DNA of 64,000 nt from a phage. The DNA is taken from the sequence record NC_111505.1. One strand, written 5' to 3'. The position numbers and the translations under genes were made by a program. Below, in pieces: positions 1-64,000 of the stretch. Numbering within the stretch: position 1 is the first letter of the stretch; each line of letters starts with the position of its first letter. Below the pieces are notes generated by a model. That model had not been told where the DNA came from and searched no databases. It saw only the letters and a program-made list of their open reading frames with translations.

Positions 1-409
1 ACGACTCGGACCTGGTGCTTATAGCACGTTGTTGGGAGACGGTCAGACTGGGCGCATCGAGGTGCAAGAGGTTGCAACAATCCGAGGTCGAGATTTTTCT
101 GATCGTTGCATCATCTTAGTTGATGAGTTTCAGTTGACAACCTGTGCAGAGGCTTTGGCAATTGCCACACGGCTTGGTGAGCATGCACAAATGATTTGCA
201 TGGGAGACTTACGACAGAACGATCTTAAAGGCACCTCAGGACTTCAGTGGCTGATCGACTTCGTAACGAGGCACGAAATCAACGGTGTTGGTATCGTAGA
301 TTTTGACGAGCCAGAAGATGTGGTTCGCTCAGGTATTGGTAGACTGTTTGCACTAGGCCTTATGACTGACCGTAATAAAGGTGTGTGGACCCCTGAGGCA
401 GGTTTATAA
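1..409 (+). CDS. phoH: PhoH-like ATPase, C-terminal part (5' end lies upstream of the window)
   Basis: Frame open from window edge (codons from nt 2) to TAA 407-409; ...ILVDEFQ... and ...GTSGL... resemble the C-terminal half of PhoH-family proteins. Confidence 0.6.
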   Translation, partial: RLGPGAYSTLLGDGQTGRIEVQEVATIRGRDFSDRCIILVDEFQLTTCAEALAIATRLGEHAQMICMGDLRQNDLKGTSGLQWLIDFVTRHEINGVGIVDFDEPEDVVRSGIGRLFALGLMTDRNKGVWTPEAGL

Positions 410-421
410 TATATATAGGAG

Positions 422-445
422 AGAGGGTGATATTATTCACCCTCT
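422..445 (+). terminator. Stem-loop after phoH (AGAGGGTGA / TCACCCTCT, 6-nt loop)
   Basis: Perfect 9-bp inverted repeat followed by ATTTA; U-tract weak, so it may be an attenuator or stability element rather than a full terminator. Confidence 0.3.
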
Positions 446-452
446 ATTTAAA

Positions 453-1382
453 ATGCGTTTAGGAGAACAGTTATCACGAGAAGAAGTGTTTATCAAGAAA
501 GCTACTGATAAGCATGGTGACAAGTATGATTACTCCAAAGTTGTATACAAAAACAACACAACACCTGTGAATATAGTGTGCAACAAGTGTGGTACAGTTT
601 TTAGTAAAACTCCTAAGTCTCACCTTATAGGCGCAGGATGCCCAGATTGTAAGAACAGGGAGTTAAGTGAGAGATTCCGAATGTCCAAGGAGGAGTTTGT
701 AAAAAGGGCAACAGAACTGCACAAGGGAAAGTACGACTACTCTCTTGTAAAAAGTTTTTCTAACAGGAACGACATTGTTACTATTATTTGCCCCATCCAC
801 GGAGAGTTCAAGCAGACAGTTGCAAATCATTTATCTGGTGGGTGCTACAAGTGTGGAAAAAGAGCGGCAGCTAAAAAGATGAGGAAGTCTAAAGATAGAT
901 TCATAGAGGATGCTACTCAACTGCACGGAGACATATACGACTATTCAGAAGTGGAGTATGTGAATACCCACACTCCTGTAACCATTATCTGCAAGTCTTG
1001 CGGGTGTAAGTTTCTTCAACAGCCTGCAAACCACCTGTTCGGTAATGGTTGCCCAGAATGCTCTACTTCAGGATTCAGGCAGAGTACTAAAGAGAGCTGT
1101 CTGTACCTTCTTGTTGATGATCTTACCATTCCCACGGTTATAAAAGTTGGGGTGACTATCAATCTACAAAGCAGACTATACAACATAAGAAGGAACACAA
1201 ATTTTCCTGTTCACGTGCTTAAAGTATTTACTTTCGAACAGGGGTGTGCTACCATGCAGCTTGAAAAATTGGTGCATAAAGTCTTTGCAGATCGCAACTG
1301 CCACTTCGAAGGTTTCGACGGGGCAACGGAGTGGTTCTGGTACTCTCATGATATTGTAGGGTTTCTAGAAGACAATTGTTGA
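453..1382 (+). CDS. T5orf172 (GIY-YIG-like) domain protein with three N-terminal Cys-rich zinc-ribbon repeats
   Basis: ATG 453 is in frame with track ORF 381-1382 (track start is GTG); three repeats of KYDYS...C..CG...HL.G.GCP.C; C-terminus ...GFDGATEWF... resembles T5orf172/MUG113-type domain; no clear SD. Confidence 0.5.
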   Translation: MRLGEQLSREEVFIKKATDKHGDKYDYSKVVYKNNTTPVNIVCNKCGTVFSKTPKSHLIGAGCPDCKNRELSERFRMSKEEFVKRATELHKGKYDYSLVKSFSNRNDIVTIICPIHGEFKQTVANHLSGGCYKCGKRAAAKKMRKSKDRFIEDATQLHGDIYDYSEVEYVNTHTPVTIICKSCGCKFLQQPANHLFGNGCPECSTSGFRQSTKESCLYLLVDDLTIPTVIKVGVTINLQSRLYNIRRNTNFPVHVLKVFTFEQGCATMQLEKLVHKVFADRNCHFEGFDGATEWFWYSHDIVGFLEDNC

Positions 1383-1407
1383 CAAACAGATAAGCTTTAG
1401 ATATTAT
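1380..1407 (+). promoter_or_regulatory. Sigma70-like promoter TTGACA-N17-TATTAT
   Basis: TTGACA at about 1379-1384, 17-nt spacer, TATTAT at 1402-1407, just upstream of the SD and ATG at 1438. Confidence 0.55.
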
Positions 1408-1437
1408 TATTGGACAAAACAAGGAGAAGGGCACAGC

Positions 1438-1749
1438 ATGGCTACAATACAAGAGAGACTGAATAAAATATACTGCCTGTTTGTCTATAACGGTGAGACA
1501 ATTTTGGCAAATAAGGGATCCAAGAATGTGTGGACCAAGGACAGTGGTGGTAACATAATCAACTTAGCGTTGCTACGTGAGCGCAGACACAGATTCTTTA
1601 TCGAGTCTCGGATTATTGAAAGCAGTACCTGCTACAGAACAGGCGATAAAGTAATTGTTGACAATGATACGTGGTATGTGGTAGACTGGCAATCACTGAG
1701 CTGTGATGCTTCTGACAATCGTAAGTATTCTATAGTGATTGCTAAATAA
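1438..1749 (+). CDS. hypothetical protein (103 aa)
   Basis: ATG with SD AAGGAGAAGG 8 nt upstream. Confidence 0.6.
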   Translation: MATIQERLNKIYCLFVYNGETILANKGSKNVWTKDSGGNIINLALLRERRHRFFIESRIIESSTCYRTGDKVIVDNDTWYVVDWQSLSCDASDNRKYSIVIAK

Positions 1750-1809
1750 AGGTAAATGTGAATCAGGTTTAAATAAATAGCTTTCAACTTCCAATATTAA
1801 GGATTTCTC

Positions 1810-2859
1810 ATGAATTTAACACCTCGCAGCACCATGGTACACGGCATGAAAGAAAAACAGAACGGTTTCGAACCTATGAGTAATAAAATGTTTGGTATGC
1901 CGGGTGGTATTATGGAAACATACAGCTACCCAACACCTGTTGTTGACCACGTTCTTTATATCGACGATTTGGACGACCTGCAAGATCATATGTCTCGTCT
2001 ACAGACGATCCGTATGGCTCAGCCAGAAGAAAGTATCCGTGTAATCATTAACAGTCCTGGCGGTTGCGTTCACATTGCTATGGCGTATTTGCAGGCATTC
2101 CGTGAGTCTCAGGCAAGCGTTGTTGTACACGCTGAAGGGATGTGCTGCTCGGCAGGAACAATCTTATGGCTGGGTTGCAAAGAACGAACTGTGGCTCCGG
2201 ACACAGAATTTATGTTCCACTACTATCAAGGTGGCACCTATGGTAACGGTGTGAACATGAATACCCAGATCAACTACTGGAAGAAACGTTTTGAACGCCT
2301 GATTGAAAAATACTATGGTGGGGTGTTAACAGAAGATGAGATCGCATCCATCACAGCTGGCGGTGAAGTGTGGTTAGATGGAGAAGAGCTGGCATCTAGA
2401 ACTGGTGCTATCATTCTGGACGATGAAAACATTCAGCGCATTCAGAATGGACAGAAACCGAAAAAGCTTTTGGCAAAAAGTGATGAAGAAGGTGTGCTAG
2501 GCGAAGCAGGCCTGCCAGAGATTCACCAATGCACATCTTTGGACGAGCTGGTTCATGCTGTTGAGTCTGCAAAAGAAAATGGTATGAAAGGTGATGTTCA
2601 CACTGTGTTCCTGAATCTGCAGATGGAGAGTGGTGAGACCGTTAAGATTGCACTGGGTGAGATTACCTCGGAAGATCTGCAGCGATTCTCTGTGGTAGAG
2701 CTTCAGGACATTTTGTCCCAATTGAAAACCACCCTGAACGGAGGCGAAGAAGTTCAGGTGAAAGATAAGACCCGTAAGCGTCTGGTGGACAATATTATTA
2801 AAACAGCAAAAGAGCTCAATGAAAAAATCCTGGGCGCAGGAATTGTCGAAGAAGCTTAA
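1810..2859 (+). CDS. ClpP-like (S14 family) serine protease with C-terminal extension
   Basis: ...VIINSPGG... and ...CCSAGT... resemble ClpP signature regions; ATG with AAGGA 7 nt upstream. Confidence 0.6.
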   Translation: MNLTPRSTMVHGMKEKQNGFEPMSNKMFGMPGGIMETYSYPTPVVDHVLYIDDLDDLQDHMSRLQTIRMAQPEESIRVIINSPGGCVHIAMAYLQAFRESQASVVVHAEGMCCSAGTILWLGCKERTVAPDTEFMFHYYQGGTYGNGVNMNTQINYWKKRFERLIEKYYGGVLTEDEIASITAGGEVWLDGEELASRTGAIILDDENIQRIQNGQKPKKLLAKSDEEGVLGEAGLPEIHQCTSLDELVHAVESAKENGMKGDVHTVFLNLQMESGETVKIALGEITSEDLQRFSVVELQDILSQLKTTLNGGEEVQVKDKTRKRLVDNIIKTAKELNEKILGAGIVEEA

Positions 2860-2870
2860 ACATTAATTCT

Positions 2871-2896
2871 AAAGCCCTCTTCGGAGGGCTTTTATG
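2871..2896 (+). terminator. Rho-independent terminator
   Basis: AAAGCCCTC-TTCG-GAGGGCTTT hairpin followed by TTTAT, directly after the protease stop codon. Confidence 0.7.
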
Positions 2897-2910
2897 ATCT
2901 GGAGATTTGC

Positions 2911-3444
2911 ATGACTTGTGCTAGAAAACCTGATGAACAACGTAACGCTTACGATGAGTATGTGACACCGGAGTGGTGTGCAGAAGGGCTGTATGACCTT
3001 ATTCCGTTCCCAGAAGACTGGACTTACTTAGAGCCTTGCAGGAATAGTGCCTCAGGTGTGTTCTACTCCCGTATGCCGTTAGGATCCGCATGGGGAGAAA
3101 TTCAAGAAGGTGTTGACTATCTGAATACAGAATACAACCATGTTGACTGTATTATCACCAACCCGCCGTACAGCCTGGCTCGTGAGTTTGTGGACAAGGC
3201 GTTGAAAGATGCCGATGTAGTTATTATGCTTTTGCGTCTTAATTTTCTGGAAAGCAAAGCCAGATTTGAATGGTGGCTTGATAATGCACCTACCACTGTG
3301 ATCACAATATCTAAGCGTCCATCATTCCAATCGAATGGCAGAACTGACGGGCAAGCATATGCATATTTTGTGTGGGACAAGAAGAACCGTTTAGACCTGC
3401 CGCCATTTATGTGGTTGGCACCTCCAGAGGTAGACCTGAAATGA
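2911..3444 (+). CDS. DNA N6-adenine (or N4-cytosine) methyltransferase
   Basis: Catalytic ...DCIITNPPY... motif; ATG with GGAG 7 nt upstream. Confidence 0.6.
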   Translation: MTCARKPDEQRNAYDEYVTPEWCAEGLYDLIPFPEDWTYLEPCRNSASGVFYSRMPLGSAWGEIQEGVDYLNTEYNHVDCIITNPPYSLAREFVDKALKDADVVIMLLRLNFLESKARFEWWLDNAPTTVITISKRPSFQSNGRTDGQAYAYFVWDKKNRLDLPPFMWLAPPEVDLK

Positions 3445-3725
3445 AAATGAGTGCTAAGGACAAGTTGCACCAGTTAGCGCTAAAACGTCCTGTAACGCTT
3501 CCTGACGAGCTTAACTCCATTTATGATGCGATTGTAGGGGAGATACAAAATAAAGCGTTAGCAGGCTTTCTGGGATGTGGATTTTCGATAAATCTACCCT
3601 CGCACCTCTCAGACTACTTCCCACACATCGTTGGGGATTTGAGGGCAGGAGGTTTGCAGGTGGATGTTGTTGGCATCTCTCCGGAGAAAAATAACACGGT
3701 TGCCTACTTGACAGTGACCTGGTAG
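3441..3725 (+). CDS. hypothetical protein (94 aa)
   Basis: ATG 3441 overlaps the MTase stop (ATGA coupling); in frame with track ORF 3372-3725. Confidence 0.55.
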   Translation: MKMSAKDKLHQLALKRPVTLPDELNSIYDAIVGEIQNKALAGFLGCGFSINLPSHLSDYFPHIVGDLRAGGLQVDVVGISPEKNNTVAYLTVTW

Positions 3726-3761
3726 TAGTGTATTTTGTTTTCAACAAGAGGGGGGTCATCT

Positions 3762-4001
3762 ATGTATAAGTCATTTTCAATTTACTCAAGACAGGCAAAA
3801 CACTACACGGAGATTCTGATCACTCAGAAAAAGTCTGTAGAAGGTGAGTGGGAATATCATCATAAAATGTTGCGTCCAGACTGGGTTTTTGATAGACTTA
3901 TTGCTATGATCCCTCTTGGAGAAGTATACCCTCTGACAGGTCATAGGGATGCTTGGGATTTAATTGATTACATAGATTCATTTAAGGAGCCCGGTGTATG
4001 A
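3762..4001 (+). CDS. hypothetical protein (79 aa)
   Basis: Track ORF begins at TTG 3735; first ATG at 3762 has SD AGAGGGGGG. Confidence 0.55.
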   Translation: MYKSFSIYSRQAKHYTEILITQKKSVEGEWEYHHKMLRPDWVFDRLIAMIPLGEVYPLTGHRDAWDLIDYIDSFKEPGV

Positions 4002-4396
4002 AGATTGAGATCACTAAAGAAGGTAAGAAAGTGTCTGGCGATTATGCAACAGTAATTCGGGATGTAATGTTTGAAGTAACCCAGATTGGTACGTCTAAGG
4101 TTGGTCAAACGGTAAGTGTGCAAGGTAATATTGCCACAGGTGAAAAGATAATCATCGTGATCAAAGGACAAGACCCTGTGGAAGGAACAGTGGGCCGAGG
4201 AGGCTACCTGTGCATTTCTGAAGAACCGCGTATGCTGGTTGCTGATGACTCCACAGGTAAAAAGCGGGTATGTAACACGGACGAGGTGATGATTATCTAT
4301 CCAGTCAACCCAGATGATCCGGCAACATGGATTGTGGGAAATGAAATCTTCTCTTTAGAAGAGTTATCCTTCCCAGCCCCGCGCTCTGTTCAGTAA
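3998..4396 (+). CDS. hypothetical protein (132 aa)
   Basis: ATG with AAGGAG 8 nt upstream; overlaps previous stop by 4 nt. Confidence 0.6.
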   Translation: MKIEITKEGKKVSGDYATVIRDVMFEVTQIGTSKVGQTVSVQGNIATGEKIIIVIKGQDPVEGTVGRGGYLCISEEPRMLVADDSTGKKRVCNTDEVMIIYPVNPDDPATWIVGNEIFSLEELSFPAPRSVQ

Positions 4397-4435
4397 TAAT
4401 TTATCTTACCAGGGACGGTAGAAGTAGGAGGTAGC

Positions 4436-4669
4436 ATGAAAGTTAAATTTCTTACAGATTTAGGGTACCCTTCCTTGGTTGACTGCGTTGGTAAAATTGT
4501 GGAAGCAAAACGACTATCTGCAAACGATAATGTTGTCATGGTTAAGGGAAAAGATTTACTATCTGCAGGTGCAGAGTCTGGCAGGATCTCTCCTGACTAT
4601 ACGTATTACCTGTCTTTAAGTAATCTACCAGAACGAGGCGGCAAAGGTCTTGAAGTTGTGGAGGAGTGA
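4436..4669 (+). CDS. small acidic protein, MKVK...VEIVE paralog family
   Basis: ATG with AGGAGG SD; N-terminal MKVKFL and C-terminal ...LEVVEE shared with at least 9 other ORFs in the window. Confidence 0.6.
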   Translation: MKVKFLTDLGYPSLVDCVGKIVEAKRLSANDNVVMVKGKDLLSAGAESGRISPDYTYYLSLSNLPERGGKGLEVVEE

Positions 4670-4674
4670 CAGGT

Positions 4675-5193
4675 ATGCTGCTAGTTGATTGGAAAGATTT
4701 TTATGGCGACAAAGACCCGAAAGCATTTATATATAAGCCTTGGAGATACTCAGAAAGTCAAATTGCTGCAATAAACCTTACAGCAAAGCGCCGAAAAATT
4801 ATCGAAAGTAAATATAGATACGCTCAGCTGGTAGCTGGTGTTTCTCCACAGGTAGAGAGTTTTGTGCTTAAACTGTACGAAAAGTTTATGAGTTACGATC
4901 TGTCATTCGTGAAGGTTGGTGATGATTTATCTCCTGGTAACAACGTAACCCGTTGGAAAGTTTCGTGTGACAAAAAACTCCCGATCAGTATTGAGGTGTG
5001 TCGATACTGGGGGTATCATGAGTGTGGATTTTATGACTACCATGATGTGGAAATAAAGCCACGCAATCATCTAAGCGACCCAGAAAAAGATTACTTGAAG
5101 CATGTGATTCTTTCCATGTTTGGAGGGTACATCACAGAGAAAAATAGCGAAGACAGAATATCCTTTCTTAACAGTTTGAACCAAGAGATGTAG
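4675..5193 (+). CDS. hypothetical protein (172 aa)
   Basis: Track start is GTG 4666; ATG 4675 has GGAGGAG 8 nt upstream. Confidence 0.55.
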   Translation: MLLVDWKDFYGDKDPKAFIYKPWRYSESQIAAINLTAKRRKIIESKYRYAQLVAGVSPQVESFVLKLYEKFMSYDLSFVKVGDDLSPGNNVTRWKVSCDKKLPISIEVCRYWGYHECGFYDYHDVEIKPRNHLSDPEKDYLKHVILSMFGGYITEKNSEDRISFLNSLNQEM

Positions 5194-5194
5194 T

Positions 5195-5431
5195 ATGACT
5201 ATAGACACTGTGCTGGTTTGGTATTGCGCATTGACCTTTCTGACAATGGTTGTTTTAGCAACTCTTTGCATCATATCTTGTAGAAAAATTAAGTTTGACG
5301 ACTTTATAACTATAATCACTGCCGCACCTTTTTGGCCTGTCGTTCTCTTCATTGTTGTTATGTGCTTGGTAGATCACTGTAAAACCGTCAGAAAAATGAA
5401 GGAGGCAGATAGGAATGGTAACAGTGACTGA
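5195..5431 (+). CDS. small membrane protein (2 predicted TM helices)
   Basis: ATG 5195; hydrophobic stretches; weak SD. Confidence 0.5.
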   Translation: MTIDTVLVWYCALTFLTMVVLATLCIISCRKIKFDDFITIITAAPFWPVVLFIVVMCLVDHCKTVRKMKEADRNGNSD

Positions 5432-5545
5432 AACTGTTTATACTGTTCTTAGGGAGATTGCATTCTATACAGACCTTAGTTTAGCATCTTCATGGGAAAA
5501 GAGTATGTATTTAAAATGGTGCGTGAAATTAGAGGGGGCCTTCTA

Positions 5546-5665
5546 ATGTTTCAAGCCATGTTTATTGAAATGCTCTCCGGAGTATTATTGCTGGTAGCCA
5601 TTTTGGGTGGTGCGGCGCTAATGTATAATTATCTTGAAAAAGGGGACAGTAATGACAAAAAATAA
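5546..5665 (+). CDS. candidate 39-aa hydrophobic peptide (below track cutoff)
   Basis: ATG with AGAGGGGG SD; MFQAMFIEMLSGVLLLVAILGGAALMYNYLEKGDSNDKK. Confidence 0.3.
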   Translation: MFQAMFIEMLSGVLLLVAILGGAALMYNYLEKGDSNDKK

Positions 5666-5837
5666 ATCCTTAGAACAGGCTGAAAACCTTCTCCACGAGC
5701 TGGTAAAGGAGTGGAAAGTTGAATACTCAGATTTTAATGCAAGAGAGGGGGAAGATTATTGGCCTACGGAGCGTTCAGAAGGAGAGTGGTATCAAGATTT
5801 CATAGAATGGTTATATCAGACGTGCGATGAGGGGTGA
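5652..5837 (+). CDS. hypothetical protein (61 aa)
   Basis: Track start is TTG 5634; ATG 5652 preceded by AAAAAGGGGA. Confidence 0.5.
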   Translation: MTKNKSLEQAENLLHELVKEWKVEYSDFNAREGEDYWPTERSEGEWYQDFIEWLYQTCDEG

Positions 5838-5839
5838 AG

Positions 5840-6295
5840 ATGTTTGTTAAATATGTAAAAACGTGCCTCAACAACCTTGGTAGAGAGCATTGGTACACCT
5901 TGCTTGAAAAAGGAGAAATTTTAACAAAATCTGGAAAGATAACTCTGAGACCATTGGACGATAAAGACCCGTCACTACTTGTCATAGATGATTACGTCAC
6001 AGGTGTGTCGTACGAGGTTTCTGTGGAGAGGTTAATACGCAGATCTGGAGGTCCTTGTGATCGAAGAGAGTATGTTTTCGATTCTGTTACAGAGAAGGAA
6101 GATCCGTCTCTAATGTTTAGGATGGTAATCAGAGATATGAAATCATCTATGAATAGGATCGTGAAGGACATTAAGGAGCCTTTTTGGGTAAAAGTTAAGA
6201 AGTTTTTTGATTCTAAGATTAATATACTCGCCGTTGTGCTAGGCGTAATTCAACTTCTGTTAATTTTGCACTATCTTGAACTGTTGTTCAAGTAG
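5840..6295 (+). CDS. hypothetical protein with C-terminal TM helix
   Basis: Track start is GTG 5834; ATG 5840 preceded by GAGGGG. Confidence 0.55.
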   Translation: MFVKYVKTCLNNLGREHWYTLLEKGEILTKSGKITLRPLDDKDPSLLVIDDYVTGVSYEVSVERLIRRSGGPCDRREYVFDSVTEKEDPSLMFRMVIRDMKSSMNRIVKDIKEPFWVKVKKFFDSKINILAVVLGVIQLLLILHYLELLFK

Positions 6296-6355
6296 TGTGC
6301 AACTAGGCACAAAGGATGTGCCATGATTAAATAAACTAAGAAAGAGGTAGAGAGA

Positions 6356-6703
6356 ATGCCAAAGATTAAGTCGATATTAATGTGGGCAGTTGTTGTAGCT
6401 TTTGTAGGATACTGGACTTGGAAAACTGAATTAAAAGATATCGGATATACCAGTCTTGAGAGCAAGGCATGCATTGGCATAACCGATGCATTCAGGCAAA
6501 ATGCTATGGATCACGAATGTGTCGATGCAGATATAGATGAGAAACTGTCTAAGGACAAGGATTTTTACCATGGTCATGCCTTGCTTGATAGTGGTGACAC
6601 TGTAGAATTCTGGTCGTGGTTCCGTGAAGATGGAACAATAAAGACAGCAGTAAAGATTTCCAACAAAGAGTTAATGCTGTTGCAACAGAAGGAGGTGCAA
6701 TGA
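6356..6703 (+). CDS. hypothetical protein with N-terminal signal/TM segment
   Basis: ATG with AAAGAGG SD; MPKIKSILMWAVVVAFVGYW... Confidence 0.6.
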   Translation: MPKIKSILMWAVVVAFVGYWTWKTELKDIGYTSLESKACIGITDAFRQNAMDHECVDADIDEKLSKDKDFYHGHALLDSGDTVEFWSWFREDGTIKTAVKISNKELMLLQQKEVQ

Positions 6704-6987
6704 TTTGGATATCCTACGCTGATGGCACCATGCTGTATACTGCAGGTACTAGGTATGAAGTTCAGGAGGACGATAAAAAATTTATCGTAAAAACATTTGA
6801 CAAGGACGACAACCTTTTGTTAGAATTGACTTACAAGGTTGGGGAGGTATCTAGCATCCAATTGGATTGCGGTCATAAAGATAACCCGCTCAAGAAACCT
6901 GGGGTAGGTAAAGCTTCAGAAGAACGCCTGTCTCGTATTGCAGAAAGCGTTTCTGCACAAAAATCTAAGAAGGGGACTAGAAAATGA
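6700..6987 (+). CDS. hypothetical protein (95 aa)
   Basis: ATG with AAGGAGG SD; 4-nt overlap with upstream gene. Confidence 0.6.
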   Translation: MIWISYADGTMLYTAGTRYEVQEDDKKFIVKTFDKDDNLLLELTYKVGEVSSIQLDCGHKDNPLKKPGVGKASEERLSRIAESVSAQKSKKGTRK

Positions 6988-7178
6988 AAAACTTACGTTT
7001 TAACACTTATTACTACAACACTTTGAATGATTTGTATTATATTGTTCGAAGTAAAAGTCCTGAAACAGTACTATTCTGCCGCGAACCTTTCAAAGGTGAG
7101 GAAGTAGAGTCTGAAATGAATGTTAGCCATATTACCTCTTTGTTGCTCTCTGGCACAATGGAAGAAGCAATATTCTAA
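6984..7178 (+). CDS. hypothetical protein (64 aa)
   Basis: ATG with AAGGGGA SD; ATGA overlap. Confidence 0.55.
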   Translation: MKNLRFNTYYYNTLNDLYYIVRSKSPETVLFCREPFKGEEVESEMNVSHITSLLLSGTMEEAIF

Positions 7179-7196
7179 ACCGGACGGGAGGGTTTT

Positions 7197-7394
7197 ATGA
7201 AGCACTATTGCCTGTTTGGTAGGATGGGTGTAGATTGTGATTGGGTTTTCTTAAAACTTGTCAGCATCCGAGAGTCAATCCCAGAAGAAGAGCAAGAAAG
7301 TGAGCTGATGGCATGGATCAACTATTACGGCAACACTTTCAGGTATGTCAAAATGGAAGGGCTGCCAAGCGAGGCTGAAGATGAAACTGTTTGA
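7197..7394 (+). CDS. hypothetical protein (65 aa)
   Basis: ATG with GGGAGGG SD. Confidence 0.5.
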   Translation: MKHYCLFGRMGVDCDWVFLKLVSIRESIPEEEQESELMAWINYYGNTFRYVKMEGLPSEAEDETV

Positions 7395-7665
7395 GTGGTT
7401 TAAAAAGTTTAAATACCGAGCCGTTGCTGTATCGAAATGGACCGTCCGCTGGGTGGACGATGGTGGAACACAAATTCCAGGTGATCAGGATACCGGATAC
7501 TGGGTTATGATGGAGAACGGATTTGGGAAAAGGAAGTTTAAATGTGTTGGTGCTCCTACTCTTTTAAATGTTAGAAGTGTGCCAGGGTACAGCACTATGG
7601 TTGTTTGGGAGCTATCCGGTGTTCCTCCTGCCAATGTGCAATATCTGCCAAACCCAGAAAAATAA
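7381..7665 (+). CDS. hypothetical protein (94 aa)
   Basis: In-frame ATG 7381 with GAGG SD chosen over track ATG 7345 to limit overlap with the upstream gene. Confidence 0.5.
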   Translation: MKLFEWFKKFKYRAVAVSKWTVRWVDDGGTQIPGDQDTGYWVMMENGFGKRKFKCVGAPTLLNVRSVPGYSTMVVWELSGVPPANVQYLPNPEK

Positions 7666-7677
7666 AAGGAGAAGATA

Positions 7678-7962
7678 ATGAGCAATGGTGTCAGTAACAG
7701 TGCTGCAGAGTTTAAAGTGATCTGTAAAGGAACTTATTGGATAGTGAAACAGAAGGTGTACCTATTCGGCTTCATACCGTTTTGGCAGAGATTTTGCTGG
7801 GGAGCTAACGAGCTTAAGAGATACGCCACCAAGGCTATGGCACTTATTGGTATAGCTGAATACATTGCTGCCAGGGACAGAGAGGGGAAAACTTGTTACT
7901 ACACTGCTGACGAGATTCGCAACAGTGTTTACGTTCCACAACCGCCCGATGGAGACCGCTGA
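7678..7962 (+). CDS. hypothetical protein (94 aa)
   Basis: ATG with AAAAGGAGAAG SD. Confidence 0.55.
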   Translation: MSNGVSNSAAEFKVICKGTYWIVKQKVYLFGFIPFWQRFCWGANELKRYATKAMALIGIAEYIAARDREGKTCYYTADEIRNSVYVPQPPDGDR

Positions 7963-8195
7963 TGAAAGTGAAAGTTTTAGATTCAAACTTCTATATTGGT
8001 CAAGAGCCTTTAGTTGGAAAAGTGTTTACCGCTGTCCCTAACGAAGATTATCCTGACCTTTTAAAAATAAAGGGTGCAGATCTTATTGCCGCTGGAGCAT
8101 CTCAGGACTGCTTTGACAGTCAGTGGACCTACAACTTTGCCCTAGGGGAGGATGTGGAGATAGTGGAGGACGATCATGAAGGTCAAAATTCTTGA
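7962..8195 (+). CDS. small acidic protein, MKVK...VEIVE paralog family
   Basis: MKVKVLDSNFYIGQ...DVEIVED; paralogous to the adjacent 8176-8430 ORF. Confidence 0.6.
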   Translation: MKVKVLDSNFYIGQEPLVGKVFTAVPNEDYPDLLKIKGADLIAAGASQDCFDSQWTYNFALGEDVEIVEDDHEGQNS

Positions 8196-8430
8196 TTCTA
8201 ACGTCTACTTGGGGCAATCCTTTCTTAAAGGGAAGGTTGTACCTGCGGTGTACTTTGAATGGTTGCCTGACAACGATCCTGTGCGTCAGAAGCATTCCAC
8301 TGTATCACACGGTGTGGTATTTATTCGCGGGTTAGACCTGATCAAAGCTGGTGTCCCCAAGTATTACTTTGGGGAAGAACATTACTATGCCTTCGGTGTA
8401 GGAACAGACGTAGAGATTGTGGAGCGGTAG
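8176..8430 (+). CDS. small acidic protein, MKVK...VEIVE paralog family
   Basis: MKVKILDSNVYLGQ...DVEIVER; ATG with GGAGGA SD. Confidence 0.6.
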   Translation: MKVKILDSNVYLGQSFLKGKVVPAVYFEWLPDNDPVRQKHSTVSHGVVFIRGLDLIKAGVPKYYFGEEHYYAFGVGTDVEIVER

Positions 8431-8431
8431 T

Positions 8432-8830
8432 ATGAAGAACAAGCTTTTCAAAGTAACAATGAAAATTCGCGGAGCTTGGAGCGTAAAGCAAGGACGTATC
8501 CCAGAATTTGAGAAAGACTTCTACGTAGTCTCCACCTCGGAGGAGGCTGCATGCTGGCAGGCTGGCTATGCCTATGCAAGAACCTGGTACGAAGGGTACC
8601 AGACTGGGGGCTATGACGGAGAAATTGTCAGCAAGGGTGTGGAAGAAATTAATGTGTTGACAAGTGAAAAAGTTTTTGTTATAGTGCATCCAGATTCCAG
8701 AGTGAAGCATTACTGGAATGCCAGAACAAAAACTTGGACACCGTTTGCAGATTCTGCTACACCACTTTTAAACCAAAAAGCTCTTGACTCTGCCCCGAGC
8801 TACGGGGTTGTTGAAGAAAAGCTAGACTGA
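8432..8830 (+). CDS. hypothetical protein, paralog of 10646-11041
   Basis: Track start is TTG 8417; ATG 8432 has GGAG SD; shares ...HP.S...YW......WTP... block with the 10646 ORF. Confidence 0.6.
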   Translation: MKNKLFKVTMKIRGAWSVKQGRIPEFEKDFYVVSTSEEAACWQAGYAYARTWYEGYQTGGYDGEIVSKGVEEINVLTSEKVFVIVHPDSRVKHYWNARTKTWTPFADSATPLLNQKALDSAPSYGVVEEKLD

Positions 8831-8847
8831 AACAGTGAGGTGCCACT

Positions 8848-9138
8848 ATGATGGATTTAGTTCTGAATATTGATAACGCAGGAGAGTTTAAAGACGATGG
8901 TGTAACAAGCATTGACCAACCATGCTCTGCCAAGATTGACTCAAAATGGACCCACAAGTTTGACGGAGAGATCTTCGCAAATGATGAGAAGGTTGTAGAT
9001 GCTGCAGCCATTTTGAACGCCCTAGGGTACGACCCTGTGAATTCTTTGATCAAGGATCCTGTTGAGTTTGCAGAGTATGTTCGAAAAATGGCAGATCTTG
9101 CTGTAGATATTTTAGATACTATCGATAATAAGCTGTAA
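8848..9138 (+). CDS. hypothetical acidic protein (96 aa)
   Basis: ATG with GAGG SD. Confidence 0.6.
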   Translation: MMDLVLNIDNAGEFKDDGVTSIDQPCSAKIDSKWTHKFDGEIFANDEKVVDAAAILNALGYDPVNSLIKDPVEFAEYVRKMADLAVDILDTIDNKL

Positions 9139-9144
9139 AAACTG

Positions 9145-9173
9145 TTGACACAACGCTTCAGCTATAGTATTAT
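9145..9173 (+). promoter_or_regulatory. Sigma70-like promoter TTGACA-N17-TATTAT
   Basis: Consensus -35 and near-consensus -10; followed by hairpin AAGAGAGA..TCTCTCTT (9182-9207) and SD AAGGAG. Confidence 0.6.
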
Positions 9174-9267
9174 TGTTTTCAAAGAGAGATGGTTGTTATT
9201 CTCTCTTCCTTAAAAGGAGCACGTTATGCAAATTTAAATCACTGGCAACGTAGAAATCACTGAAGGT

Positions 9268-9543
9268 ATGGTGTCTTTCATTTCCCACAAAATGTCTAAG
9301 CTGGAGCGTTTGCACCCCTCTGCCAACTATGCACGTGTGAGTGTAAAAGTTGAAAATGATCACCAGGAAGTCATGGCTTTTATTTTTGACAATTCTGGGA
9401 AAGAAGTTATCGCCAAAGCTAAAGGTAGCGATGCTTACGAGGCAACTGACCGTATGGTGGATGTTGCAGCACGCCAGTTGGCTAAATGCGGTGGAAAGAA
9501 AGGTAAGGGAAAAGGTAAAGTAAAGATTGACTTTTGGGATTGA
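9268..9543 (+). CDS. hpf: Ribosome hibernation factor (HPF/RaiA, S30AE family)-like, N-terminally disrupted
   Basis: KLE..., V.VKVE, ...G.D.Y.A.D...D.AARQL.K match HPF/RaiA; the homologous frame starts at ATG 9226 after SD AAGGAG but has TAA at codon 4 (9235-9237); track ORF starts at internal Met 9268. Confidence 0.45.
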   Translation: MVSFISHKMSKLERLHPSANYARVSVKVENDHQEVMAFIFDNSGKEVIAKAKGSDAYEATDRMVDVAARQLAKCGGKKGKGKGKVKIDFWD

Positions 9544-9552
9544 GGTGCTACA

Positions 9553-9654
9553 ATGGGTATAATTAAGAAATTAGTCCCAAATGTAGAGATTGCATGCTTT
9601 GAAATTATGTTTGCAATCGCAGTTGTAGTTAATGTGTTAGGTTACGGCTATTAA
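9553..9654 (+). CDS. candidate 33-aa hydrophobic peptide
   Basis: ATG with GAGGTG SD; MGIIKKLVPNVEIACFEIMFAIAVVVNVLGYGY. Confidence 0.3.
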   Translation: MGIIKKLVPNVEIACFEIMFAIAVVVNVLGYGY

Positions 9655-9680
9655 TATCAAATAATTGAGGAGACCTCTAA

Positions 9681-9950
9681 ATGAAAATTAAATTATTCAA
9701 AACTGAGCTGGCAGACAAAAACTGCGGACTGGTTGAAGGCATGATCGTTGAAGCACAACCAGTGGACTACATGAAGGTGGTTCGTGATGCTCTGGGTGAA
9801 GGTTTTGATCTGATGGATCCAGCTCTGCGAGAAGATGTCATCGAGATGGCTAAAAAGCACACACCTGAAGGCTTGGTAGTGTTTGTTGCTCCAGGTAACG
9901 GAGAAGAGTTGATTGTAACTCCTGATGTGTATGAGATTGTAGAAGAGTAA
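9681..9950 (+). CDS. small acidic protein, MKIK...YEIVEE paralog family
   Basis: ATG with GAGGAGA SD; C-terminal ...VYEIVEE. Confidence 0.6.
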   Translation: MKIKLFKTELADKNCGLVEGMIVEAQPVDYMKVVRDALGEGFDLMDPALREDVIEMAKKHTPEGLVVFVAPGNGEELIVTPDVYEIVEE

Positions 9951-10045
9951 TCCTGCTTGGATTAGCATACTTCTCTCAATAAAAAGAAAAGTTTGTAATT
10001 ATTTGTGGGAAAGGAATCCCAATCTCTTACTAGAGGTGATACTAT

Positions 10046-10309
10046 ATGATTGTTTATTTTAAAACTTCAGGTGGATATCCTGATTCTCAAAGCTTGATCG
10101 GAAAAACGTGCACAGCATACTCACCTCTTGATGAGGAGGTAAGCGATATTCTACGAAATATGTATCGGATTGACCCCCAAGAAGCCTTTGATCAAAACCT
10201 TGTATTTGTCAAGGGCTCAGACATGAAGTCTTTGGGAGCATTCCCTGAAGCAGATGATGATGCCGTTTATTCGTTCATGACTCCTTTTGAAGCTATGGTT
10301 GTTGGGTGA
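10046..10309 (+). CDS. small acidic protein (87 aa), related to the paralog family
   Basis: ATG with AGAGGTGA SD. Confidence 0.55.
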   Translation: MIVYFKTSGGYPDSQSLIGKTCTAYSPLDEEVSDILRNMYRIDPQEAFDQNLVFVKGSDMKSLGAFPEADDDAVYSFMTPFEAMVVG

Positions 10310-10313
10310 GAAT

Positions 10314-10646
10314 ATGAAAGTACGCTTTATTGGTGAAACAATTCCTGTGCATCTCCGGTCGCCTGAGGATTCTGCAGATCTTGCATCTCAAAAGGCCAGA
10401 GGGTATGATAAGAAAGTAATCTCAACCGATGTAGAGCTTGAGGCTACCAGTCTGCCTGACCCTGCTGCATTCTTTAATCATTATGGATACTATTTCAGCA
10501 ATCTGATGAATATCGGTGAGCTTGTGTTTATTAGTGGTGGAGAAATAGTTAGCAAGCTTGGCGGCGATCCGGATGTCTTTCATGAAACCTGCCCTTTTGC
10601 ATTTGTGGTAGGTTCAGATGTGGAAGTTATTGAGGAGGTGCGGTAA
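10314..10646 (+). CDS. small acidic protein, ...VEVIEE paralog family
   Basis: Track start is TTG 10287; ATG 10314 with GGGTGAG SD; C-terminal ...DVEVIEEVR. Confidence 0.55.
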   Translation: MKVRFIGETIPVHLRSPEDSADLASQKARGYDKKVISTDVELEATSLPDPAAFFNHYGYYFSNLMNIGELVFISGGEIVSKLGGDPDVFHETCPFAFVVGSDVEVIEEVR

Positions 10647-11041
10647 TGGTAAGTCTATACCGTGTTGAGTATAGCTCAGATACTGTATACAACGTAAGAA
10701 GCAAAGATCGTAGCGGCAGAGTGCAAGAAATGTATGTTCTTGCCGACAGTCCGTTATCTGCAGCGTTTAAGGCAGGAGCTCTTGCATCTCGTTGGAAATT
10801 CGAGGGTGGATCTTTCTATGAAGAAACTCTTGAAGATTCTGTTGTTATTTCTTCTGTAGAGGTTTCAACTGACTACGAAGGGAAAAAGTTCGTAATGCGG
10901 CACCCACACAGCAACATTGCGTACTACTGGGATGTTCTGAACAACGAGTGGACTCCAGATCTTCAGAAGGCCACTGTTCTGACTCCGTTCTTGGCAGATA
11001 AGTTTCCACCAGAAGGTAATTTATCTGCACTGTTTCAGTAA
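10646..11041 (+). CDS. hypothetical protein, paralog of 8432-8830
   Basis: ATG with GAGGAGG SD; shared HP.S...YYW....WTP block. Confidence 0.6.
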   Translation: MVSLYRVEYSSDTVYNVRSKDRSGRVQEMYVLADSPLSAAFKAGALASRWKFEGGSFYEETLEDSVVISSVEVSTDYEGKKFVMRHPHSNIAYYWDVLNNEWTPDLQKATVLTPFLADKFPPEGNLSALFQ

Positions 11042-11059
11042 TTTTATGCCACACAGGTG

Positions 11060-11088
11060 TTGACAACACCAACCCTGTGTGCAATAAT
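11060..11088 (+). promoter_or_regulatory. Sigma70-like promoter (TTGACA-N17-AATAAT) embedded in an 8-bp inverted repeat
   Basis: CACACAGG..TTGACA..CCTGTGTG palindrome overlaps the -35, suggesting an operator. Confidence 0.55.
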
Positions 11089-11120
11089 ACCTTCATCTTA
11101 ACAAGACAGGAGACTGATTA

Positions 11121-11378
11121 ATGAAGATTAAATTGAAAAACCTTGAAACGGCAGAGATTCAGGACGGTGTTGATTTCCGCTCCAAAGATGGCGACATCTT
11201 AGAGGCGAATATCCCGACCTATAAGTTGATTAAAGGTTTTGGCAACGTTCCGGAAGAGGATATTACAGACATTCTTATGATGTTGATCCTTGACGGGACC
11301 GTGTTTGTAGGTGAAGGTGAGAACGCTATTGCAATCCCAAGCCATTTTTATGAAGTAGTTGACGAAGAGGTGCTGTAA
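11121..11378 (+). CDS. small acidic protein, MKIK...YEVVDEE paralog family
   Basis: ATG with AGGAGA SD. Confidence 0.6.
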   Translation: MKIKLKNLETAEIQDGVDFRSKDGDILEANIPTYKLIKGFGNVPEEDITDILMMLILDGTVFVGEGENAIAIPSHFYEVVDEEVL

Positions 11379-11729
11379 ATGAAAGTAGAGATCACAGGTT
11401 TTGATATGAATGTGGTTCCGGAAGATATTTTAGCTAAACTTCCGGAAGGTTTTGGTAACGGTGTTGTGGTGGATGCTGTACCTCCTACCAAAGACATTCT
11501 GCTGCAGTATGGTGTAGCAGAGGAAGATGTCGATAAAGTTCTTACAATGATGGCAATCGACCGTGTTGTCGTTGTTAAAGGTCTTGAAGGTTTTGATGAC
11601 GATCCTCTGATTATTCGTGGTGATGACTATCGCATCATCGACAACGAAGGCCAAGAGTTCTACGAACCTTCTGCTGAAGATGTTCTTAACTTACTACTGG
11701 AAGCAGGCACCGAAGAGGAGGAAGAATAA
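11379..11729 (+). CDS. small acidic protein, paralog family (poly-Glu tail)
   Basis: ATG with GAAGAGG SD; ends ...EAGTEEEEE. Confidence 0.6.
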   Translation: MKVEITGFDMNVVPEDILAKLPEGFGNGVVVDAVPPTKDILLQYGVAEEDVDKVLTMMAIDRVVVVKGLEGFDDDPLIIRGDDYRIIDNEGQEFYEPSAEDVLNLLLEAGTEEEEE

Positions 11730-12058
11730 TGAAAATTGATCCGTTACTGAAGTCTCGTGCAGAAAAAGCATACACTATCAAGCTGACCTCTCTGGTCCCT
11801 ACTTGTCATCCGGATGTAGGTTGGCCTGAAGGCCTGGTAGAGGGGACTGTAACAGCTGCATACCTTCCTAACATCAAATACCTCATGGAGATCTTGGAGA
11901 TGGATGAGGAAACGGCAGAACAGTTCCAGTTAGACATGAAGCAAAGTGGGACTCTGGTTATTCACGGGTGGTATAATACTAAAGATGCAGAAGACCCTTT
12001 GGTAACTTCTAATCTGGCATATGAAATCTTAGGACCTTTGAACCTGGAGGAAGACTAA
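11729..12058 (+). CDS. small acidic protein (109 aa)
   Basis: ATG with GAGGAGGAAG SD; overlapping stop/start. Confidence 0.6.
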   Translation: MKIDPLLKSRAEKAYTIKLTSLVPTCHPDVGWPEGLVEGTVTAAYLPNIKYLMEILEMDEETAEQFQLDMKQSGTLVIHGWYNTKDAEDPLVTSNLAYEILGPLNLEED

Positions 12059-12345
12059 TGAAAGATTTGGTTAAGATCAAGATTAAAGATACCAATGGAG
12101 AACTCAGTCATTTTGGAATTAACGATGGTGACGAGCTGATCGCCCACCTGCCTACCAAGGAAGTTGTAAGCAAGGCTGTTGCAGGAGAAGAAGATGCAAT
12201 GCAGGAGGCAGGTGTTGATGAAAACTATGTAGCCATGTGCATGTGCCGAGATCAGGTTGTTCTGTATAAAGCGTATCGACCAAATGGAGCACCTGAGTGG
12301 CTTGTTTTCCGACCCGAAGGGTATGAAATTTTAGAGACACTATGA
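12058..12345 (+). CDS. small acidic protein, paralog family (...YEILETL)
   Basis: ATG with GGAGGAAG SD. Confidence 0.6.
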   Translation: MKDLVKIKIKDTNGELSHFGINDGDELIAHLPTKEVVSKAVAGEEDAMQEAGVDENYVAMCMCRDQVVLYKAYRPNGAPEWLVFRPEGYEILETL

Positions 12346-12434
12346 TAAATCTTGCCAAGGTTGCAACGGCACTGTTAATTATTTGCTGGGTAGCAACCTT
12401 AACACTATGCCTTGTATTTCATTAAGGGGGCTGT

Positions 12435-12698
12435 ATGAACATCCTGATGTGGGTTGTGGCAGTGGCGTTTGTTGCGTGCCTCTCTTGTTGGGTTGCTGTG
12501 AGGATTTCTATAGCCACTCTTCGGAAATTGGGGTTCTCAGAGTGGGATATTAATATCCTTTCTTTTCGCAACGAGACGATCTCGGCTGCCTTACTGTGCA
12601 AGAAGTTCAAGTGGAAACCTTGGGAGGTCATGAGCTATCTAAGAACAGGAGATATTCCTGAGAGATTTAAAAAAGTTCTTGACGGCGAAGATAAATGA
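12435..12698 (+). CDS. membrane protein (N-terminal TM helix)
   Basis: ATG with AAGGGGG SD; MNILMWVVAVAFVACLSCWVAV... Confidence 0.55.
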   Translation: MNILMWVVAVAFVACLSCWVAVRISIATLRKLGFSEWDINILSFRNETISAALLCKKFKWKPWEVMSYLRTGDIPERFKKVLDGEDK

Positions 12699-12726
12699 TA
12701 GTATAGTTACTAACAAGAGGTGAGGA

Positions 12727-12867
12727 ATGACTGATTTTACTGAAGCTTTAATGATGGCCTTATCCGTTTTAGCGCTATCTGTGTGTTTTGGGGCGTTATT
12801 CACATCTCTGGTTAAAGTTTTACATACCATATTATCACCCAAGGAGCACAGTAATGACGAAGATTGA
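12727..12867 (+). CDS. candidate 46-aa membrane peptide
   Basis: ATG with strong SD AAGAGGTGAGGA; hydrophobic core; below track cutoff. Confidence 0.35.
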   Translation: MTDFTEALMMALSVLALSVCFGALFTSLVKVLHTILSPKEHSNDED

Positions 12868-13105
12868 CTTAAATGCTGGCGACCATGTTGTTGTCAAATG
12901 CATCGGAGATTATCTTGGATTCACAATCGGCAATACTTACGAGGCGGTAGTGGCGAAGGTTTACCATGATAAAGTCCTCAGTCTTGTATTTGACTGCGAT
13001 GATGATGGGGATGACCGATACGTCTGTGAGGTGCTGTCACGAGACGATAGTGAAGACCAGAAATTCCTGGTTATTGAACTGAACGGTATTTTTGTAGAAC
13101 GTTAA
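12854..13105 (+). CDS. hypothetical protein (83 aa)
   Basis: Track start is TTG 12788; ATG 12854 preceded by AAGGAG. Confidence 0.5.
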   Translation: MTKIDLNAGDHVVVKCIGDYLGFTIGNTYEAVVAKVYHDKVLSLVFDCDDDGDDRYVCEVLSRDDSEDQKFLVIELNGIFVER

Positions 13106-13133
13106 TTTAAAACAACATAAGGAGACTCTTACT

Positions 13134-13439
13134 ATGGCTAAATCTAAAGTTGAACTGTTCACCTCTCTTCCTTCTGACACTGCAGAACGTGATCGCCTTC
13201 GCAAAACAATTGAAGAGCTGGTAGAACTTCAGCTTCAGATCAAAGATCTGAAAGATGCTATCAAAGATATCATTCTTGTCGAGAAACAGGATCACCTGTA
13301 CTCTCCTAAGTTTATTAAATCTTTGGTGGCTACCGAATTCGATATCCGCTACGAAGCTGAAAAACGTCGAGCTAAAATCGAAGAAGAGGTTGAGCACATG
13401 TCTGAAGCAGACATTCTGTTCAAACGCTCTGTAGAATAA
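13134..13439 (+). CDS. hypothetical coiled-coil protein (101 aa)
   Basis: ATG with AAGGAGA SD. Confidence 0.6.
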   Translation: MAKSKVELFTSLPSDTAERDRLRKTIEELVELQLQIKDLKDAIKDIILVEKQDHLYSPKFIKSLVATEFDIRYEAEKRRAKIEEEVEHMSEADILFKRSVE

Positions 13440-13443
13440 CGAC

Positions 13444-13472
13444 AAAGAGGGGTTTTGGCCCCTCTTTTTACT
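13444..13472 (+). terminator. Rho-independent terminator
   Basis: AGAGGGG-TTTTGG-CCCCTCT hairpin followed by TTTTTA. Confidence 0.7.
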
Positions 13473-13492
13473 ATCTATGAAGGAGATCAGAG

Positions 13493-13819
13493 ATGCGAAT
13501 GCCGATTACTGTAAAAGAGCTAAATGAACGTGATGCAGGGGGCCTGTGGCCTGCGCGGAAAATACGCTGCGTTTATATGAGAGAGAATCTTGAGCACCTT
13601 GATCAACAGATTGCGGTGGGGGATATTTTCGAAGTTTTCTATTCTAATCGCCGCAACTGGGAAACCATTCAACCTTCAGGTTTTGTTCTTGCCAAACTTG
13701 ATACCGGAGAAGTGATTATCCCTGGGCTGGATATTGTCTTCGAAATTATCCAGGAGTGGGATCCTGATAAGATTAAATATGAAGAGTTATTCGGTGAAGG
13801 TATTATCAAGCCTGTGTGA
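13493..13819 (+). CDS. hypothetical protein (108 aa)
   Basis: ATG with AAGGAGA SD. Confidence 0.6.
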   Translation: MRMPITVKELNERDAGGLWPARKIRCVYMRENLEHLDQQIAVGDIFEVFYSNRRNWETIQPSGFVLAKLDTGEVIIPGLDIVFEIIQEWDPDKIKYEELFGEGIIKPV

Positions 13820-13827
13820 GGTGGATT

Positions 13828-14127
13828 ATGTCTACAGCGACAGCTAAATACTCCTATATGCCAGCAACATCAGCAGAAATAGACTTCAGTTTCGATGTGT
13901 TTCCATTGTTTGAGATAGTTCTGGCATACCCAACAATTCTATCTACTCCTGAATCACTTGTGCCTATTAAGTTGCAGAACGCTATGCATTCCATGCACTA
14001 CAACAATAAATGCAGGCACAGATGGTGTCAGGACGAGGAAAAAGACTTGGACAGTTTGAAAGATTTTGACAGTCACCTTTTGACCCCCTTCAGTTACTCC
14101 AACCTAGACAAGCCATCATGGGTATAG
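13828..14127 (+). CDS. hypothetical protein (99 aa)
   Basis: Track start is GTG 13816; ATG 13828 preceded by GAGGTGG. Confidence 0.55.
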   Translation: MSTATAKYSYMPATSAEIDFSFDVFPLFEIVLAYPTILSTPESLVPIKLQNAMHSMHYNNKCRHRWCQDEEKDLDSLKDFDSHLLTPFSYSNLDKPSWV

Positions 14128-14151
14128 CAAAATATCAAATTTAAGGCACCT

Positions 14152-14180
14152 AGGACGCTCTGTGGCGTCCTTTTCTTTAT
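14152..14180 (+). terminator. Rho-independent terminator
   Basis: AGGACGC-TCTGTG-GCGTCCT hairpin followed by TTTCTTT. Confidence 0.65.
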
Positions 14181-14339
14181 CTGGTGCACGATTGCATACC
14201 TTAGATGGATAATCTTATTACAGAGCGTTTAATGGCGGCCTGTAAACAACTTTCTATTTCGAGCGTAGCGAGAACGCACGTCCGTTTTGACCCAAATCAC
14301 CATACGCTCGGATTTTAACCAACCCTCGCGGCGTTTCTG

Positions 14340-14368
14340 TTGACACATTACCGCTCCTGTGATAGTAT
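14340..14368 (+). promoter_or_regulatory. Sigma70-like promoter TTGACA-N17-TAGTAT
   Basis: The track ORF 14340-14651 'start' is the TTG of this -35 box. Confidence 0.55.
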
Positions 14369-14388
14369 CCTCACATCGTTTGAAGAAT

Positions 14389-14490
14389 ATGGAATACGCA
14401 ATGAAAACATTGTCCGAGGTTTTGGTGGTGATCCTGATGATCATTACGTCCATAGCGGCTGTTGCCGGAATACTCACAGGTGGAACATGA
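14389..14490 (+). CDS. candidate 33-aa hydrophobic peptide
   Basis: MEYAMKTLSEVLVVILMIITSIAAVAGILTGGT downstream of the 14340 promoter; weak SD. Confidence 0.3.
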   Translation: MEYAMKTLSEVLVVILMIITSIAAVAGILTGGT

Positions 14491-14651
14491 CCAACACACA
14501 TGCACCTAAAGAGACATCTGAAGAAGCGACCGCAGAGAAAAACTTCAATTCTGAGGATTCTCTATCTCCGTCCCAGGTGGACCCTGAGGCTAATGACCTG
14601 ACGTGGGAGGACATCATAGCCATCTGGTTCTCTATCATGCCTGAGAACTAA
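14487..14651 (+). CDS. candidate small acidic protein (54 aa)
   Basis: ATG overlaps the previous stop (ATGA); in frame with track ORF 14340-14651; - strand ORF 14229-14501 is an alternative. Confidence 0.3.
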   Translation: MTNTHAPKETSEEATAEKNFNSEDSLSPSQVDPEANDLTWEDIIAIWFSIMPEN

Positions 14652-14795
14652 GAGTTCAGAGGTGGCAGACTATGAAGCACCGAGCCCACATAAGTTTATC
14701 ATGCTAAAGCATGGCCTGAAGAGGCAAACGTATATAAATTCCAGTGCATTGGAACGTATAACCCTGTTCACACTCTCATTTCCAGAGGAGATTTT

Positions 14796-15011
14796 ATGAA
14801 GATAGAAATATTTGGTGGAGCTGACAACACTCGTGGCCTGATTTACCTTGAATTCGATGAATCATACCTGCCAGAGGTGTTAAATATAGACTCTGTTGCT
14901 GAGGCTTTGGGAGTAAACCCTAAAGAACTCCACTCTTGTGCTGAGATCGATGGTTGGGAAGAGACCATGAACATTGATTTCAGTGAAGTAGAGGATGAAC
15001 CGCTGGACTGA
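14796..15011 (+). CDS. small acidic protein, MKIEIF paralog family
   Basis: ATG with AGAGGAGA SD. Confidence 0.55.
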   Translation: MKIEIFGGADNTRGLIYLEFDESYLPEVLNIDSVAEALGVNPKELHSCAEIDGWEETMNIDFSEVEDEPLD

Positions 15012-15359
15012 CACACAATTAGCTGCCAGGCTAAAGTGCTGGAAGCACCTATAACACATCTTTCAACTAAATTTCCTACCACCACAATCACTTACCTCCC
15101 ACACATGACTGTTTGCTTGTTTAGTGAGCAGTCATGCCTTGACATTCTTGCCTATCCTGATAAAATTAAGTTCTTCTCTTTTCTTTTACCGAGTAATTCG
15201 GGTTTTCTGTTCTCTTCGGTTTGAAGGGGTATGGAGATACACCTGAGTGAACAGGGTGAACAACCGAACAGTTGGCTATGGCATTAGCATGGCGAAGCGG
15301 ACGGGTGACGAAAGAGGGGCCGGAGGACACCAGTCACTGCCATATGGTATATGGGTGAT

Positions 15360-15925
15360 AACCTGAAGAGTCTGAATAAGTGTTTAAGTACCAGTCAGAG
15401 GAAAAGGTGAATGGTAGCCGAAGGGGGAGGGGGGTTTCTTGTATCTTTAATTTGTATATTTTATATACACTTGTAAACCAATTTCATCTGAATCTGTTTA
15501 CCACACAAAGTGGATAAAGTCAAATATTCCCTATTAAACTTGAATTATTTATAGAAAATACCACAACACCACTTAAGTCTTTGATTTTACACACAAATCT
15601 TACAAATATCTTACCTCCATATTTAACATACCTGTAACATATTCCATACTCTACCTGCCTGGTCAATTTACCCACCACATTCTCCACATTTTCCCTTCCT
15701 GTACTACCCCTGCCCCGCCGGGAGTCCCGTCATATCTGGCTTTCCAGCAAATATCACACCCACAAATATCATCACCTGAAGAGTGATTCATCCTATAATA
15801 CCTGCCTTACCTGAAGAGCGCTCCATACCCCACGTAAATTTTTTAATTGACCCCCTGCCCCGCCGGAGGGGTTGGCTTTTCCCACACAGGCCTGAAGAGT
15901 CAGCCAGAAATATCTGAAGGGGGTC
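15360..15925. repeat. Dispersed CCTGAAGAG motif (5 copies) plus two CCCTGCCCCGCCGG copies
   Basis: Copies near 15362, 15777, 15812, 15892, 15914; GC-rich direct repeats near 15708 and 15852; irregular spacing as for protein-binding sites. Confidence 0.5.
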
Positions 15926-16096
15926 CAGTTCTGCCACGATTTTGACCTGACCTACAGGAGCGCTGCCAGGCGGACGAAATGGGAATACTTCTCATTCTTA
16001 TAACAATTCTCAAATATCAAGGCAGTGAGGCAAATTAATAGGCGAGGCCGTTCACACAGTGGCGCAACATTTGCAAGCTATTTTGTGTGGATGAAT

Positions 16097-16130
16097 GAGA
16101 ATACTTATCATTGTGAGAATCGTTATCATT
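16097..16130. repeat. Tandem 16-mer GAGAATNNTTATCATT (2 copies, 2-nt spacer)
   Basis: 16097-16112 and 16115-16130; the same 16-mer recurs at 27733-27748 and 27869-27884. Confidence 0.55.
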
Positions 16131-16534
16131 ACGGGCAATTTAACATAATACCCATTATGCGCACCACTGGCGATACATACATGGATTGATAACATGGGTT
16201 ACTGTTTACGCATATAACAATTGTATTTCTTATTATTTGTGGGGGATATAGTTAGCGACCAATAGATTAGATATTAACCTGCAGACTTCTGACCGTCCAG
16301 ACGTCTAAACGCCCACACAACAAGGGTTATACATACACTCCTGAATGTAAACAGGGCAGCAAAAATGCTACCATACCAGATTGTAAATTTTCCATGCAGC
16401 ACTTGACAAAGAGGAGAAAAACTTGTCTGACACAATGTCACACAATATGCCATAATCTGACACCTTATACACTTTCGACACAATAACGACTGTTATTATT
16501 TCATGTTTCATTGTTCACGTGCAGATTGTTCCCA

Positions 16535-16890
16535 CATAGACTGTTTACGCCCGGATAGTTTACACCTTGACAGTTTACACAAAGATGATAAGCCATGACA
16601 TTCGTTTGCATGATAACACCCTTGAGACGAGGGCCATGCTCCCGAGTTTAACAATTAACAAGATAACAATTGACAGGCCGACAATTAACAAGTTAACAAT
16701 ATATGACATAATATAAAAGCAGGGCAACTATTAGCAGATCATAGTTGCCTTGCTTATTATGTCATGATTAACTGAATACAAGGCAACTATGATCTGATCA
16801 ATAGTTTGCAGGCAAACTATCACGGGGGTGATGGTTACTGCTTTTATATTATGTCGCGACTCCGTCGCGCCATGACATTCGTTTGCATAG
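16535..16890. repeat. Cluster of direct repeats and palindromes (operator/iteron-like)
   Basis: Three (C/T)(T/A)GTTTACRC repeats at 16541-16582; CATGACATTCGTTTGCAT twice (16594, 16871); ACAATTAACAAG twice; two palindromes GCAACTAT-N9/10-ATAGTT(T)GC with GATC cores (16724-16748, 16783-16809). Confidence 0.5.
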
Positions 16891-17499
16891 TTGCCTTATT
16901 GTTACAGGTAAAACAATTACATTGTTAACTATTTCTTATCTTTCTCTTAGTCATCTAATGATTCCAGTCAGTATAGTTATGTACAGTAAACATTAGACGA
17001 CTAAAGATTTCTCTGATTATAGTAACCTATCGTGACAATTTCAGACTGTTTACGAAAAATGTTGACACCTGGGCGGGTTTATGTTATGCAGTTTACACGA
17101 ATAATTATTTCATACAGGTATTGACTATTCCGTTATTCTGTGGTTGGAATAAATACTTTGCAGGCTATAGAATGGTGTGCGTACGTGAATTCTGAGATCT
17201 GGCGGCTATAGTTACACCCGATTTTTCGCGCAGAACACGCTTTTTGGTTTGTGTAAGTGTATGACTTATAAAGATTTTTAGTTGTTGACACGGTATTGAA
17301 GATGTGCATCAGGTTAAATTTTGTGCAATAACTGCATTACGTGCAATTTTGGGAGAGAAAACGGGTAAAAATAGCACCGCTACCACACAATGAAAGGTTA
17401 TGCAATAGCTATTTTACATGTATATTTGTACAGTGTGCGGGATTGATGGCTCGTCAATTATTCCACTTGTCAGGTAGGGCCGTTTATGGTATGGGGAAG

Positions 17500-17529
17500 A
17501 GCAGACAAAAAGAAAGGGGCCTAAGCCCC
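17500..17529 (-). terminator. Rho-independent terminator at the end of the - strand transcription unit
   Basis: GGGGC-TTAG-GCCCC hairpin followed on the - strand by TTTCTTTTTGTC. Confidence 0.6.
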
Positions 17530-17549
17530 TTGATAATTCAGTTAAAAAA

Positions 17550-17969
17550 TTATAATGATTCGTATATTTCAAAAATCCGATTTGCCAGGTCGTTACGGTA
17601 GCGGAATTTTTCCTCACGTTTGATCATCAGATCTTTAAAGCCGTATTCTTTAAGCACTTCATTAACTTTATGGCGGCACACCTTCATATTGTCCTGAGCG
17701 TCACCAATAAACCTGTTGCTATGGTGCATGGCTTTAATTTCTTCTTCCAGGACCAGGGCAACTATGCGGACCGGATCAAGCTGATAGGCGGTAACATCCA
17801 TGCGGCATTGTAAACGGCTTTTTACGTCTGCCACCGGATATACTGCAACCTCCTCCCCGTCAACATTGACAATAATTAGTTTACCATCGATTTCGAATCC
17901 TTTCGCCGCCGGACCGTGACAAAAAGCGTTATCAAAGCTATATGCCGGATTATTAGATTTAATGTTCAT
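17550..17969 (-). CDS. hypothetical protein (139 aa)
   Basis: ATG with AAGAGG SD. Confidence 0.6.
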   Translation of the reverse strand: MNIKSNNPAYSFDNAFCHGPAAKGFEIDGKLIIVNVDGEEVAVYPVADVKSRLQCRMDVTAYQLDPVRIVALVLEEEIKAMHHSNRFIGDAQDNMKVCRHKVNEVLKEYGFKDLMIKREEKFRYRNDLANRIFEIYESL

Positions 17970-18112
17970 GGTGTTTTTACCTCTTAGTTAATTTTATTAC
18001 AACTTCTCTTCAAAAAAGAATATAGCAAAACTGCCGATCCCTGTCAACCAGGGATAGCATAATTTTTATGTGATCAAGGGGCTTTATTACCCCCTGACCG
18101 TAACTTGTTGTA

Positions 18113-18376
18113 TTATTTGTTGCTCATCCAGTTTTCCCAAGCTGCATGATAATCTGCCTCACTGCGGCGGATCTCTTCTTGTTCTTCAAGCCGGATCTCT
18201 TCTTCCAGGTACCCAAGGATATCGGATTTTTTGGTCTGGCGTAACATCCAATCATCTTTTTTACGAGTAAAGATCTTGTACGCTTTCTCGCAAACCTCTT
18301 TTTTGCTACCTTTTTGGACTTCAAGAACTTTGTAGGCCATGTACTGAACTAGTTTGAGCTGATCAAGACGTTTCAT
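18113..18376 (-). CDS. hypothetical basic/acidic helical protein (87 aa)
   Basis: ATG with AAAGAGG SD; preferred over overlapping 18124-18324 and + strand 18070-18270 ORFs. Confidence 0.5.
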   Translation of the reverse strand: MKRLDQLKLVQYMAYKVLEVQKGSKKEVCEKAYKIFTRKKDDWMLRQTKKSDILGYLEEEIRLEEQEEIRRSEADYHAAWENWMSNK

Positions 18377-18438
18377 GATGTTTTTACCTCTTTATGCGGT
18401 CCTGGTTAGTGGGCCTTTTGGCCCGTGTCATTATCTTA

Positions 18439-18711
18439 TTACTTACGGCGGCAGAATTCAAGTGTTTTTAATTGATAATCTTCCTCAGCCTGGAGTACGA
18501 CCGCCTCGATCATTTCGTTGGCATTGTTAAAGCCATAACCTTTAGCGAACTCATCCGCGCCACCTTCGTGATCATGTTCTGCGTTCATCGCTTCCACAAA
18601 ATGGAATTCCAAATTGTTGAGGTAGGGGCTTGATGTTCCGTCCTCTTTTTCGATGAGATCCCAAATAGCATTAAAACGTGATTCGACTTCTTGATTAATC
18701 CAGCTTGACAT
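18439..18711 (-). CDS. hypothetical acidic protein (90 aa)
   Basis: ATG with GGAGAGAGGA SD. Confidence 0.6.
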   Translation of the reverse strand: MSSWINQEVESRFNAIWDLIEKEDGTSSPYLNNLEFHFVEAMNAEHDHEGGADEFAKGYGFNNANEMIEAVVLQAEEDYQLKTLEFCRRK

Positions 18712-18765
18712 AGTGTTTTCCTCTCTCCTGGTTGTTGTGTGGGCACTTTTGCCCCTTCAAGATAA

Positions 18766-18794
18766 ATGTTACCTCACCCCATGGCAGATGTCAA
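18766..18794 (-). promoter_or_regulatory. Sigma70-like promoter (TTGACA-N17-TAACAT), - strand
   Basis: Followed by 5' hairpin GGGCA-AAAG-TGCCC and the SD of gene 18439-18711. Confidence 0.5.
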
Positions 18795-18928
18795 CGGTTT
18801 TTATAGTTCTTATATGACAGGCAGGCCCGGTGATTGTCTCCCCCTGTTCCCAAGTGCCGCCCGTTTAATAAGAATAGCAAAAGGGGCCGAACAAGTCAAC
18901 CCCAAAATCAGTACCAAAACACTTTTAT

Positions 18929-19240
18929 TTATACGGTCCGATCATTGGCCTTTGTCCAGGACCTGGCGATCCGTTTCCCGGTCACCTGGAACGGAGGCTG
19001 CATTGTGTGTAATGAGTCCAGAGTAAGGGAGGACCGTTTACGGCGTATCTTCAGGATCGCTAACGTATTGTCCATCTCACGGCCAGGTCCTGGGCGGTAT
19101 GGTGTGCCTCCAGCGTTAAGGTTGATGATCTCATGTATTGAGATCCGGCGTTGTTTTGCTTCCGCATCTTTGAAGATAGCCAGCGGAGGCGCTATGCGTT
19201 GCCGATACCAATCTAAAACGGTTGGCGTAATAGCGATCAT
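18929..19240 (-). CDS. hypothetical protein (103 aa)
   Basis: ATG with GGGGGT SD; overlapping + strand ORFs 18766-19026 and 18834-19289 judged less likely; 12-bp inverted repeats CCAGGACCTGGC / GCCAGGTCCTGG lie inside. Confidence 0.4.
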   Translation of the reverse strand: MIAITPTVLDWYRQRIAPPLAIFKDAEAKQRRISIHEIINLNAGGTPYRPGPGREMDNTLAILKIRRKRSSLTLDSLHTMQPPFQVTGKRIARSWTKANDRTV

Positions 19241-19428
19241 ATTTTACCCCCTATGTAGTCCGGTCGGTTTTTCTCTGTCATACGCTTAAGCAATTCTTGC
19301 ATGTTGCTTATGGCTTGTAGTGTATCCTCTTCAAGGGATGAATCAAGATAATCAGGATCATTCTTCACCTTGCAATGATTATGATAACGCAGTACCGCCA
19401 GTACTTTTTTAACTTCTTCCGCTGTCAT
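19237..19428 (-). CDS. hypothetical protein (63 aa)
   Basis: ATG start; ATGA overlap with downstream gene; weak SD. Confidence 0.4.
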   Translation of the reverse strand: MTAEEVKKVLAVLRYHNHCKVKNDPDYLDSSLEEDTLQAISNMQELLKRMTEKNRPDYIGGKI

Positions 19429-19436
19429 TATCGCGC

Positions 19437-19571
19437 CTAAAACAATGAGTTAATATATAACACCAGATCGCTGACTACCAGGACAACATTAATCAGCACA
19501 TACCTAACCATAAAGGGAAAGATCGCCAACATTGCCGCCACGATCCCCATGGTAATAATTATCTTTCTCAT
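19437..19571 (-). CDS. candidate 44-aa membrane peptide
   Basis: MRKIIITMGIVAAMLAIFPFMV...; ATG 5 nt after the upstream stop; no clear SD. Confidence 0.3.
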   Translation of the reverse strand: MRKIIITMGIVAAMLAIFPFMVRYVLINVVLVVSDLVLYINSLF

Positions 19572-19573
19572 GG

Positions 19574-19858
19574 TTAACGGTTCACGTAAGTTTTCCCGTT
19601 CACGGTTATGGGCAGATCCTCCAGGTCTGGATCTTCTTTAAGGTCGCGAGCAAGCTCACCGCACCGGATACCTTCGAATCCGTAGTACTCTGTTGTGCCG
19701 TCCTTAAAAGTTTTTGCGGCAAGGCATAACCGATAAGTAACACCGATTTGATTGACGGCATGGATATCAGTTAGATCTACCTCTTTTGCCAGCTCTTTAG
19801 CCATTACAGGCGCATTAAGTCCAATAACCAGGGCAACTACTGCGATCATCTTTTTCAT
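19574..19858 (-). CDS. small secreted protein (signal peptide)
   Basis: MKKMIAVVALVIGLNAPVMA then KE...; ATG with AAAGAGGA SD. Confidence 0.6.
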   Translation of the reverse strand: MKKMIAVVALVIGLNAPVMAKELAKEVDLTDIHAVNQIGVTYRLCLAAKTFKDGTTEYYGFEGIRCGELARDLKEDPDLEDLPITVNGKTYVNR

Positions 19859-19947
19859 GTTGTCTATCCTCTTTCTGCTGCGTTTAAGGCGGTCACCGCC
19901 GCCTGTTTATGCTTTGTTAGTTAATGGGGCGTACGGTATAGATTAAA

Positions 19948-20163
19948 CTATGCTGTACGCTCAACTATAACAACGGCTTGAGGGATCTCACCTTCCACCA
20001 CTATCAAGGCTTTTTTCTGCGTGATAGATATCTTTACCCGCTTCAGCGTGGCGGTAAAATCTTTCATTTCGTCACGTGGTGTTTTAGTGCAATACCAGAT
20101 CTCAGGCTTACCTATTTGCAAGCCGCGTAAAAATTCCGTTTTGCCTGTTTTGTTCGTGATCAT
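19948..20163 (-). CDS. hypothetical protein (71 aa)
   Basis: Track start is GTG 20172; ATG 20163 has AAGGTGA SD. Confidence 0.5.
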   Translation of the reverse strand: MITNKTGKTEFLRGLQIGKPEIWYCTKTPRDEMKDFTATLKRVKISITQKKALIVVEGEIPQAVVIVERTA

Positions 20164-20350
20164 TTGTTTCACCTTACCCGATACCGTGGGAAGACAGGAT
20201 CATGTTAGCCATAGTTGCAACCACTCCAACCGATAATGCCATGCCAACTACTACAACCGTGAAAATTTTTTCTAACATGATTCCACCATCATTAATGGGC
20301 GTTGCCTTATTGCCCCGCCCTATGTCGTACACTTTTCTTCTGATCCTCTG

Positions 20351-20614
20351 TTAGCATACGATAGCGATCACGCCGCCACAAATAAAAGGTAAATCAAAAC
20401 GGTCTAACTTGCAAGCTATTTTTAAACGAAAGGTAACATAAAAGAAAAGTTGCAAACAATCGATCATTGTGTTAGCTGTTAAAACGCTGCCAGCATTAAA
20501 CACCACCACGCCCACGGCGTTAAACGTTGCGTTACTCACGAAAGCGAAAAGGCAAGCGATCACGGTGGCGATCATAATGTTGCGTTTTGTCAATCTGTAA
20601 ATGATGTTTTTCAT
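20351..20614 (-). CDS. membrane protein (87 aa, 2-3 TM)
   Basis: ATG start; hydrophobic; preceded by promoter and 5' hairpin GGCGGCA..TGCCGCC. Confidence 0.5.
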   Translation of the reverse strand: MKNIIYRLTKRNIMIATVIACLFAFVSNATFNAVGVVVFNAGSVLTANTMIDCLQLFFYVTFRLKIACKLDRFDLPFICGGVIAIVC

Positions 20615-20654
20615 TCTGTCATGTTGGCGGCATCATTGCCGCCCTACGAAATAC

Positions 20655-20682
20655 ATTCTACCCGATTTGTAATTGTTGTCAA
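20655..20682 (-). promoter_or_regulatory. Sigma70-like promoter (TTGACA-N16-TAGAAT), - strand
   Basis: - strand reads TTGACAacaattacaaatcgggTAGAAT, followed by a stable hairpin then the ATG of 20351-20614. Confidence 0.6.
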
Positions 20683-20683
20683 A

Positions 20684-20878
20684 CTAATTTTTACAAGGAA
20701 TCAGTAAACTTCTTGCTACTGCTTCGCGTAGTCCTTGACTTTTTATCAGATCTATTGTTGCAGGATGGCAAGTAAAAGCCTTTGACCATTTTTGATCCCC
20801 TGGTTTACGGGCAAAAATGTAAACTTCCCCGTCGATTTCATCCCAACGAGTATTGCTTGTTAGTTTTTTAAGCGCCAT
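20684..20878 (-). CDS. hypothetical protein (64 aa)
   Basis: Track start is GTG 20908; ATG 20878 with AAAGGGAA SD. Confidence 0.5.
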   Translation of the reverse strand: MALKKLTSNTRWDEIDGEVYIFARKPGDQKWSKAFTCHPATIDLIKSQGLREAVARSLLIPCKN

Positions 20879-20953
20879 GATGATTTCCCTTTTAGTTGTG
20901 AGCGGCACTATTACCGCCCTATGTGATACATCTTAAACTAATTTAAAACGTTG

Positions 20954-21187
20954 TCAACACTTTTCAAAAAATTTTTCTGCCGTGATATTCTTCCCGGTAG
21001 GGTTCGCTACTTTCAAAATTTTATCATGCACTGGACGCCCAAAAGAATAAGCGCCGTACACAGTGCACCAATAATCGCCGTCAGGCTGTACTATTACCGC
21101 CGCATAGGGTACGCCTTTTTCGTTTTTGCTGACAAAATAGATCACATTGCCATTAATAGCCTCAGCGCGTTTAATTTGTTCCATCAT
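20954..21187 (-). CDS. hypothetical protein (77 aa)
   Basis: ATG with GGTGA SD. Confidence 0.55.
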   Translation of the reverse strand: MMEQIKRAEAINGNVIYFVSKNEKGVPYAAVIVQPDGDYWCTVYGAYSFGRPVHDKILKVANPTGKNITAEKFFEKC

Positions 21188-21250
21188 GATGATTCACCTA
21201 TCTTTATTTTTTCATAGTTTCAGGAGGGGCCTTTTTCGGCCCCGCCAGGC

Positions 21251-21535
21251 TTATTTATTGATGGCGTGCAGCGGGAAAGGTACGCCAGGTTGATAGATAA
21301 CTTTTACAACCTCATCAGGGCAAAAGAAGTTACAAAATTCACCCTGATAAGCCTCATCCTCTTTTAATTCTTCATCAACATACTGGAAAAAGTAGTCGAT
21401 GCTTGGATAATCCTGACCGGGATTATAGTCAACCATTGTCAGGACCAGTTCAAGATCGTTGCGTAGTATATGCATACCCGCTTTTAAGTATTTTGCTTCC
21501 ATTTCTACTACATCGCCAACGGTAACAATAGCCAT
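21251..21535 (-). CDS. hypothetical acidic protein (94 aa)
   Basis: ATG with TAGGAG SD. Confidence 0.6.
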   Translation of the reverse strand: MAIVTVGDVVEMEAKYLKAGMHILRNDLELVLTMVDYNPGQDYPSIDYFFQYVDEELKEDEAYQGEFCNFFCPDEVVKVIYQPGVPFPLHAINK

Positions 21536-21736
21536 GATTTTAACTCCTATCTATCCGGTTAATGATTGGGGGCCGCCCCCCCTGACACGTCCTATTATCC
21601 ATATTGTAGGGCTTGATGCAAGTACTTTTTAAATTTTTTTAAGCGCCTTGTGGGCCGCTGTAACGCTAAAATAATAAAGGCCATGCAACCGCATAGCCTT
21701 TATGTGATTATATCGCTGCAGGCCCTGCCAGGGGCC

Positions 21737-22087
21737 TTATTTTGCATTCTTTCCTATATTTCCGCCACGGTACCAGCGTTTACGGTGAAAATGGTAATAA
21801 TCACCGTCGGCATTGAACATCAAATGATTTTCAATAACCAGCTTACGAAGGTGTGCCGGATCTTGTTCCATTCTTGCCAGATTCCGGCGGCTGTTACGTA
21901 GGCGGATAAATTCCATATTCAGGCCGTTGATTGCAGTATGGATGTCAAAGTAACCACCTTTGAGACGTTCACGCATAGCGTTAAGCTCGACACGGTATAC
22001 AGATTTCTCACAAATCAAGGTATTAGCCAGGGCGCGGACCTGGGCAAGGGGGTTAAGCTCGTTAAGGTAATATAGTTTGACTTTCAT
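21737..22087 (-). CDS. hypothetical basic protein (116 aa)
   Basis: ATG with AGGTGA SD; followed on the - strand by hairpins (21721-21736, 21677-21705). Confidence 0.6.
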   Translation of the reverse strand: MKVKLYYLNELNPLAQVRALANTLICEKSVYRVELNAMRERLKGGYFDIHTAINGLNMEFIRLRNSRRNLARMEQDPAHLRKLVIENHLMFNADGDYYHFHRKRWYRGGNIGKNAK

Positions 22088-22104
22088 AAAATCACCTGCT
22101 GAAA

Positions 22105-22410
22105 CTAGTTTGAGAAAACATCGTTCACAATAGCGATCACAATGCCGTTCACTTTGTCACGGTCAACAATGCACAAATCACCATAGATCATGTGGTAGTC
22201 TGGATGATCTTTCACAGAATAGTCAATAAGTGTTTTCTTGTCGTCCAGCTTCGTAACTTCCATTCTCATAACGATATGAGAATCATCAAAGGTATTATTC
22301 CGAAAAGTCATAGCCTGACCACCTAGGCATCCAGTGATCTCGACTTCCACACCGTCTACGATCTGACCATCAAAGAAATAAAGATTATTGGCGGGTATGA
22401 ACATGATCAT
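22105..22410 (-). CDS. hypothetical protein (101 aa)
   Basis: ATG with AAAAAGGAG SD. Confidence 0.6.
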   Translation of the reverse strand: MIMFIPANNLYFFDGQIVDGVEVEITGCLGGQAMTFRNNTFDDSHIVMRMEVTKLDDKKTLIDYSVKDHPDYHMIYGDLCIVDRDKVNGIVIAIVNDVFSN

Positions 22411-22448
22411 TGCTCCTTTTTGCGCTGATTATTTTAGCAGGGTTTAAA

Positions 22449-22498
22449 TTTACTTTATTGATGGCCCTGGAGTCAAGGCCATCTAAAAATAAATTTTA
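22449..22498. repeat. 45-bp intergenic cassette copy 1 (promoter-like TTGACT..TAAATT around a 7-bp-stem hairpin)
   Basis: TTTACTTTATTGATGGCCCTGGAGTCAAGGCCATCTAAAAATAAA; sits directly 3' of the - strand stop codon. Confidence 0.6.
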
Positions 22499-22696
22499 CA
22501 GGCCTACAATCTCTTTGATTCGTTTAACTGCTGCCTCAGCGCCTTGGGGGTAGAAATTATGGTAACCGATCACGCGAGTGATACTAATCGCCGTTTGATG
22601 ATCTTCATAATCGCCCTTGAAGATTTCTTGACCGTCAATCAGCACGGCAATTTTTTCTTCTTTTTTGAAGTTAATAACGCGGATATTGTTGCTCAT
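22496..22696 (-). CDS. hypothetical protein (66 aa)
   Basis: ATG with AAAGGAGAAA SD. Confidence 0.6.
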   Translation of the reverse strand: MSNNIRVINFKKEEKIAVLIDGQEIFKGDYEDHQTAISITRVIGYHNFYPQGAEAAVKRIKEIVGL

Positions 22697-22836
22697 TTTG
22701 TTTCTCCTTTCTGGTTTTTGTGTTGGTGGGGATTAGCTCCCCGTTGATTGTCATTATCCACATTCCGGACCGGATTGCAACACCCCGGAAGAAAATTTTT
22801 TTAAAAAGATAAGCCCCCATGATCGGGGGCCGTTCT

Positions 22837-22956
22837 TAGTTACTTACTGCGATAAAGTACATCCCTACGCCTAGCAATATTTCAAGGGCGATGATCTCAA
22901 GCCATACCATAACCCGGCGCACCTTATCGGTGCGGGGCTTATCCTTGGGTGTCATC
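22837..22956 (-). CDS. candidate 39-aa membrane peptide
   Basis: MTPKDKPRTDKVRRVMVWLEIIALEILLGVGMYFIAVSN; SD GGGGGAG; followed by terminator-like hairpin CCCCCG-ATCAT-GGGGG plus U-tract (about 22795-22830). Confidence 0.3.
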
Positions 22957-22975
22957 GTCTCCCCCTTTCCTCCTG

Positions 22976-23197
22976 TTAGTAGTGACGTGGTTTACAATGG
23001 TCCCCAGGAGTACTATCGCCACGCACATTACGAGAAAAATTATTTCTTCCGTTGTTCGGTCCATTATTATAAAAGTCCTCAAGATCAGGCCTAAAAGTAA
23101 ATCCTTCGTTATTGAATCCGTCACGCCAGGCGGCTGGCTTCAAATCTTCACTAAATGGATTAATTAACGTGGCATTATTTAAACGGCTGGCCCACAT
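22976..23197 (-). CDS. hypothetical Asn/Gly-rich protein (73 aa)
   Basis: Track start is TTG 23215; ATG 23197 with GAGAGGAA SD. Confidence 0.45.
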   Translation of the reverse strand: MWASRLNNATLINPFSEDLKPAAWRDGFNNEGFTFRPDLEDFYNNGPNNGRNNFSRNVRGDSTPGDHCKPRHY

Positions 23198-23546
23198 ATT
23201 TTCTATTCCTCTCAAATAAGCGATCCGCCTCAGTTAAACAAATCTCATGGGCGTGATCTCTGGTTTTAGCCTCATCGAAAACCTGTTGCGCAAGGCTGCA
23301 ACGTAGGGAGATCGGGAGATCACTATAATAGGCGTTGACAAACGTTTGAGCGTCGTACAGGTCTGAAAATACTTCACCCTTTCTATTATTCCCCTTGTCA
23401 ACAATTGCAAGGATAATTAATACAATAGTTGCAACCACCCCCAGGAAAATAGATATAATAAACCATAAAAAGGCGGATCTTCCCATCTTGCCAGCGATCC
23501 AGGCGTTAAATAAGGCGACCAACACAGCCAAAATAATAAATTCCAT
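23175..23546 (-). CDS. membrane protein (2 TM) with soluble C-terminal domain
   Basis: Track start is TTG 23579; ATG 23546 with AAAAGAGG SD. Confidence 0.55.
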   Translation of the reverse strand: MEFIILAVLVALFNAWIAGKMGRSAFLWFIISIFLGVVATIVLIILAIVDKGNNRKGEVFSDLYDAQTFVNAYYSDLPISLRCSLAQQVFDEAKTRDHAHEICLTEADRLFERNRKYVGQPFK

Positions 23547-23610
23547 TCTATGTACCTCTTTTGCAGTTCTTATCAACAATAAGGCGGCAAATATGCCGCC
23601 TGCTACCTGA

Positions 23611-23991
23611 TTAAAAATTATCGCCGTAAATCTTTCCGCTTTCTACCCATACCACCACGCGAGGCATACTATCCCACACGTCTTGTTTTAGATTGAGCGC
23701 GTGCAATTCTTCGGTGGTGCTCATACCGGGCACGGGCTGATTGTATACTGCAAAACGACCGCCTGCATAATCATAGGCCAGGGTTAAATCACACTGGATC
23801 ATCTTTTTGATCATGGCATTAAGCATGGCGTTAGCCGCATATTGATCACGTTTTAAAGGCAACTCTTTGATTAGTTTGCGATAGTTTTCGATATGGTCGC
23901 ACACTGTTTCACGCGGAAGATCTTTCATATCTTCACGGAATGTGACCAGGTTAAACATAACGGTGTCAATAGCCTTGGTGGTGTTTTTCAT
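23611..23991 (-). CDS. hypothetical protein (126 aa)
   Basis: ATG with AGAGGA SD. Confidence 0.6.
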   Translation of the reverse strand: MKNTTKAIDTVMFNLVTFREDMKDLPRETVCDHIENYRKLIKELPLKRDQYAANAMLNAMIKKMIQCDLTLAYDYAGGRFAVYNQPVPGMSTTEELHALNLKQDVWDSMPRVVVWVESGKIYGDNF

Positions 23992-24074
23992 GATGTTATC
24001 CTCTATGTTTTGTGTTGGGGCAAACGTCTTGCCCCTTGAGTTTTAATATAGCAGGTTTTTAGGTTATTGCAACA

Positions 24075-24326
24075 CTATTTTTTTTTTAAATTATTGTGGC
24101 GCAAAATGTTTAAAATCTCCTCAACGTCATCAACACGGCGGCAATTTTTAAACGCTACCAATTGCCCCATGATTTTAATCACTGGGCGGCCTTGCCAGTG
24201 CCCCTGAAGAAAGCGCGCTTTGACTTTATCGGTGGAACTATCACGCCACCAGATAGCTTTATTGTTGCAGTAGTAAAAATTATTCAGGATAACATCAACT
24301 TTATCAAAATTTTTTAATTTGCGCAT
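24075..24326 (-). CDS. hypothetical basic protein (83 aa)
   Basis: ATG with AAAGGAG SD. Confidence 0.6.
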   Translation of the reverse strand: MRKLKNFDKVDVILNNFYYCNNKAIWWRDSSTDKVKARFLQGHWQGRPVIKIMGQLVAFKNCRRVDDVEEILNILRHNNLKKK

Positions 24327-24546
24327 GGCGTTTACTCCTTTCTCTCTTTGATGTGGTTAGTATAGCTAATCTGTTGACGATGTCAATGATATTTTTAACG
24401 CTATAAAACGGCCCTGAGCGATGTTTTCAGGTTAAAGGGGGGCGATTGCATAGGTGGGGGCCTTTTTTGGCGCTTACGGGGCCAACCAGGGGCGCTATTA
24501 GTAGGATAGAAATAAAAAGCCCCGCACAATGGCGGGGCGTTGGTTG

Positions 24547-24744
24547 TTATTTGTCTTTATGGCGGTATCGTTCTGCCTGTCGTTCACGTTCCAAAAGTAG
24601 GCCGGGCAATTTACGATCATAATGATTCCGCCAGATCTTCCCAAACCTTTTTGGCTTATTCAGTTTATTGTTGCGCTGTCGGCGTTCTGGCAGCTCTTCG
24701 GAATCATGAGGGCGCTTTACAATTTTCTCGAAATTAATTTTCAT
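24547..24744 (-). CDS. small highly basic (Arg/Lys-rich) protein (65 aa)
   Basis: Track start is TTG 24768; ATG 24744 with AAGGGGGAA SD; + strand ORF 24540-24737 rejected. Confidence 0.5.
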   Translation of the reverse strand: MKINFEKIVKRPHDSEELPERRQRNNKLNKPKRFGKIWRNHYDRKLPGLLLERERQAERYRHKDK

Positions 24745-25087
24745 ATATTCCCCCCTTGTTAACCTCAATATTGGCCTGAATAGCCCGGATACGGCGCTTT
24801 ATAACTTCCTGATCTGTGTGGTCGTATCCCCAAAAGTCAACAATTTTTGCGCCCCCCGCCTCCAGGCGGTATAGTGTTTCCTGCATTTTGTAAGCCGGGA
24901 TCGGTCGCGGTGTTACTTGGTCACCTTCTTTATTTTTATACTTTATAATATAATCTTCGTTATCGTTGAATGTCCAAAATGGATATTCTGCAAGGGCGGT
25001 ACTTCCTCTTTCCTTTTTATCCTGGATCTTGTTTACAATTAAAGCCGTAGCAATAGCGCCAATAATAAAACTAGTCCCGCTGATCAT
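24734..25087 (-). CDS. membrane-anchored protein (N-terminal TM, 117 aa)
   Basis: Track start is GTG 25093; ATG 25087 with AAAGGAGAAAG SD. Confidence 0.55.
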   Translation of the reverse strand: MISGTSFIIGAIATALIVNKIQDKKERGSTALAEYPFWTFNDNEDYIIKYKNKEGDQVTPRPIPAYKMQETLYRLEAGGAKIVDFWGYDHTDQEVIKRRIRAIQANIEVNKGGIYEN

Positions 25088-25163
25088 GTGCACTTTCTCC
25101 TTTCATGGTGTTAATAAATTATCTTTATAGATGGCCCTGCAACCAGGACCACCGAAAAAATAA

Positions 25164-25409
25164 CTATTTCACAATGCCTACAAAACAGATCCCGCCTTCA
25201 CCTATGTAAGCAACATCGGTAACTTTATAATTTGTCAAGATCTGTTTATTTAGTTCATTAATAAAATCGGTCATTGCGTTGGTGTGGTTGTCTTCCATGT
25301 CTAGGGAATAGTCCCAGGTGTAGACCTTTTTACGTCCGAAGCCTTTTACCATGATACGGGCGCTTTTGGTGTTGGTGGGCGCATAATATTTTGTGATTAG
25401 TGCTGCCAT
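25164..25409 (-). CDS. hypothetical protein (81 aa)
   Basis: ATG with TGAGGAG SD. Confidence 0.6.
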   Translation of the reverse strand: MAALITKYYAPTNTKSARIMVKGFGRKKVYTWDYSLDMEDNHTNAMTDFINELNKQILTNYKVTDVAYIGEGGICFVGIVK

Positions 25410-25450
25410 GGGTTTTAACTCCTCATTAGTTCAGTGTTAACAGTGTAAAG

Positions 25451-25500
25451 TTTACTTTATTGATGGCCCTGGAGTCAAGGCCATCTAAAAATAAATTTTA
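25451..25500. repeat. 45-bp intergenic cassette copy 2
   Basis: Near-identical to 22449-22498 and 26073-26120; a degenerate partial copy lies at about 25121-25140. Confidence 0.6.
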
Positions 25501-25839
25501 CTCGTTTTCTTCCAGCTCTGAAAGCTCCTCTTTCACTTCTTCCAGCTCTGTCTGCAATTCCTGGTATTCTTCATCGTCCTCAATATCCAGGCTGTCGATG
25601 TAGTCGCTAAATCCGCAGCGGTAAGCGATAGGATCTAACTCCTTGAGGATACGCGACGGAAGAAAAGAAATGTTACCGATCATAATTTCGCCGTGAATCT
25701 CGTCTAACCATTCATCATAGTTTTCGTCGTACTTGTCCTCGTCGATTTCAAAGTTATCGATCTTGTTCTCAAGATCTGCGATCTGTTTTTTCAGCGCGGC
25801 GATCTGCATAGCTTTTTCTGCGGCGGTCATAGTAGTCAT
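25498..25839 (-). CDS. acidic coiled-coil protein (113 aa)
   Basis: ATG with AAAAAGGAGAAAA SD. Confidence 0.6.
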   Translation of the reverse strand: MTTMTAAEKAMQIAALKKQIADLENKIDNFEIDEDKYDENYDEWLDEIHGEIMIGNISFLPSRILKELDPIAYRCGFSDYIDSLDIEDDEEYQELQTELEEVKEELSELEENE

Positions 25840-25917
25840 GGTGTTTTCTCCTTTTTGTGTTTTGGGAAGTTTTCCCGTTTACGTGTTTAAGTATACCGAT
25901 TTAGGTTAACTTGTCAA

Positions 25918-26037
25918 TTAAAAATTTAAGAAAAATTTTGCAAAACTGTTGGCGCTACTCATTAACATTTGCGCCAGGATGTAACCGACAACGCAAACGA
26001 TAATAGTTACCTTTGTGTATTGGCGTGTAGTGCTCAT
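25918..26037 (-). CDS. candidate 39-aa membrane peptide
   Basis: MSTTRQYTKVTIIVCVVGYILAQMLMSSANSFAKFFLNF; SD AAAAAGGGGG; immediately downstream of cassette copy 3. Confidence 0.3.
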   Translation of the reverse strand: MSTTRQYTKVTIIVCVVGYILAQMLMSSANSFAKFFLNF

Positions 26038-26072
26038 CTTAAAGCCCCCTTTTTTCGCTTAGTTGAGACTAG

Positions 26073-26120
26073 TTTACTTTATTGATGGCCCTGGAGTCAA
26101 GGCCATCTAAAAATAAACTT
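26073..26120. repeat. 45-bp intergenic cassette copy 3
   Basis: AGTTTACTTTATTGATGGCCCTGGAGTCAAGGCCATCTAAAAATAAA directly 3' of the stop of 26119-26523. Confidence 0.6.
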
Positions 26121-26523
26121 AATAAGTTTTCAGTACTTTCCCGTCCAACCTGTCAAGCTGGATCTCAATAGCTGCAGAAAACCTATTGTACACCACGTCG
26201 CCCATAGAATCCAACCAATCTATGACGTTATATACCTGCTCTTTATTCTTACAGGTCCGGATCCGTTTCATGATGTAAGCCGGATCAATATTGGTACTCT
26301 CGTTGGTGTTCCCCTGTACCTGGTTTGCTGTATTAGTTACATCTTTAATGGCCTTTACCACCACCTGGAAGGGCTTTAAGGTGCCTTTTGCGTTCATCTC
26401 ACGCGCTTTTGCGGCGCGGTTGTTATATGTTACACAACGGCGGCAAATGTTGATCAAATGCATGTCAATAATTTTTTCATCGTTTGCCAACTCGTTCATG
26501 ATGCGGCGTACGTTCTTATTCAT
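26119..26523 (-). CDS. hypothetical protein (134 aa)
   Basis: ATG with AAAGGAAAAAG SD. Confidence 0.6.
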   Translation of the reverse strand: MNKNVRRIMNELANDEKIIDMHLINICRRCVTYNNRAAKAREMNAKGTLKPFQVVVKAIKDVTNTANQVQGNTNESTNIDPAYIMKRIRTCKNKEQVYNVIDWLDSMGDVVYNRFSAAIEIQLDRLDGKVLKTY

Positions 26524-26605
26524 GATCTTTTTCCTTTGTTCTGGCGGGAGACATTCCCGCCTTTTGTGCCTAGTTTACTTGAATTTTGCAGCGTGTCAAT
26601 GATTT

Positions 26606-27004
26606 TTATTCGTGGGCACATGTCACAATGTGCTTTTTATAGCCCAGGCGGTCAGCAAGTGCCGCCAAAAACTCTTCTTCGTAGATCCAGCCGTCGGCAG
26701 TGATCCCCATAGTATTTAATGCGCTCTCAAGTGCTGCGTTGGCTTTATCATAACCGTGACCGCTCGCCTTGCCGCCAGTATAGCCGTACTTATTGTTCTT
26801 GTTGTCGTGTATCCAAAAAACGCAGTAGTAAGTGTTCCCGCTGGCGGCGGCATAATACCGGATCTCAGCTACTTCGTGCAAATTATTGTCATCGTCCAGG
26901 CCCACCAGATTATAAGCCTTGTAAAATCCACGATCACGGCGGCAGTTCTTGACATCAGAAAAAGAAAAGTCCGCATTATCAAAATTAAAGGTAGTGGTTT
27001 TCAT
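26606..27004 (-). CDS. hypothetical protein (132 aa)
   Basis: ATG with AAGAGGA SD. Confidence 0.6.
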   Translation of the reverse strand: MKTTTFNFDNADFSFSDVKNCRRDRGFYKAYNLVGLDDDNNLHEVAEIRYYAAASGNTYYCVFWIHDNKNNKYGYTGGKASGHGYDKANAALESALNTMGITADGWIYEEEFLAALADRLGYKKHIVTCAHE

Positions 27005-27016
27005 GATTTTATCCTC

Positions 27017-27265
27017 TTAGTGTCTTTTGTGGTTTTTAGTGTAGTTGGTGTCAGGCCGTATGTCAATATTATTTTTATTAAACCAGTGGTTGATCTGGCC
27101 TTTTGTCAGGGCGCAACGATTAAGCTGTTGCCGGGTATAGCTCTGACCACGACGGAATTTATAAAGGCCTTGCCCGTTGTTGATGGTTACATCCACCCGG
27201 CAAACCATTTGATCGGTGACCGCCCGGTGAGTGTTGCGACGTACTTTAATTCCGTAGGCGTTCAT
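27017..27265 (-). CDS. hypothetical basic protein (82 aa)
   Basis: ATG with GAGAGAGGA SD. Confidence 0.6.
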   Translation of the reverse strand: MNAYGIKVRRNTHRAVTDQMVCRVDVTINNGQGLYKFRRGQSYTRQQLNRCALTKGQINHWFNKNNIDIRPDTNYTKNHKRH

Positions 27266-27352
27266 GATTTTTTATCCTCTCTCTGTTAATTGGTGTGGTG
27301 TTGTTCACCTTGCGAGGATAAGAATAACAAGAACTGTCCGAGCTGTCAACCA

Positions 27353-27529
27353 TTAGTTAAAATTATTTTTTGGGCAGAACTCTCCAGCCGCCGCCCCTGA
27401 CAGGTTAACCATCATTTTTTCGTACTCTTCTTTATGTTCCAACGCTCCCGCCATAGCCTTTTCAACCAGGGGGATAGCCTCAGCGTCATTAATAGCTACA
27501 TTTTCCAGGGGGATCCTATTACCTTTCAT
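27353..27529 (-). CDS. candidate 58-aa protein
   Basis: ATG with strong SD AAGAGGAGG; MKGNRIPLENVAINDAEAIPLVEKAMAGALEHKEEYEKMM...; below track cutoff. Confidence 0.35.
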   Translation of the reverse strand: MKGNRIPLENVAINDAEAIPLVEKAMAGALEHKEEYEKMMVNLSGAAAGEFCPKNNFN

Positions 27530-27594
27530 TTTTGTACCTCCTCTTCAATTGTTACTATCCTATAGCATAGGCCCACCAGGCTGGCCCCGCCAGG

Positions 27595-27623
27595 TTGCAG
27601 CGGTTAGCGCATCAGGTTAGAAT
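27595..27623 (+). promoter_or_regulatory. Sigma70-like promoter (TTGCAG-N17-TAGAAT), + strand, followed by T10 run
   Basis: First of two tandem rightward promoters facing an ORF-free region. Confidence 0.5.
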
Positions 27624-27642
27624 TTTTTTTTTTTGAAAAGTG

Positions 27643-27671
27643 TTGACAGCGGCCCCGCCAGGTGGCACAAT
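27643..27671 (+). promoter_or_regulatory. Sigma70-like promoter (TTGACA-N17-CACAAT), + strand
   Basis: Consensus -35; weaker -10; directly upstream of structured element copy 1. Confidence 0.4.
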
Positions 27672-27675
27672 ATAC

Positions 27676-27750
27676 ATATCGAAAGGACGGCAGGCACCGG
27701 TGACGGGGGAGACAACCACCGGGGATGGGCGCTGCATGAAATGAGAACGA
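27676..27750 (+). ncRNA. Candidate small structured RNA / repeated element, copy 1
   Basis: No ORF; internal CCGGTG..CACCGG stem; conserved blocks GGGAGACAAYCACCGGGGRTG and GAGAAYGATTATCATT shared with copy 2. Confidence 0.25.
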
Positions 27751-27819
27751 TTATCATTATCGTCTAAAAATTTATGCAAAAACTTCTTGCTTTCTTTGTC
27801 CTGTGTGATACTATAATAA

Positions 27820-27886
27820 CAAGCCGGGGCAGTAGGGGCCGGGAGACAATCACCGGGGGTGCCCGTTATTCTGCAAACGAGAATGA
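27820..27886 (+). ncRNA. Candidate small structured RNA / repeated element, copy 2
   Basis: Preceded by promoter-like TTGCTT..TATAAT (27787-27817); same conserved blocks as copy 1. Confidence 0.25.
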
Positions 27887-28009
27887 TTATCATTCAAAAT
27901 TCTAAATGATAACTTTTCGCATTTCATAAATTTAGTTAGCATGCTAATTACCTACCGTGACAATTCTATATAAAATAATACCTCCTAAAATATTCCCATA
28001 TAGAAATTT

Positions 28010-28185
28010 TAAAAATCCATTTCTGAAAACGAAAAATCGATTTCGTCCCCAAAAATTTCAGGTCGAGCGCCGGAACGATTCCCAGAAAATCTGATTCAGA
28101 AAACGAAAAACAGATCGAGTACCGAAAAATTTATCGAGAAAAATTTTCAGAAAATTCAATCTTTGAAACGAAAAACAGATCGAGT
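28010..28185. repeat. AT-rich iteron array (3 copies of GAAAACGAAAAACAGATCGAGTAC-like 23-mer with GATC cores)
   Basis: Copies at about 28019, 28094, 28160 (66-75 bp spacing); flanking ATCCATTT repeats at 28011, 28371, 28391, 28453. Confidence 0.45.
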
Positions 28186-28518
28186 ACTGAGAGAGAGATG
28201 TATCAAAACTTACTGATAATAATTAACTTATTGTCATAAAAGGCCGAAGGTAAGTTGGGAAAGTTCTGGTAGAAGGGTGAGAGTGTGTGCGGAAAATCTG
28301 GAACGGTGATTTGAAGTACGGTGCGAATGATAGAATGAGCAGCGCAGCTTATCGCGCCTGTATTGAAAAAATCCATTTTAGTTTTCGATCCATTTTCTGA
28401 TTTTCTAAGGATTTCCAAATATCTGCAAATATCTGATAAATAAGGGAAAATCCATTACATATTTTCCCTCATCGCCTAAAATTTTTATAATTTTAAAATA
28501 AATACTACCATAAATATC

Positions 28519-29163
28519 TTAAATAAATTTCACCAATGTTATAGTCTCCTTATTATTTTTCAAATCATTCTCAAGGATAGTTATTGCACGTTTAATGGCG
28601 AACAGCCAAATCTCATCTTTGTTTTTAATAGCCTGAAGTTTCATCTCCTCAAGTTTCATTTCTTGCCACACCTTGTGTGCTGTCTGTGGATCATCGAAAT
28701 GACCGCCATGAACAATTTTTCCATCTCGATGACAATGCACGAGATACTTGTTTACATCTTTTCTAAGTGTCACACCCAAAGGTAAATCCCCTCGTGCTGC
28801 CTGTCTTATGCCAAATAAGGTGTTTATTTGTGGTGGGACAAACATACATGTTTCTGGGGAGTATATTCTGTTTCCAGGGATTTTCAGATCTTTGTCAAGA
28901 GTGAACTTCTTAGAGTCTCTTTTCCACTCTTGTGTATCCATCCATTTCCAGAATTCTGAGAACAACCACCAATCTTCTACAACTTCACAACCTGTATGGT
29001 ACTTTGAGTTATCGCCGTAGCACCTCTGGAATAATGCTTTCCATGTAGCGTAGTGGGGTTCTGGTACTCTCTTACCATTAATAGATTGGTACATTGGGAC
29101 TTTGTCTTTTAAATCGTTTACTCCACGACCACATACTTTTCTGTCTTTAACAGGTATTCCCAT
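28519..29163 (-). CDS. AP2-type DNA-binding domain protein, putative free-standing (HNH-like) homing endonuclease
   Basis: ...GVTLRKDVNKYLVHCHRDGKIVHGGHFDDPQTAHKVWQE... resembles AP2 domains of phage HNH homing endonucleases; track start is TTG 29166, ATG 29163 with AAAGGAGGG SD. Confidence 0.45.
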   Translation of the reverse strand: MGIPVKDRKVCGRGVNDLKDKVPMYQSINGKRVPEPHYATWKALFQRCYGDNSKYHTGCEVVEDWWLFSEFWKWMDTQEWKRDSKKFTLDKDLKIPGNRIYSPETCMFVPPQINTLFGIRQAARGDLPLGVTLRKDVNKYLVHCHRDGKIVHGGHFDDPQTAHKVWQEMKLEEMKLQAIKNKDEIWLFAIKRAITILENDLKNNKETITLVKFI

Positions 29164-29488
29164 CAATCCCTCCTTTTCCTTTGTACATGCGTAGAGGTAT
29201 AGTTTTTATAACATTCCATCTCCCCAACCCTTCCCAGTTCCAGTTGTGGGCGTGATACCCAGTTATGCATGCACTGCTGGAGTGATCATAGGCATAGGAG
29301 AACGCTATGCGTAACAGATGAGGCCAGTCTTTCCACGGCTGTGGTCCGTAAGCCTTTCTCCAACACCGACACAAACTAAATGTCTCAAGAATAGGCAGGA
29401 TAACAAATCCATACACCACCACCAAGATGATCAGCGCAATGATTGTCAGGAATACATACCCTGCAGTTGAAATGATGATCTCTGTCAT
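29147..29488 (-). CDS. membrane protein (N-terminal TM helix)
   Basis: ATG with GGGGAGG SD. Confidence 0.55.
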   Translation of the reverse strand: MTEIIISTAGYVFLTIIALIILVVVYGFVILPILETFSLCRCWRKAYGPQPWKDWPHLLRIAFSYAYDHSSSACITGYHAHNWNWEGLGRWNVIKTIPLRMYKGKGGIDGNTC

Positions 29489-29679
29489 TTGTCCTCCCCT
29501 TTACGAATATAGATGTGTGAGCCTGCCTGTATATAAATTTCTCGACCATCTTCTGCAAAAATATGGAATACACGGTCACCTTCGTATTCAATACGGGATA
29601 TCTTCATAACGGTCTTCCCACCCGGAATGCGGATCTCATCGCCTACAGCAATGTTCCATGCAGATTTAAGCTTAAACAT
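29485..29679 (-). CDS. hypothetical protein (64 aa)
   Basis: Track start is GTG 29685; ATG 29679 with AAAGGAGGG SD. Confidence 0.55.
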   Translation of the reverse strand: MFKLKSAWNIAVGDEIRIPGGKTVMKISRIEYEGDRVFHIFAEDGREIYIQAGSHIYIRKGEDK

Positions 29680-29917
29680 CAGCACCCTCCTTTGGTAGCT
29701 TGAACTCTGGCATAGCCATATACGCTACAACAGGGTTGTGATCAAAGTAGAACTGACCATTAATTACCCCAGTTTTGTGCACATAGCCACCAGATCCTGC
29801 AAGAACAACCTCGCAAGCTCCGAAATCTACATTGCCATTCTTGTCAGCCATGGCTACGATATACTTTCCGAGAGGCATGTTTTCAACGCCGTCTACGAAT
29901 GTCCACCCTTTGTTCAT
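29672..29917 (-). CDS. hypothetical protein (81 aa)
   Basis: ATG with CAGGAGA SD. Confidence 0.55.
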   Translation of the reverse strand: MNKGWTFVDGVENMPLGKYIVAMADKNGNVDFGACEVVLAGSGGYVHKTGVINGQFYFDHNPVVAYMAMPEFKLPKEGADV

Positions 29918-29937
29918 ACTTTATCTCCTGCACTTTC

Positions 29938-30270
29938 TTAAGGTAACCAGTAAACAATCTCGCCTTTCAGCTTCATGTCGTTTCCAACATAAATTTCCCA
30001 GCCATCCATCTTAGCAACTGTAGGCCCAAAGTCATCCGCACCCCTTACCTCTTTCCAGGCTCCGTAGTCAGGTTGCCAGATATAGAATCCACCTTCTTTG
30101 TCCCATGCTCCGTACACTACGTTTAACAGGTTTCCCATTGCAACAATGGTGGGCCGTGGGAATAATACATCTACAGATGCGCCACAATTTCGGGTATCTT
30201 TTAAGTTGCAATCCCAAAAGATGTCTGCCAGTGTGGCGGCGATAGCTTTACGTCTTTCCAATGTTACCAT
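29938..30270 (-). CDS. hypothetical protein (110 aa)
   Basis: ATG start; weak SD. Confidence 0.5.
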   Translation of the reverse strand: MVTLERRKAIAATLADIFWDCNLKDTRNCGASVDVLFPRPTIVAMGNLLNVVYGAWDKEGGFYIWQPDYGAWKEVRGADDFGPTVAKMDGWEIYVGNDMKLKGEIVYWLP

Positions 30271-30280
30271 GGCACGATAC

Positions 30281-30472
30281 TCACTTGTTGTTAATAAGTT
30301 CTAAAACTTTCTGTCTTACTTTGTCAAGGTCTGTTGATTCAAAAACTGTGCGATATCCCCAACTTTGCCCATAGGAGTGACTGCAATCTCCGTAGCACCA
30401 TTGCTCAATTTGATAGTATTCAAGGAAGGGGTGCTGTCTAACTATGATGCCATCCCGGTTAAAAATTACCAT
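30281..30472 (-). CDS. hypothetical protein (63 aa)
   Basis: ATG start; weak SD. Confidence 0.45.
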   Translation of the reverse strand: MVIFNRDGIIVRQHPFLEYYQIEQWCYGDCSHSYGQSWGYRTVFESTDLDKVRQKVLELINNK

Positions 30473-30535
30473 AATACGTCGCTCTCTGTTAGTCTGTGCG
30501 TATATTATACACTGTAGTTTTCAGATGTCAATCTT

Positions 30536-30787
30536 TTACAGGTTACTCCAGTATACTCGGCATTTACATTTCGGGCAATGAGGCTCTTTTATGTAATAAC
30601 CATCAGTCTTTGGAACACTTTTTGGTGCAGTTTTAAGATTGTACCGAGTAAAACACCGGAAGCAGGTTACCTCTCCAACCTGTTGATCGTTTATCCACGC
30701 GCCAGAGTAAAGCTCTCTCTCTTGTTTCTCATAATTCTCTCCCAAATCCTCTGCAATCTTATACCAAAATCTCCAGCCAGAAAGCAC
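30536..30787 (-). CDS. zinc-ribbon protein (CxxC...CPKC)
   Basis: Track ORF starts at GTG with no SD; may be the frameshifted continuation of the 30756-30929 ORF. Confidence 0.35.
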   Translation of the reverse strand: MLSGWRFWYKIAEDLGENYEKQERELYSGAWINDQQVGEVTCFRCFTRYNLKTAPKSVPKTDGYYIKEPHCPKCKCRVYWSNL

Positions 30788-30929
30788 ACGGGAACACTTT
30801 GATGATTGAATCTTTACCTGGTTCAGCAGTTCTTTTTCCGTAGGGTAGGTAGAAATACCCTCCTGCAGATTCGAACACAGCCCCTTCGGTTGTATCTATC
30901 ACAGCCAGAATTAAGATTTTAGTCTCCAT
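30756..30929 (-). CDS. candidate 57-aa protein
   Basis: ATG with GAGAGAGGGAG SD; ends in a different frame inside the start of 30536-30787. Confidence 0.3.
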
Positions 30930-30982
30930 AGTGCTCCCTCTCTCAATCGTTGTGGTGACTATACCATCTCAAAAACCCGCTG

Positions 30983-31480
30983 TCAACACTTTTTGTACTC
31001 CACCACGATAATATTCATATCAAAAGTGGCAAGGTTAATAACGTCCTCTACGTGCTCCCACTTCAAACCGCCTATGCCGCACCCGATCTTAGGGATGTAG
31101 AATGGTAAAGTCGATCCACTGAATACCTCATTGACTAGCTCAAAGCCTTTCAGGATTGAGAAATATTCAGCATTAGGTCCTGGGTAGAACTGAGTATACA
31201 GATTGATTCCGTAGACAATACCTCTCGGAGATAAGTGCTCCCATCGGGAGAACGCACCCAGTTTACTTAGGCAACCGTGTCTGGTCTCTTTGTCAGCTGC
31301 CAATGCTTGAGGGAACTCACGGGCAATCTGTTTTGCTATCCCCTTACCCATTGTGTGGAAGCAGTTACAACCGTGGATCAGGTGACCAGCACCGCTCTTA
31401 AAAAGGGAGATTAAATCTCCCTCTACAGTATCAATAATCACGGTATGCCAGCTCCTCTTCCGCAATTTCAAAAAACTCAT
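30983..31480 (-). CDS. Macrodomain protein (TARG1/OARD1/DarG-like ADP-ribosyl hydrolase fold)
   Basis: ...VEGDLISLFKSGAGHLIHGCNCFHTMGKGIAKQIAREFP... matches the TARG1-type motif; start uncertain (track GTG 31540; ATG at 31522 or 31480). Confidence 0.5.
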   Translation of the reverse strand: MSFLKLRKRSWHTVIIDTVEGDLISLFKSGAGHLIHGCNCFHTMGKGIAKQIAREFPQALAADKETRHGCLSKLGAFSRWEHLSPRGIVYGINLYTQFYPGPNAEYFSILKGFELVNEVFSGSTLPFYIPKIGCGIGGLKWEHVEDVINLATFDMNIIVVEYKKC

Positions 31481-31856
31481 CCCAACCTTGTGGCATATTT
31501 GAGTTGCCGAAGTGGCTTTCATAGTAAAGGTTCTCACCACTCGGAAGATAGAAATCTGTTACCTCGTAGAATCCACAATCGTCGCACTCACCTTCTTCAA
31601 ACTTGGCCTCAACCTTGATACCGAGGAAGGTGAAAAGTTTATGGATATCTTCAGTTTCGAACTCCCAGTGAATGTTGTTTTCCGCATCGGTGTAGAACTG
31701 GATCAGCAGACCATTGTCCAGTTTACCAAAATACTCTGTGAAGTAACTTCCTTCCCAGAAATCTTTATGACAAATAATATCCATGCGTTTGCCCATAATA
31801 ATGGTGTGAGCGTTTTGGGCATCGTCACGAATCAGTTTTGGCATTTCATAGGTCAT
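31431..31856 (-). CDS. hypothetical acidic protein (141 aa)
   Basis: ATG with CCGGAGAA SD. Confidence 0.5.
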   Translation of the reverse strand: MTYEMPKLIRDDAQNAHTIIMGKRMDIICHKDFWEGSYFTEYFGKLDNGLLIQFYTDAENNIHWEFETEDIHKLFTFLGIKVEAKFEEGECDDCGFYEVTDFYLPSGENLYYESHFGNSNMPQGWDEFFEIAEEELAYRDY

Positions 31857-31924
31857 CTTAGTTCTCCGGGTTCAACAGGTGGTGGCGCTACAGGAAGATC
31901 ATAAAACATGGCTATCACATCCTC

Positions 31925-32122
31925 TTACACAGGAATTGCTTCAAATAGACCGTTATCTATACCGTCCTTCAGATAGAGATTATATTCTATGTCGGTATCT
32001 GTATAAAGGGCAGCATCCAGCATTCTATCTGTGAGTCCATCCATCGGGTGGAGAAACCACCACCCACGCCGGTCAAAGTAACAGCCTGGTGCATCTTCTC
32101 TTACACGGATTCGATAAATCAT
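31925..32122 (-). CDS. hypothetical protein (65 aa)
   Basis: ATG with CAGGAGG SD. Confidence 0.5.
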   Translation of the reverse strand: MIYRIRVREDAPGCYFDRRGWWFLHPMDGLTDRMLDAALYTDTDIEYNLYLKDGIDNGLFEAIPV

Positions 32123-32218
32123 GGGCAGTGGCCTCCTGTTAGTTATACATCCCAGTTTTCTTCGTTCATCACGTCCTCCCGTTCTATGAAGTTATAATTG
32201 CACACCTTTCAACCTGTG

Positions 32219-32635
32219 TCAACAGAAAACTTCAACAAATTCTTCCACAGTTTTAATGTCGTGGGAAAAAGGTTTACGGCTATAACGGGCAATAGCACTA
32301 TCAATCATCGCCCGGTACTCCAAATCTTCAGAATATTTCATGAAGCATTGTAGCGTCTCTGGACAGATAGCTAAATAGCTCCACCACCCCTCTTCAGATT
32401 GGTAGTCGAATCCCATACTCTCCAACCATGAAGCATATACACCTGCACCTTCCAGCCAGTGAGTATTTTCATCAAGAAACTTGTTAACAGTCATGTGAGC
32501 TTCTAAGCATTTATCCAGCTCTTTTCCGTTAACCAGCCACGCACTGACAGTGGCGCATCCAAAGTCCACAGATTGAGTTGATAGATTGTATTGGTCATAG
32601 TTCTCAGGTTTAACAATGATATCTTCTAATGTCAT
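32219..32635 (-). CDS. hypothetical protein (138 aa)
   Basis: ATG with AAAGAGG SD; first gene after the SSB terminator. Confidence 0.6.
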   Translation of the reverse strand: MTLEDIIVKPENYDQYNLSTQSVDFGCATVSAWLVNGKELDKCLEAHMTVNKFLDENTHWLEGAGVYASWLESMGFDYQSEEGWWSYLAICPETLQCFMKYSEDLEYRAMIDSAIARYSRKPFSHDIKTVEEFVEVFC

Positions 32636-32649
32636 TTTTCAGGCCTCTT

Positions 32650-32682
32650 TATACAAAAATGCCCCACCCTTTCGGGTAGGGC
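32650..32682 (-). terminator. Rho-independent terminator (- strand)
   Basis: GCCCTACCC-GAAA-GGGTGGGGC followed by ATTTTTGT; near-identical copy at 44054-44086. Confidence 0.65.
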
Positions 32683-32697
32683 TATGTTAACTAGATG

Positions 32698-33924
32698 TTA
32701 AAAAGGTATGTCATCACAGAACTCGTACTGTGCCGGATTCTGATCCATCGGGTCATCTCCGTCATCATCTACAGGAGGGGCGTCTACAGTGTTTTGCTGT
32801 GGAGTGACTTCCTGTTTGGCAGCTTGAGGTTCTTGATGCTCAGTAGTCCCAGCACCATTCTTGATCCAATCATACAACGGTTCAGCAAGATTAGTCAAGA
32901 CATCTTTTGCCTCTGCAGTAATTGCTGCTGCAAAATCATCAACTTTCGTTTTCTTGTCAATACGGCGACAAGCGTTCAATACCGCATTACCAACACTGGC
33001 ACCTACTTCATCTTCAGTTCGATTGGTGGCTTGAGCGTACTCTTTCTTAAGCTCGATGGTGACCACGTGCAATGTTTTAGCCACATCTAAAGGGCTGTCA
33101 ACCTTGAATCCGCGATCTAGGATGATCTGCAACGCATTAATGCTGTGCCCCGTCTCTACACCAATAGGGTCGTAAGAGGATTTACGCTTTCCACCAGAAC
33201 CTTGAGTACCGTTCTCTGCTTTAGGCGGGTAGGCCTTGAAGCCGCTGATAATATTCCCGGTGTCTTTGTCAACAATAGCTGCAACACGACCGCCAACCAC
33301 CAGGTCTTTAAGCTGCTCATCAGAGACAACCATAGCACCTTCGCCAATCTTGTGGTCATTGACAGTAACCACGTTACCAACAATCTGAGTCACATCCCCA
33401 TAGATGCGTAAAACGTCCTGATTGGCATTCTGCTGGGGTTTCTGCTTCTGGCCTTGTGATTGTGTGCCTTGTTGCTGTTTTTGTTGCTGTGGAGCTGCTG
33501 GAGCCTCTCCTGCCCCCAGCTTAACCATTTTAGCCAATGAGCCTTTGTAGTAGGTCTTACCGTTATGCTCATTTGCCTTTAAAGGAATATTTACGATCCA
33601 TCCTGGCGTTACTGTTTCCCACTTGTCATCAATTTTAACAGAGACGGAATCTTGATGACCAGGTTTGAGCAATTTATCACCCATGCTGATCCAAACTTCT
33701 TCACCACCTTGAAGTAGGTTATCAGAAGAATCCAGTTCAGAAATCAGTAAGGAGATGGTGTGACTGGACTCGATTTTCTTACCTTGCCACACAGTGGTTT
33801 TAATACCTGTTGTAGGATCAGCACCTTTGATAGGTTTGATGCTGACACGTTTAATCATACCGTGAGCCAGTAAAACAGTTTCACGCGGATTCATCGGGTT
33901 GGCAAATTGTTGAATAACGCTCAT
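32698..33924 (-). CDS. ssb: Single-stranded DNA-binding protein (SSB-like, acidic C-terminal tail ...DDIPF)
   Basis: C-terminus DQNPAQYEFCDDIPF resembles the bacterial SSB tail; Gln/Gly-rich linker; ATG 33924 with AAGGAG SD chosen over the upstream extension to 34071. Confidence 0.55.
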   Translation of the reverse strand: MSVIQQFANPMNPRETVLLAHGMIKRVSIKPIKGADPTTGIKTTVWQGKKIESSHTISLLISELDSSDNLLQGGEEVWISMGDKLLKPGHQDSVSVKIDDKWETVTPGWIVNIPLKANEHNGKTYYKGSLAKMVKLGAGEAPAAPQQQKQQQGTQSQGQKQKPQQNANQDVLRIYGDVTQIVGNVVTVNDHKIGEGAMVVSDEQLKDLVVGGRVAAIVDKDTGNIISGFKAYPPKAENGTQGSGGKRKSSYDPIGVETGHSINALQIILDRGFKVDSPLDVAKTLHVVTIELKKEYAQATNRTEDEVGASVGNAVLNACRRIDKKTKVDDFAAAITAEAKDVLTNLAEPLYDWIKNGAGTTEHQEPQAAKQEVTPQQNTVDAPPVDDDGDDPMDQNPAQYEFCDDIPF

Positions 33925-34289
33925 TATTTGTCTCCTTGTTCTTCGTTGGTGTTTGCTGTGTGTGCAAACCCTGCTTGAATTAATTTGTCTTGCACTTGAG
34001 CCAACAGGCCCATTGCAAAACTTGTCGTCCCAGAAAGGGCCATTAGCATATCTCGTTGCTGAGCTACCCAACCTAAGGCATAATCCAAACGACGATATTT
34101 TTCTTCTTCGCGCAGAGCCTGAAATAATTGTTCAGCCTCTGGTTGTTGTGTGAGCTCCTGAAGTCTCCCCATGAAAGAAGAAAGCACTAGCAGAAGAGAC
34201 ACTTGATCTTTACTTAACCCTAAGAAAAATTCTTGAGGTTGTTCTTGCTCGTTCATCGCAACCGACGTTTGATCGTTCATTTGTTCCAT
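33924..34289 (-). CDS. hypothetical Gln-rich helical protein (121 aa)
   Basis: ATG with CGGAGA SD; stop overlaps the ssb start (TAATG). Confidence 0.55.
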   Translation of the reverse strand: MEQMNDQTSVAMNEQEQPQEFFLGLSKDQVSLLLVLSSFMGRLQELTQQPEAEQLFQALREEEKYRRLDYALGWVAQQRDMLMALSGTTSFAMGLLAQVQDKLIQAGFAHTANTNEEQGDK

Positions 34290-34372
34290 TATGGAATCTC
34301 CGATTTTATTTGAACAACATAGAAGGAGACACTATTTTAGCATCTCCTTCTGCAAATTACAATAGGTATTTG

Positions 34373-34618
34373 TTAGCCAATCACTTCAAAAGTTCCCCAA
34401 TTCCCGTCCAGCAGGCAGGTGATCGGATCACCATCATCGTCAATTATTTCAAAGTTTTCAACATCCAGAGTATGGTCATCGAACACAATACTTTTGTCAC
34501 CACCGCCAGAAACAACAGTGTATTCCTTACCTTGAGTCAAGTTTTGACACCCTTTGCCACCAAAACCCACTTCAACACAACGTACTTTCTGTCCTGCGCG
34601 AGCAACTACTTCAGTCAT
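34373..34618 (-). CDS. hypothetical protein (81 aa)
   Basis: ATG with CAGGAGA SD. Confidence 0.6.
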   Translation of the reverse strand: MTEVVARAGQKVRCVEVGFGGKGCQNLTQGKEYTVVSGGGDKSIVFDDHTLDVENFEIIDDDGDPITCLLDGNWGTFEVIG

Positions 34619-34635
34619 CTTAAGGTCTCCTGATA

Positions 34636-34938
34636 TTAATCGTCAAGTTCAAAATAGATTTTAACAGCTTCGTCGAAGATTGGAATCCCGATGTTGTTGA
34701 TAAGCTGCCAAACTACCATATCTTTTCCTGGATCTGGGAGAATGTCAACCTTTCTCCATGCGCTGTAGATCCAGTTTGGACCACCTTCTGCGCTAACTGG
34801 AAGATTTTCACCAGCTTCCTGCAGATACTTATACAGCAAAAGATATTCTGGGTACTCTAGAACACTATCCTCTGTGGTATACAGTAGTTCACGGTATACT
34901 TTCAGGAACCCTTCTGGTGTAATGTTTTCAGTCTTCAT
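34636..34938 (-). CDS. hypothetical protein (100 aa)
   Basis: In-frame ATG 34938 with CAGGAGAAG SD preferred over track ATG 34956. Confidence 0.55.
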   Translation of the reverse strand: MKTENITPEGFLKVYRELLYTTEDSVLEYPEYLLLYKYLQEAGENLPVSAEGGPNWIYSAWRKVDILPDPGKDMVVWQLINNIGIPIFDEAVKIYFELDD

Positions 34939-35329
34939 TTGCTGCTTCTCCTGCATTCATCAGATCTGCCATAGCGTCACCCACGAATAGGACAACCACG
35001 TCGTTGACAGCGTCAGCATCATCTTTATTAATGTTGCTGAATTTGGGGCACACTGCAATGACCATATATACCCCGTTGCCCAACTGAACAGTGCGTGTAG
35101 TGCACATCAGTGTGGTGTTTGTGCCTTCTTTAAAGGCAAATCCTTGCAGACGTTCTTCCAGAGAGTCGCCTGTTGATTTCAACAAGGCAAGATCGCCCAA
35201 TGCGTAGGTAGTGTCCTCATAGGTCAGTCCAGAGGTCAGTGTTGCCTTTCCATCAGAAACTATAATAACCCCATCGGCACCGTCAAGCTCGGAGGCTTCA
35301 AAGATATTGATATCCCAAATGTTTTTCAT
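34928..35329 (-). CDS. hypothetical protein (133 aa)
   Basis: Track start is GTG 35332; ATG 35329; ATGA overlap with upstream gene. Confidence 0.55.
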   Translation of the reverse strand: MKNIWDINIFEASELDGADGVIIVSDGKATLTSGLTYEDTTYALGDLALLKSTGDSLEERLQGFAFKEGTNTTLMCTTRTVQLGNGVYMVIAVCPKFSNINKDDADAVNDVVVLFVGDAMADLMNAGEAANED

Positions 35330-35601
35330 CACTCTGCCTCATCATCTAAGTAATCATCAAGAGAGGTGAAGATTTCACCGAAGTATTCTAAGATTTCTAG
35401 CTCGCGTGTGGTGCAGCAAACATAATCTCCCTGGTCGTCCTTGATAGTAGCCTCTTTACCCAGCACATCCACTTCAAATTCGTCGTTCAACAGGACGGCC
35501 CCTGTGTAAACTTTGTCAGCTGTGCAGTCCCGAAAAGCAGAGTCCTTTTCCAGATAGTCTGGCTTAACCTTGGCTTTAATTCGTTGATATTGTTTGGTCA
35601 T
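35329..35601 (-). CDS. small Cys-containing protein, RDCT...KDDxGD paralog (with 35665-35919)
   Basis: Track start is TTG 35661; ATG 35601 with AAAGGGGA SD aligns with the start of the paralog. Confidence 0.5.
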   Translation of the reverse strand: MTKQYQRIKAKVKPDYLEKDSAFRDCTADKVYTGAVLLNDEFEVDVLGKEATIKDDQGDYVCCTTRELEILEYFGEIFTSLDDYLDDEAE

Positions 35602-35664
35602 TGCTGTGGTCCCCTTTCGTTTTGATAGGGCCATTATATTAGGCCCCATCACTGTTGTCAAGTA

Positions 35665-35919
35665 TTAATGTTCAGGTTTTACAAAAACTACTTCATTAAC
35701 AGTGCACCAGACAGAGTCTCCTTCATCATCTTTAAAGGTAAGGCACTGGGCTGAGTTTTCCAGCTCATCAATCTCTTCTTGTGATAAAGGGGCCCCTTCT
35801 TCCAGAAGGGCTTTTACCAGAGGGTTCTCACAAAACTCTGCTTCATAAATTGCACCGACTGTGCAATCCCTCAAAGCCCGGTCATTTGCAACACATTCTG
35901 GCTTCAAAGTAATTTTCAT
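35665..35919 (-). CDS. small Cys-containing protein, RDCT...KDDEGD paralog
   Basis: ATG with TAAGGAGA SD. Confidence 0.6.
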   Translation of the reverse strand: MKITLKPECVANDRALRDCTVGAIYEAEFCENPLVKALLEEGAPLSQEEIDELENSAQCLTFKDDEGDSVWCTVNEVVFVKPEH

Positions 35920-35995
35920 CTTGGCAGTCTCCTTAGTTATTTAAAAATCAACGCTCTGTTTGTGTGAAGCATCTTATACCTAATCTTACTTCTTG

Positions 35996-36367
35996 TCAAT
36001 GACTATTTTCAATCATCCACACAGGGTCTAGGTAAATTTGTTGGCGTTTTGCCCAATGACAAACTTCATTGTACATCTGAATCTCTTTGTCCGTCAGTTC
36101 ACGAATAGGCTCATCTATACCCTCATTTTTGTGGTAATCCCATTCGGCATCGATTTCCCACAACCATGACTTACGATCTTCACGTTTACGCACACAGAAG
36201 TCCCCAGGACGGCCTGCCAGTGCATTTAAGAACTCGTTCTCCGCTCGCTCCTGGAGAATACTAAGGAGCAAAACGTTGGAGCATGACCGCAAAATATGCT
36301 TCAGCTCACAATCATCGATCTCAACTTCAATACGTTGCTTGACTGTGTGGGTACCTTTTACTAACAT
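35996..36367 (-). CDS. hypothetical protein (123 aa)
   Basis: Track start is TTG 36394; ATG 36367 with AGAGGAGG SD. Confidence 0.5.
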   Translation of the reverse strand: MLVKGTHTVKQRIEVEIDDCELKHILRSCSNVLLLSILQERAENEFLNALAGRPGDFCVRKREDRKSWLWEIDAEWDYHKNEGIDEPIRELTDKEIQMYNEVCHWAKRQQIYLDPVWMIENSH

Positions 36368-36377
36368 TCTGCCTCCT

Positions 36378-36572
36378 CTAGACAAACTCTGCAAGGGTTG
36401 TGTTGTTCACTGCACCGCAGTAGATGGAATACCCCAACCCATTATGGTGCAGAAACCACGGCACACCTTGGTCATCCTTCACGTATACATCTCCATTTTC
36501 CGTAAAGGGCCAATACTCCTCTCCGAGGGTAAAATACCTACTCATACCTTCAGCCAGATACTTTACTTTCAT
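36378..36572 (-). CDS. small protein, KDDxGxxWF paralog family
   Basis: ATG with GAAGAGGA SD; ...VKDDQGVPWFLHHNGLGYSIYCG. Confidence 0.6.
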   Translation of the reverse strand: MKVKYLAEGMSRYFTLGEEYWPFTENGDVYVKDDQGVPWFLHHNGLGYSIYCGAVNNTTLAEFV

Positions 36573-36796
36573 AGATCCTCTTCAACAGCTACAAACTTGG
36601 CAAGTAGGGTGGTTCCATAGATATGATACTCACCATTTGCCAGATGGGAGATAAACCAGGCAACACCTTCCTCGTCTTCGATCATATTGTTCCTGCGATC
36701 CTTATCGTAGTAAACCTTGTAGACCTTACCTTCTTCAAAGAATGACAGGTCTGTCATCTTTTCTTCTACAAACGTCGCTTTAACCAAAGTTGTCAT
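36569..36796 (-). CDS. small protein, KDDxGxxWF paralog family
   Basis: ATG with AAGGAGG SD; ...EDEEGVAWFISHLANGEYHIYG. Confidence 0.6.
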   Translation of the reverse strand: MTTLVKATFVEEKMTDLSFFEEGKVYKVYYDKDRRNNMIEDEEGVAWFISHLANGEYHIYGTTLLAKFVAVEEDL

Positions 36797-37077
36797 TGAT
36801 CTGCCTCCTTCTTGTTGAGCCGGAACACTGCAATAATAGCATTTCCAAGATGCAGTGTCAAATCATTTCCCAGATACCATAACATTCCACGGTCATCTTT
36901 AATGAAAGGGTAACAATCCGGTGCCTTCCAGACATTATACACTTTGCCGACCTGAAAGAAATCAGGCCCTGTTGGAATTTTAGTACCTGGCCACACTTGA
37001 GACACCTGAACGCACTCTACCTGCATAATAACAGGAATAGTCATGGAGGTAAATGTTTTTGTCGGTTCTACTACCAT
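36793..37077 (-). CDS. small protein, KDDxGxxWY paralog family
   Basis: Track start is GTG 37167; ATG 37077 with GAGAGGAGA SD; ...IKDDRGMLWYLGNDLT. Confidence 0.5.
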   Translation of the reverse strand: MVVEPTKTFTSMTIPVIMQVECVQVSQVWPGTKIPTGPDFFQVGKVYNVWKAPDCYPFIKDDRGMLWYLGNDLTLHLGNAIIAVFRLNKKEADQ

Positions 37078-37126
37078 AAAAGTCTCCTCTCTATCTAACA
37101 ACACTTCCGTGTGTTGATAGTTTACA

Positions 37127-37480
37127 TTAGTGACAATCGCCCCAGTTACGACCACACAAGTATTCACCTGTGATCTGGAACGGAACGCCCATCATTTTAG
37201 AAGCTTGCCAGAAGCAATGCACCACCATTTCACCCACAGGGCTCCAGATAAGTTCAAGCTTTCCGTCATCGTTCAGAATAGGATCGTACACCGTGTTTCC
37301 GTCTCTGTCAACCACTTCGTTTCCGTTCTCATCCTTGCGTGCCTTTTTGTACTTATGACCGTCAAACACATGAAGTTTGGCCTCCTGTTCTGCCTTAAAT
37401 GCTTCCAGTTCTTCAATTGTGTCGAAGGTGTACACAGTCTTATACTTAGGCGTGTCAGGGACTTGAAGTTGGTACTCATC
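37127..37480 (-). CDS. DNA polymerase I-family (family A), 3' exon (motif C HDE to C-terminal ...NWGDCH)
   Basis: Frame begins DEYQLQ... directly after the intron's terminal G; ends with a family-A-like C-terminus (...NWGDCH); no independent SD or ATG (track 'M' is TTG). Confidence 0.6.
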   Translation of the reverse strand, partial: DEYQLQVPDTPKYKTVYTFDTIEELEAFKAEQEAKLHVFDGHKYKKARKDENGNEVVDRDGNTVYDPILNDDGKLELIWSPVGEMVVHCFWQASKMMGVPFQITGEYLCGRNWGDCH

Positions 37481-37756
37481 CAATAGTTCAGGTAGGTCGT
37501 TAAGCTACCCCGCACCATTACGTGCATAGCCATACGTTTTCACGTAGGATCGGACCATCTCATATTCCTATGATAAGCAACCACAGGAATCCTCCCATTT
37601 CGACCGCACTTGCTGGTCTACTTCCTTTCGGAATGGCCTCTGAGCGTTCGCTCTTTTGAGCGCTTCGTTGCGGATTACCTTGCCATAAGGTTTAGGCTTC
37701 CCGCAGTTAAAGAGGTTATTCGACATAGATTACTCTATGAAGCCACAATGTTATTT
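37481..37756 (-). mobile_element. ORF-less group I intron (IA2-like) interrupting the DNA polymerase gene at motif C
   Basis: 276 nt between pol ORF stop and 3' exon; 5' exon ends ...CAU (U), intron ends ...CUAUUG (G); GUGG near intron 5' end can pair with exon CCAU (P1, G-U at splice site); 3' part ...GGGGUAGCUUAACGACCUACCUGAACUAUUG resembles the T4 td intron 3' end as I recall it. Confidence 0.65.
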
Positions 37757-40700
37757 ATGGTAATAAATAATACGACGAACACCTTCATCGTACCACCCAC
37801 GCTTCACCATTTGGTGGTGCATGAGTATCCCAACTAAGTCACACAACGATGCACCACCATTTTGTTGGTATGCATTAAGTAAAGAGTGTTTAGATCGAGT
37901 CCAGATGGCATGACCATCAAAAGAGTAGATAAACTTCTTACCTGTTGCTTCCCAGAATTTCTCCAGATCCTCTTTGCGCCCCTTAAGACCAGGGTTGGCA
38001 TCCCAAAGCGCATCGATTACCTTTTGCCCTAACTCTGGGGAGATATCCAGCATGTCTGCAACTTTATCTTTTTGTGCCCCGTACATAACACCGTACGTGA
38101 CAGGCTTACCATCGTTACGGGAAATCTCCTTGCCTGCTACAGAAGAGTAAGCTTTGGCGTTATTACAGTTACCGCACACTGCCACTTTACCATTCCTTCT
38201 CACAATGATTGCTCCAGAAGGGACGGTAACGCAATAAACCAAAGAACCACTCACCTCGACAGACTCTTTAGATAGTGTCAGCAACCCTGCTCTCTGTTTG
38301 CTACCAATCGTGATTCTGTGCTGTACGGAACGACCTTTTTTGTGAATCGCCACCGTATTATTCCGTAAACCACACTGAGTAGCCAGCGCAGACACAACCT
38401 CTACAGATTTCTTCCTGCACTCGGCCTGAGAGTAGTAGGCAACTTTTCCACCTTCGGAAGATACCCACCCGTCCCAGTTAGATAAAGAAGCTATAAACAG
38501 GTTTTTAGATTCTTTATCAAGGTCCATCAGGTTGTAGGTGAAATCCTTATTGCTGTCCAAAAACTCAAATACCCAGGACGGAACGTGGAATTGGAACCTT
38601 CTCGCCAGTAAGCCCCCTTTTGTGGTTTTCCCGCCCTGCTCTACATAACTAAGGCTTAGAGCAGAAAAAGTATCTAAAAGCGTTGCAACTTTTCTGCCCT
38701 TCCCGACCTGAATCCTGCACACGATGCTGCCGTCCTTATTTGTATGCAAGTGTCCATCATCGTGAATAGCAATAAGCAAATTAATCTGGGCAGGAGATAA
38801 GGTTGTATTCCCATAAAACTCTGCCGCATGGATAAACCTTCTTCCTGAATTAGACCCTTTACCTGCTTTCAGGTCTTTTGCCAAATCTTCAAACAATTTA
38901 TTGCTTCTGTGATCCACGGTCAGCATCCTGTGTTGATCTGTAACCATAAAATCCACACCGCTGTTGTGGAAATGATACATATCCCCACAATAACCACGCT
39001 TAACGTAATTTAATGGTGTAACAAGGTTCATCGACGAGGTGTTGTGATCGTACTGGAACACTTGTGTTCCCGGATCAAGATCTTCAAACCTCACCCACCC
39101 TTTCTCCGTGAGAATTTGTGTATCTCCTGAATAACAGTGTGCATCGCCGTTACTTACAACATCATAATACAAGCCGTTGTCGAACTCAAAGGCACCCCAA
39201 GCCCCGATAAGCTGCTCTAAGTTGGACCCGTCAATACCGATCTCAAAGTATCCTGGAGGAACGCCCCACAGACTACGCATCTCTTTACCCATAACCACTT
39301 TAGGAGATGGTTTAGGCATGTTTGCACAAATACTGTGTTTCTGTCTGGAAGTGTTTGTCAATCCAGAACTTTTAGCAGGAAGCTTGTGGTCAATCTTCAG
39401 ACGTGGATGATTAAGAAGACCAGTATCAACCTTATCCTCCTTGATTGGATCAAGTACCGATCTACGGTTTCGCAAGGATAACCACAAGACGATATCTTTA
39501 GCCATCTCTCCGTTCAACTTTTCAAGATTCGGACATAGGTGTCCAAACGTATCTTTCAGTTGCGGAGAAGTAATAAGCGCTCTGGCTTTTCTACGTATCT
39601 TCCCAAACACTTCCTTTTTAATCCTTTCTGAGTTAGGGAAGCTTCGGAACTTGTGCACGGTTGTCTGAAACTTAGCATCAGTTTTGTTCCAGAAGTTGAT
39701 AATTAGGTCACAATACTCTGACTCTAAAAGCTCGTCCATATATGCATATACTCGTGCATCAACATCAGCATCAGGCAGAGCTTTCTTCTTGCTGTCCTTG
39801 GTTACATCTTTAGTTCTCCACATTGTTGGGAGCCAACCAGCGCTGATCAAATATCGCTTAATATCGTCCTGGTTGCTGATCTTCATAGGTATCTTGCAGT
39901 CAGGCATCCGCTTCTGCTGCAGATCACTTATTGCCTGATCCATTAGTTCTTTAGGTAAAGGATGTGGTGTCGAGGTACCTTTAATATACCCCCTTAAGAA
40001 ATCAGCCATCTTATCGGGGTCTTTGCAGCCCATCTCTTCACACCATTTTATCCCCATTTTGCTGACATCTCCTGTGGAGGTAAAGGCTCGCTTAGGTGGG
40101 GCTTTGAATTCTAAAGCACTCATGTCCACAGGATAGCCAAGCTTGTCTTTTAACCATTTCCAACCGTTATTAGAGATTGTCCCATCTTGGTTAAACGGCT
40201 TTTCAGGGAACTTAGGCCGCTGAGACATTGATAGCTCTTTTAGAGGAAGTTGTGGTTCAACACGATCAGCGATCTCTTTCATCCACGCATCGCAGCGGTC
40301 ACGTAAAGCAATAGCCCCATCTATGTCGAAATACACACCCTGTCGAGCCTGCAGCTCCATCAGGAAATGCTGCAGCATGCCTCGGCGTAATGCATTCTTC
40401 CAGGTGATCTTCTTGAAGCCTTTCGGCTTCTCTTTGGCAGGATCGTACATAAAGTTCTGCATGTCAGATTTGCCGTAGAATACACCTTTTGATTCTGCTA
40501 CCAACTCCTTCCAGAGCAACTCCTGGATGATAACGTCCTCGAACACACGATCCACATACTTCCACAGCGGAAGCTCACGCCAGTCATCGATTTGAACTTT
40601 CTGGTTACCAAGGGCATAGCCCCATGCCATAAGGCCATGAGGCCCAACAGGTTGCATTTTCTTGGTAACTGGATTGAATACTGCGTCCGGACAACCTTTT

Positions 40701-41149
40701 GGCAAAGGGCGGTCAGGCCACAAGATTCGACTCATCGCCAACGTATCAAATAGATTAACTTGGTGGTCGTTGATAGTCCCCATGCATTTAGGATCACGGA
40801 ACATATCAAAATGAACACCGGATAATCTTTCCATCAGCATAAAGTCATAGCTGTAGCAGTTATGACAGTTCAAAGCCGTAGGTGACCAGTCTGAATTGCC
40901 TGTAAGCCAGCCTTCCAACTCTGAAAAATCTGCTATGCGAGCCTCAAAATCTTTATAAAGAGTTTTCTTTGCCAGAATAAAGTTCTTAGCCTTTTCTACA
41001 TCCTCTTCAGAGTAGTGTGTGCGGTCATTTAGAGGAAGGAACAGCATAAAACGGTTCTTATTCAGCTCTTTAAACAAACCGCAGTGATAATAAAGATCTG
41101 GATCTTCCAAAAGCCCGGAGGCCTCCAAGTCGAACGACCACATGCTCAT
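37757..41149 (-). CDS. DNA polymerase I-family (family A), 5' exon including 3'-5' exonuclease domain and an in-frame intein
   Basis: FDLEASGL (Exo I), motif A ...IGIDGSNLEQLI..., motif B ...KPVTYGVMYGAQ...; ATG 41149 with AGGAGA SD; ORF stops (...IIYYHK*) exactly where motif C is expected. Confidence 0.8.
38168..39136 (-). mobile_element. Intein (323 aa) with LAGLIDADG-like homing endonuclease domain, between pol motifs A and B
   Basis: Insert begins CYSGDTQIL (Hint block A), contains TDQH (block B), LLIAIHDDG and FIASLSNWDG (dodecapeptide-like), ends ...VAVCGN followed by +1 Cys; motif A and B are about 370 aa apart instead of about 45. Confidence 0.7.
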
Positions 41150-41207
41150 ATACAGTTCTCCTTAAAGGGGAGGCGGTTGTACTACCCCTCCCACTCTTGG
41201 TTAAACA

Positions 41208-43286
41208 TTAAAAAGGTGTTTCATCATCCTCAAAACCAGGGACCTGGTCAGAGGATGGATCATCGTACTGGAGGTCTTCCTGCGTGTCAACAGGCTTAAC
41301 AGTAGGAGTTACAACCTTATCAGCCACAACCTTGCCCATAGGTGTTTCTACAACTGCATGCTCCTGATCCTCAAACATAGCCTGAGGTCTCCAAACAACC
41401 TCCCCACCTTCTCCGTCTGTAAACATTTGCATTTCTTTGTCCCAGTACCAATTACTGGCATCATGGAACTTACCTGTGTGCGGGTCCATAACCAAAGTGT
41501 CAGCAATACCTAGAGTTTTTGCTGGACGGTTTTTAAGACCTACCAGACGGACACGTCCACGAGAACGATCCACCATTTCTTCGGCCTCGACACCTATGAC
41601 TACCCAACTCAACTGTTCAAGCCCCGCCGATCCTCGCAAATTCTCTTTTCGCACAGGATACCAGAAAGGTAACGGGTTACCATCCTTGTCCTTAGGAGGC
41701 ACAATCTCTGTACGTTTGAGGTGAGCGATCACCAAGATAAACACGTTAAACTGCTTACAAAACGCAGCCAGCTGAGTCATAGCCATGTCCAGTTCTTTTC
41801 GCTCATCCTTAACATTAAGCCCTGAAATTACCATGGACAGGTGATCCAGCACAATATAACGGCAATGGTACAGGCAAACCATTTGCTTAAGCTTGGTAAT
41901 CAACTCATCCACCGGAATAGACCCGAAATGTTTGAACACTTTGATTTTTCCAGCTTTTGCCCATGATTGGTGAATCTCTGCGTGTTCTTGATCAGTTAAA
42001 AACTGGCTAGGATCTTCAACAAACTCTTTAACATCAAACCCTAACTGGTTTGCATACAAGGAGTTAATTGCTTCCTCTGGGTCCTCCTCAAGATGGATCA
42101 TACATAGACGATCATCCTCTTCATAGTCATCAGCCTTCGGGCATGTCGGGTCCATTAGGTATCTTGCAATACAGTGTTCCAGTTTTTTAGCTACGGTTGT
42201 TTTACCACCACCTGATGGACCTGTAAGCATTACTAGTGTCCCTTTGTGCAAGCCTTTTAGCATTTTTTGCAGTTTTGGGAACTCTGCGCTGATATCTACC
42301 CCGTTGGAAGTCTTTTTCCGCAAAGACTCGATAGAGAAGTCTTCTAAATCCGACACCGCATCAGGCACATATTTAACAGGATGCCGGAACATGTTGACAA
42401 TATCTTCCAGCTTTTTAGCCTTCAGCATGTCTCGGATATCTTTTACACCGTCAGGGTCATTTACTTCACCAGGGTATTCTACGTGGTAAACGTTATCAGC
42501 CATCAAAAATGCTGCGATATTGTGCGTGGCCTCAACACCTTTAATGACGTGTTTTTGCTTCTCTACCTCGTTAGCTGCATCGTTATCCATTGCCAGCACA
42601 ACTGTTCCATAGCTACGGATAAACTTCTCATTGTTTGCAAAAGTATCTACTGCGTTTGCACATCCACAGTTAATTCCAACAAAAGGTAGGCAGGGTTTTC
42701 CTGCCAGATCACCACCGTTTATAACTGCGTCGATCCCGTCCTGGACCTCTTTAGCCCACTGCTTCACCTTTGCCGGGGCTTTAGCGTTGGTGAGAATCCC
42801 TTTTACCTGTATCTGATATGCAGCCTGCCATGCTGCAATAACATCGCCTTCCCCCTCACAAACGTTAATTTGCTTACGGTTGTTGGAAGATGCACACAGC
42901 TTTTGCCCAAACATCTGGGAGTTGGCCTTTACTATGCCAACAACGGAGAAATGGCCCCTTTGCTCTTTAGGAATCGTCCAGTCACGCTTTTTGAAACCGG
43001 ACAGATTTCCGTAGCGGTCGTAATATGGGAAATATGTTGCAGTGACTGTCACACCGTCTTCTTGGGATAATGCTGATCGCACACCAAAATATTGTGCAGC
43101 CATCAGACCGATATTTTGTTGTGGGACAGGGACAATTTTAGTATTTTCTAAAACAGTCTCTACAGTTTCAACTTCTTTTTCATCACGATAGTCTCGTTTC
43201 ACACTTCCCCCACTTTTATACTTAGTTGCTTTCGGGTTTGGCTCACCGAAACGGTTGTATGCAGATGCCATGAATTTACTTCCCAT
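41208..43286 (-). CDS. Primase-helicase (T7 gp4-like: Toprim primase + DnaB-family helicase)
   Basis: Toprim ...VCEGEGD... and ...MDNDAAN...; Walker A GPSGGGKTT; Walker B ...YIVLDHLS...; ATG with AAGGAG SD. Confidence 0.8.
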   Translation of the reverse strand: MGSKFMASAYNRFGEPNPKATKYKSGGSVKRDYRDEKEVETVETVLENTKIVPVPQQNIGLMAAQYFGVRSALSQEDGVTVTATYFPYYDRYGNLSGFKKRDWTIPKEQRGHFSVVGIVKANSQMFGQKLCASSNNRKQINVCEGEGDVIAAWQAAYQIQVKGILTNAKAPAKVKQWAKEVQDGIDAVINGGDLAGKPCLPFVGINCGCANAVDTFANNEKFIRSYGTVVLAMDNDAANEVEKQKHVIKGVEATHNIAAFLMADNVYHVEYPGEVNDPDGVKDIRDMLKAKKLEDIVNMFRHPVKYVPDAVSDLEDFSIESLRKKTSNGVDISAEFPKLQKMLKGLHKGTLVMLTGPSGGGKTTVAKKLEHCIARYLMDPTCPKADDYEEDDRLCMIHLEEDPEEAINSLYANQLGFDVKEFVEDPSQFLTDQEHAEIHQSWAKAGKIKVFKHFGSIPVDELITKLKQMVCLYHCRYIVLDHLSMVISGLNVKDERKELDMAMTQLAAFCKQFNVFILVIAHLKRTEIVPPKDKDGNPLPFWYPVRKENLRGSAGLEQLSWVVIGVEAEEMVDRSRGRVRLVGLKNRPAKTLGIADTLVMDPHTGKFHDASNWYWDKEMQMFTDGEGGEVVWRPQAMFEDQEHAVVETPMGKVVADKVVTPTVKPVDTQEDLQYDDPSSDQVPGFEDDETPF

Positions 43287-44040
43287 TAATTCTGCTCCTT
43301 ACTACAGGCTCGTTTGCTAAGAATACAGCTTTTGCCCAGCCACGTGGTGTGAGGCTTCGAATCATCTTCGTTCTTGCACTCTTTCCACCCAGCTTGGTGT
43401 GTTGCATGGAATACCCGCTAACCACGTCAACTATTTGCGGGACAGGTTTTGTGGCGGGAATTATAAATCCATTACCTATCCAGCCGCAAGTTATTTTTGG
43501 ATAGGCATCACGTGGGGCTATAAATTCAGGAAACCATGGGTTTACATCATCTTCTGGTAAATAACCGCCATAATCCGAAGGATGAAAACGATAATCAGGT
43601 TTACGCCACAGTGTGGACATAACCCCTACAGGGTTCTCTACATGCCACGGGCAATCATAAATCTCTCCCAACTCTTCTGCAACCCGAGCATCTTTTACAG
43701 CATTAATTTGGATCAGAGGATCCTTAGCCAGCTTTTTCTTAAAATGTGCAGCGCCTGATACCGCTAAATGCGTGCACGGAGGAAATGCAAGAATAAAGTC
43801 TGGAGCGGGGTACATGCAAAAAGTTTCCTGAGGGAACCATGGATCAATCCAATAATCCACATAGTGAATATTGGGATGATCGGTTATCACCTCTGCATAG
43901 CTACCGTGGTCAGCACCTTCTGCATTAAAGCACAGGCACAGATATCCAGCTTTTGCCCAGTCAATGACTGCACCACCAGACCCGTCAAATAGACTCCACA
44001 CAACACCTTTGTGGTGGTGTTCTTTGTAGATAAATTTCAA
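43276..44040 (-). CDS. DNA (cytosine-5)-methyltransferase-like protein
   Basis: Motif I ...LFDGSGG..., motif IV-like ...FPPC..., motif VI-like ...HVENPVG...; start placed at TTG 44040 (SD AGGAGA 7 nt upstream) because the track GTG 44070 lies inside the terminator hairpin. Confidence 0.5.
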   Translation of the reverse strand: MKFIYKEHHHKGVVWSLFDGSGGAVIDWAKAGYLCLCFNAEGADHGSYAEVITDHPNIHYVDYWIDPWFPQETFCMYPAPDFILAFPPCTHLAVSGAAHFKKKLAKDPLIQINAVKDARVAEELGEIYDCPWHVENPVGVMSTLWRKPDYRFHPSDYGGYLPEDDVNPWFPEFIAPRDAYPKITCGWIGNGFIIPATKPVPQIVDVVSGYSMQHTKLGGKSARTKMIRSLTPRGWAKAVFLANEPVVRSRINGK

Positions 44041-44053
44041 TTTGCTGTCTCCT

Positions 44054-44086
44054 GATGCAAAAAGCCCCACCCTTTCGGGCAGGGCC
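44054..44086 (-). terminator. Rho-independent terminator (- strand)
   Basis: GCCCTGCCC-GAAA-GGGTGGGGC followed by TTTTTGC; twin of 32650-32682. Confidence 0.65.
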
Positions 44087-44091
44087 TAGTG

Positions 44092-44574
44092 TTAAACCCG
44101 GATACCTATTGTATACTCGGTAGATACCAATGTCAAATCTAAATTTAAAATTTCTTGCATCTCATAATATGCGTCCAGGGTGAGATACATTTCTCCATCC
44201 TTTTCTACATACTTGTCAAGGTGTTTGAGGCACTTTGGATAGCTATCAAGAGCAGCCTTTAGGCACTCAAACTCTGTGCTGTTGATAAATCCTTCCATCT
44301 TGGCTACCCGTTCTGGAGTAACGATAGCGCTGTAGTGAGATTTAGCTTCCTGAATGCAATGGGTCCAAGCATCGACTTTCTCTTCGAAAAGTCCGAAGAA
44401 CTTCTTCTTGGTGAGCTTCAGATTCTTTAAGTGCTTAAGCACTCGGTTGCCGATCACAGACACATCACGAAACTTAAGGATCACTTTGTCAATATCCTCG
44501 CGGCCTATTTTCACAAAGCAAGCCTCACACATTTCAGGAGAGGCATAGCCTACCTTCCACATAAAATCTGACAT
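44092..44574 (-). CDS. hypothetical protein (160 aa)
   Basis: ATG with AAGGGGAG SD. Confidence 0.6.
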   Translation of the reverse strand: MSDFMWKVGYASPEMCEACFVKIGREDIDKVILKFRDVSVIGNRVLKHLKNLKLTKKKFFGLFEEKVDAWTHCIQEAKSHYSAIVTPERVAKMEGFINSTEFECLKAALDSYPKCLKHLDKYVEKDGEMYLTLDAYYEMQEILNLDLTLVSTEYTIGIRV

Positions 44575-44586
44575 AACACTCTCCCC

Positions 44587-44982
44587 TTATTCCTGAAAAG
44601 CAACGATATCATATGCACTTGCAGACGATCCTGGTGAAGCGTGACTCCAGTCTAGGTCATCAGAGTAGTCAGCATACTGTGCACCGCTACGTAGCTTGTA
44701 TTTTACCCACTTACCTGGTACAGGGTTTTCACCACCTTCCCATGCTTCCCAACACTCTGGCAGGCCATCCTGAGAGTAGTCGTCCACCTCACTAATAATC
44801 TTAGGGTTTGGCACCAAGATTCCTGCTGGTTCTTCCTTCTTAGCAAGTGTCCACACAATGTATGTGTCTGAACAGGAGCATGTCAATAAAGTATACCCGC
44901 TATTCAGAACTTCTGCAAGCTCTTTTTCAGCATCTTCCAATTTGGTTAAGTGGTATTGGATAATCTTCACATCCGTAATCAT
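44587..44982 (-). CDS. hypothetical protein (131 aa)
   Basis: ATG with GTAGGAGG SD. Confidence 0.6.
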   Translation of the reverse strand: MITDVKIIQYHLTKLEDAEKELAEVLNSGYTLLTCSCSDTYIVWTLAKKEEPAGILVPNPKIISEVDDYSQDGLPECWEAWEGGENPVPGKWVKYKLRSGAQYADYSDDLDWSHASPGSSASAYDIVAFQE

Positions 44983-45284
44983 TAGAATCCTCCTACTTCT
45001 TCAGCAAATGCTGCTGCTGTTGTCGCTGCATCCAGATATGATTCTAGTTCACGGGCTGCACGTTTGTAAATAGAGTGTCGCAGATCGTTCGGGAGTTGGT
45101 GAAAGTCCACCTCTTCTCCGTTGTGATAAACATGTAAATCGGTAATCTGTCTAAATCCATAATAATCAACATCAGAATCGCGGCACTCCGGATCTGGCAA
45201 CTGGACAACTGCCTGAGCTTCTACAGTGAGCATATCGTCAAGTTCGAAATCGATTTCAAAAGTGTATGGTTTGTAACGCTTCAT
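44982..45284 (-). CDS. hypothetical acidic protein (100 aa)
   Basis: ATG with GAGGAG SD; TAATG overlap downstream. Confidence 0.6.
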   Translation of the reverse strand: MKRYKPYTFEIDFELDDMLTVEAQAVVQLPDPECRDSDVDYYGFRQITDLHVYHNGEEVDFHQLPNDLRHSIYKRAARELESYLDAATTAAAFAEEVGGF

Positions 45285-45344
45285 CGTTTGGTGCTCTCCT
45301 CAGTTTTGTGGGGAGGAGTTCCTCCCCTTTATGCTCACATCTTA

Positions 45345-45683
45345 CTACTGAAGGTCTTCAGAGTCAAGCTCAAAAAGAATCAAACTGTGCATGTTTGCAG
45401 AGAGCTCAACACACTCCGCAACGACAAGGGTCTGATAGTAAGGTTCAGCACCCTCGATGTCTTCGTTAAAATCCACAACAAGGTAGTCACCTTTGTTAAA
45501 GGTGTATTTGTCAGATGTAAACGCAAACCCTGCCCAGTCCCCTACAGGGTCTTTATCGATCACCTTTGTTAGCAGGAGGTCTTTTTCACGAGATCTTTTA
45601 GTAAAATCGTGAATCACAACAGCCTTCTCTTCAGGATTTGGATTTCCACACACGTAGTTAACTATATTTCTCCACAAACTCAT
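45345..45683 (-). CDS. hypothetical protein (112 aa)
   Basis: ATG with AAAGGGGGA SD; ATGA overlap with the helicase gene. Confidence 0.6.
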   Translation of the reverse strand: MSLWRNIVNYVCGNPNPEEKAVVIHDFTKRSREKDLLLTKVIDKDPVGDWAGFAFTSDKYTFNKGDYLVVDFNEDIEGAEPYYQTLVVAECVELSANMHSLILFELDSEDLQ

Positions 45684-47050
45684 ACGTCCCCCTTTTCTGC
45701 TCTAGTTTCAAAATCTTTCCTGACTTTCTCGTCTAAGCCAGGGAAAGTTGTATTATAAAACTCTACGACTCGCGGGTCAACAATAATATCCACCTCTCTT
45801 AATGGACGCAACAAGTTTATTCCCTGTATCGTCTTAACCCGACTCAAGGCAACATACGTCATTCCTGGAGAGAAAGCTCCGTTCTTTCCAAGGTCCAGGT
45901 TGTAACAATCTAGCGTAAGTCCTTGACTTTTATGCGATGTTACTGCGTACCCCGATTTCAAAGGGAGTTGCTCATAAGACCCGATCACAACCCTCTCTAT
46001 GAACTTCTCCATCTTCCTTTCGGCAATATTGTACCTCTGGGAAGGTTTGTACTCGTTATTCTCCCACAATCTCGGCTCAATTTCAACCTGTGTCCCGTCT
46101 TCTAGCTCAACTACCACGGATTTAGTCTTGAATTTTACCACTGTGGCACGTGTCCCGTTGACATAATACGGAACTTTGTGAGTAGGGTCAACATCGTTTG
46201 AGGTTATCATAACCTTCATCCCTATCTTCAGCCTCATTTCCTGCTCCACAGGCAGTGTGGAAGGGAACTTACCCTTCATTTTACCAATGTAGGTCTTCTC
46301 TGGGGCCTGGATGGCATCATAGAAACGTCTGTTCACCTCCTCTGCTTGCTTATTGGTGGCGCAGATAGTCAAGGCATCTGTTGGGACACCGCCATGATAG
46401 CAACGAGTGTTAAGCTCTGCTACAACCTCTTTTATGCGACGACCTTCACGAACACAGTTCAACATTGTGGCGAAGCGAACAGATTCCTGACGGAACTGGT
46501 CTACTAAGGCTATATTGTGAAGATTAAGATCCTCCCAAGATTCTGTATAGCAACACAAATCTGTGTGGTAGAAGTTGAAGTAGGCTTCTTTCTCCATGGA
46601 AGAGACAACTGGAGGTGCTTGGTAGAAATCTCCAAACAATAACACCTGAATGCCTCCGAAAGGTTTGTCATTTTTCCGAAGAAAGCGGAGTTTTCTGTCC
46701 ATCTCTATGAACTTGTCAGCACGGATCATAGAGATTTCATCGATAATTAGGATGGTAAATGCCTTGCTTTTCAGAGGCTTTGCTGTTTTTGCCCTTATTG
46801 CTGTCCAGTCTGACTCCATGCTCACACCTGCGGCAAGATCGAAAGTTCGGTGTGCTGTTGCTCCATTAACGTTTAAAGCGGCTACCCCTGTCGGGGCAAC
46901 CGTTATGCAAGAGTCTCCATACATGGACTGGATCATGTTGATAAGATATGTCTTCCCGGTTCCACCAGGTCCACTTACGAAGACATTCTCACCACTCATG
47001 ATTGCAACAAGGGCAGCATCTGTGCCTACATCGTACTGCCCTTTCTCCAT
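45680..47050 (-). CDS. SF1B DNA helicase (Dda/RecD/Pif1-like)
   Basis: Walker A ...VSGPGGTGKTY...; ...IIDEISMI... (Walker B); ATG with GAGGAGG SD. Confidence 0.75.
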   Translation of the reverse strand: MEKGQYDVGTDAALVAIMSGENVFVSGPGGTGKTYLINMIQSMYGDSCITVAPTGVAALNVNGATAHRTFDLAAGVSMESDWTAIRAKTAKPLKSKAFTILIIDEISMIRADKFIEMDRKLRFLRKNDKPFGGIQVLLFGDFYQAPPVVSSMEKEAYFNFYHTDLCCYTESWEDLNLHNIALVDQFRQESVRFATMLNCVREGRRIKEVVAELNTRCYHGGVPTDALTICATNKQAEEVNRRFYDAIQAPEKTYIGKMKGKFPSTLPVEQEMRLKIGMKVMITSNDVDPTHKVPYYVNGTRATVVKFKTKSVVVELEDGTQVEIEPRLWENNEYKPSQRYNIAERKMEKFIERVVIGSYEQLPLKSGYAVTSHKSQGLTLDCYNLDLGKNGAFSPGMTYVALSRVKTIQGINLLRPLREVDIIVDPRVVEFYNTTFPGLDEKVRKDFETRAEKGDV

Positions 47051-48255
47051 TACGCCTCCTCGTAGATAATGTCGATAGTGTTGCCGTCGCGGTCAACCAC
47101 GTACTCGATTGGGTCCCCATCTTTGCGCGATTCTGGAGCTACTACGATTTCGTAGCGGCATGCACGGCACTTAGCGCTGTTGTGTTGGTAAGGTACACTG
47201 ACTACATCAGCAGGGTCAACCATAACCGTCATCACAGTGCCGTAGCTCTTTGCATACTCTTTGCTGGCACAGTGCAGGCCATAAGAGCATGCAGCTTCCG
47301 GATCATCCTCTACAAAGTTACGAGGCATGGATACAAAAGCGCCCTGGTATTGTGGGACTTTACCACTGTGCCAATCCACCCACTTGTCGCCGTTAAACTG
47401 AACCCCTTTGTAGCAAATGATTCGACCATCTTCTGCAATCTGAATGTCATTTGCCTGCATAAAGTCGTAGAGCATGTTTACAGATTTTGCAGACGGATTG
47501 CGTAACAGGCGAACTAGGAATTTCACATAGCGGTCATCCAGTGTTCCATCTGCATAATCTTTCTCAATTTTCTTTGCAATAGTAGATCGCATCTCCACAC
47601 CGTAGTAGTAGAGCTTACCATCTTTCATGATCAGGTTGTCTGCCAGTGTAGTGAACTCATTCTTGCGTTCCAGCCAGACAAGGATTTCACCAATTGCCTC
47701 GTCATATTCCTGAACAGAGATATGGTCGAAGACTTTCTGGTAAACTTCCTCACTTTCGCTGCGGCGAATTTCAAAAATACCTTCGTTGCAAGTGATCTGC
47801 AAGAGTTCCCCACAAATAACTACCAGAGGCTCGATGCTTCGAGTCTGTTGCTGAGACACACTGCTCACCACCTCCAGAACCGGATCTTTGACTTCTACCG
47901 AAGGCTCTTCTGACTTGATTGCTACTCCAGTGAACCCCACACCGTGAACAACGCACAGCGGGTATACCACTCCCCAGCGTTTAAAGGACTCCTCCCCTAA
48001 ATCCAAGATCATGGCGTACTTGCCGTTGTCTTCCAGCCCATATCGGAATAAACGGGCCTCTTCGCGGGTTTCAAAATCCTCACGGGTGTAACAAACGCTG
48101 TCACGGTCAGGGTCGAACACCTCTGGGGCACCTACTGCCAGTGTCCAGGTTGTGTTACCTTTCTCAATGGCGCATGTGAAACCCTTCTTCTCAAGTTCTG
48201 CACGGCGGTCTCGTGCTTCTTTACGGGTTTTGAAATGTTCGTAGATGAAAATCAT
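47050..48255 (-). CDS. rIIB: rIIB-like protein
   Basis: C-terminal blocks ...NPSAKSVNMLYDFMQANDIQIAEDG..., ...MPRNFVEDDPEAACSYGLHCASKEY..., ...DPADVVSVPY... resemble T4 RIIB as I recall it; adjacent to rIIA-like gene; ATG with TAAGGAGA SD. Confidence 0.45.
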   Translation of the reverse strand: MIFIYEHFKTRKEARDRRAELEKKGFTCAIEKGNTTWTLAVGAPEVFDPDRDSVCYTREDFETREEARLFRYGLEDNGKYAMILDLGEESFKRWGVVYPLCVVHGVGFTGVAIKSEEPSVEVKDPVLEVVSSVSQQQTRSIEPLVVICGELLQITCNEGIFEIRRSESEEVYQKVFDHISVQEYDEAIGEILVWLERKNEFTTLADNLIMKDGKLYYYGVEMRSTIAKKIEKDYADGTLDDRYVKFLVRLLRNPSAKSVNMLYDFMQANDIQIAEDGRIICYKGVQFNGDKWVDWHSGKVPQYQGAFVSMPRNFVEDDPEAACSYGLHCASKEYAKSYGTVMTVMVDPADVVSVPYQHNSAKCRACRYEIVVAPESRKDGDPIEYVVDRDGNTIDIIYEEA

Positions 48256-48265
48256 CTTGGTCTCC

Positions 48266-50248
48266 TTATTTGATGTTATTCTTTGTATCGATCAGTTCAC
48301 GGTATTCAATCATAGCAGGGGTGTCCCAATATTTCAAGCCTACATGCTTTAAAAGTGGATATTTCTTTTCCAATCTCGCAATATAGGCCTTCCCGCACTT
48401 AACTCGGTTGGCGATTAAGACTTTGGCACGATGATTCAGCTCACCGTACTTCCACGTGGTGCTACCTTCCCACTTGTGGAAATGTGGCCGATAATTTCCA
48501 AAATCCTGCATGGGTATAATTTTACCTAACTGTCTGTACAGGCTGTCATATGAAGTTTCATTTGCTGCGCGAGTCAGTAAGAATTTCCAAGCATCCTCTT
48601 TCAACAAATGTTCCACATTCTTCTCTGTAACATATTGGCAATCAGGATCAGTCCAAAGCAGACGAGATTCCGACACCAGGTACAGATCTTCCCCTTCAGG
48701 AATCTGGAGTGCCGCACGCACACGGTCATAATCTTGCTGGTAGATGTTACTCATCTGCCCTAGCCAACAACTTCCGCGTTGGATATCCCCCTCATACGGT
48801 ATGCAGTGCTTAATCTTCCTGAACTCTGCCTTAGTAATACGCTCACGCCGGAAGTAACCATCCTTCTCAAGTTTTTTAACCCAATAACCGGGCTCATAAC
48901 GAGTTTTTGTTTCACCTTTCTTCACAGGTCGGCGAGGAAGCTCTGATAACAATTTGACCGTATCTGCAAAGAACGGATGGTGTGCCACTTCTTTAAACTC
49001 TTTTACCAGATCCGTGTTCCGGCAATAGAAAACGTTGCGTCCGGTGATCTCGCTTAAGTAGTTACACTTATTTCGGTTATATTTACCGTCTCCGTCGTTA
49101 AATACTAGATAGACTCCTCGTAAGAATTCTACCTTTCCGTAACAAGCGTATCCTATGCGGCTTTTATTTAAGCCGCCTGCGAAGATCTCACAGTCCCCTA
49201 AATTCCCTAGTCCTGTTTCTTCCCACCGGTCATACATAAAATTCTTACCGAAGATGTGCCCGAACACTCCACTGTTCTTCATCATCTCGCGTGCTTCTGA
49301 GGATGTTTTTGCTGTCTCCAGTTCCGCAACAACTTCTGCTCCACGAAGACGGATACCTTCTTTGACAAAAGCTTCCAAACGCTCTTGGAATCCACCATCA
49401 TCGTGACCTTCTATGGTCCATTCACGTCCTGGGTTAATATTGCAGTCTCCGATAGGGATCTCTACACAAATTGCAGGATAATCTGTTAGTGTTTCCAGGA
49501 ACTTAGAACGGTAAGGTTGGTGACCCATTACCACACGACTCTCGTCAGAGCTGGTATAGCCCTTCAGGATGGTCATCTTCCAACCATCTTTTTCATAATA
49601 ATACTGCGCCTCTACTTTGTCTCCCTCCAGCATCTTGCTCGTCATCGGATCGGTGACAGTGAACGGAAATTTTGCATAGCGTAGACATGATGCAATAGCG
49701 GTGCGATATTTCAGAACATGCTCTTTCTTAACATGAAACTGAACTTTTACTCCATTGTGCTCTTCAGTCTTCCGCTCACGGATCTTGGTGACATTTGGGA
49801 TACCCTGGTCCAAGAACAATAGGTATGTGCTTTCCACACCATTGTGCACACTGATTACATCGAAAGTGTCCACCATGCTGAACGGGGCCTTTGAACCAAC
49901 ACCTTTATTGCCTACCAGATCGTTGCTGTTGCGCTTGGTTGACTCGCCGAGGTTCATGAAAGTGTTGCGGACCATCTCTTCTGACATACCGAGGCCAACG
50001 TCCTGCACAAAGAAGTATGGTTCAAGATCTGTAGGGGAGTGAATGATGATCGGAACATCACCACGTCCAGACTCAACATGAGAGTCCACAGCATTGAAGA
50101 TTGGTTCACGGCAGCTTGCCAGCACCTTATCTTCATAAATCCCTTTAATGATTAACCCAAAAGTTTCTTTGTTCAGAGAAATTGATCCCCTTGTTACCTC
50201 CAAATTCCCAGTTAGCACTGCTTTAGTTTCATTACTGTTTACAATCAT
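48266..50248 (-). CDS. rIIA: rIIA-like protein with N-terminal GHKL (histidine kinase-like) ATPase domain
   Basis: N-box-like ...REPIFNAVDS..., G1 ...VQDVGLGMS..., G2 ...GNKGVGSKA...; 660 aa; ATG with AAGGAG SD. Confidence 0.5.
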   Translation of the reverse strand: MIVNSNETKAVLTGNLEVTRGSISLNKETFGLIIKGIYEDKVLASCREPIFNAVDSHVESGRGDVPIIIHSPTDLEPYFFVQDVGLGMSEEMVRNTFMNLGESTKRNSNDLVGNKGVGSKAPFSMVDTFDVISVHNGVESTYLLFLDQGIPNVTKIRERKTEEHNGVKVQFHVKKEHVLKYRTAIASCLRYAKFPFTVTDPMTSKMLEGDKVEAQYYYEKDGWKMTILKGYTSSDESRVVMGHQPYRSKFLETLTDYPAICVEIPIGDCNINPGREWTIEGHDDGGFQERLEAFVKEGIRLRGAEVVAELETAKTSSEAREMMKNSGVFGHIFGKNFMYDRWEETGLGNLGDCEIFAGGLNKSRIGYACYGKVEFLRGVYLVFNDGDGKYNRNKCNYLSEITGRNVFYCRNTDLVKEFKEVAHHPFFADTVKLLSELPRRPVKKGETKTRYEPGYWVKKLEKDGYFRRERITKAEFRKIKHCIPYEGDIQRGSCWLGQMSNIYQQDYDRVRAALQIPEGEDLYLVSESRLLWTDPDCQYVTEKNVEHLLKEDAWKFLLTRAANETSYDSLYRQLGKIIPMQDFGNYRPHFHKWEGSTTWKYGELNHRAKVLIANRVKCGKAYIARLEKKYPLLKHVGLKYWDTPAMIEYRELIDTKNNIK

Positions 50249-50745
50249 TTATTGCGCTCCTTGTAGTAGATATGACTCCCGAATTGAGCTGTCCTCTGCA
50301 TCTTTTTTGCCCATTTCGGTCGTACTTTTGTTGTATGATAGTGTGTTGCTCCACCTGTTATATCCATAGCCATGTATGCAACATGGTTGTTATTATAGAC
50401 CTTTAGAAGCATCTTTGCAAGACTTTTAGCGTGATCCCATGAATCTTTTTCTGTCACCTTAAAAGTTTTGCCGTGGTTTGTCCACGAAAACTGGTTAGGT
50501 TGGTAGACAATCTTTCTTATAGTGTCTGGGTACTTAGGGTGAGATTTCCTGTTTAGTGTGGCAAACCCAGATGCCAACATACCCATCGTGCCATCTCCTC
50601 TGGCTTCCCTGTAGATATTGCATGCCAGAATGTTCTCCTTAGTATCCGATGGCTTGCAGGTGTGATATACTTTTTGTTTTGGTGCTGCAACAACAGGCAG
50701 CGATAAAAATGCGCTCAAAATAATAGCAAAGATTTTAATTTTCAC
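50245..50745 (-). CDS. Secreted SleB-type cell-wall hydrolase-like protein
   Basis: Signal peptide KIKIFAIILSAFLSLPVVAAP; ...ACNIYREARGDG... resembles the SleB/CwlJ hydrolase family; apparent GTG start with TTGGAG SD. Confidence 0.55.
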   Translation of the reverse strand: MKIKIFAIILSAFLSLPVVAAPKQKVYHTCKPSDTKENILACNIYREARGDGTMGMLASGFATLNRKSHPKYPDTIRKIVYQPNQFSWTNHGKTFKVTEKDSWDHAKSLAKMLLKVYNNNHVAYMAMDITGGATHYHTTKVRPKWAKKMQRTAQFGSHIYYKERNK

Positions 50746-50751
50746 AATAAC

Positions 50752-50781
50752 TCCAAATAGAAAATCCCCGCCGAAGCGGGG
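50752..50781 (-). terminator. Rho-independent terminator (- strand)
   Basis: CCCCGC-TTCG-GCGGGG followed by ATTTTCTATTT. Confidence 0.6.
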
Positions 50782-50794
50782 GTGGTCTTAGAAA

Positions 50795-51175
50795 TTAGTC
50801 GTAGTGTGCCAAAATCTCTCCATCGTTGCAAGTTCCCTCTACGAAGTTGTGAAGATTCATGCACTCGTCTTGGTAGAAGAATTTACCGCTTTTCAGCCGT
50901 AGACCAAACAACTCCGCATCTCCACGATGGCAAGCCTCTACAAGTTCATAGATTTCATACGGTAACTCTCCATCGTCATGGAAGAACCCCGCTTTATCGT
51001 TGACATAGATGAAGAAATAGTCACTGCTGTCGCAAGCGTCTAATATTTTAAACCAGATTTCATCTACATCTTTTTCTCTGATATCGATCACGCAAGTGGA
51101 GCTGCATTCGTACTCCTTCTCCGGCTCCTCGGTCAATACCACCAGGTAGTTTCCCCGCTTACCTACTTTAGCCAT
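50795..51175 (-). CDS. hypothetical acidic protein (126 aa)
   Basis: ATG with TGAGGAGG SD. Confidence 0.6.
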   Translation of the reverse strand: MAKVGKRGNYLVVLTEEPEKEYECSSTCVIDIREKDVDEIWFKILDACDSSDYFFIYVNDKAGFFHDDGELPYEIYELVEACHRGDAELFGLRLKSGKFFYQDECMNLHNFVEGTCNDGEILAHYD

Positions 51176-51184
51176 ACAACCTCC

Positions 51185-52369
51185 TCAAGCTTTAGCTAAA
51201 ATGGCGCTAAACTCTTCACCAAACTCTTTTACAATCTTCATCAGGTTTGGGTATGCTTTGATCAGCTGAGCAACGATCTTGTCCCGGCCTTTACCAATAA
51301 GTAAGGCATTTCCTAGGGCGTTGGGTTTCATCATCGCCATAAAGACTGAGAATACAAAGTCTCGGTTCTCATCCTTGAAATTTTCCCAAAGGAAATCAAG
51401 GAAGTTTGCCACGCAGCTAACAAGATCTTCGTCTGAGACACTTGCATTTTCCATCATATTCCGAATAGCAATACAACCTTCAGACCCAAGAATCCACAAA
51501 ATATCTGGCTGCTTAGGACCTACATACTCTTTGCAACCCCCTGCCATAATCCGACCGATTTCTGGCAAGTTTCGTTTCTTGGTGTGGTAGGTCCAGATTT
51601 CTACCGCTGCAGTGTGACCAATAGCACCTTGCAGAAGAACACGAGCCATAGCGTCAGAAATAATACCGCTGTCAAAATCGTGCAGGATGTCAGATGCAGC
51701 AACCCAAGATCGCGGTGTAGCAAAAGATGGACAATTAATCTCAGCCATAGCCTCATAATTATCGATAGCTGATGGAACTCTTTTCAGATATCCAATTACA
51801 GAGGAATGCACACCATTAAGGAATGCGTAGTCCTCAATAAATACCTCTGCACTGCTTGTAACTTCTACAATGATAAAGCGGTTAGCCAGAGGGGCTTCGA
51901 GCGCTGAAAGAACAGCACCATCCGTAGCACGGTTACCTGCAGCTACAAAAACAGAGCCCTTAGGAAATGCATAGGTGCCGCACTTGTGGTCGAGCATAAT
52001 TTGCATTGCAACCTTCTGCAGGTAGTTATCTGCATGAGTAAGCTCATCCAGAAAGATAATTCCGCTCCAGTCCGAGTCTGCAGGCCAAAATTCTGGAATT
52101 GCAAACACTGTGCGTGTAGTTCCATCTGCCTCTACAGGGATAGGTAGTCCAGACAAGTCAGCAGGATCTTTATCTGACAGCCGCACGTCAACCAGGTTGT
52201 CATCTCGCTCACCGAACATATTATCAGCAATCTGCTTCATCACCTGGCTCTTCCCCACACCCATCGGTCCTAAAATCAGGACAGATCGGTTATGACGCTG
52301 GGCAAATTGAATAATAGCTGGCAACTCGCGGACAGTGATTTGACCACTTTCGAATACGTTTCTTGACAT
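51185..52369 (-). CDS. AAA+ ATPase (MoxR/CobS/NorQ-like, AAA_5 type)
   Basis: Walker A ...ILGPMGVGKSQV..., Walker B ...GIIFLDELTHA...; ATG with AGAGGA SD. Confidence 0.7.
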   Translation of the reverse strand: MSRNVFESGQITVRELPAIIQFAQRHNRSVLILGPMGVGKSQVMKQIADNMFGERDDNLVDVRLSDKDPADLSGLPIPVEADGTTRTVFAIPEFWPADSDWSGIIFLDELTHADNYLQKVAMQIMLDHKCGTYAFPKGSVFVAAGNRATDGAVLSALEAPLANRFIIVEVTSSAEVFIEDYAFLNGVHSSVIGYLKRVPSAIDNYEAMAEINCPSFATPRSWVAASDILHDFDSGIISDAMARVLLQGAIGHTAAVEIWTYHTKKRNLPEIGRIMAGGCKEYVGPKQPDILWILGSEGCIAIRNMMENASVSDEDLVSCVANFLDFLWENFKDENRDFVFSVFMAMMKPNALGNALLIGKGRDKIVAQLIKAYPNLMKIVKEFGEEFSAILAKA

Positions 52370-52638
52370 TAGTAAAAGTCCTCTACTTGTGTGTAAGTGT
52401 TTTCAAAGTTTTCCAAAACAGACATCACATCGGATCTGTCAATATCATACGCAACTCTCCAGCCATATGCAACCCTTTCTGCTGTTGCCTCTTCTGGATC
52501 TAGTCGTCTGCTGGCATGAAAGAGTGTTGGAGTACACTTTCTTGCTTGCCCTCTAACTTTCCCATAATAATATCTGTGAATATCTTTGTCAAAATTTAAT
52601 TCTTTTTCTGCACGAAGTTCGTACTGCTGGTATAACAT
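52369..52638 (-). CDS. hypothetical protein (89 aa)
   Basis: ATG with TAAGGAG SD; TAATG overlap with the AAA+ gene. Confidence 0.6.
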   Translation of the reverse strand: MLYQQYELRAEKELNFDKDIHRYYYGKVRGQARKCTPTLFHASRRLDPEEATAERVAYGWRVAYDIDRSDVMSVLENFENTYTQVEDFY

Positions 52639-52682
52639 CTCTACTGCTCCTTAAGCAGCATCCTTGCCGCCATCCCTACCCA

Positions 52683-53063
52683 CTAAAATGCAGTCCGAAT
52701 CCAGACAAGGTTCTTATCTGCCCAATCATAAAGGCAAGTCATTGCACTATTGAATTGCTCACACGGAGGGTAATCTTCTTCCATCCGGCGCATAGCGGAT
52801 CCTTGTGGGTATAACTCCAGTGCTGCAAACCACGCATCGTAGTCATCCACGGTGTCGAAGTAGTATACAACATCCTCCAACTCAGGATCGAACTTTGAAC
52901 TATCAGGATCCAGTTGTTCAGGGAACTTGGAGCGTAACTTGCCAGCCACAATACTTGCCAACTCGCTAACATGCTTGTTGTCCCACTCTACCAGTTTCCC
53001 GTCTTCAGTTATGCGTCCTAACCACTGATCATGAAGGTCAACTGTTGTCTTCCACTGGGCCAT
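52683..53063 (-). CDS. hypothetical acidic protein (126 aa)
   Basis: ATG with AAGAGGTAG SD. Confidence 0.6.
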   Translation of the reverse strand: MAQWKTTVDLHDQWLGRITEDGKLVEWDNKHVSELASIVAGKLRSKFPEQLDPDSSKFDPELEDVVYYFDTVDDYDAWFAALELYPQGSAMRRMEEDYPPCEQFNSAMTCLYDWADKNLVWIRTAF

Positions 53064-53065
53064 TA

Positions 53066-53323
53066 TCAGTCTACCTCTTCTTCTCGTTGCAGTTCAAGAT
53101 ACCCATAGGTCTGGATATCTTCAAGGGTGTGGAACTCCCCATCTGCAGCTAAGGCACGGACAACCTGGCATAGAGTTTTATAAGGTACTTTCTCCAAACC
53201 CAGATTCAGCGCAGGAAAAACCTTATCTAAGTCAACAAAATATACAAACTGTAGCTCACCAGTTTCAAAAGGCGTATCTTCGATAAACATCTTCTCGGCA
53301 TTAGTCAAGATCTGCACTTTCAT
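53066..53323 (-). CDS. hypothetical protein (85 aa)
   Basis: ATG with AGAGGGGG SD. Confidence 0.6.
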   Translation of the reverse strand: MKVQILTNAEKMFIEDTPFETGELQFVYFVDLDKVFPALNLGLEKVPYKTLCQVVRALAADGEFHTLEDIQTYGYLELQREEEVD

Positions 53324-53553
53324 TCTTCTACCCCCTCTTCTTTTTCTTCAGCATTAGTTTCAGTGCTACCCCACTCTGGAGTTTCCACCTCGACAGTAAA
53401 CTCACGCACTACACGGTAATTGCCCATGAAGCGCTCCACTTCTTCAAGGCTTATGGAGAGGCCATTGGCAACCAAGTCTGCAGCACCCTTCTCTACCAGG
53501 TAGTCCAGATTGGCTTCCAAGGCTTCAGGCTCAAACCCTGTCAATGCAATCAT
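53320..53553 (-). CDS. hypothetical acidic protein (77 aa)
   Basis: Track start is TTG 53592; ATG 53553 with AAGGGGAGGG SD. Confidence 0.5.
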   Translation of the reverse strand: MIALTGFEPEALEANLDYLVEKGAADLVANGLSISLEEVERFMGNYRVVREFTVEVETPEWGSTETNAEEKEEGVEE

Positions 53554-53678
53554 ATAACCCTCCCCTTCATCAAGGAGGGCAATACAGCCCAACTGATTTT
53601 CTTTAAAAAGCAGTGACCATCACTATTGATTGGTTGCTCATTGCAGTAAATAGCTGCACGATAAGTAACTTTAGACAT
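53550..53678 (-). CDS. candidate 42-aa protein
   Basis: ATG with strong SD TAAGGAGG; ATGA overlap with downstream gene. Confidence 0.3.
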   Translation of the reverse strand: MSKVTYRAAIYCNEQPINSDGHCFLKKISWAVLPSLMKGRVI

Positions 53679-53690
53679 TGGTAGGCCTCC

Positions 53691-53963
53691 TTAGGCAACT
53701 GTCATTTTACATTCTTGAAATTTTAACACAAGACGGTGATTGTGTCTAGTGTCTAAAAAGATTTTTTCAACCATCAGGCACACGGTATAACCGTCCGTCT
53801 TGTTGACAACAAAATCCCCAGGGTGAGGGAGAATGTCTCTGGGGTTGGGGAAACATAACCCGCTCAAGAAGGCATCATCGGTGGTGGACTTGATGGATTT
53901 CCACACACTATCTGCCTGAACATTCTCACCAACATAATATACACTACCACATACCTTCATCAT
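53691..53963 (-). CDS. hypothetical protein (90 aa)
   Basis: Track start is TTG 53969; ATG 53963 with CGGAGA SD. Confidence 0.5.
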   Translation of the reverse strand: MMKVCGSVYYVGENVQADSVWKSIKSTTDDAFLSGLCFPNPRDILPHPGDFVVNKTDGYTVCLMVEKIFLDTRHNHRLVLKFQECKMTVA

Positions 53964-53965
53964 AG

Positions 53966-54864
53966 TCAAATCTCCGCGTAAATTAAACTGGAATCAGTAT
54001 ACTTCTTTAACGGGTAAATATCCTGTCCATAGATGCCGTCATTAAACACCTCATCTACCCAAAGGCTACACTTATATCCCATCATCTCTAAAACACCCAT
54101 CTCTTCTTCGGTAAACTTATCACCGCTCTTGCAAGATGTCAACACCTCATTCTGTACTCTTGCTACCTCGAAGCGGTTATTGGCAATATCACTATTGGCA
54201 ATCAAATACTCACCTAAAGGGTGTGCAGCATTAAAGATGCACAGTGGACGGTTGACGTAATAGTCCCCCGGTGTATAAAAATTGTTGAGATCCTTCACCA
54301 GAACATTCTTATCAGTCACTTCATTTATAACATCATGCATATCACACATCTTTATATGTTTGAGGATTCCATCCCCCATCACAAAATAAAAACTTGCTGA
54401 GACACTCTCGGCATAGATCTTACTAGATCCATTGTAGTTGTATTTTACGCGAATGCTTACAGGGGTTTTGCCTGTCGCGTTAGCCATCATCCAAAGGAAC
54501 GGAAGTTCAAACTTCTCCTCTGAGGAAACAAAAGGTGAAGTTGCCAGAGATCGGAAACCACCAGAGAAGTTGAAAGTTACAGAGCCGCTCCGGCGATATG
54601 ATACCGCATATTCTACTTTTATATCGACATAGCCGTTGGAGTAAGTGTGGCCTCCATTATCCAGATATGTCCACTTATCAGATCCGGATACCAACCTACG
54701 CTCAATCACCTTCATTACTACAGGAATTAGCGGGTTGGTACAAACCGATTTTGAAGTAGCTTTATCATCCAAAGCCTCGTAAATTGCAGAAAGGATATCG
54801 CCTGCTGAGAGATTGGTTGTGATATCTTGTTTCCACCGAGTGCTAAAGCTGTTAAGATTTGCCA
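53966..54864 (-). CDS. hypothetical protein (299 aa)
   Basis: Track start is GTG 54907; ATG 54864 with CAGGAG SD; first gene downstream of the - strand promoter. Confidence 0.55.
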
Positions 54865-54905
54865 TGATTAAGTGCTCCTGTGTTCGTTTTCTTTCGAATG
54901 GGTGC

Positions 54906-54934
54906 ACTATATCGTGGATTTAGAGTAAAGTCAA
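54906..54934 (-). promoter_or_regulatory. Sigma70-like promoter (TTGACT-N17-TATAGT), - strand
   Basis: Back-to-back with the + strand promoter in a divergent control region. Confidence 0.5.
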
Positions 54935-54947
54935 CACGTTTTTGAGG

Positions 54948-54976
54948 TTGACATCTGTTGAGGCACTTGATAAGAT
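54948..54976 (+). promoter_or_regulatory. Sigma70-like promoter (TTGACA-N17-TAAGAT), + strand
   Basis: The track ORF 54942 'start' is a TTG overlapping this -35; the real gene starts at ATG 55008. Confidence 0.55.
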
Positions 54977-55007
54977 TTCTTCACCTACAGAGCACAAGAG
55001 ACAACTC

Positions 55008-55997
55008 ATGAATCTTGAAAAATATTATACACCAGAAGAGTTAGAGCGCCTGCTCAAAAAATACAGACGCAAACAAAATAATGCACGGAAACGAGATATA
55101 GAGTTCAACCTGTCATGGGAAGAATACCTCCTATTTGGTAAAAAACTTTTAGGAGAGGGGGTGTGCGACTATACCCTTATACCTTTCGACATGCACACAG
55201 ATGAAAACGGACTGGGAAATCCTTTCTACCCCTCCCTAGAGCGGATAGATGATGAAGGTCCTTATGCTGTTGATAATTGTTGTGTGGTGGGATTGAGATG
55301 CAACTCTCTAAAGGACTGTCTGGTAGATAAAAAGACCGCAGTCTTGATTAAAGACAAAACTGATCGAAAAATTGTCCAGCAGATGATGCTCCACCTGAGC
55401 GAAGAGCGTATGGAGAAATTGAAAGGTGATTACACTTTTGAAGATTTCATCTTGCAATATGGAACGGAAGAGGATAAACTGGCACTCTTTGACGAAGAAT
55501 GGGAGGAAGATATGTCACCAATGCAGGATTTTAAAAACTTCATGGCTAATCGTGGAGCCAACAAGCACATTTCTGACATCGTAAATGAGCCTGTAACAGA
55601 AGAGATTGAAGAAATGATGCAACAGGATCACGAAGAGGAAAAAGAGCCTCAAAAGGTCGAAGAAGAGCTTACAGAAGAGGTTCCTGCACTGCCTGACGAT
55701 GTTGAGATTGCTAAAGCCTATACTTTCTATTGCCAGACGTTCTACGATGCAGGCATGAAAGTCGATCTGTCATTCAGCCAATTTAAGAGCACGTACATTC
55801 GAAAATGCTGTGCTTTAACTGGCGAGCGTTTCGGGGCCGGACTTAAACCGTTATTAGTGACCGACTGGAATAAAGGTTTCACCAAAGGTAACTTTATGGT
55901 AGTATCTCCGATCATGGAGAAGGCTATGACAGACCTTATGAAGACCACTCGCATGACAATGACCGAGTTGGCTGGTATTTTCAAGCACGTTAAATAA
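55008..55997 (+). CDS. Protein with two degenerate HNH-endonuclease-like repeats
   Basis: ...ARKRDIEFNLSWEEY...PSLERIDDEGPYAVDNCCVVGLRCNSLK... resembles phage HNH_3-type domains but lacks the full Cys/His set; acidic central linker. Confidence 0.5.
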   Translation: MNLEKYYTPEELERLLKKYRRKQNNARKRDIEFNLSWEEYLLFGKKLLGEGVCDYTLIPFDMHTDENGLGNPFYPSLERIDDEGPYAVDNCCVVGLRCNSLKDCLVDKKTAVLIKDKTDRKIVQQMMLHLSEERMEKLKGDYTFEDFILQYGTEEDKLALFDEEWEEDMSPMQDFKNFMANRGANKHISDIVNEPVTEEIEEMMQQDHEEEKEPQKVEEELTEEVPALPDDVEIAKAYTFYCQTFYDAGMKVDLSFSQFKSTYIRKCCALTGERFGAGLKPLLVTDWNKGFTKGNFMVVSPIMEKAMTDLMKTTRMTMTELAGIFKHVK

Positions 55998-56030
55998 TGA
56001 CAGGGGCCAATGGCCCCTTCTGGAGTTTTA

Positions 56031-57491
56031 ATGGATAGCAGAAGTTCAGAAATCATTGCCGCACAAAAAGATGACGCCTTGCGAATGCTGCAGGCAGCAC
56101 GTATGTATCTTCTTGAAAAACTGCCGTTTTATGGCACACTGTTGTCAGGGTTGCAGTTCGTAGAAAACCACACATGGTGCTCCACCATGGCAACAGATCA
56201 TAAACGCATTTATTACAGTCCTGAGTTCGTTATGGGATTGGCTGATGAGCGCAAAACCATTCTTGAGGCATCTTTAACTGACAAGCAGTTTGAGATGGCT
56301 GAGGTTTTCTATTCCCCCAAATCTGTGAAAGAGGTGGCATTTCTTCTATCACATGAGGTGGGGCATATTATCTGTGATCATCTGGTCCGTGGCAAAAGCT
56401 TTGAGCCGGAACTGTTCAATATTGCCTGTGATCATGTTATCAACACAGGTCTTGTGGTTGACTTTAGCAAGCCCCCTTGTGTTTTCTTCCCGAAGGGGAA
56501 AAGCACTACGTTTGTAAAAGGTAAGCCTTTTGGCTTTTTAGCTAGTTGCTACTGTGACATGAGGTTCCATGGATGGATTGCTGAGAACGTCTATGCTGTT
56601 CTTGATAAGCAAAGAGATCAGAATAGCGGTAAAAGTAAGAACGGTAAAGGCGAGAACTCTCAAGGAGATAAACGACAAACCGATGATCACATGAGTGGTA
56701 ACGGTGGCACTAGTGATGATCTTGGAAAGGCTATGGGGTATGATCAGCCACAGCCAGTGATCAGTCAATCTGATAAAGATCAAGCCATGCAGGACTCTGG
56801 TGACATGTTGGAAGCAGCAATGCAGGCTTCCGGAGGTAGTTGCCCTGAGGCTGTGCGCGAGTTTGTCAAAAACAGAGGTAAGCCTGTAATCAATTATATA
56901 GACATCATTAAGCAACGTATGTTGTCCAAACGAAAGGCTGAACTAACCTACAGAAAACCAGGTCGCCGATCTGGGTCTTTGACCAGCACAATGCGAAAAG
57001 TTGGAGCTATAAACAAGAATCAGCACGTTGTTGTTCCTGGCCGTAATCCGGAAAACACTATAGATATTGTGGTGGCTTTAGACGTTTCTGGGTCGATCTC
57101 GCAAAGAACTTTAAAGAAAATGTTCAATGAGATCACTGGGTTGTGCAATCTGTATAAAGAGTTCAAGGTTACGATGTTCTGTTGGTCAACTGAGGTTGGA
57201 GAGGTTAAAGTATACACTCGCGGGAACATCGACGAGATGATCAACTATGAGGTCCACTCAACATGGGGAACAACAGCCGCTTGCGTGTTCGAGTATCTGG
57301 ACGCTAACATACCAAATGCAAAAGATGTCATCGTCCTGACCGACCTATACTTTGAGCATAACTTTGAACAAAAGGCTGTTGACAACAAGTGGAAAAAGTA
57401 CGATACTTTATGGGTTCTCACCGAAGGGTATAATAAAAATTATATCCCTAGCTTTGGGAAAACTGTAGAATTGATCGAGTACGCTAAATAA
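56031..57491 (+). CDS. von Willebrand factor A (vWA) domain protein with N-terminal HExxH metallopeptidase-like motif
   Basis: ...SHEVGHIICDH... (HExxH); MIDAS ...VVALDVSGSIS...; ATG 56031 with GGAG SD preferred over track ATG 56010, which follows hairpin GGGGCC-AAT-GGCCCC. Confidence 0.65.
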   Translation: MDSRSSEIIAAQKDDALRMLQAARMYLLEKLPFYGTLLSGLQFVENHTWCSTMATDHKRIYYSPEFVMGLADERKTILEASLTDKQFEMAEVFYSPKSVKEVAFLLSHEVGHIICDHLVRGKSFEPELFNIACDHVINTGLVVDFSKPPCVFFPKGKSTTFVKGKPFGFLASCYCDMRFHGWIAENVYAVLDKQRDQNSGKSKNGKGENSQGDKRQTDDHMSGNGGTSDDLGKAMGYDQPQPVISQSDKDQAMQDSGDMLEAAMQASGGSCPEAVREFVKNRGKPVINYIDIIKQRMLSKRKAELTYRKPGRRSGSLTSTMRKVGAINKNQHVVVPGRNPENTIDIVVALDVSGSISQRTLKKMFNEITGLCNLYKEFKVTMFCWSTEVGEVKVYTRGNIDEMINYEVHSTWGTTAACVFEYLDANIPNAKDVIVLTDLYFEHNFEQKAVDNKWKKYDTLWVLTEGYNKNYIPSFGKTVELIEYAK

Positions 57492-57506
57492 GAGAGGATG
57501 TTATTT

Positions 57507-57767
57507 ATGGCAACAGAAGTAGTAATTAAAGCTGAACGCCCAGTTAAAAAAGCTATCAACACGTTTCCTGTAGGAACTATTGTGAGCATGATTACAGAGT
57601 CAGGTCGTGTATCTACACTGCTAATCGTGAAATCTGCATGCTCATCTTGTGTGTGGGCATATGATCTTGACGAGAAAGAACTGAAAGATTTTGTTGGAGA
57701 GCTGAAAGCAACAGAACTTGACGCTCGTATCGAAGTATTTGGTGAAACTATGGAGGAAGAGCAATGA
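57507..57767 (+). CDS. hypothetical protein (86 aa)
   Basis: ATG 57507 with AAGAGAGG SD 9 nt upstream, preferred over track ATG 57498. Confidence 0.5.
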   Translation: MATEVVIKAERPVKKAINTFPVGTIVSMITESGRVSTLLIVKSACSSCVWAYDLDEKELKDFVGELKATELDARIEVFGETMEEEQ

Positions 57768-58027
57768 CCACAAAAATCACCATTGCAGAACCGAAAGCTA
57801 ACACGCAGCCTATCGAAAAGTTTAAATGCGGTGAGGTGGTAACATTCACACCTGACAATGAAGATGCCAAGATTTTCGCCATGGTTACAGCCGAGTGGAT
57901 GTGTGACAACACCACACAGGTTCTGCGTTTTGACACCTATCTTACAGATGAAATCAGGAACGACAAGATCGTGACTGGTGTAGATACTGAGATTGTTTTC
58001 TACAAGAGCTTCGTGGAGGGTTTCTAA
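57764..58027 (+). CDS. hypothetical protein (87 aa)
   Basis: ATG with GGAGGAAGAG SD; ATGA overlap. Confidence 0.6.
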   Translation: MTTKITIAEPKANTQPIEKFKCGEVVTFTPDNEDAKIFAMVTAEWMCDNTTQVLRFDTYLTDEIRNDKIVTGVDTEIVFYKSFVEGF

Positions 58028-58028
58028 T

Positions 58029-58265
58029 ATGGCAAGAATTCGTAAATTGTTCAACAATCAAACTGTGAAAGATTTTGAACCCGGAGAGATTCTGTATGTT
58101 CATGATGCAGATGACGAAGGAGAAGATCTTGTTATGCTACTAGGGCATGCTGCTGAGGACGGATGCATCCAGGCTGTTTTTCTTGAAACAGCTATGGTGC
58201 ACTGGATAGAGCTGGACCTGAAAGCACGAAAACCTAAAGCAGAGATCCTGATTTACGAAGATTAA
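58029..58265 (+). CDS. hypothetical acidic protein (78 aa)
   Basis: Track start 57993 is upstream; ATG 58029 with GGAGGG SD. Confidence 0.55.
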   Translation: MARIRKLFNNQTVKDFEPGEILYVHDADDEGEDLVMLLGHAAEDGCIQAVFLETAMVHWIELDLKARKPKAEILIYED

Positions 58266-58281
58266 CAAAAAGGAGAGAGCA

Positions 58282-58731
58282 GTGTTGAGCAAACGTGAAT
58301 GCGACAGCATTAGCCTAAATTCTTATAAGAAACAATGGTTTGGGGTAGAAGTTTGCCGACTACGGCTCGGCTCCTACCTGAACTTCGTTTATTACGAGAG
58401 TGACAGTCGTATCGTTTCTTATGAAGTGTTTTACACTAAGAACACCTTCGAGCTGCGACGTAAGGTGGATGGCGGGAGAGCTACCACTCAGAATAACTGG
58501 GAAACTATTCTGCCTCCAGATGTTATAGGAAGCCCCCTGAATGTATCTGAAGATGAAAATCTTATGGTTCATGCTATGATGGGACTTGACAGCTTAGAGC
58601 TGGCGATCTATGATATGTCCATCGAAGCGGTTAAGCTGGACTACATCGAAAACACCTTAGAGGAAGGTATCAAGAAGTTTCTCGGTGAGAAATTGAAAGC
58701 CCACTTTCATAAGGAGCTATACCTGTTATGA
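58282..58731 (+). CDS. hypothetical protein (149 aa)
   Basis: GTG start with AAAAGGAGAGAG SD 8 nt upstream. Confidence 0.5.
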   Translation: MLSKRECDSISLNSYKKQWFGVEVCRLRLGSYLNFVYYESDSRIVSYEVFYTKNTFELRRKVDGGRATTQNNWETILPPDVIGSPLNVSEDENLMVHAMMGLDSLELAIYDMSIEAVKLDYIENTLEEGIKKFLGEKLKAHFHKELYLL

Positions 58732-58973
58732 AGACCCGTAAAGAACGTAACAAGATTTTACCTTGTGCTCTCGAACACATGATGAAGTGCAGATCTATCT
58801 GGCACTCTGCCAAGGAGGGGCAGCATGTGGTTGTAGTTAGTGATAATGCCAACCCATTCGGTGATTATGTCACCATGATGACTCCATATATCCGCGACGG
58901 TGTTGTGGAAGTGGTTCCTTATAGCGGTCTGCATGAGAGGCATTTTGAAAGCACTTTGTTAGTGGAGCTATAA
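58728..58973 (+). CDS. hypothetical protein (81 aa)
   Basis: ATG overlapping upstream stop (ATGA). Confidence 0.55.
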   Translation: MKTRKERNKILPCALEHMMKCRSIWHSAKEGQHVVVVSDNANPFGDYVTMMTPYIRDGVVEVVPYSGLHERHFESTLLVEL

Positions 58974-58975
58974 TC

Positions 58976-59542
58976 ATGGCGGTCAATGTGGCTTACAACA
59001 CAGGAAAGCTTGACAGAGATATTGGGTGTCTTGTCCTTTCAGATACAGAAGAGTATTGGGGTTATGGGCTGCTGTCAGACCCACACCCTAGCAACCTTGT
59101 ATCAACAGTGCTATATCGCTACGACCCTGTACCAACGGTGCACGACAAAGATATTCACGACCTTAGGGTAAAGTGTCTGGAAGATCTTCTGAACAATGGC
59201 TGCAACGATCTGCAGGTAGCCAAGGAGAAGCTTACAAACATCCACAAGGAGGAAGTGATGAGCACCCTCAGTAAGAGGTCAGTGCACAAAAAGATGATGC
59301 TGAACTTTGCAATGGGTATCTACATGGACGGATATAAAGGTGGGGATCCGATCCTCAAACTTCGCTGCCCAACACTGTGGGAAAGAGTGGTTGACAGTAA
59401 GGACGGTACTGCTCTTCTTGAGCTCCACACTTCGGGTTGGATATGGAGGTATGTGGACGGATACCCTCTGTGGGCATGTGGGGCTGGGGAGTTTGTTGAC
59501 AGACCTAGCGCGGTGGTGGACTTGCTATTGCAATTTGAATAA
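58976..59542 (+). CDS. hypothetical protein (188 aa)
   Basis: ATG with GTGGAG SD. Confidence 0.6.
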   Translation: MAVNVAYNTGKLDRDIGCLVLSDTEEYWGYGLLSDPHPSNLVSTVLYRYDPVPTVHDKDIHDLRVKCLEDLLNNGCNDLQVAKEKLTNIHKEEVMSTLSKRSVHKKMMLNFAMGIYMDGYKGGDPILKLRCPTLWERVVDSKDGTALLELHTSGWIWRYVDGYPLWACGAGEFVDRPSAVVDLLLQFE

Positions 59543-59597
59543 AGAGTTAGTTATAAGGTATTCATGCACCTATCAACAATAAACAGGAGAGACTGAG

Positions 59598-59873
59598 ATG
59601 ACGAAAGAAGAGGCCGACGTATTAGACTTTGCATCAGAAGCCACACAGGAGGCTTTGGTGTTAGCGTGGAAAATGAACCAGCGTGCTGCAGAATGCAACC
59701 GCCGCATCAATGAGATTCTTGGCATGCCTATGTATGATTTCACCATGCATGCCGGAGAGATTCCTGAGCTTACTGCTGAAATGGCGGATCTTGACAACAA
59801 GATCGATATTATCCTGAAGACAGCGGAAACAACTCACCAAACCGCCCGTAAATTTATCAACGAGAAGGTGTGA
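59598..59873 (+). CDS. hypothetical helical protein (91 aa)
   Basis: ATG with ACAGGAGAGA SD. Confidence 0.6.
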   Translation: MTKEEADVLDFASEATQEALVLAWKMNQRAAECNRRINEILGMPMYDFTMHAGEIPELTAEMADLDNKIDIILKTAETTHQTARKFINEKV

Positions 59874-59875
59874 AT

Positions 59876-60349
59876 ATGGACTACAGCTACTGCGGGGAAG
59901 AAGTACCTTTTAACTACAGCAATCTTACCACGAGCAATCCATATGAGACTCGCCACGGCACACACATCATTGCTATTGACTTTGATGGAACGTTTAATGC
60001 AAGCCCTTTCATCTTCTCCCGCCTTATCAAGGACCTGAAGAAGGAGGGGTGGACAGTCTATCTTGTGACTTTTCGGTTCATCACTCAAGACAACGTGGAC
60101 ATCGAATACTGGCGCAAGGAGTTAGATGTTGGAGTGTTTTATACTGGAGGTGTTCAGAAGGCCGCTTATCTGGCGCAGTTTGATATCTACCCAGACATCT
60201 GGGTTGATGATTCTCCAGCTTGCATTCCAGCCAAGAATCAGTTAGAGTTTGCAATGAAGGAAATTGAGTATAAGTCTGACGCTAAGCGTAACGGATGGCC
60301 CTTTATTATTGAAGATTACCCAGATCCTGAACCGGAGAAAGAGCCATGA
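59876..60349 (+). CDS. HAD-superfamily phosphatase-like protein
   Basis: Motif I ...IIAIDFDGTF... (DxDGT) and motif IV-like ...DIWVDDSP...; track start is GTG 59870, ATG 59876 with AAGGTG SD. Confidence 0.45.
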   Translation: MDYSYCGEEVPFNYSNLTTSNPYETRHGTHIIAIDFDGTFNASPFIFSRLIKDLKKEGWTVYLVTFRFITQDNVDIEYWRKELDVGVFYTGGVQKAAYLAQFDIYPDIWVDDSPACIPAKNQLEFAMKEIEYKSDAKRNGWPFIIEDYPDPEPEKEP

Positions 60350-60516
60350 AACGAAGATACCATTACTTGATGTGGAAGTTATACCATGGTGCTGCTAAAG
60401 CTTATCGCGCCGTGTTTGGTAATGACAATCACTACATTATGTTACACCTTACCGCCATTAAGCATCACAATGAGTGGATTCGTGCAATCGTAATAGGTGA
60501 CAAAGACTTTAAGTAA
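60346..60516 (+). CDS. candidate 56-aa basic protein
   Basis: ATG with CCGGAGAAAGAG SD; ATGA overlap with upstream gene; below track cutoff. Confidence 0.35.
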   Translation: MKRRYHYLMWKLYHGAAKAYRAVFGNDNHYIMLHLTAIKHHNEWIRAIVIGDKDFK

Positions 60517-60567
60517 GGTATGCCTCAAAAACGTAATAGTGTGGATTTCTAAATGGAGACTGATTAA

Positions 60568-60948
60568 ATGTGCAAGTGTAAATCCTATAATTGGAAAGTT
60601 AAAGGTGCCAAGCATCCAAATGTTATCGTTGATGTGCCTAAAAAGCTCCGTGACTGCAAAAAACGTGTGTGCCTTGATAAGTGCATGGCTAAGCCTATCA
60701 TGAGTCTATGGGCGGCAGGATTGAAAACTATAAACTGCTGCTGTGGTCATAACAAAGATGCTCCAAGCATCATTATCCCAGAGGATGCAGACCCTAAAGC
60801 TTATGCCAAAATACTGACCCGCTACCCCAGCACCTTTCTGATCGGAAAATGGTGTCACGATGAACTTCAATGGTGGATAGCATACGGCAGCATAGGTACT
60901 GCTGTTGGCTTTCCAGCTTTGTCAGAGCGCTACGTCAAAGTGTCATAA
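60568..60948 (+). CDS. Cys-rich protein (126 aa), putative metal-binding
   Basis: ATG with TGGAGA SD; multiple CxxC-like pairs. Confidence 0.55.
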   Translation: MCKCKSYNWKVKGAKHPNVIVDVPKKLRDCKKRVCLDKCMAKPIMSLWAAGLKTINCCCGHNKDAPSIIIPEDADPKAYAKILTRYPSTFLIGKWCHDELQWWIAYGSIGTAVGFPALSERYVKVS

Positions 60949-61052
60949 TCGATTTTAAGGCCTCAAACGAGGCCTGTGCCTTCATAAACTTCCTACCTAT
61001 GTGCGATTACCCTTCTGAATAAAATACCCTCTCAAATTGCTTAAAATTAAGC

Positions 61053-61081
61053 TTGACACTAACACCAGATTTATATATGAT
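61053..61081 (+). promoter_or_regulatory. Sigma70-like promoter (TTGACA-N17-TATGAT), + strand
   Basis: The track ORF 61037 'start' (TTG) lies just upstream; the real gene starts at ATG 61112. Confidence 0.5.
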
Positions 61082-61111
61082 TATCTCACCAACCCAACAG
61101 AGGAGATTGTC

Positions 61112-61519
61112 ATGGATAATCTTGCAAGTGTAAACGTAGAAATTGTTAAACTAAAGTTCTTGGGCTTTCGAGACCCTAATTCTCTAACAGCTATACTGAT
61201 GGATACCCACTTCACACCGGGGAAAGAGTACACTGCCTTCCGTTATACTCACGGAGATCACGAATCGGCCTATAGTGTGAATACAAACCTCGGTGAGGGA
61301 TATTTCATCAGAGATATCACAGATCACTTGTGGGGTATGTGGGAATTGGTGGGAGAAGAGAATAAATCCCTTCCCAAAGAGATTTGGGTGCACACCTTCC
61401 ACACAGGGAAGTTTGGTGGAACGGAGCATAAATCTATCCACTATGATGAAGGAAGTGCCATCAAGCAACAAGCTGTGCTTGGCGGATCTGTAGAAAAATT
61501 TGTTAAATGCGAGGACTGA
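61112..61519 (+). CDS. hypothetical protein (135 aa)
   Basis: ATG with ACAGAGGAGA SD. Confidence 0.5.
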   Translation: MDNLASVNVEIVKLKFLGFRDPNSLTAILMDTHFTPGKEYTAFRYTHGDHESAYSVNTNLGEGYFIRDITDHLWGMWELVGEENKSLPKEIWVHTFHTGKFGGTEHKSIHYDEGSAIKQQAVLGGSVEKFVKCED

Positions 61520-61522
61520 GAA

Positions 61523-61723
61523 ATGGCTGATTTTTGTAAAGATTGCTCTGAAGAGTTGTTTGGCTTTGACTGCAAAGATTTGGAAGGTCTGATCACTGAG
61601 GATCAGTGGAAGGAAGGCTATGCAGCACCTGTTATTTGTGAAGGTTGTGGCTATACCTATGTTGACCATAAAGGTAAGCGCGTCAAGCCGTCTGAAGATG
61701 GGGCATGTTGGGAGTATTACTAA
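61523..61723 (+). CDS. small zinc-ribbon protein (CxxC...CxxC)
   Basis: ATG with GAGGA SD; MADFCKDCSEE...CEGCGY. Confidence 0.55.
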   Translation: MADFCKDCSEELFGFDCKDLEGLITEDQWKEGYAAPVICEGCGYTYVDHKGKRVKPSEDGACWEYY

Positions 61724-61730
61724 CTATAAA

Positions 61731-61760
61731 AAGAAAGGGGCCGTTTGGCCCCTTTTTTAT
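61731..61760. terminator. Bidirectional Rho-independent terminator between convergent genes
   Basis: AAAGAAA-GGGGCC-GTTT-GGCCCC-TTTTTTA: GC hairpin flanked by A-run and T-run. Confidence 0.75.
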
Positions 61761-61771
61761 TTACCCCCTTG

Positions 61772-63967
61772 TTAACGAGAAAAGGTTGCGTAGGCTTCTA
61801 GACGATACTGCTGGTCACCAGGGAACATAACACCTATAGAGGCTGTCCCTAGAATCCTGCCTTCCTTTCCAGACTCCATTCTGAACCCTACCCATCCTGA
61901 ACTCCTTGCAGCATCGATGTTGTCTCTATACCCGAAAGTGGCAAGATCGTCAACACCAGCCCCAAACAGCAACTGAAGCTGACTTCTCGGAAGCCCTATA
62001 ATTTCAGGAATATACGCACCAAAGTACACCATCTGCCCTACCTTAGGACCGCTGCCGTACTCCATCGGCTTGCTTGTAGAGAAAGTCTTCATACCAGAAG
62101 TCCCTGCCGGATTAGGATATGCCCCGTTTGTTGCTGTACCTATCCACATTCTCCACTGTGGTGCCATCTGTTTGACAGTAAAAGATGTTGAAGACGTTTT
62201 GCGCCCTGCATCATCTGTAACTACAAACTTTATAGTGACATTCCCAGTAGCTTTAAATGTTACCAGCCCTGTGGTAGCATCCACTGTTGCAATGTTGGTA
62301 TTACTACTTTCCCAAGTCTTTCTGATTCCTGGCACATTGGAAGGGGTAATAGAAGGTTCCTGCATCTGCAGTTTACCACCTACAATCCCTATCCCGTTTC
62401 CTGGATTATACAACGCACCAACCTCGTCTACAATGTTACCTGCCTTGAGGCTGTACTTTTTAGAGAAGTTGTAAGTGCCGTTATATGTGTGTGTCCCTGA
62501 GAAGGTTACATCTGCTTTTCCGTAAGAGATGCAAACCAAAGCATACTTCCTGTCAGGCAACGGTGCCCCAGTTTCTGGGTGAGTTTTACCCACCTGAAAC
62601 ACACTCGGGTCAGTGGAGTCTTGGCTATCACTAACTGAGTTTGGGCCACCCATCAGTTGTGACAAGCAATTCCTTACCCATGTCCAGTTATTATCGCTGG
62701 AGAAGTCCACAGTTAAATCAAACACAACCCACTCATTTGGCTTCCACACAGGTGTTGCAATGGACTTGCCTACACCGCCTCCTTGGAGTGTTGCCGACTG
62801 TTCAGTGATCAGGGCCGCGTAGGCCAGAGTTCCTAAACTCAGAGTTTGGCTTGCTGTCCTCACTACCTTAGAATCAGCATCTGTGAAGTTGTTGATGATC
62901 TGGAATGTGCCATAAGTGTTTTTACAGGTAATTCTGGCGTTCAGCGTGTCAATCTTCCTCACATCTGCCATAGCAGTGTTAGACACAGAGAAGTCAGAAG
63001 CTTTAGCTGAGTTTGCCGCAACAGCAGGATCAACGTTAAGAGTTGCGTTGAACTGACAAGCTGGGGTAACCAGCAGCTTGTTATCACCTATTTGCTTCCA
63101 TGAAACACTTTGAACAGGGAGATTCCATTTAATACCTGAGAAAACTTTAGCAACCCTTGGCCCCAGAGCTCCAGTCCTGGTGTCTTTACAGCACATGGAC
63201 ATGGTGATCGTTGACGGAGTGGCCTGACCAAACAATTGCTGTGCTTTTGCAGAGGACATGGTGTAGAAATTGTCCTTAACAAACTCATCAGCCGCCAATG
63301 ATCCGTCAGATCTCCACCATTGCACCTGGTACCCTGTCTTATCCCAGCCACCGACCTGCTTCAGGTCCTCCCAGGAGATTTCCAGATCCCCAGTGGTAGG
63401 GTTGATTGCAGCAGTTCCTGGTGTTCCAGAGGACCATAATGGGATATCGAACCATGCTGGTTTAACAGATTGTACTGCGTTCGGTCCTATTGCAGCAGCA
63501 AGTTGCTGACCCATCAACACACGAGAATCTTTTACCAAGCCCCATTCAATCATGGACCCAGAGTAGCCTTCTTTCTTATAGGCCGAAGATCCGTTCAAAT
63601 GGATAAGCCTGCTGCAGTCGAAACCATACGCCCCGCCACCGTTAGGATCTGCAAAGTTAGTTATGATTCTATCCCTTATATTTTTCCATGCCCTGCCTCC
63701 AATCTCGTAGTCATGGTCATAACATCTCTGCAGCGTTGTCCAGCAAATGATTGCCATTCTTCTGCCACCAGTAAACCCGAAAGCGCCGTCATTCAACTCT
63801 TTCCACAGATAGCAGTTAGTTGCCCACATAGCTCTGTGGATATTGAACCAGTTTATAGACTTAGCAGAATTGTCCCACTGAGTTCCCGGTAATTCAGGCC
63901 ACACTGCATTAACCAACATGTCTTCTGTTCCTGCATCAACTAAGAACCCTCTCACCTTTTTACCCAT
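61772..63967 (-). CDS. Large structural-type protein with Ig-like (Big_2-type) domain; possible tail fibre or decoration protein
   Basis: 731 aa; ...IATVDATTGLVTFKATGNVTIKFVVTDDAGRKTSSTSFTV... resembles bacterial Ig-like domain; ATG start; functional class is a guess. Confidence 0.5.
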   Translation of the reverse strand: MGKKVRGFLVDAGTEDMLVNAVWPELPGTQWDNSAKSINWFNIHRAMWATNCYLWKELNDGAFGFTGGRRMAIICWTTLQRCYDHDYEIGGRAWKNIRDRIITNFADPNGGGAYGFDCSRLIHLNGSSAYKKEGYSGSMIEWGLVKDSRVLMGQQLAAAIGPNAVQSVKPAWFDIPLWSSGTPGTAAINPTTGDLEISWEDLKQVGGWDKTGYQVQWWRSDGSLAADEFVKDNFYTMSSAKAQQLFGQATPSTITMSMCCKDTRTGALGPRVAKVFSGIKWNLPVQSVSWKQIGDNKLLVTPACQFNATLNVDPAVAANSAKASDFSVSNTAMADVRKIDTLNARITCKNTYGTFQIINNFTDADSKVVRTASQTLSLGTLAYAALITEQSATLQGGGVGKSIATPVWKPNEWVVFDLTVDFSSDNNWTWVRNCLSQLMGGPNSVSDSQDSTDPSVFQVGKTHPETGAPLPDRKYALVCISYGKADVTFSGTHTYNGTYNFSKKYSLKAGNIVDEVGALYNPGNGIGIVGGKLQMQEPSITPSNVPGIRKTWESSNTNIATVDATTGLVTFKATGNVTIKFVVTDDAGRKTSSTSFTVKQMAPQWRMWIGTATNGAYPNPAGTSGMKTFSTSKPMEYGSGPKVGQMVYFGAYIPEIIGLPRSQLQLLFGAGVDDLATFGYRDNIDAARSSGWVGFRMESGKEGRILGTASIGVMFPGDQQYRLEAYATFSR

Positions 63968-64000
63968 ACCTGCCCTGTCTTTAGCAATCCAATTGCCAAA

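Follow-up and report, generated by a model that had tools for sequence, protein, structure and literature searches.

Why does a phage keep 2.5 kb of DNA free of genes between two arrays of genes that point towards each other? The stretch in question (15012-17549) lies within 64,000 nucleotides of phage DNA (NC_111505.1), here called the window. The initial annotation, which was made from the sequence alone, saw no convincing open reading frame (ORF) in it, noted a high density of repeats, and listed among several explanations that physical genome ends had been joined in the assembly.

The region is non-coding and rich in repeats

The initial judgement that a convincing ORF is lacking is upheld by a codon-position substitution test in relatives. 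The fraction of substitutions at third codon positions is 0.71 and 0.78 in the two flanking genes, and 0.18-0.40 in ORFs of at least 35 aa within the region. With these values, and with most of them broken in relatives, the small ORFs are rejected as genes. The region is bordered by:

stop at 15011, + strand: last gene of the left array, adjoining segment A (below)
17514..17531, - strand: intrinsic terminator of the minus-strand array, AAGGGGCTTAGGCCCCTT then TCTTTTTG

A terminator is annotated at the position equivalent to 17514-17531 in the phages Gotham, EdH4 and Murica. Neither Pfam nor PHROGs gave a function for the flanking genes, and a search of IMG/VR with a flanking gene found three loci only.

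Repeated sequences of 11 nt or longer cover 302 nt of the region, compared with 46 ± 32 nt (maximum 172) in first-order Markov simulations, and the five most repeat-dense 2.5-kb intervals of the window all overlap it. There are 26 promoter-like sites against 11.9 ± 3.3, and 10 terminator-like sites against 3.2 ± 1.8.

The region probably corresponds to joined chromosome ends

The phage is a Vequintavirus, an rV5-like myovirus of E. coli. Comparison of the region gave matches in 121 phage records, all Vequintavirus, at 84-95% identity. In rV5-like relatives the region likewise lies between ORF163-like and ORF164-like genes; its counterpart in rV5 (104014-106617) is the box labelled 'non-coding' in the 2013 paper on that phage (PMC3606486).

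A terminal repeat has been reported for such phages (PMC7471380, PMC6563267), in the second case as 458-bp redundancies in EdH4 and HdK5. Two independent groups found a discrete stretch of 458-459 bp with doubled read coverage and fixed starts (PMC7471380, PMC6563267), so that the ends of the relatives were defined by the type of terminus analysis that the initial annotation had suggested. In the Gotham record a 459-bp repeat_region is annotated at both ends; the copies are identical and map to the following feature.

15969..16427: direct terminal repeat, 459 bp, placed by BLAST mapping of the Gotham record ends; single copy in this assembly

The ends of the EdH4 record have exactly 459 bp in common, and 15969-16427 aligns end to end with the 459-bp copies of both phages, so that by orthology it is a sequence carried at both ends. 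The repeats of EdH4, HdK5 and Gotham and the rV5 box are orthologous (86-95% identity) and their boundaries are identical to the base. Gotham and EdH4 have the repeat at both ends; it is present once here because the assembly joined across the ends. The suggestion of joined physical ends is thereby borne out, with 15969-16427 as a single collapsed copy of the relatives' repeat. Orthology to ends defined by coverage establishes its identity, position and boundaries at the level of sequence comparison.

We conclude, with a probability of about 0.88, that 15012-17549 represents the chromosome ends of an rV5-like Vequintavirus, fused by the assembly with the 459-bp repeat reduced to one copy. As joined genome ends, the region would therefore also be a packaging site, since a terminase that makes exact ends must recognise and cut the DNA there. 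The core of this finding is already known for the rV5-like group; the fine anatomy given below is new but modest. Published notes on Vequintavirus give the length of the repeat only, and we did not find its link to the 2.5-kb gene-free region, or the anatomy of the motifs, described in them.

The boundaries of the repeat

The repeat is a well-conserved block (mean identity 0.91, nearly gapless) with indel-prone or hypervariable DNA on either side. Its two edges are as follows, with a slash marking the cut.

15957..15976: left terminus context, GGAGYGCTGCCA/GGCGGACG, cut 15968/15969, five record starts
16399..16436: right terminus context, CTTGACAAAGAGGAGAAAAACTTGTC/TGACAC, cut 16427/16428, ends of Gotham and EdH4 and start of Aya

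Independent isolates agree on these positions. Five GenBank records open at the equivalent of 15969 (for some of them this start may only reflect re-orientation to agree with earlier records), the records of Gotham and EdH4 have their last base at the equivalent of 16427, and that of Aya opens at 16427/16428. A hot spot for indels is located 12 bp left of the left terminus. The left cut context resembles that of the Mydovirus KPP-1 (GGTGCTA/GACGGAC) and of the Phapecoctavirus Mt1B1_P17 (AGTGCTT/AACGCG), and the right terminus has the counterpart CTTGACAAGGAGAGAGAATTGTGTT/ in KPP-1.

Within the repeat lies the tandem 16-mer GAGAATNNTTATCATT of the initial annotation, which recurs as described at 16097 and 16115 (period 18 by TRF) and forms part of a pair of sites similar to the binding site of Fur.

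16096..16130, + strand: tandem Fur-box-like sites TGAGAATACTTATCA and TGAGAATCGTTATCA, 18-bp period

The motif has the form GAGAAY-NN-TTATCATT; its flanks are invariant among relatives, in contrast to the NN spacer. Both sites match the Fur box TGATAATnATTATCA (7-1-7 form) with two mismatches each (12/14), and the window holds six such matches against 0.58 expected. The motif is not confined to the ends, since it recurs in a second region of the window (27742 and 27878). Sites of KPP-1 and phAPEC8 match at 13/14, and there all matches of the locus cluster in the terminal region. In contrast to the E. coli Fur box the left half here is always TGAGAA and not TGATAA, which suggests that these putative sites may have a different or a directional specificity.

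Segment A, to the left of the repeat

15012..15968: segment A, unique non-coding DNA, which in the virion would precede the right-hand copy of the repeat; no coding signal
15139..15166, + strand: strong sigma-70-type promoter P1, TTGACA-N16-TAAAAT with an extended -10 TG, 11/12 match
15189..15212, + strand: hairpin and T-run, an intrinsic terminator of the plus-strand array or a promoter-proximal attenuator
15230..15445, + strand: purine-rich block, conservation 0.95-0.98, ending G5AG6TTT (15423-15437); candidate untranslated P1 transcript
15362..15899, + strand: CCTGAAGAG, four copies, all on this strand
15603, 15748 and 15763, + strand: CAAATATC repeats (motif search), with a fourth at 16011 inside the terminal repeat
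15707 and 15852, + strand: CCCCTGCCCCGCCGG, two copies (motif search)

The mean identity of segment A to 17 relatives is 0.90, and 15066-15455 is conserved above the neighbouring genes. P1 is still a promoter in a divergent, IMG8-like lineage, with altered hexamers (TTGCAA-N17-TATAAT, with TG). Of ten matches from a pattern search for the P1 block, five were due to chance. The stem of the hairpin at 15189-15212 covaries, CCGAgtaatTCGG being replaced by CCAGAAtacgcTTCTGG in the IMG8-like lineage. The purine-rich block, which the initial annotation had placed at 15230-15430, is indeed 66% purine and 35% G, compared with 49% purine in the window as a whole, and it is partially conserved in the IMG8-like lineage.

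Five sites of CCTGAAGAG had been ascribed to the region. Four lie within it (15362, 15775, 15810 and 15891) while the fifth, at 14715, is just outside, and there is one further copy in the 64 kb. The fourfold array is present in 16 of 18 sequences, that of IMG8 included, and is invariant amid varying neighbours. A role as upstream element of a class of phage promoters was considered for CCTGAAGAG and rejected; the remaining CTGAAGRG sites of the window are part of ordinary coding sequence, and their distance from -10-like hexamers is inconsistent. The two sites reported for CCCTGCCCCGCCGG (15708 and 15853) were found as stated and are unique to the region. CCTGAAGWGTCAGCC and ATCTGAAGGG also occur in segment A of KPP-1.

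Element X and the DNA to the right of the repeat

16440..16715: hypervariable stretch, rich in indels, with tandem repeats of 15 bp at 16539-16580 and 16649-16700 (TRF)
16592-16611 and 16869-16888, + strand: 20-bp direct repeats GCCATGACATTCGTTTGCAT, bracketing element X
16705..16868: element X, a nested palindrome with a perfect 18-bp outer stem (16705-22/16838-55)
16900..17513: conserved non-coding DNA with plus-strand TTGACA at 17062 and 17285 and CTGTTTACG/GTTTACAC motifs

In the hypervariable stretch identity falls to 0.19-0.76, with gaps of up to 0.76, and the 15-bp repeat has 0-3 copies among relatives. The three repeats of GTTTACAC first noted are all present (16558, 16573 and 17091). 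The duplicated 18-mer is a genuine duplication (16592 and 16869) and is really the 20-mer GCCATGACATTCGTTTGCAT; the IMG8-like lineage has an analogous pair, GCGCCATGTTATCGTTGCAT, on either side of the element.

The interior of element X contains palindromes of the GGCAACTAT type with GATC cores and a hairpin AACTATCAC..GTGATGGTT, and the element ends in a trailing hairpin, GCGACtccGTCGC (16856-68). Its identity is 0.90-0.98, and as single-stranded DNA it folds at -51.6 kcal/mol (z -9.9). What had been read as a 29-bp inverted repeat is an imperfect pair (16703-16731/16741-16767); the perfect inverted arms are 18 nt in length, at 16705-22/16838-55 and 16735-52/16779-96. One of the two reported palindromes with GATC cores, GCAACTAT-N9-ATAGTTGC, is exact, while that with the N10 spacer has an imperfect 3′ arm (ATAGTTTGC). 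Of the four GATC sites of the region, three belong to the cores of these two palindromes. The outer stem covaries across four lineages, with stems of 17, 21 and 15 bp and different sequences at the equivalent place in the IMG8-like lineage, KPP-1 and phAPEC8. Further to the right, the IMG8-like lineage shows conservation of the block 17202-17311.

A probable scheme for the processing of the ends

The form seen at 15012-17549 would be that of a replicative concatemer or of a circularised assembly, in which the unique DNA of the right end (15012-15968) is followed by one 459-bp repeat (15969-16427) and then by the unique DNA of the left end (16428-17549). The repeat sits between the terminators of the two convergent arrays, the plus-strand array probably terminating at 15189-15212 and the minus-strand array at 17531-17514. 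Virion DNA would carry the repeat at both ends, and packaging would be of the exact-end, T7/T3 type. The terminase may recognise sequences at and around the junction; cutting at 15968/15969 would generate the left end and cutting at 16427/16428 the right end, while the repeat would be doubled by DNA synthesis during processing of the concatemer. We infer cutting and duplication of this kind because of the T7 paradigm and the PhageTerm class of KPP-1. The dense repeats of the region could be cis-acting sites that serve the biology of the ends, and recognition by the terminase (small subunit) would best be sought in the one-sided arrays of CCTGAAGAG and CAAATATC, an assignment of motif to protein that is likewise inferred.

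Concatemer junctions of T7 and T3 contain direct terminal repeats of 160-230 bp that are cut exactly by the terminase and duplicated during processing. The present region is similar in having a short exact repeat in non-coding DNA, with fixed ends and one copy per junction when joined. By contrast this phage is a myovirus that uses the host RNA polymerase. Its two flanking arrays are both directed towards the ends, whereas the genes of T7 run inward from the left end. The position of the large palindrome differs as well, being on the left-end side of the repeat here and on the right-end side in T7. The likeness to T7 is one of architecture. An inverted repeat near the junction is a further point of similarity; a hairpin intermediate at the inverted repeat of T7 is ascribed to work of Chung and Hinkle as cited in PMC4281155.

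Further comparisons are provided by KPP-1 (514-bp repeat, PhageTerm class T7-type) and by two Stephanstirmvirinae, Mt1B1_P17 (328 bp) and the Justusliebigvirus BME3 (342 bp), whose repeats are reported in PMC12695924 and PMC12210895. KPP-1 has a similar architecture, with its repeat in a gene-free stretch between convergent arrays, and the exact 328-bp repeat of Mt1B1_P17 adjoins a homologue, at 90% identity, of the flanking gene. In Stephanstirmvirinae and KPP-1 the repeat lies in a gene-free stretch of 1.5-1.8 kb. As in the present phage, ACAATTCYCAAATATC is found close to the left boundary and a run of purines precedes the right one. They also have GAATGAGAATAMTTATCATT boxes and two kinds of palindrome, one of them AACTAT..ATAGTT and the other nested, with covariation in its outer stem. 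They differ in the lengths of the repeats, and outside the motifs the sequences cannot be aligned by BLAST. Beyond the region in phAPEC8, the genes share one direction and are not convergent.

The terminal repeat of T5 (~10 kb) contains a non-coding region rich in repeats and palindromes that has been proposed as an injection stop signal in two-step DNA transfer. It is similar in having more than 1 kb of gene-free DNA near a chromosome end with many direct and inverted repeats. The T5 region is inside the ~10-kb repeat and is tied to DNA transfer; a role in DNA entry is not indicated here.

Alternative roles for the region

The region, or part of it, might be a replication origin, which could coexist with a terminal function; we regard this as possible but rather unlikely. 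Transcription from P1 through the purine block to G5AG6TTT might leave an RNA-DNA hybrid as primer, for which the strength and conservation of P1 and the G-rich non-template strand that follows are suggestive. Alternatively an initiator might bind the repeats and palindromes of 16590-16900, where the 15-bp tandem, the 20-bp direct repeats and GGCAACTAT sites of alternating orientation lie in DNA of 38% GC (16-17 kb); however, the number of 15-bp repeats is not conserved. Three perfect DnaA boxes, with identical spacing in three contigs, lie in the predicted repeat of the IMG8-like lineage. By contrast, there is no DnaA-box cluster in the present lineage, and perfect boxes are absent from 17 Vequintavirus sequences; the region has three boxes with one mismatch to TTATCCACA where about one is expected, and the 64 kb has 28, none perfect. 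Cumulative GC skew is maximal at ~15 kb, yet this turn coincides with convergent transcription, to which the authors of the rV5 paper attributed it (PMC3606486). Moreover AT-rich DNA at 27.5-28.5 kb, with three repeats spaced by ~70 bp, is at least as origin-like.

It is unlikely that the conserved parts act mainly as untranslated RNAs regulating phage or host genes, with their terminal location incidental. The candidates would be a P1 transcript of ~40 or ~270 nt and a long structured RNA that covers element X. The conservation of P1, the covariation of the hairpin that follows and the degree of conservation of 15066-15455 are in keeping with such a role, as are the presence of all six TTGACA hexamers of the region on the plus strand and the ability of a pyrimidine leader and purine tail to pair, mostly by G-U, in two lineages. 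Yet 15172-15450 folds no better than shuffled sequences (z -0.93 on the plus and -0.22 on the minus strand) and RNAalifold with two lineages gives a weak covariation term of -2.08; a structured RNA in the purine-rich block is thus rejected. Pairing in the stems of element X is perfectly Watson-Crick and so gives no indication of strand or of RNA. No credible match to Rfam was found in the region, the best being plant miRNA models at 25 bits against gathering scores of at least 100, and when the scan was extended to the full 64 kb the only match was a group I intron outside the region. A literature search found no transcriptome study of a Vequintavirus. It is most improbable that the region is the pac site of a headful packager, giving a preferred start and virion DNA with terminal redundancy and partial permutation in place of fixed end bases. 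Short repeats in one-sided arrays do resemble pac sites, and PhageTerm is reported to have suggested headful (pac) packaging with partial permutation for the Vequintavirus BpE1AUH (PMC13211470). This is set against the doubled coverage and fixed starts found by two groups, records of several groups that open at the same two bases (15969 and 16427/16428), the T7-type class of KPP-1, and boundaries of conservation that fall sharply at exactly 15969 and 16427.

Implications of joined ends

On the reading of the region as joined chromosome ends, a more speculative view, and quite an improbable one, is that Vequintavirinae and Stephanstirmvirinae have in common a conserved chromosome-end module that recruits host DNA-binding proteins and includes the covarying multi-hairpin element X. 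It draws on the Fur-like boxes in three of three lineages examined and the triple array of perfect DnaA boxes in one. Such a module would link packaging to replication of the ends or duplication of the repeat, and perhaps also to iron status. Packaging of the exact-end kind, with its short terminal repeats, is acknowledged to be less understood than the cos or headful types (PMC13595956), and the contexts of the cut sites and the arrays of motifs, which are conserved in two subfamilies, offer concrete sequences to mutate.

The region would also matter for engineering. Phages of the rV5 type are used against pathogenic E. coli, and this is DNA that is best left undisturbed, except that the hypervariable 16440-16715 tolerates insertions. 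For annotation, many of the 121 related records open arbitrarily and some place up to 16 spurious small ORFs in the region; taking 15969-16427 as the terminal repeat would provide a natural start coordinate and remove the false genes. Some of these records also carry the wrong label 'Campylobacter phage'.

The terminal repeat

A BLAST search with the 2538-bp gene-free region (window 15012-17549) matched 121 phage records with ~84-95% identity, all of them Vequintavirus, i.e. rV5-like myoviruses of ~137 kb. In the type phage rV5 the counterpart lies at 104014-106617, between ORF163 (+) and ORF164 (-). It was drawn as a grey box, 'non-coding ... contained no ORFs', without an assigned function, and a GC/AT-skew shift at 104425-105475 was put down to the changed direction of transcription (PMC3606486). 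We note that 19 UNVERIFIED records named 'Campylobacter phage' (MG0656xx) have the sequence of rV5-like coliphage genomes, and their host label looks wrong.

The records of YN3, Gotham, EdH4, bov10K2 and bov22_2 all open at position 958 of the query, equal to 15969 in the window. The Gotham record carries an annotated 459-bp repeat_region at both ends; the two copies are mutually identical and map to 15969-16427. This repeat had been deduced from a stretch of doubled coverage (PMC7471380). In EdH4 and HdK5, terminal redundancies of 458 bp were described in independent work by Korf et al. (PMC6563267), and the EdH4 record has an exact 459 bp common to both ends. A sixth record, Aya, has the opposite orientation and opens exactly at the junction 16427/16428. 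The repeat is present as a single copy in the window. Taken together, the record starts, the end repeats of Gotham and EdH4 and the single copy here indicate that the assembly joined both virion ends and collapsed the repeat to one copy. The initial annotation had offered physical genome ends joined in the assembly as the last of four readings of the region; its observation is confirmed and that interpretation supported, 15969-16427 being the terminal repeat of the relatives. The region falls most naturally into three segments, A, B and C.

Features of the gene-free region (window coordinates)
15012-15968: segment A, in the virion preceding the right-hand repeat copy
15189-15212, + strand: intrinsic terminator of the + gene array, at the outer edge of the region
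15969-16427: segment B, the repeat
16428-17549: segment C, in the virion following the left-hand repeat copy
16705-16868: element X, in segment C, nested palindromes with an 18-bp perfect outer stem
17531-17514, - strand: intrinsic terminator of the - gene array, at the outer edge of the region

The two gene arrays converge on the region, and the - strand terminator is annotated at the equivalent place in three relatives. Conservation in segments A (0.90) and B (0.91) matches that of the neighbouring genes, and alignment with relatives reveals two breaks, both at repeat boundaries. On the left, indels concentrate 12 bp before 15969; relatives have 0, ~40 or ~70 extra bases there, starting in some with a second copy of GGAGYGCT. 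On the right, hypervariable, indel-rich DNA extends from ~10 bp right of 16427 to ~16715. Since these breaks coincide with the mapped ends, the alignment gives independent support for the repeat boundaries in the lineage of the window.

Coding status and repeat content

In an alignment with 17 relatives, third codon positions account for 71% and 78% of variable sites in the flanking genes, but for only 18-40% in every ORF of at least 35 aa within the region, and most of these ORFs are interrupted in relatives. Both results agree with the earlier view that there is no convincing ORF. By this comparison the region is truly non-coding, and annotations placing up to 16 small ORFs within it are spurious.

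The motifs listed in the initial annotation were all found at or near the positions given, with small corrections. Four copies of CCTGAAGAG lie inside the region, and a fifth is at 14715. The 18-mer is indeed duplicated, although its unit is really 20 nt long. The arms of the '29-bp inverted repeat' do not match perfectly, but there are two perfect 18-nt arm pairs, and both GCAACTAT palindromes are present, the second with an imperfect arm. The claimed density of repeats holds and is far above chance: repeated 11-mers cover 302 nt, compared with 46 +/- 32 in sequences simulated by a Markov model, and when 2.5-kb windows of the 64 kb are ranked by repeat density, the top five all overlap the region. 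Promoter-like and terminator-like sites are enriched two- to three-fold. GATC occurs 338 times in the whole window (~1 per 189 bp) and only four times in the region, where three of the four form palindrome cores in element X.

Conserved motifs and element X

Comparison with relatives reveals that the motifs are conserved. The four CCTGAAGAG sites of segment A are invariant while adjoining bases vary, and a divergent (IMG8-like) lineage with ~55% identity over the region also keeps four copies. The CAAATATC sites are likewise fixed amid variable neighbouring bases. In the tandem GAGAAY-NN-TTATCATT boxes of the repeat the flanks are kept and the NN spacer varies.

Inside the outer stem of element X lie palindromes of the GGCAACTAT type, which have GATC at their cores, and also a third hairpin. 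A small GC hairpin follows, and 20-bp direct repeats bracket the whole. Outer arms occur at the equivalent position in the window (18 nt), the IMG8-like lineage (17), the Mydovirus KPP-1 (21) and phage phAPEC8 (15); they are perfect in all four, with differing sequences. Nine consecutive outer-stem pairs are swapped compensatorily between the window and IMG8. Of the elements compared, X shows most clearly that structure is under selection. It may serve end processing or replication, or act as a bidirectional transcription barrier; T-runs follow its inner hairpins on both strands, and the Murica record annotates one of these hairpins as a terminator.

Terminal regions of other genera

In Klebsiella phage KPP-1, which belongs to the same subfamily as Vequintavirus, a repeat of 514 bp was located from coverage and PhageTerm output and assigned to the T7 type (PMC9862379); it likewise lies within a ~1.8-kb gene-free stretch between convergent arrays. 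Terminal repeats have been reported in Stephanstirmvirinae (PMC12695924, PMC12210895), and the record of the Phapecoctavirus Mt1B1_P17, from that subfamily, begins and ends with an exact repeat of 328 bp. The terminal regions of the window, KPP-1 and Phapecoctavirus do not align with each other by BLAST. They share a left-cut context (a slash marking the cut): GCTGCCA/GGCGGACG in the window, GGTGCTA/GACGGACA in KPP-1 and AGTGCTT/AACGCGAA in Mt1B1_P17. Also in common are CAAATATCA ~40 nt into the repeat, copies of the GAGAAT..TTATCATT box and, in segment C, CTTGACAGTTTACAC and an AACTAT..ATAGTT palindrome. The right-cut contexts CTTGACAAAGAGGAGAAAAACTTGTC/ and CTTGACAAGGAGAGAGAATTGTGTT/ are alike, and segment A of KPP-1 also has CCTGAAGWGTCAGCC and ATCTGAAGGG.

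The ORF164 homologue of the window (17550-17969, - strand, 139 aa, phrog_12277) gave no match in a Pfam search. It is ~90% identical between Vequintavirus and Phapecoctavirus, which belong to different subfamilies, and adjoins the terminal gene-free region in both, a 1.5-kb stretch in Phapecoctavirus. Its absence from SYGMH1, Gotham and EdH4 indicates that it is dispensable and has probably been exchanged horizontally.

The E. coli Fur box in its 7-1-7 form has the consensus TGATAATnATTATCA. Boxes in the window match it at 12/14, and those in KPP-1 and phAPEC8 at 13/14. Six matches with up to two mismatches occur in the window, against 0.58 expected, and in KPP-1 (5/5, 7-kb locus) and phAPEC8 (3/3, 11-kb locus) every match is within the gene-free terminal region. 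All the phage boxes have TGAGAA as their left half where that of E. coli is TGATAA, so they may be bound by Fur or by a similarly specific phage protein. A second gene-poor region of the window has three further matches, and the motif is thus not end-specific.

Packaging and alternative functions

The short exact repeat, its fixed boundaries, non-coding character and single copy per junction, with the PhageTerm class of KPP-1, make an exact-end packager of the T7/T3 type the most likely reading. On that model replication would give concatemers in which each junction has one repeat, terminase would cut at both repeat boundaries and DNA synthesis would duplicate the repeat; a hairpin intermediate has been reported in T7 (summarised in PMC4281155). 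The one-sided CCTGAAGAG and CAAATATC arrays and the two boundary contexts are candidate recognition and cutting signals. Headful packaging was suggested by PhageTerm for one Vequintavirus (PMC13211470), but conflicts with the discrete repeats that two groups described and with record ends that are precise to the base. According to a 2026 review (PMC13595956), exact-end packaging is understood less well than the cos and headful modes. The Vequintavirus terminal repeat, inside the known 'non-coding' box, is already on record in the literature and in GenBank features. The cut-site contexts conserved across genera, the palindrome with its covariation, and the arrays of Fur-like and DnaA boxes appear to be undescribed, and provide testable handles on this packaging mode.

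Besides its terminal role, the region may also act as an origin. The strong sigma-70-type promoter P1 predicted at 15139-15166 (+) stays a promoter in the IMG8-like lineage with changed hexamers, and is followed by a covarying hairpin and then a purine-rich block with G5AG6TTT at its end. Three perfect DnaA boxes (TTATCCACA) are found in each of three IMG/VR contigs of this divergent, Vequintavirus-like lineage, L008 (reverse complement, ~4534-4573), L029 and L033. Their spacing of 19 and 12 bp is the same in all three while the spacer sequences vary, and they fall between counterparts of the repeat-boundary motifs, within a predicted repeat of ~665 bp. However, no DnaA-box cluster was found in the lineage of the window, the copy number of the 15-bp repeats ranges from 0 to 3 within it, and another AT-rich region, at 27.5-28.5 kb, resembles an origin at least as much. 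An untranslated RNA transcribed from P1 is possible, but the candidate transcript is predicted to fold no better than shuffled sequences, its covariation is weak and no Rfam family matches the region.

The second AT-rich, gene-poor region (~27530-28518; GC 0.36 over 28-29 kb) is a candidate replication origin from its sequence. It contains two GC-rich units, each ending in a Fur-box-like site (27742, 27878), two copies each of GGCCCCGCCAGG and CAAATATCT, and three GAAAACGAAAAACAGATCGAGTAC repeats 70-74 bp apart; rV5 has small ORFs 198 and 199 annotated at its counterpart. In segment A of the divergent lineage there is an inserted - strand ORF of ~240 aa (L008, reverse complement, ~2900-3640), which neither the window nor its close relatives have and which may be a mobile endonuclease-type insertion. 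The sole Rfam match above the gathering score in the 64 kb is a group I catalytic intron at 37531-37766 on the - strand (RF00028, 64.7 bits, E 4e-14).

Follow-up and report, generated by a model that had tools for sequence, protein, structure and literature searches.

A Fur-box-like dyad repeated in two non-coding control regions of an rV5-type coliphage

Why does one and the same 16-mer, GAGAAYNNTTATCATT, recur in two separate non-coding regions of a large E. coli phage, and what in the infected cell would recognise it? The original prediction, made on the 64,000 nucleotides of phage DNA analysed here (hereafter the window), took it for either a common DNA-binding protein site or a conserved RNA 3' element, and saw in its TTATCA a reminiscence of the DnaA box. 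Below, we consider these readings in turn, and subsequently the identity of the putative binder and what its binding would mean for the phage and its host.

Two non-coding regions and their repeats

The window belongs to a Vequintavirus, that is, an rV5/FV3-like E. coli myovirus, and both of its non-coding regions are 90-98% identical to Vequintavirus genomes. Genes lie on the plus strand left of about 15.2 kb and on the minus strand from 17.5 kb to past 32 kb, so that region 1 (15.2-17.5 kb) forms the gap between converging transcription units; in the rV5 genome paper, where neither motif region is given a promoter or a terminator, it corresponds to a box labelled 'non-coding'. A gap between early genes of the minus strand forms region 2 (27.53-28.2 kb). 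The description of both regions as free of ORFs needs qualification here, as region 2 is spanned by a 93-codon ORF that is annotated in FV3 (FV3_00182). This ORF is probably spurious, since other genera lack it and since, in phage AlexBoehm, a natural deletion of 134 bp shifts its reading frame. Compared with the window, the AlexBoehm deletion (locus L169) took out 27707-27840 between two GGGAGACAA repeats, and with it unit 1, the box O1 and the promoter P2 (see the list below); hence, one unit and O1 are dispensable.

Four exact copies of GAGAAYNNTTATCATT were found on the plus strand, at 16097-16112, 16115-16130, 27743-27758 and 27879-27894. The tandem copies had been placed correctly from the outset, and the single copies of region 2 do exist, but start 10 bases further on than the predicted 27733 and 27869. 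If up to two mismatches are allowed, 8 matches are obtained against 1.45 expected (sd 1.15), a number reached in 0 of 100 shuffles, which confirms the enrichment of the motif over shuffled sequence. The 16-mer forms the centre of a longer, 19-bp dyad, AATGAKAAT-n-ATTMTCATT, i.e. AATGA(G/T)AAT-n-ATT(A/C)TCATT. A search of the window for the palindrome AATGAKAATNATTMTCATT gave 4 sites at up to two mismatches (0.0 expected, 60 shuffles) and 7 at up to three (0.2 expected), 6 of which fall within 15978-16130 and 27740-27923; in the complete FV3 genome (137 kb), 6 of 7 such sites likewise lie within the two homologous regions. Among these are copies that had escaped the original prediction, namely a weaker tandem pair at 15978/15996 and a third site of region 2 at 27905-27923. 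Spacing of the dyads is regular in the arrays of the window (18 bp and 29 bp), as compared to 26-36 bp elsewhere. The features of both regions are as follows, with the boxes named after the Fur box to which they are compared further below.

Region 1
15978..15996, no strand assigned: weak Fur-type box AATGGGAATACTTCTCATT, first of the upstream tandem pair, 2 mismatches to AATGAKAATNATTMTCATT
15996..16014, no strand assigned: weak, degenerate partner site with core TTATAACAATTCTCA, 2 mismatches to the 15-bp core TGAKAATNATTMTCA
16094..16112, no strand assigned: Fur-type box AATGAGAATACTTATCATT, holding the 16-mer 16097-16112, 1 mismatch to the palindrome
16112..16130, no strand assigned: Fur-type box TGTGAGAATCGTTATCATT, holding the 16-mer 16115-16130, abutting the 16094 box at an 18-bp offset
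16145..16173, minus strand: putative weak promoter-like site TCGCCA-17-TATTAT (9/12), just upstream of the 16130-16094 pair

Region 2
27612..27893, minus strand: 93-codon ORF spanning the region, annotated in FV3 as FV3_00182, probably spurious
27643..27671, plus strand: P1, sigma-70-like promoter TTGACA-17-CACAAT (TG-extended) directed towards O1, 10/12 in the promoter scan
27685..27735, plus strand: GC-rich segment 1 (contains GGGAGACAACCACCGGGG) between P1 and O1, direct repeat of segment 2 (repeat family D2)
27740..27761, no strand assigned: O1, the strongest box, AATGAGAACGATTATCATT at 27740-27758; the minus strand from 27761 to 27743 reads GATAATGATAATCGTTCTC
27787..27817, plus strand: P2, promoter TTGCTT ... 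TACTAT/TATAAT directed towards O2 and O3, with conserved counterparts
27826..27868, plus strand: GC-rich segment 2 (GGGAGACAATCACCGGGGGTGCCCG) between P2 and O2, conserved with O2 across genera
27876..27897, no strand assigned: O2, AACGAGAATGATTATCATT with flanking CAA, the copy conserved across phage genera
27899..27927, minus strand: putative weak promoter-like site ATGAAA-17-TAGAAT (9/12 in the scan), bracketed by O3 and O2
27905..27923, no strand assigned: O3, weaker box AATGATAACTTTTCGCATT, 3 mismatches, 29 bp from O2

The 15978 box is invariant in nine relatives and was detected as a direct repeat of 16094-16128 (repeat family D3), whereas the site at 15996 is a weak candidate partner, proposed purely from its register (the 18-bp offset of 16094/16112). 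The record of phage navn annotates a 36-bp repeat_region (locus positions 916-951) that, judged by position, apparently covers the 16094/16112 tandem pair.

Both regions also contain repeats of other kinds. In region 1, CCTGAAGAG occurs in at least 4 copies (15362, 15775, 15810, 15891) and is also present in the single merged intergenic region of phiTE, while CCCCTGCCCCGCCGG is found twice (15707 and 15852). Further downstream, three AACAATTRACA repeats with a 15-bp period (16650-16701) are followed at 16705-16855 by long perfect inverted repeats with 18-nt arms at 16705/16838 and 16735/16779. GGCCCCGCCAGG occurs twice in region 2, at 27583 and 27651, one copy lying within the P1 spacer. Just past O3, at 28012-28184, CGAAAAACAGATCGAG is repeated three times in an iteron-like manner and a 47-nt unit twice, accompanied by A5-T3/4 tracts; phiTE and GAP31 carry GATCGAGACCC-type repeats at the equivalent position. 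This zone suggests an origin-like region, and as both regions are rich in iteron-like repeats, an origin-like role of the neighbourhood is possible. The phiWec189 record (loci L006 and L172) begins at O1 and breaks off at the centre of O2, and a genome terminus or pac site was therefore considered here; this was rejected because the two record ends overlap by 147 bp, so that they represent an assembly break caused by the repeated motif and not a physical end. The record of EC152 starts about 250 bp away, within the iteron zone, and is uninformative in this respect. A link to the pseudo-ToxI locus of phiTE was dismissed as well, as that locus sits elsewhere in the phiTE genome, at 106.7 kb. Outside the two regions, a group I intron was detected on the minus strand at 37531-37766 (Rfam RF00028, 64.7 bits, E = 4e-14), in a part of the genome for which the FV3 annotation gives split DNA-polymerase fragments together with an HNH endonuclease.

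DNA site, RNA element or DnaA box

As an IMG/VR pattern search returned one contig for region 1, homologues of that region were taken from GenBank relatives. TGAGAA and TTATCA, the two half-sites, are identical in all nine Vequintavirus relatives, whereas the central two to three bases vary (CG, AG, CT, CA). Fixed half-sites around a variable centre are the pattern expected of a dimeric protein site. At the level of individual boxes, the sole variable position of the 16094 box is next to the centre (T/C), the 16112 box has CG, AG, CT or CA at its centre with GAGAA and TTATCATT fixed, and O1 varies only at its centre (A/G); the left half of O3 is better (AATGAGAAC) in most relatives than in the window. 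Beyond the genus, O2 is the copy kept across Vequintavirinae genera and in Shewanella phage 1/4. Taken together, the dyad symmetry, the fixed half-sites with their variable centre and the regular arrays support the common DNA-binding protein site that had been proposed, for which a binder can be predicted (see below).

Alternatively, the motif could act in RNA, as a 3' hairpin or terminator ending small transcripts from P1 and P2. In region 2, each copy does stand directly past a GC-rich transcribed segment, as implied by the earlier view that the copies close structured elements; however, no clear structure was apparent in these segments, single-sequence folds of both strands being unremarkable and no better than those of shuffled sequence (z = -1.8 for segment 1, which is not significant, and +0.6 for segment 2). 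GAAUGA could pair with UCAUUC in O2, and UUAUCAUU with AAUGAUAA between O2 and O3, but these pairs are invariant and hence offer no covariation. Furthermore, all four window copies have GAGAA on the left and TTATC on the right, which mispair in the would-be hairpin and break the main dyad; the half-site differences are thus non-compensatory, which argues for a DNA site and not for an RNA hairpin. RNAalifold recovered no supported consensus structure from 13 homologues, with 0 pairs showing compensatory change, Rfam gave no match for the motif regions at gathering or permissive thresholds, and a terminator scan found nothing at the motif sites, where a U-tract is absent. Finally, the copies of region 1 have no upstream promoter, and the same sequence is found in bacterial iron-gene promoters. 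With its hairpin broken and covariation, U-tract and Rfam match all wanting, the conserved RNA 3' element is not supported, and we regard an action of the motif in RNA as very improbable.

The units formed by promoter and GC-rich segment are of interest in their own right. Directed against the flanking genes, they are conserved in Vequintavirinae (27643-27875 in the window; 2290-2545 in locus L004 and 2280-2535 in locus L005), and Seunavirus and Certrevirus possess a different conserved first unit of about 100 nt (cgccaccccacggcgaaaaggcggggctaacgtaccgggc...ggtcggaaggtggatcgccggtagttcg). Neither an Rfam match nor a significant fold was found for these units; their G-rich transcripts might be either small RNAs or RNAs acting as primers or in R-loops.

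The motif is AT-rich, as is intergenic DNA in general, and has TTATC in common with the DnaA box TTATNCACA (TTWTNCACA), so that it might be regarded as a chance resemblance among AT-rich intergenic sequences or as a degenerate DnaA box. Chance is refuted by the shuffle counts given above, both for the 16-mer and for the palindrome, and by the conservation of the motif across genera. As for the DnaA box, TTATCATTN agrees with it at about 5 of 9 positions, the motif is without the CACA half, and it has a dyad symmetry that the DnaA box has not. Exact DnaA boxes are not enriched either, with 4 in the 64-kb window against about 6 expected, a single one within the two regions and no cluster. A general co-occurrence with DnaA boxes was discarded too, given an enrichment of only 1.5-fold overall near boxes. 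The resemblance of TTATCA to the DnaA box thus dissolved on closer comparison, and the probability that chance or a DnaA box explains the motif is, in our view, negligible. A far closer counterpart, which had gone unrecognised in the original prediction, is the Fur box.

Likeness to the Fur box and the candidate binder

The Fur box of E. coli has been described as the 19-bp sequence GATAATGATAATCATTATC or, equivalently, as two overlapping 7-1-7 repeats TGATAATnATTATCA. O1 (read on the minus strand as GATAATGATAATCGTTCTC) agrees with the 19-mer at 17 of 19 positions, O2 at 15 and the region-1 copies, including the 16094 box, at 14, and all four copies of the 16-mer are at most two mismatches away from the 7-1-7 repeat (TGATAATNATTATCA). 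A matrix built solely from 10 published natural iron boxes assigned scores of 21.9 to O1, 17.7 to O2, and 11.9 and 11.6 to the copies of region 1 (11.6 being that of the 16094 box), compared with 8.6-22.6 for the natural boxes themselves and maxima of 11-15.6 for shuffled sequence. Hence, O1 and O2 score above every shuffle, level with the best natural boxes; the region-1 copies lie inside the natural range, not above the shuffles, and by themselves make no call over background. Three further matches among the minus-strand early genes (19551-19569, 21787-21805 and 19347-19365; matrix scores 15.5, 14.4 and 13.2; 14-15 of 19 positions of the consensus) may be due to chance, as their scores are within the shuffle range.

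All four exact copies of the 16-mer share one orientation and have G where the E. coli consensus has T. The aerobactin iucA promoter is a classical Fur-repressed promoter. E. coli plasmids with AATGAGAATCATTAT 20 bp ahead of iucA number in the hundreds; this box, which is also present in the published iron-box list, carries GAGAAT, and the recurrent G (GAGAAT instead of GATAAT) is therefore not foreign to E. coli Fur. An independent test was provided by distant relatives of the phage, which often show the motif in perfectly palindromic form, AATGAGAATGATTCTCATT. More than 120 bacterial genomes contain the perfect palindrome AATGAGAATNATTCTCATT, and there ORFs starting within 120 bp of it encode Fe(III)-type solute-binding proteins (9), TonB-dependent receptors (8), FecI-like ECF sigma factors (8), ZnuA/SitA (6), FUR (6), FTR1 (3) and FeoA (2), a set typical of a Fur regulon. 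A blastn comparison of the region with E. coli chromosomes, run with a short query and a strict filter, gave no meaningful match.

Among phages, the spread of the dyad is wide. Distant blastn matches to region 2 comprise other Vequintavirinae genera and Shewanella phage 1/4, and are confined to 27839-27923 of the window, that is, GC-rich segment 2, O2 and O3; all of them (Seunavirus, Certrevirus and Mydovirus; phages of Klebsiella, Salmonella, Erwinia, Serratia and Shewanella) centre on O2. These distant relatives have a conserved plus-strand sigma-70 promoter, followed 58-60 nt after its -10 by O2, and further boxes often at 29-bp intervals after it (a run of at least 4 in phiTE, two in GAP31); the 29-bp spacing of O2 and O3 is also seen in GAP31, phiTE and locus L129. 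Several Vequintavirinae genera retain one box only, which is O2. In addition, unrelated viral contigs hold arrays of 2-8 boxes with periods of 26-36 bp, and perfect boxes were found in at least 120 viral contigs, 36% of them in arrays and 88% intergenic; the T5-like phage SP01 (see below) is among these contigs.

Which protein, then, would bind these arrays? Conceivably, the palindrome is the operator of a phage-encoded protein with Fur-like specificity, for instance a repressor acting early or a protein of replication origin or partition; in a control region resembling an origin, the arrays would then seed the assembly of a nucleoprotein complex of the phage. Such a protein would fit the consistent G/C at a symmetric position and the GCGAAT variants of the phage sites, and the shared orientation of all four copies with their G for T could reflect a binder with its own specificity. 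Moreover, both regions are dense in iteron-like repeats (the threefold CGAAAAACAGATCGAG, the 47-nt repeat and the AACAATT repeats of 15-bp period), and arrays lie beside DnaA-box clusters in T5 and some unrelated contigs. However, the 1.5-fold enrichment of DnaA boxes near the dyad is absent in the window, and no Pfam family or BLAST protein cluster is common near the arrays of 55 array-bearing viral loci (up to about 14 kb of flank per contig), nor did a Pfam scan of 50 ORFs near arrays reveal a shared family. No Fur homologue was found in the window or in FV3, and FV3 has no homologue of the DNA-binding T5 protein A2 or of its partner A1, so that a phage-encoded Fur or T5 A1/A2 were rejected as shared binders; a small, divergent or distant phage-encoded binder could have been missed by BLAST and Pfam within the flanks covered. 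The identical palindrome, furthermore, marks Fur-regulon genes in bacteria, and to assume a phage protein that keeps one specificity from Demerecviridae and Vequintavirinae to phages of Aeromonas and Shewanella, with no detectable conservation of its sequence, is less parsimonious than to assume a universally conserved protein of the host. We thus consider a phage-encoded binder quite improbable.

A host factor is the more economical choice, because the array-bearing groups share hosts or the Gram-negative Fur consensus but no candidate phage protein. On the strength of these sequence comparisons, we propose that the 19-bp dyad is a Fur-family-type site and that host Fur-Fe2+ is its likely binder in this E. 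coli phage, a proposal to which we attach somewhat better than even confidence. The occurrence of arrays in the rV5-like phage, T5 and others suggests that virulent phages may recruit the iron regulator of their host.

One variant half-site, AATGCGAAT, was encountered repeatedly, at 7038-7134 of locus L140, at 668-692 of the T5-like phage SP01 (locus L291), at about 2570 of locus L004 and at 27905-27923 of the window, with arrays containing it in L140, SP01 and phiTE; perfect palindromes AATGCGAATGATTCGCATT alternate there with AATGAGAAT boxes. As AATGCGAAT departs from Fur at positions that distinguish Fur, PerR and Zur in B. subtilis, a second binder is possible, and the AATGCGAATnATTCGCATT variant might involve a second regulator.

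Predicted consequences and comparison with known systems

Two clusters of boxes stand in the control regions of the window, four at 15978-16130, arranged as two abutting pairs, and three at 27740-27923. In an iron-replete infected cell, Fur dimers would be expected to occupy these arrays and would probably oligomerise along them, the most likely local effect being an iron-dependent block or repression of transcription across the boxes. In region 2, P1 and P2 fire against the flanking genes, with the boxes about 55-100 nt downstream of them. P1 is invariant among rV5-like relatives and its putative start site is some 60-80 nt upstream of O1; counterparts of P2 (e.g. TTGCAA-17-TATATT) are kept across genera although the spacers diverge, and 58-60 nt separate the P2 -10 from O2 in the window as they do in GAP31 and phiTE. 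The promoter-like hits of region 2 as such are in no excess over shuffles (3 vs 2.1). Fur might act at the boxes as an iron-dependent roadblock to the short plus-strand transcripts of P1 and P2, and would also repress any minus-strand initiation between O3 and O1. The promoter-like sites that overlap boxes are weak ones of the minus strand (27927..27899 and 16173..16145) and are not conserved across genera: the hexamers of the former are not conserved beyond rV5-like phages, and the latter is invariant in relatives, as is its whole neighbourhood. Another weak minus-strand site, TTGCAT-N18-GATAAT, overlies O1. In the window only, these sites are bracketed or followed by boxes, a geometry that would suit classical Fur repression.

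A global effect would be unavoidable if the sites bind Fur, in that replication would multiply the seven boxes of each genome, which would thereby divert Fur from promoters of the host. Titration of Fur by multicopy Fur boxes is an established effect, known from the Fur titration assay (FURTA), and would be expected of any DNA that carries seven good Fur boxes and replicates to high copy number. One may go further and suppose that the arrays serve mainly as a sponge and that adjacent phage promoters need not be regulated at all. The replicated boxes, numbering hundreds to thousands and of high affinity, would then titrate Fur, derepress the iron-starvation regulon of the host (uptake, RyhB iron sparing, NrdHIEF) and thereby feed the iron-dependent ribonucleotide reductases of the phage, of which FV3 encodes both an aerobic and an anaerobic one. 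This would agree with arrays of 2-8 boxes at variable spacing in non-coding DNA, without overlap with conserved promoters, and with their presence in virulent phages of several unrelated groups. As rV5-type phages appear, according to the rV5 paper, to rely on unmodified host RNA polymerase throughout, the promoters of the host might remain responsive. Nevertheless, several Vequintavirinae genera keep O2 alone, with a constant distance of 58-60 nt to a conserved promoter; this looks like local regulation and not like bulk titration, and AlexBoehm tolerates the loss of O1. A role chiefly as a sponge, the main rival of our proposal, is unlikely in our judgement; occupancy by host Fur may control transcription locally, titrate Fur, or both.

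To date, phage-borne Fur boxes are known only ahead of iron-related cargo genes of temperate phages, which would make arrays in the non-coding DNA of virulent phages new. In the literature that we searched, neither Fur boxes in the non-coding DNA of a virulent phage nor a link between the T5 array and Fur had been reported, and a natural phage-borne Fur decoy was not described. If our proposal is true, lytic phages would read or manipulate the iron status of their host. This would bear on phage therapy and on how phages behave in the gut, where iron is limited.

A Fur box stands at the stx1 promoter, a prophage cargo gene. On lambdoid coliphages, host Fur boxes have also been described ahead of sitABCD cargo (PMC6969025). 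Common to these cases and ours is that host Fur boxes are carried by phage DNA; in contrast, the cargo boxes are single, located at iron-related cargo promoters of temperate phages and of service to the lysogen, whereas the window has arrays in non-coding control regions of a strictly virulent phage, and no iron-related gene was found in the neighbourhood of either region. FURTA is similar in that multiple copies of the Fur box are present on replicating DNA, but is a laboratory artefact of plasmids. With the E. coli Fur box and the iucA operator, the phage boxes share dyad, length and half-site, and the offset of 18 bp between abutting boxes, equal to three hexamers, agrees with the periodicity by hexamers seen in extended Fur operators. 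They differ in that they control no iron gene, sit in long stretches of non-coding DNA in a virulent phage and overlap no conserved -35 or -10, and in that the region-1 copies are moderate matches.

The closest parallel is offered by T5 and its relatives. To our knowledge, the injection-stop repeats of T5 have had no assigned function since the 1980s. In T5 (AY587007.1; locus L292, 9468-9637), boxes are found at 9473, 9508, 9577 and 9612, forming an array at 9473-9630, and that at 9577, AATGAGAATCATTATCAT T, matches the 19-bp motif perfectly. These boxes coincide with copies 1-4 of 'direct repeat C' and with palindromes E-I in the untranslated Repeat Region 3, and the array adjoins paired DnaA boxes and spans 9618, the calculated shear point of first-step transfer. 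A preprint on this region (10.1101/866236) describes the repeats as conserved and without assigned function, and the whole word 'Fur' is absent from it. The T5-like Salmonella phage SP01 (NC_047859.1) has at least 7 boxes at 500-692, which recur about every 35 bp; TTAAAAAGCGG follows each of them, and DnaA boxes come next. Its boxes include AATGATAATCATTATCATT. We entertain, tentatively and as an unlikely reading, that the direct repeats C and palindromes at the T5 injection stop are Fur-binding arrays as well, whose occupancy would couple the programme of the phage (transcription early or at the origin, or the pause in T5 DNA entry) to the iron status of the host, or would act as a natural Fur decoy that shifts the host to an iron-acquisition mode; if true, this would give a concrete identity to part of the injection-stop region.

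In either system, a large virulent coliphage carries arrays of the same 19-bp motif in DNA that is conserved but untranslated, the arrays of T5 and T5-like phages having A-rich linkers. However, the T5 array lies beside eight paired DnaA boxes, in the long terminal repeat and at the stop of first-step transfer, whereas the rV5-type genome is circularly permuted and lacks both a DnaA-box cluster and an A1/A2 homologue. Because rV5 genomes are circularly permuted, a role in stopping injection as in T5 is not the function common to both. Lastly, the boxes follow each other at about 35 bp in T5-like phages, but at 18 or 29 bp in the window.

Follow-up and report, generated by a model that had tools for sequence, protein, structure and literature searches.

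The block of small genes on the minus strand of this phage DNA is best explained as a hyperplastic array of expression cassettes, self-contained units that serve the small accessory genes of a Vequintavirus. With the roles of the leader hairpin and of gene exchange included, this explanation is somewhat probable; the anatomy of the cassettes, the selection on it, its repetition and the junctions are demonstrated here. The window, i.e. the whole stretch of 64,000 nucleotides that was analysed (NC_111505.1), belongs to an rV5/FV3-like coliphage, and parts of it are 99-100% identical to phage FV3. The products of the block match PHROGs of unknown function, with the exception of the 41-aa ORF at 22939-23064, for which no PHROG match was obtained. 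Judging by sequence, the block probably comprises early, host-takeover genes. The sole functional hint of such timing is one homologue of T7 gene 1.1 (Pfam Phage_1_1), and a literature search found no Vequintavirus transcriptome.

Scanning for promoters revealed 42 promoter-like sites, compared to 23.0 +/- 4.1 in shuffles. The initial annotation had claimed that several minus-strand cistrons are preceded by a sigma70 promoter, a hairpin and an SD. This was confirmed by eight such units in the block (type-B: promoter, hairpin, SD, ATG), an arrangement exceeding chance as judged by shuffles and by the fold background (Table 1). Both promoters quoted there were recovered on the minus strand (TTGACA-N16-TAGAAT at 20655-20682, TTGACA-N17-TAACAT at 18766-18794), as were the three quoted hairpins (GGCGGCA..TGCCGCC at 20626-20643, GGGCA..TGCCC at 18741-18754, GGGGA..TCCCC at 22728-22742). 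A full cassette starts with an A/T-rich upstream tract, followed by (GTG)TTGACA, 16-17 nt, the -10 hexamer and approximately 10 nt ending A-rich. Its 3' part consists of a G-first GC hairpin with a stem of 5-10 bp and a loop of 3-5 nt, a linker, the SD and ATG. The type-B hairpins begin 9-13 nt past the -10 (mode of the spacer, 10 nt), and the linker between hairpin and SD, 12-32 nt in length, is A/C-rich and T-poor.

Table 1. Coordinates of the block and of its elements (all on the minus strand of the window).
Feature	Position	-35 start	Details
Small-gene block	17550-27349		~29 small genes, function unknown; 16 credible sigma70-type promoters
Type-B	26521-26599	26599	-35 26594-26599, -10 26572-26577, hairpin 26543-26561 (GGCGGGA/TCCCGCC; -14.4 kcal/mol), ATG 26523; covariance-model score 39.4 bits
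Type-B	25837-25917	25917	TTGACA-N16-TATACT, weak hairpin 25864-25876 (GGGAA/TTCCC; -5.5 kcal/mol), ATG 25839; covariance-model score 23.6 bits
Type-B	23989-24072	24072	TTGCAA-N16-TATATT, hairpin 24017-24035, ATG 23991; -35 is junction of ~700-bp indel versus other phages
Type-B	22694-22780	22780	TTGCAA-N16-GATAAT, hairpin 22728-22742 (GGGGA/TCCCC; -9.3 kcal/mol), ATG 22696
Type-B	21533-21621	21621	TTGCAT-N16-GATAAT (21594-21621), hairpin 21568-21582, ATG 21535
Type-B	20876-20957	20957	TTGACA-N16-TAAGAT, hairpin 20900-20919 (two G-U pairs), ATG 20878; 39.1 bits; -35 is module replacement junction, replacement beginning exactly at TTGACA
Type-B	20612-20682	20682	TTGACA-N16-TAGAAT (20655-20682), hairpin 20626-20643 (GGCGGCA/TGCCGCC), ATG 20614
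Type-B	18709-18794	18794	TTGACA-N17-TAACAT (18766-18794), hairpin 18741-18754 (GGGCA/TGCCC), ATG 18711
Type-B, only one outside block	45282-45367		TTGACT-N17-TAAGAT, hairpin 45310-45327 (GGGGAGG/CCTCCCC), ATG 45284
Remnant unit	20276-20336		hairpin 20297-20320, SD, ATG 20278; 12.7 bits
Leader hairpin, no recognisable promoter	19887-19904		28 nt upstream of ATG 19858; loop inverted in relatives
Leader hairpin, no promoter	18411-18424		GGGCC/GGCCC, upstream of ATG 18376; stem invariant and loop variable across relatives
Leader hairpin, no promoter	21226-21243		GGGGCC/GGCCCC, upstream of ATG 21187
Type-A, D1 copy	26071-26131		two-tier hairpin, core 26084-26107; -35 TTGACT in loop; -10 TAAACT 26071-26076; upstream of 39-aa ORF 25918-26037
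Type-A, D1 copy	25449-25509		core hairpin 25462-25485, -35 25473-25478, -10 25449-25454; -25.1 kcal/mol, z -6.7
Type-A, D1 copy	22447-22507		core hairpin 22460-22483, -35 22471-22476, -10 22447-22452
Diverged D1 copy	25117-25177		62% identity; two-tier fold kept (core 25130-25153); -35 lost
Type-A	18871-18903		hairpin 18883-18903, TTGACT in loop, then T run, -10 TATTCT
Type-A	18019-18055		hairpin 18037-18055 around -35 TTGACA, -10 TATATT; compensatory C-G to T-A swap in three relatives
Promoter without GC hairpin	27321-27349		TTGACA-N17-TATTCT; rV5 P195A
Promoter without hairpin	27038-27066		TTGACA-N17-TACACT, within 3' end of upstream ORF; rV5 P195
Promoter without hairpin	24359-24386		TTGACA-N16-TATACT; L005 indel junction at its -35
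Intrinsic terminator	24519-24538		7 GC pairs + TTTTTATTT
Intrinsic terminator	23582-23601		rV5 t184 equivalent
Intrinsic terminator	22812-22831		rV5 t181 equivalent
Intrinsic terminator	21674-21703		rV5 t177 equivalent
Terminator, block end	17514-17531		rV5 t164 equivalent; one partner in hairpin-to-hairpin deletion of L004
44-aa single-TM ORF	19437-19571		phrog_16005; translationally coupled to preceding gene
34-aa single-TM ORF	20174-20278		phrog_14631
39-aa single-TM ORF	22836-22955		phrog_13629; strong SD
41-aa TM ORF	22939-23064		intact in 8/8 relatives; annotated in Gotham
39-aa single-TM ORF	25918-26037		phrog_16391; downstream of D1 unit

The association of promoter and hairpin is specific to the block. 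At seven of the 16 credible promoters, the 32-nt segment beginning 6 nt past the -10 folded at -8 kcal/mol or below, compared to a block background of 7.9%. Among approximately 45 strong promoter matches (score of at least 10/12) elsewhere in the window, none had a stringent GC hairpin at the leader position, and matches of a covariance model of the type-B unit were confined to the block and a single further site in the window (45303-45344). Comparison with eight relatives supports the view, already suggested in the initial annotation, that the promoters are functional sigma70-type elements: 1.1% of the cells differed in the -35 and 1.7% in the -10 hexamers versus 9.5% in the spacer between them and 9.5-13.5% in spacers and flanks taken together. 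Structured leaders, likewise proposed there, are supported by stems differing in 4.4% of the cells versus 18.5% for the loops (SD region, 5.5%) and by covariation, two-sided changes having occurred in seven of eight pairs. Cells changed on both sides numbered 14 versus 3.1 expected in the A1 alignment and 45 versus 10.9 in the A2 alignment; in both, the covariation score was reached by 0/500 shuffles, and controls with slid partners collapsed. A strand test yielded 13 G-U versus 12 A-C mismatches. The G-rich arm lies 5' in 36 of 37 distinct hairpins. As paralogues, the hairpins may owe their fixed spacing and G-first polarity partly to inheritance rather than to independent selection.

The pattern is not universal. 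Three promoters of the block lack a hairpin, and many genes are merely coupled to the preceding gene. Since neither these promoters nor the strong matches elsewhere in the window possess a GC hairpin, a 5' hairpin is not generally required. On the other hand, hairpin, linker and SD also occur without a promoter, once as the remnant of a promoter deletion (20276-20336; the promoter is intact in the 149-kb phage contig L006 as TTGACA-N16-TAAAGT), which links the hairpin with the cistron that follows it. Beyond what had been annotated initially, a second class of units (type-A, n=6, one of them without a -35) has the hairpin positioned over the -35 and includes a 61-nt element, D1, in three copies. 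A type-A hairpin would fold in read-through transcripts and could there act in termination, processing or as a 3' end; transcripts from the type-A promoter itself would not contain it.

It had also been claimed that at least four membrane peptides of less than 60 aa with good SDs are encoded here. Five hydrophobic ORFs of 34-44 aa were identified, all intact in every relative carrying them, so that the number held. The SDs turned out less uniform, as three are good, one is acceptable and one ORF is translationally coupled. Four of the five match PHROG families, and small ORFs are already annotated in several GenBank records. The 41-aa ORF overlaps a 73-aa ORF (22976-23197) in a different frame.

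Two further observations went beyond the initial annotation, namely that the repeated cassette is common to other phage subfamilies and that junctions of gene gain and loss lie within cassettes. In phi92-like and phAPEC8-like phages the cassette is multicopy (up to seven copies per genome) and unannotated; matches were also found in CR3-like, Klebsiella, Enterobacter and Pectobacterium phages. A hairpin accompanies 10 of 18 strong promoters of L006 and 11 of 20 of a further phage, L008, the background being 5%. The module starting at unit 20612-20682 is 98.6% identical to L006, which belongs to a different phage group, probably one of another subfamily; unlike this module, the neighbouring gene 23625-23958 shows only 76% identity to L006. 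Indel and replacement junctions coincide with -35 hexamers and hairpins, as exemplified by an AGTGTTG microhomology at the -35 of one junction, by a deletion in L004 that bears a chimeric hairpin and by an L005 insertion located at a -35. The best reading is that cassettes mark sites of gene swapping between phages and would act as recombination points. The coincidence could in part be a survivorship effect, because only intergenic indels spare genes and intergenic DNA is mostly cassette sequence.

For the cassettes, the following mechanism can be envisaged. The host sigma70 RNA polymerase would initiate approximately 7-8 nt past the -10, so that the predicted message opens with 2-6 unpaired nucleotides, directly followed by the hairpin, and has a mostly unpaired RBS. 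The hairpin is probably a 5'-terminal stabiliser or an insulator of the mRNA: a terminal stem-loop would protect it against RppH- and RNase E-mediated decay dependent on the 5' end, and sequestration of the G/C-rich sequence would keep linker and SD accessible, whatever upstream promoter made the transcript. The same promoter and hairpin sequences lie between genes that are unrelated and could therefore serve as short homologies for the insertion, deletion and exchange of genes, both among members of the genus and with phi92-like and phAPEC8-like phages.

It is conceivable that the hairpins are terminators or attenuators which curb read-through originating at the numerous promoters upstream, as proposed for the promoter-early stem-loops (PeSLs) of T4-type phages. 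Type-A hairpins are indeed located where the preceding gene has its stop codon, the site at 18871-18903 is a terminator overlapping a promoter, its hairpin being followed by a T run, and in Murica both this hairpin (18883-18903) and the D1 elements are annotated as terminators. Moreover, stem-loops of RB49 PeSLs lowered downstream lacZ expression (PMC2839356). However, the 12 nt past the type-B hairpins contain 56% A, 21% C and only 9% T (block, 25% T), which argues against intrinsic terminators; located past the promoter that transcribes them, these hairpins would cut short their own message. After the D1 core hairpin comes AATAAAG instead of a U tract, and real T-tailed terminators exist separately in the block. 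A terminator function is thus rather unlikely. Cis-acting signals for RNA processing or antitermination, either RNase III sites or nut/boxB-like or put-like elements, would be in line with D1, whose helix of approximately 20 bp has the two tiers and the asymmetric internal loop of T7 RNase III sites and whose fold is kept in the 62%-identical copy. Some A-rich loops on 5-bp GC stems also resemble boxB. Yet RNase III would require longer stems than the 5-10 bp of type-B, the loops of which share no common sequence, unlike those of boxB, and an Rfam search of the region gave no match. Since nearly one gene in two is preceded by a promoter and terminators are few, there would be little work for antitermination, and we consider such signals quite unlikely.

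If the inverted repeats were instead DNA operators, a dimeric phage or host protein would bind just past the start site and shut off the early promoters. The perfect palindromes, their fixed position relative to the promoter and the recurrence of the class GGCGGGAA-N3-5-TTCCCGCC in many cassettes across genera fit this possibility. It is nevertheless very unlikely, since the half-sites vary widely within one genome (GGGCA, GGGGA, GGGGCAAG, GGCGGGA, GGGCGGCA) and only complementarity is kept. Furthermore, the stems vary in length (5-10 bp), some of them contain G-T pairs, asymmetric as DNA, and a symmetric operator would not need the same polarity towards the gene in 36 of 37 cases. The hairpins might also lack a function and simply travel with a promoter cassette that duplication and recombination have spread, with palindromes persisting through template switching. 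That the cassettes are paralogous and mobile is clear, and loop inversions between relatives (including L009) reveal palindrome-driven mutation. A passenger status is quite improbable all the same, as conservation of the stems is four times that of the loops, two-sided stem changes exceed those in shuffles, the distance from hairpin to -10 is kept (9-11 nt) despite unrelated intervening sequence, and polarity and T-poor tail are uniform.

The preferred reading, an array of cassettes with leader hairpins, has counterparts in several known systems. The early region of T7 contains hairpins processed by RNase III. D1, which lies between cistrons, resembles them with its two stems (upper and lower, approximately 20 bp in all) separated by an asymmetric internal loop; the likeness is structural only, D1 also holds a promoter, and type-B hairpins are too short. 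A 5'-terminal stem-loop in the 5' UTR of E. coli ompA, studied by Emory, Bouvet and Belasco in 1992, reportedly stabilises the mRNA. What it has in common with the type-B leaders is a stable hairpin a few nucleotides from the (predicted) 5' end, with a single-stranded leader and the RBS behind it. The phage hairpin would differ in being a standard part reused before many genes.

For rV5, sigma70 promoters and rho-independent terminators were predicted by Kropinski et al. (2013), whose list contains orthologous promoters (P164, P168, P194, P195, P195A and others) and terminators (t164, t177, t181, t184) (PMC3606486 Table S4). The block promoters had thus already been listed for rV5, whereas leader hairpins, the D1 repeat, the fixed spacing and a link to gene shuffling are not mentioned there (PMC3606486). 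The cassettes also resemble the PeSLs known from T4-type phages (Arbiol et al. 2010, PMC2839356; Comeau et al. 2014, PMC4122927). Both comprise a near-consensus sigma70 promoter, an A/T-rich upstream tract, a G(n)-loop-C(n) stem-loop, an SD and a start codon, both recur between small ORFans of a hyperplastic region, and in both, indel or replacement junctions fall in the promoter or the hairpin loop; PeSLs, too, act as recombination points. What separates them is that PeSL stem-loops lie upstream of or overlap the promoter and are described as terminators (PMC2839356, PMC4122927), whereas in eight units here the stem-loop lies 9-13 nt past the -10, inside the leader and without a U tract, and that the cassettes occur in Vequintavirinae and Stephanstirmvirinae, not in the T4-like lineage.

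Within the block of small genes at 17550-27349 (minus strand), the order of promoter, hairpin, SD and gene described in the initial annotation is realized in eight units; the two promoters quoted there lie where it had placed them, and the three quoted hairpins are present. The block possesses strong sigma70-like promoters with an A/T-rich upstream region. In all eight units, referred to as type B, the hairpin starts 9-13 nt past the -10 hexamer, and its end is separated from the start codon by 12-32 nt. The distance between the -10 hexamer and the hairpin is kept at approximately 10 nt even where the sequence between them is unrelated. Type-B stems comprise 5-10 bp, 3-nt loops are common, and the three bases preceding the stem are about 60-65% A. 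With respect to the gene, the G-rich arm is the 5' one in 36 of 37 distinct hairpins. At the remnant of a ninth unit, the window lacks 91 nt compared to L006, a 149-kb phage contig of the phi92/phAPEC8 type.

Coordinates of promoter and hairpin units, repeats and other features
Feature	Position	Strand	Remarks
Type-B units (-35 starts)	26599, 25917, 24072, 22780, 21621, 20957, 20682, 18794	-	promoter, hairpin, SD and ATG
Remnant (ninth) hairpin	20297-20320	-	promoter lost; L006 keeps TTGACA-N16-TAAAGT before the same hairpin
Hairpins before SD and ATG	19887-19904, 18411-18424, 21226-21243	-	no recognisable promoter
Promoters	27349, 27066, 24386	-	without GC hairpin
D1 copies (61 nt)	22447-22507, 25449-25509, 26071-26131	-	TTGACT in the hairpin loop
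Fourth D1 copy	25117-25177	-	diverged, 62% identical; fold kept
Type-A hairpin	18883-18903	-	followed by a T run
Type-A hairpin	18037-18055	-	over -35
65-aa product	24547-24744	-	Pfam Phage_1_1, 44.2 bits (cut-off 21); only named family in the block
Group I intron (RF00028)	37531-37766	-	Rfam, 64.7 bits, E 4e-14

Both components of the units exceed chance expectation. Promoter-like sites numbered 42, compared to 23.0 +/- 4.1 in shuffled sequences. When a segment of 32 nt beginning 6 nt past the -10 hexamer was folded, 7 of the 16 credible block promoters gave a structure of -8 kcal/mol or lower, against a local background of 7.9%. Elsewhere in the window the same test yielded background values (9 of 71 promoter matches on the minus strand, 8 of 80 on the plus strand), and none of approximately 45 promoter matches outside the block with a score of at least 10 of 12 was followed by a strict GC hairpin 7-14 nt past -10. 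The whole window was also searched, with filters off, using a covariance model derived from 26 cassettes; it recovered the units of the block and one more complete unit at 45282-45367, and no others. This type of cassette is region-specific and not genome-wide. Near-consensus sigma70-type promoters are also abundant before other small genes at 1-17000 (plus strand) and 28500-57000 (minus strand); in the hairpin scan, none of these promoters showed the leader hairpin.

The genes of the block are located on the minus strand without exception, and all of the 29 products matched PHROG families of unknown function. Among the ten largest products, Phage_1_1 (T7 gene 1.1 family) was the sole Pfam assignment, and Rfam and tRNA scans gave no match within the block. 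The 9.7-kb region is matched by 301 phage records, and in 53 of these the match extends over 80% or more of its length. Vequintavirus phages match best, with 92-95% identity; phage FV3 shares two sub-segments at 98.9% and 100% identity. Features under these matches are annotated as 'hypothetical protein' nearly throughout. In the Gotham record, a 459-bp terminal repeat is situated about 1 kb past the 3' end of the block, towards which block transcription runs. The window probably spans a physical genome end, with the repeat at approximately 16050-16500 as deduced from nucleotides 1-459 of L002, a locus in a relative. Upstream of the block, a stretch of about 1 kb (27550-28520) contains short unconserved ORFs only, along with two 47-nt direct repeats (28012-28058 and 28086-28132) that are 77% identical; this stretch may correspond to the 'non-coding' box on the rV5 map. 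The group I intron of the window sits between a 1132-aa ORF (37751-41149) and a 118-aa ORF (37127-37483), neither of which has a Pfam match.

Small membrane peptides in gaps between the annotated ORFs had also been proposed, and this proposal is supported by five ORFs of 34-44 aa, intact in every relative holding them. In each product a single segment is strongly hydrophobic (Kyte-Doolittle mean over 19 residues, maximum 2.0-2.6), four of the five have a PHROG match, and their GenBank annotation is inconsistent between records. One of them, a 41-aa ORF (22939-23064) intact in eight of eight relatives, overlaps in another frame with the highly variable C-terminal part of a 73-aa ORF (22976-23197); depending on the record, GenBank annotates either one or the other.

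To assess conservation, differing cells were scored across eight in-genus relatives. The -35 and -10 hexamers differed in only 1.1% and 1.7% of cells, compared to 9.5% in the spacer, 13.5% in the upstream flank and 12.0% between -10 and the hairpin; the SD region gave 5.5%. By this measure, the promoter hexamers are under purifying selection. The suggestion that the leaders are structured was likewise upheld, since stems vary less than loops (4.4% versus 18.5%) and the covariation score of the cassette alignment was reached by none of 500 shuffles. In this alignment 86% of cells are paired, seven of eight pairs show changes on both sides (14 such cells versus 3.1 expected), and the signal collapses when the partners are slid. 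A model-based alignment of 62 matches, which was fitted to the structure, gave 45 both-sided cells versus 10.9 expected. The covariation analysis needed a hand-written structure and the model-based alignment; RNAalifold on the raw MAFFT alignment returned five pairs only, with a weak covariation term. Stem G-U and A-C mismatches were compared as a strand test for a role of the hairpin as RNA; they occurred 13 and 12 times, respectively, on the model alignment, which has register shifts, and thus favoured neither strand, and an earlier count of 63 versus 8 was biased by the folding model. Among orthologues, a C-G pair of the 18037-18055 stem is swapped to T-A in three relatives. At 19887-19904 and 24017-24035, the loops are inverted between relatives with the stems kept (CGGTGA versus TTACCG; AAGACGTTT versus AAACGTCTT). 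Such loop inversion is a signature of template switching at palindromes.

A second class, absent from the initial annotation, consists of hairpins that overlap the -35 hexamer (type A), which were found at six places in the block. Four of them belong to a 61-nt repeat, D1. Its predicted fold is a helix of about 20 bp, arranged in two tiers and interrupted by an asymmetric internal loop (-25 kcal/mol, z between about -5 and -7). D1 is present in approximately 120 Vequintavirus records with three copies per genome, and no matches were found elsewhere.

If transcription started as far past the -10 hexamer as is customary, the message of a type-B unit would have 2-6 free bases at its 5' end and the hairpin immediately behind them; this overhang is a prediction for which the start was taken as the eighth nucleotide past -10. 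In predicted folds the ribosome-binding site is mostly unpaired behind an A/C-rich linker. A 5'-terminal stabilising stem-loop is a known design of E. coli ompA. Stabilisers of this kind carry the hairpin within about 2-4 unpaired nucleotides of the 5' end and prolong mRNA half-life in dependence on RNase E and RppH; by analogy, the type-B hairpin would most likely be such a stabilising stem-loop. Several other functions of a hairpin at this position were considered. The 12 nt past the hairpin consist of 56% A, 21% C, 15% G and 9% T, compared to 25% T in the whole block. Type-B hairpins lack a U tract and are therefore not intrinsic (rho-independent) terminators, and a terminator acting in antisense direction is contradicted by the T run on the plus strand, which is present at one hairpin only. 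True terminators with T tails are located at five other places in the block, matching those that had been listed for rV5 (PMC3606486).

Cleavage by RNase III is hardly compatible with the type-B stems, which are too short. Antitermination elements of the lambda nut boxB or HK022 put kind, which lie downstream of an early promoter and are marked by sequence conservation in the loop (boxB) or by two hairpins spanning about 70 nt (put), do not fit either, as the loops are without a common sequence, only one short hairpin is present per unit and Rfam gave no match. Binding of a single protein to the hairpins as operators is argued against by the stems of one genome, whose sequences vary, with complementarity as the sole constant. 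The frequent 3-nt loops recall the hairpin promoters of N4; this reading was rejected because the hairpins follow a sigma70 promoter. As a weaker point, a Pfam search of the three largest nearby ORFs, a part of those in the window, revealed no RNA-polymerase domain (two had no match, one was DnaB-like). Regarding the stabilising stem-loop, the element seems to be tied to the downstream cistron, because the succession of hairpin, linker and SD also occurs without a promoter. It may protect or insulate this cistron in read-through or processed transcripts. In the literature on Vequintavirus, phi92, PVP-SE1 and FV3, no transcriptome, start-site or expression data were found.

The cassette is not confined to the genus. 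In L006 and L008, two 149-kb contigs of the phi92/phAPEC8 type, the unit is stereotyped (TTGACA-N16/17-TAnAnT-gtatcaCATA-GGGCGGGAAAtggTTTCCCGCC), and among strong promoters the hairpin accompanies 10 of 18 in the former and 11 of 20 in the latter (background 5%). A 53-nt cassette query matched 160 phage records at up to seven places per genome, including Justusliebigvirus, Phapecoctavirus, CR3-like, Klebsiella, Enterobacter and Pectobacterium phages. Nearly all of these matches are without overlapping annotation; the phi92 record has only ribosome-binding sites there.

The genes of the block are present or absent among relatives, and breakpoints recur. An insertion/deletion of about 700 bp comprising a gene and a promoter is flanked on both sides by AGTGTTG, located at a -35 region in each case. 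The replacement of 20230-20951 starts precisely at the -35 hexamer (TTGACA) of promoter 20957, and an insertion in the relative L005 is located at the -35 hexamer of the 24386 promoter. Gene 17550-17969 is missing in L004, which has retained a chimeric hairpin composed of those at 18072-18099 and 17514-17531, and also in L002, where the junction differs. The module 20230-20951 (cf. L006 13367-13900) is 98.9% identical in FV3, most other Vequintavirus genomes contain unrelated genes instead, and parts of it show 92-99% identity in phi92-like and phAPEC8-like phages. Its segment 20336-20697 (promoter, hairpin and an 87-aa gene) is 98.6% identical to L006, compared to only 76% for the nearby gene 23625-23958. 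These similarities point to an exchange of the module between subfamilies. The junctions at cassettes would match the recombination described for the promoter-early stem-loops (PeSLs) of T4-type phages. On the other hand, they may in part reflect survivorship, since viable insertions and deletions must be intergenic and the intergenic DNA is mostly cassette.

A far-reaching reading, which we consider rather unlikely, would be that promoter, 10 nt and hairpin leader form a standard mobile 'plug-and-play' expression element of an rV5/phi92/phAPEC8 supergroup. The RNA hairpin would then be a required cis element, perhaps read by a phage or host factor, that sets how long early messages last or when they are shut off. 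Via cassette-to-cassette recombination, the whole expression element would also transfer ORFans from one subfamily to another. If so, the PeSL principle would reach past T4-like phages and gain a function at the RNA level. Vequintavirinae and phi92-like phages are widely used candidates for therapy and biocontrol, and small genes of unknown function make up about a third of each such genome. Cassettes acting as units of expression and exchange would explain the turnover of accessory genes, provide a rule for locating real small genes and promoters in more than 150 genomes where these elements are unannotated, and supply compact natural promoter-leader parts for phage engineering. Modular shuffling in the PeSL mode would then not be special to T4-like phages.

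Promoters and terminators of the block were already predicted for rV5 in 2013 (PMC3606486). Neither the leader hairpin with its constant position nor the D1 repeat was found described in the literature, and the same holds for the occurrence of the cassette in several subfamilies and for its connection with gene shuffling. The anatomy of the cassette is well supported; its mechanism we infer. Compared to the RNase III sites of T7, D1 is alike in its helix of about 20 bp with an internal loop, a likeness that is structural only and concerns a predicted fold, while the type-B stems are unlike the early sites of T7 because of their shortness. The closest known concept is the PeSL (PMC2839356, PMC4122927). 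PeSLs and the block cassettes share a strong sigma70-like promoter preceded by an A/T-rich region. Next to it lies a stable stem-loop, in PeSLs typically G(n)-loop-C(n), which agrees with the predominance of G-first hairpins here. Both occur in hyperplastic regions flanking ORFans that vary between close relatives. PeSL recombination yields insertions and deletions, replacements and mini-circles; in the block, microhomology junctions at -35 hexamers and one chimeric hairpin were found. What separates them is the position of the stem-loop, which in PeSLs lies upstream of the promoter or overlaps with it (in the -35/-10 gap or over -10) and is described as a terminator or attenuator. The six type-A units fit this layout, whereas the eight type-B units, with their hairpin downstream of -10 and a T-poor tail, do not.
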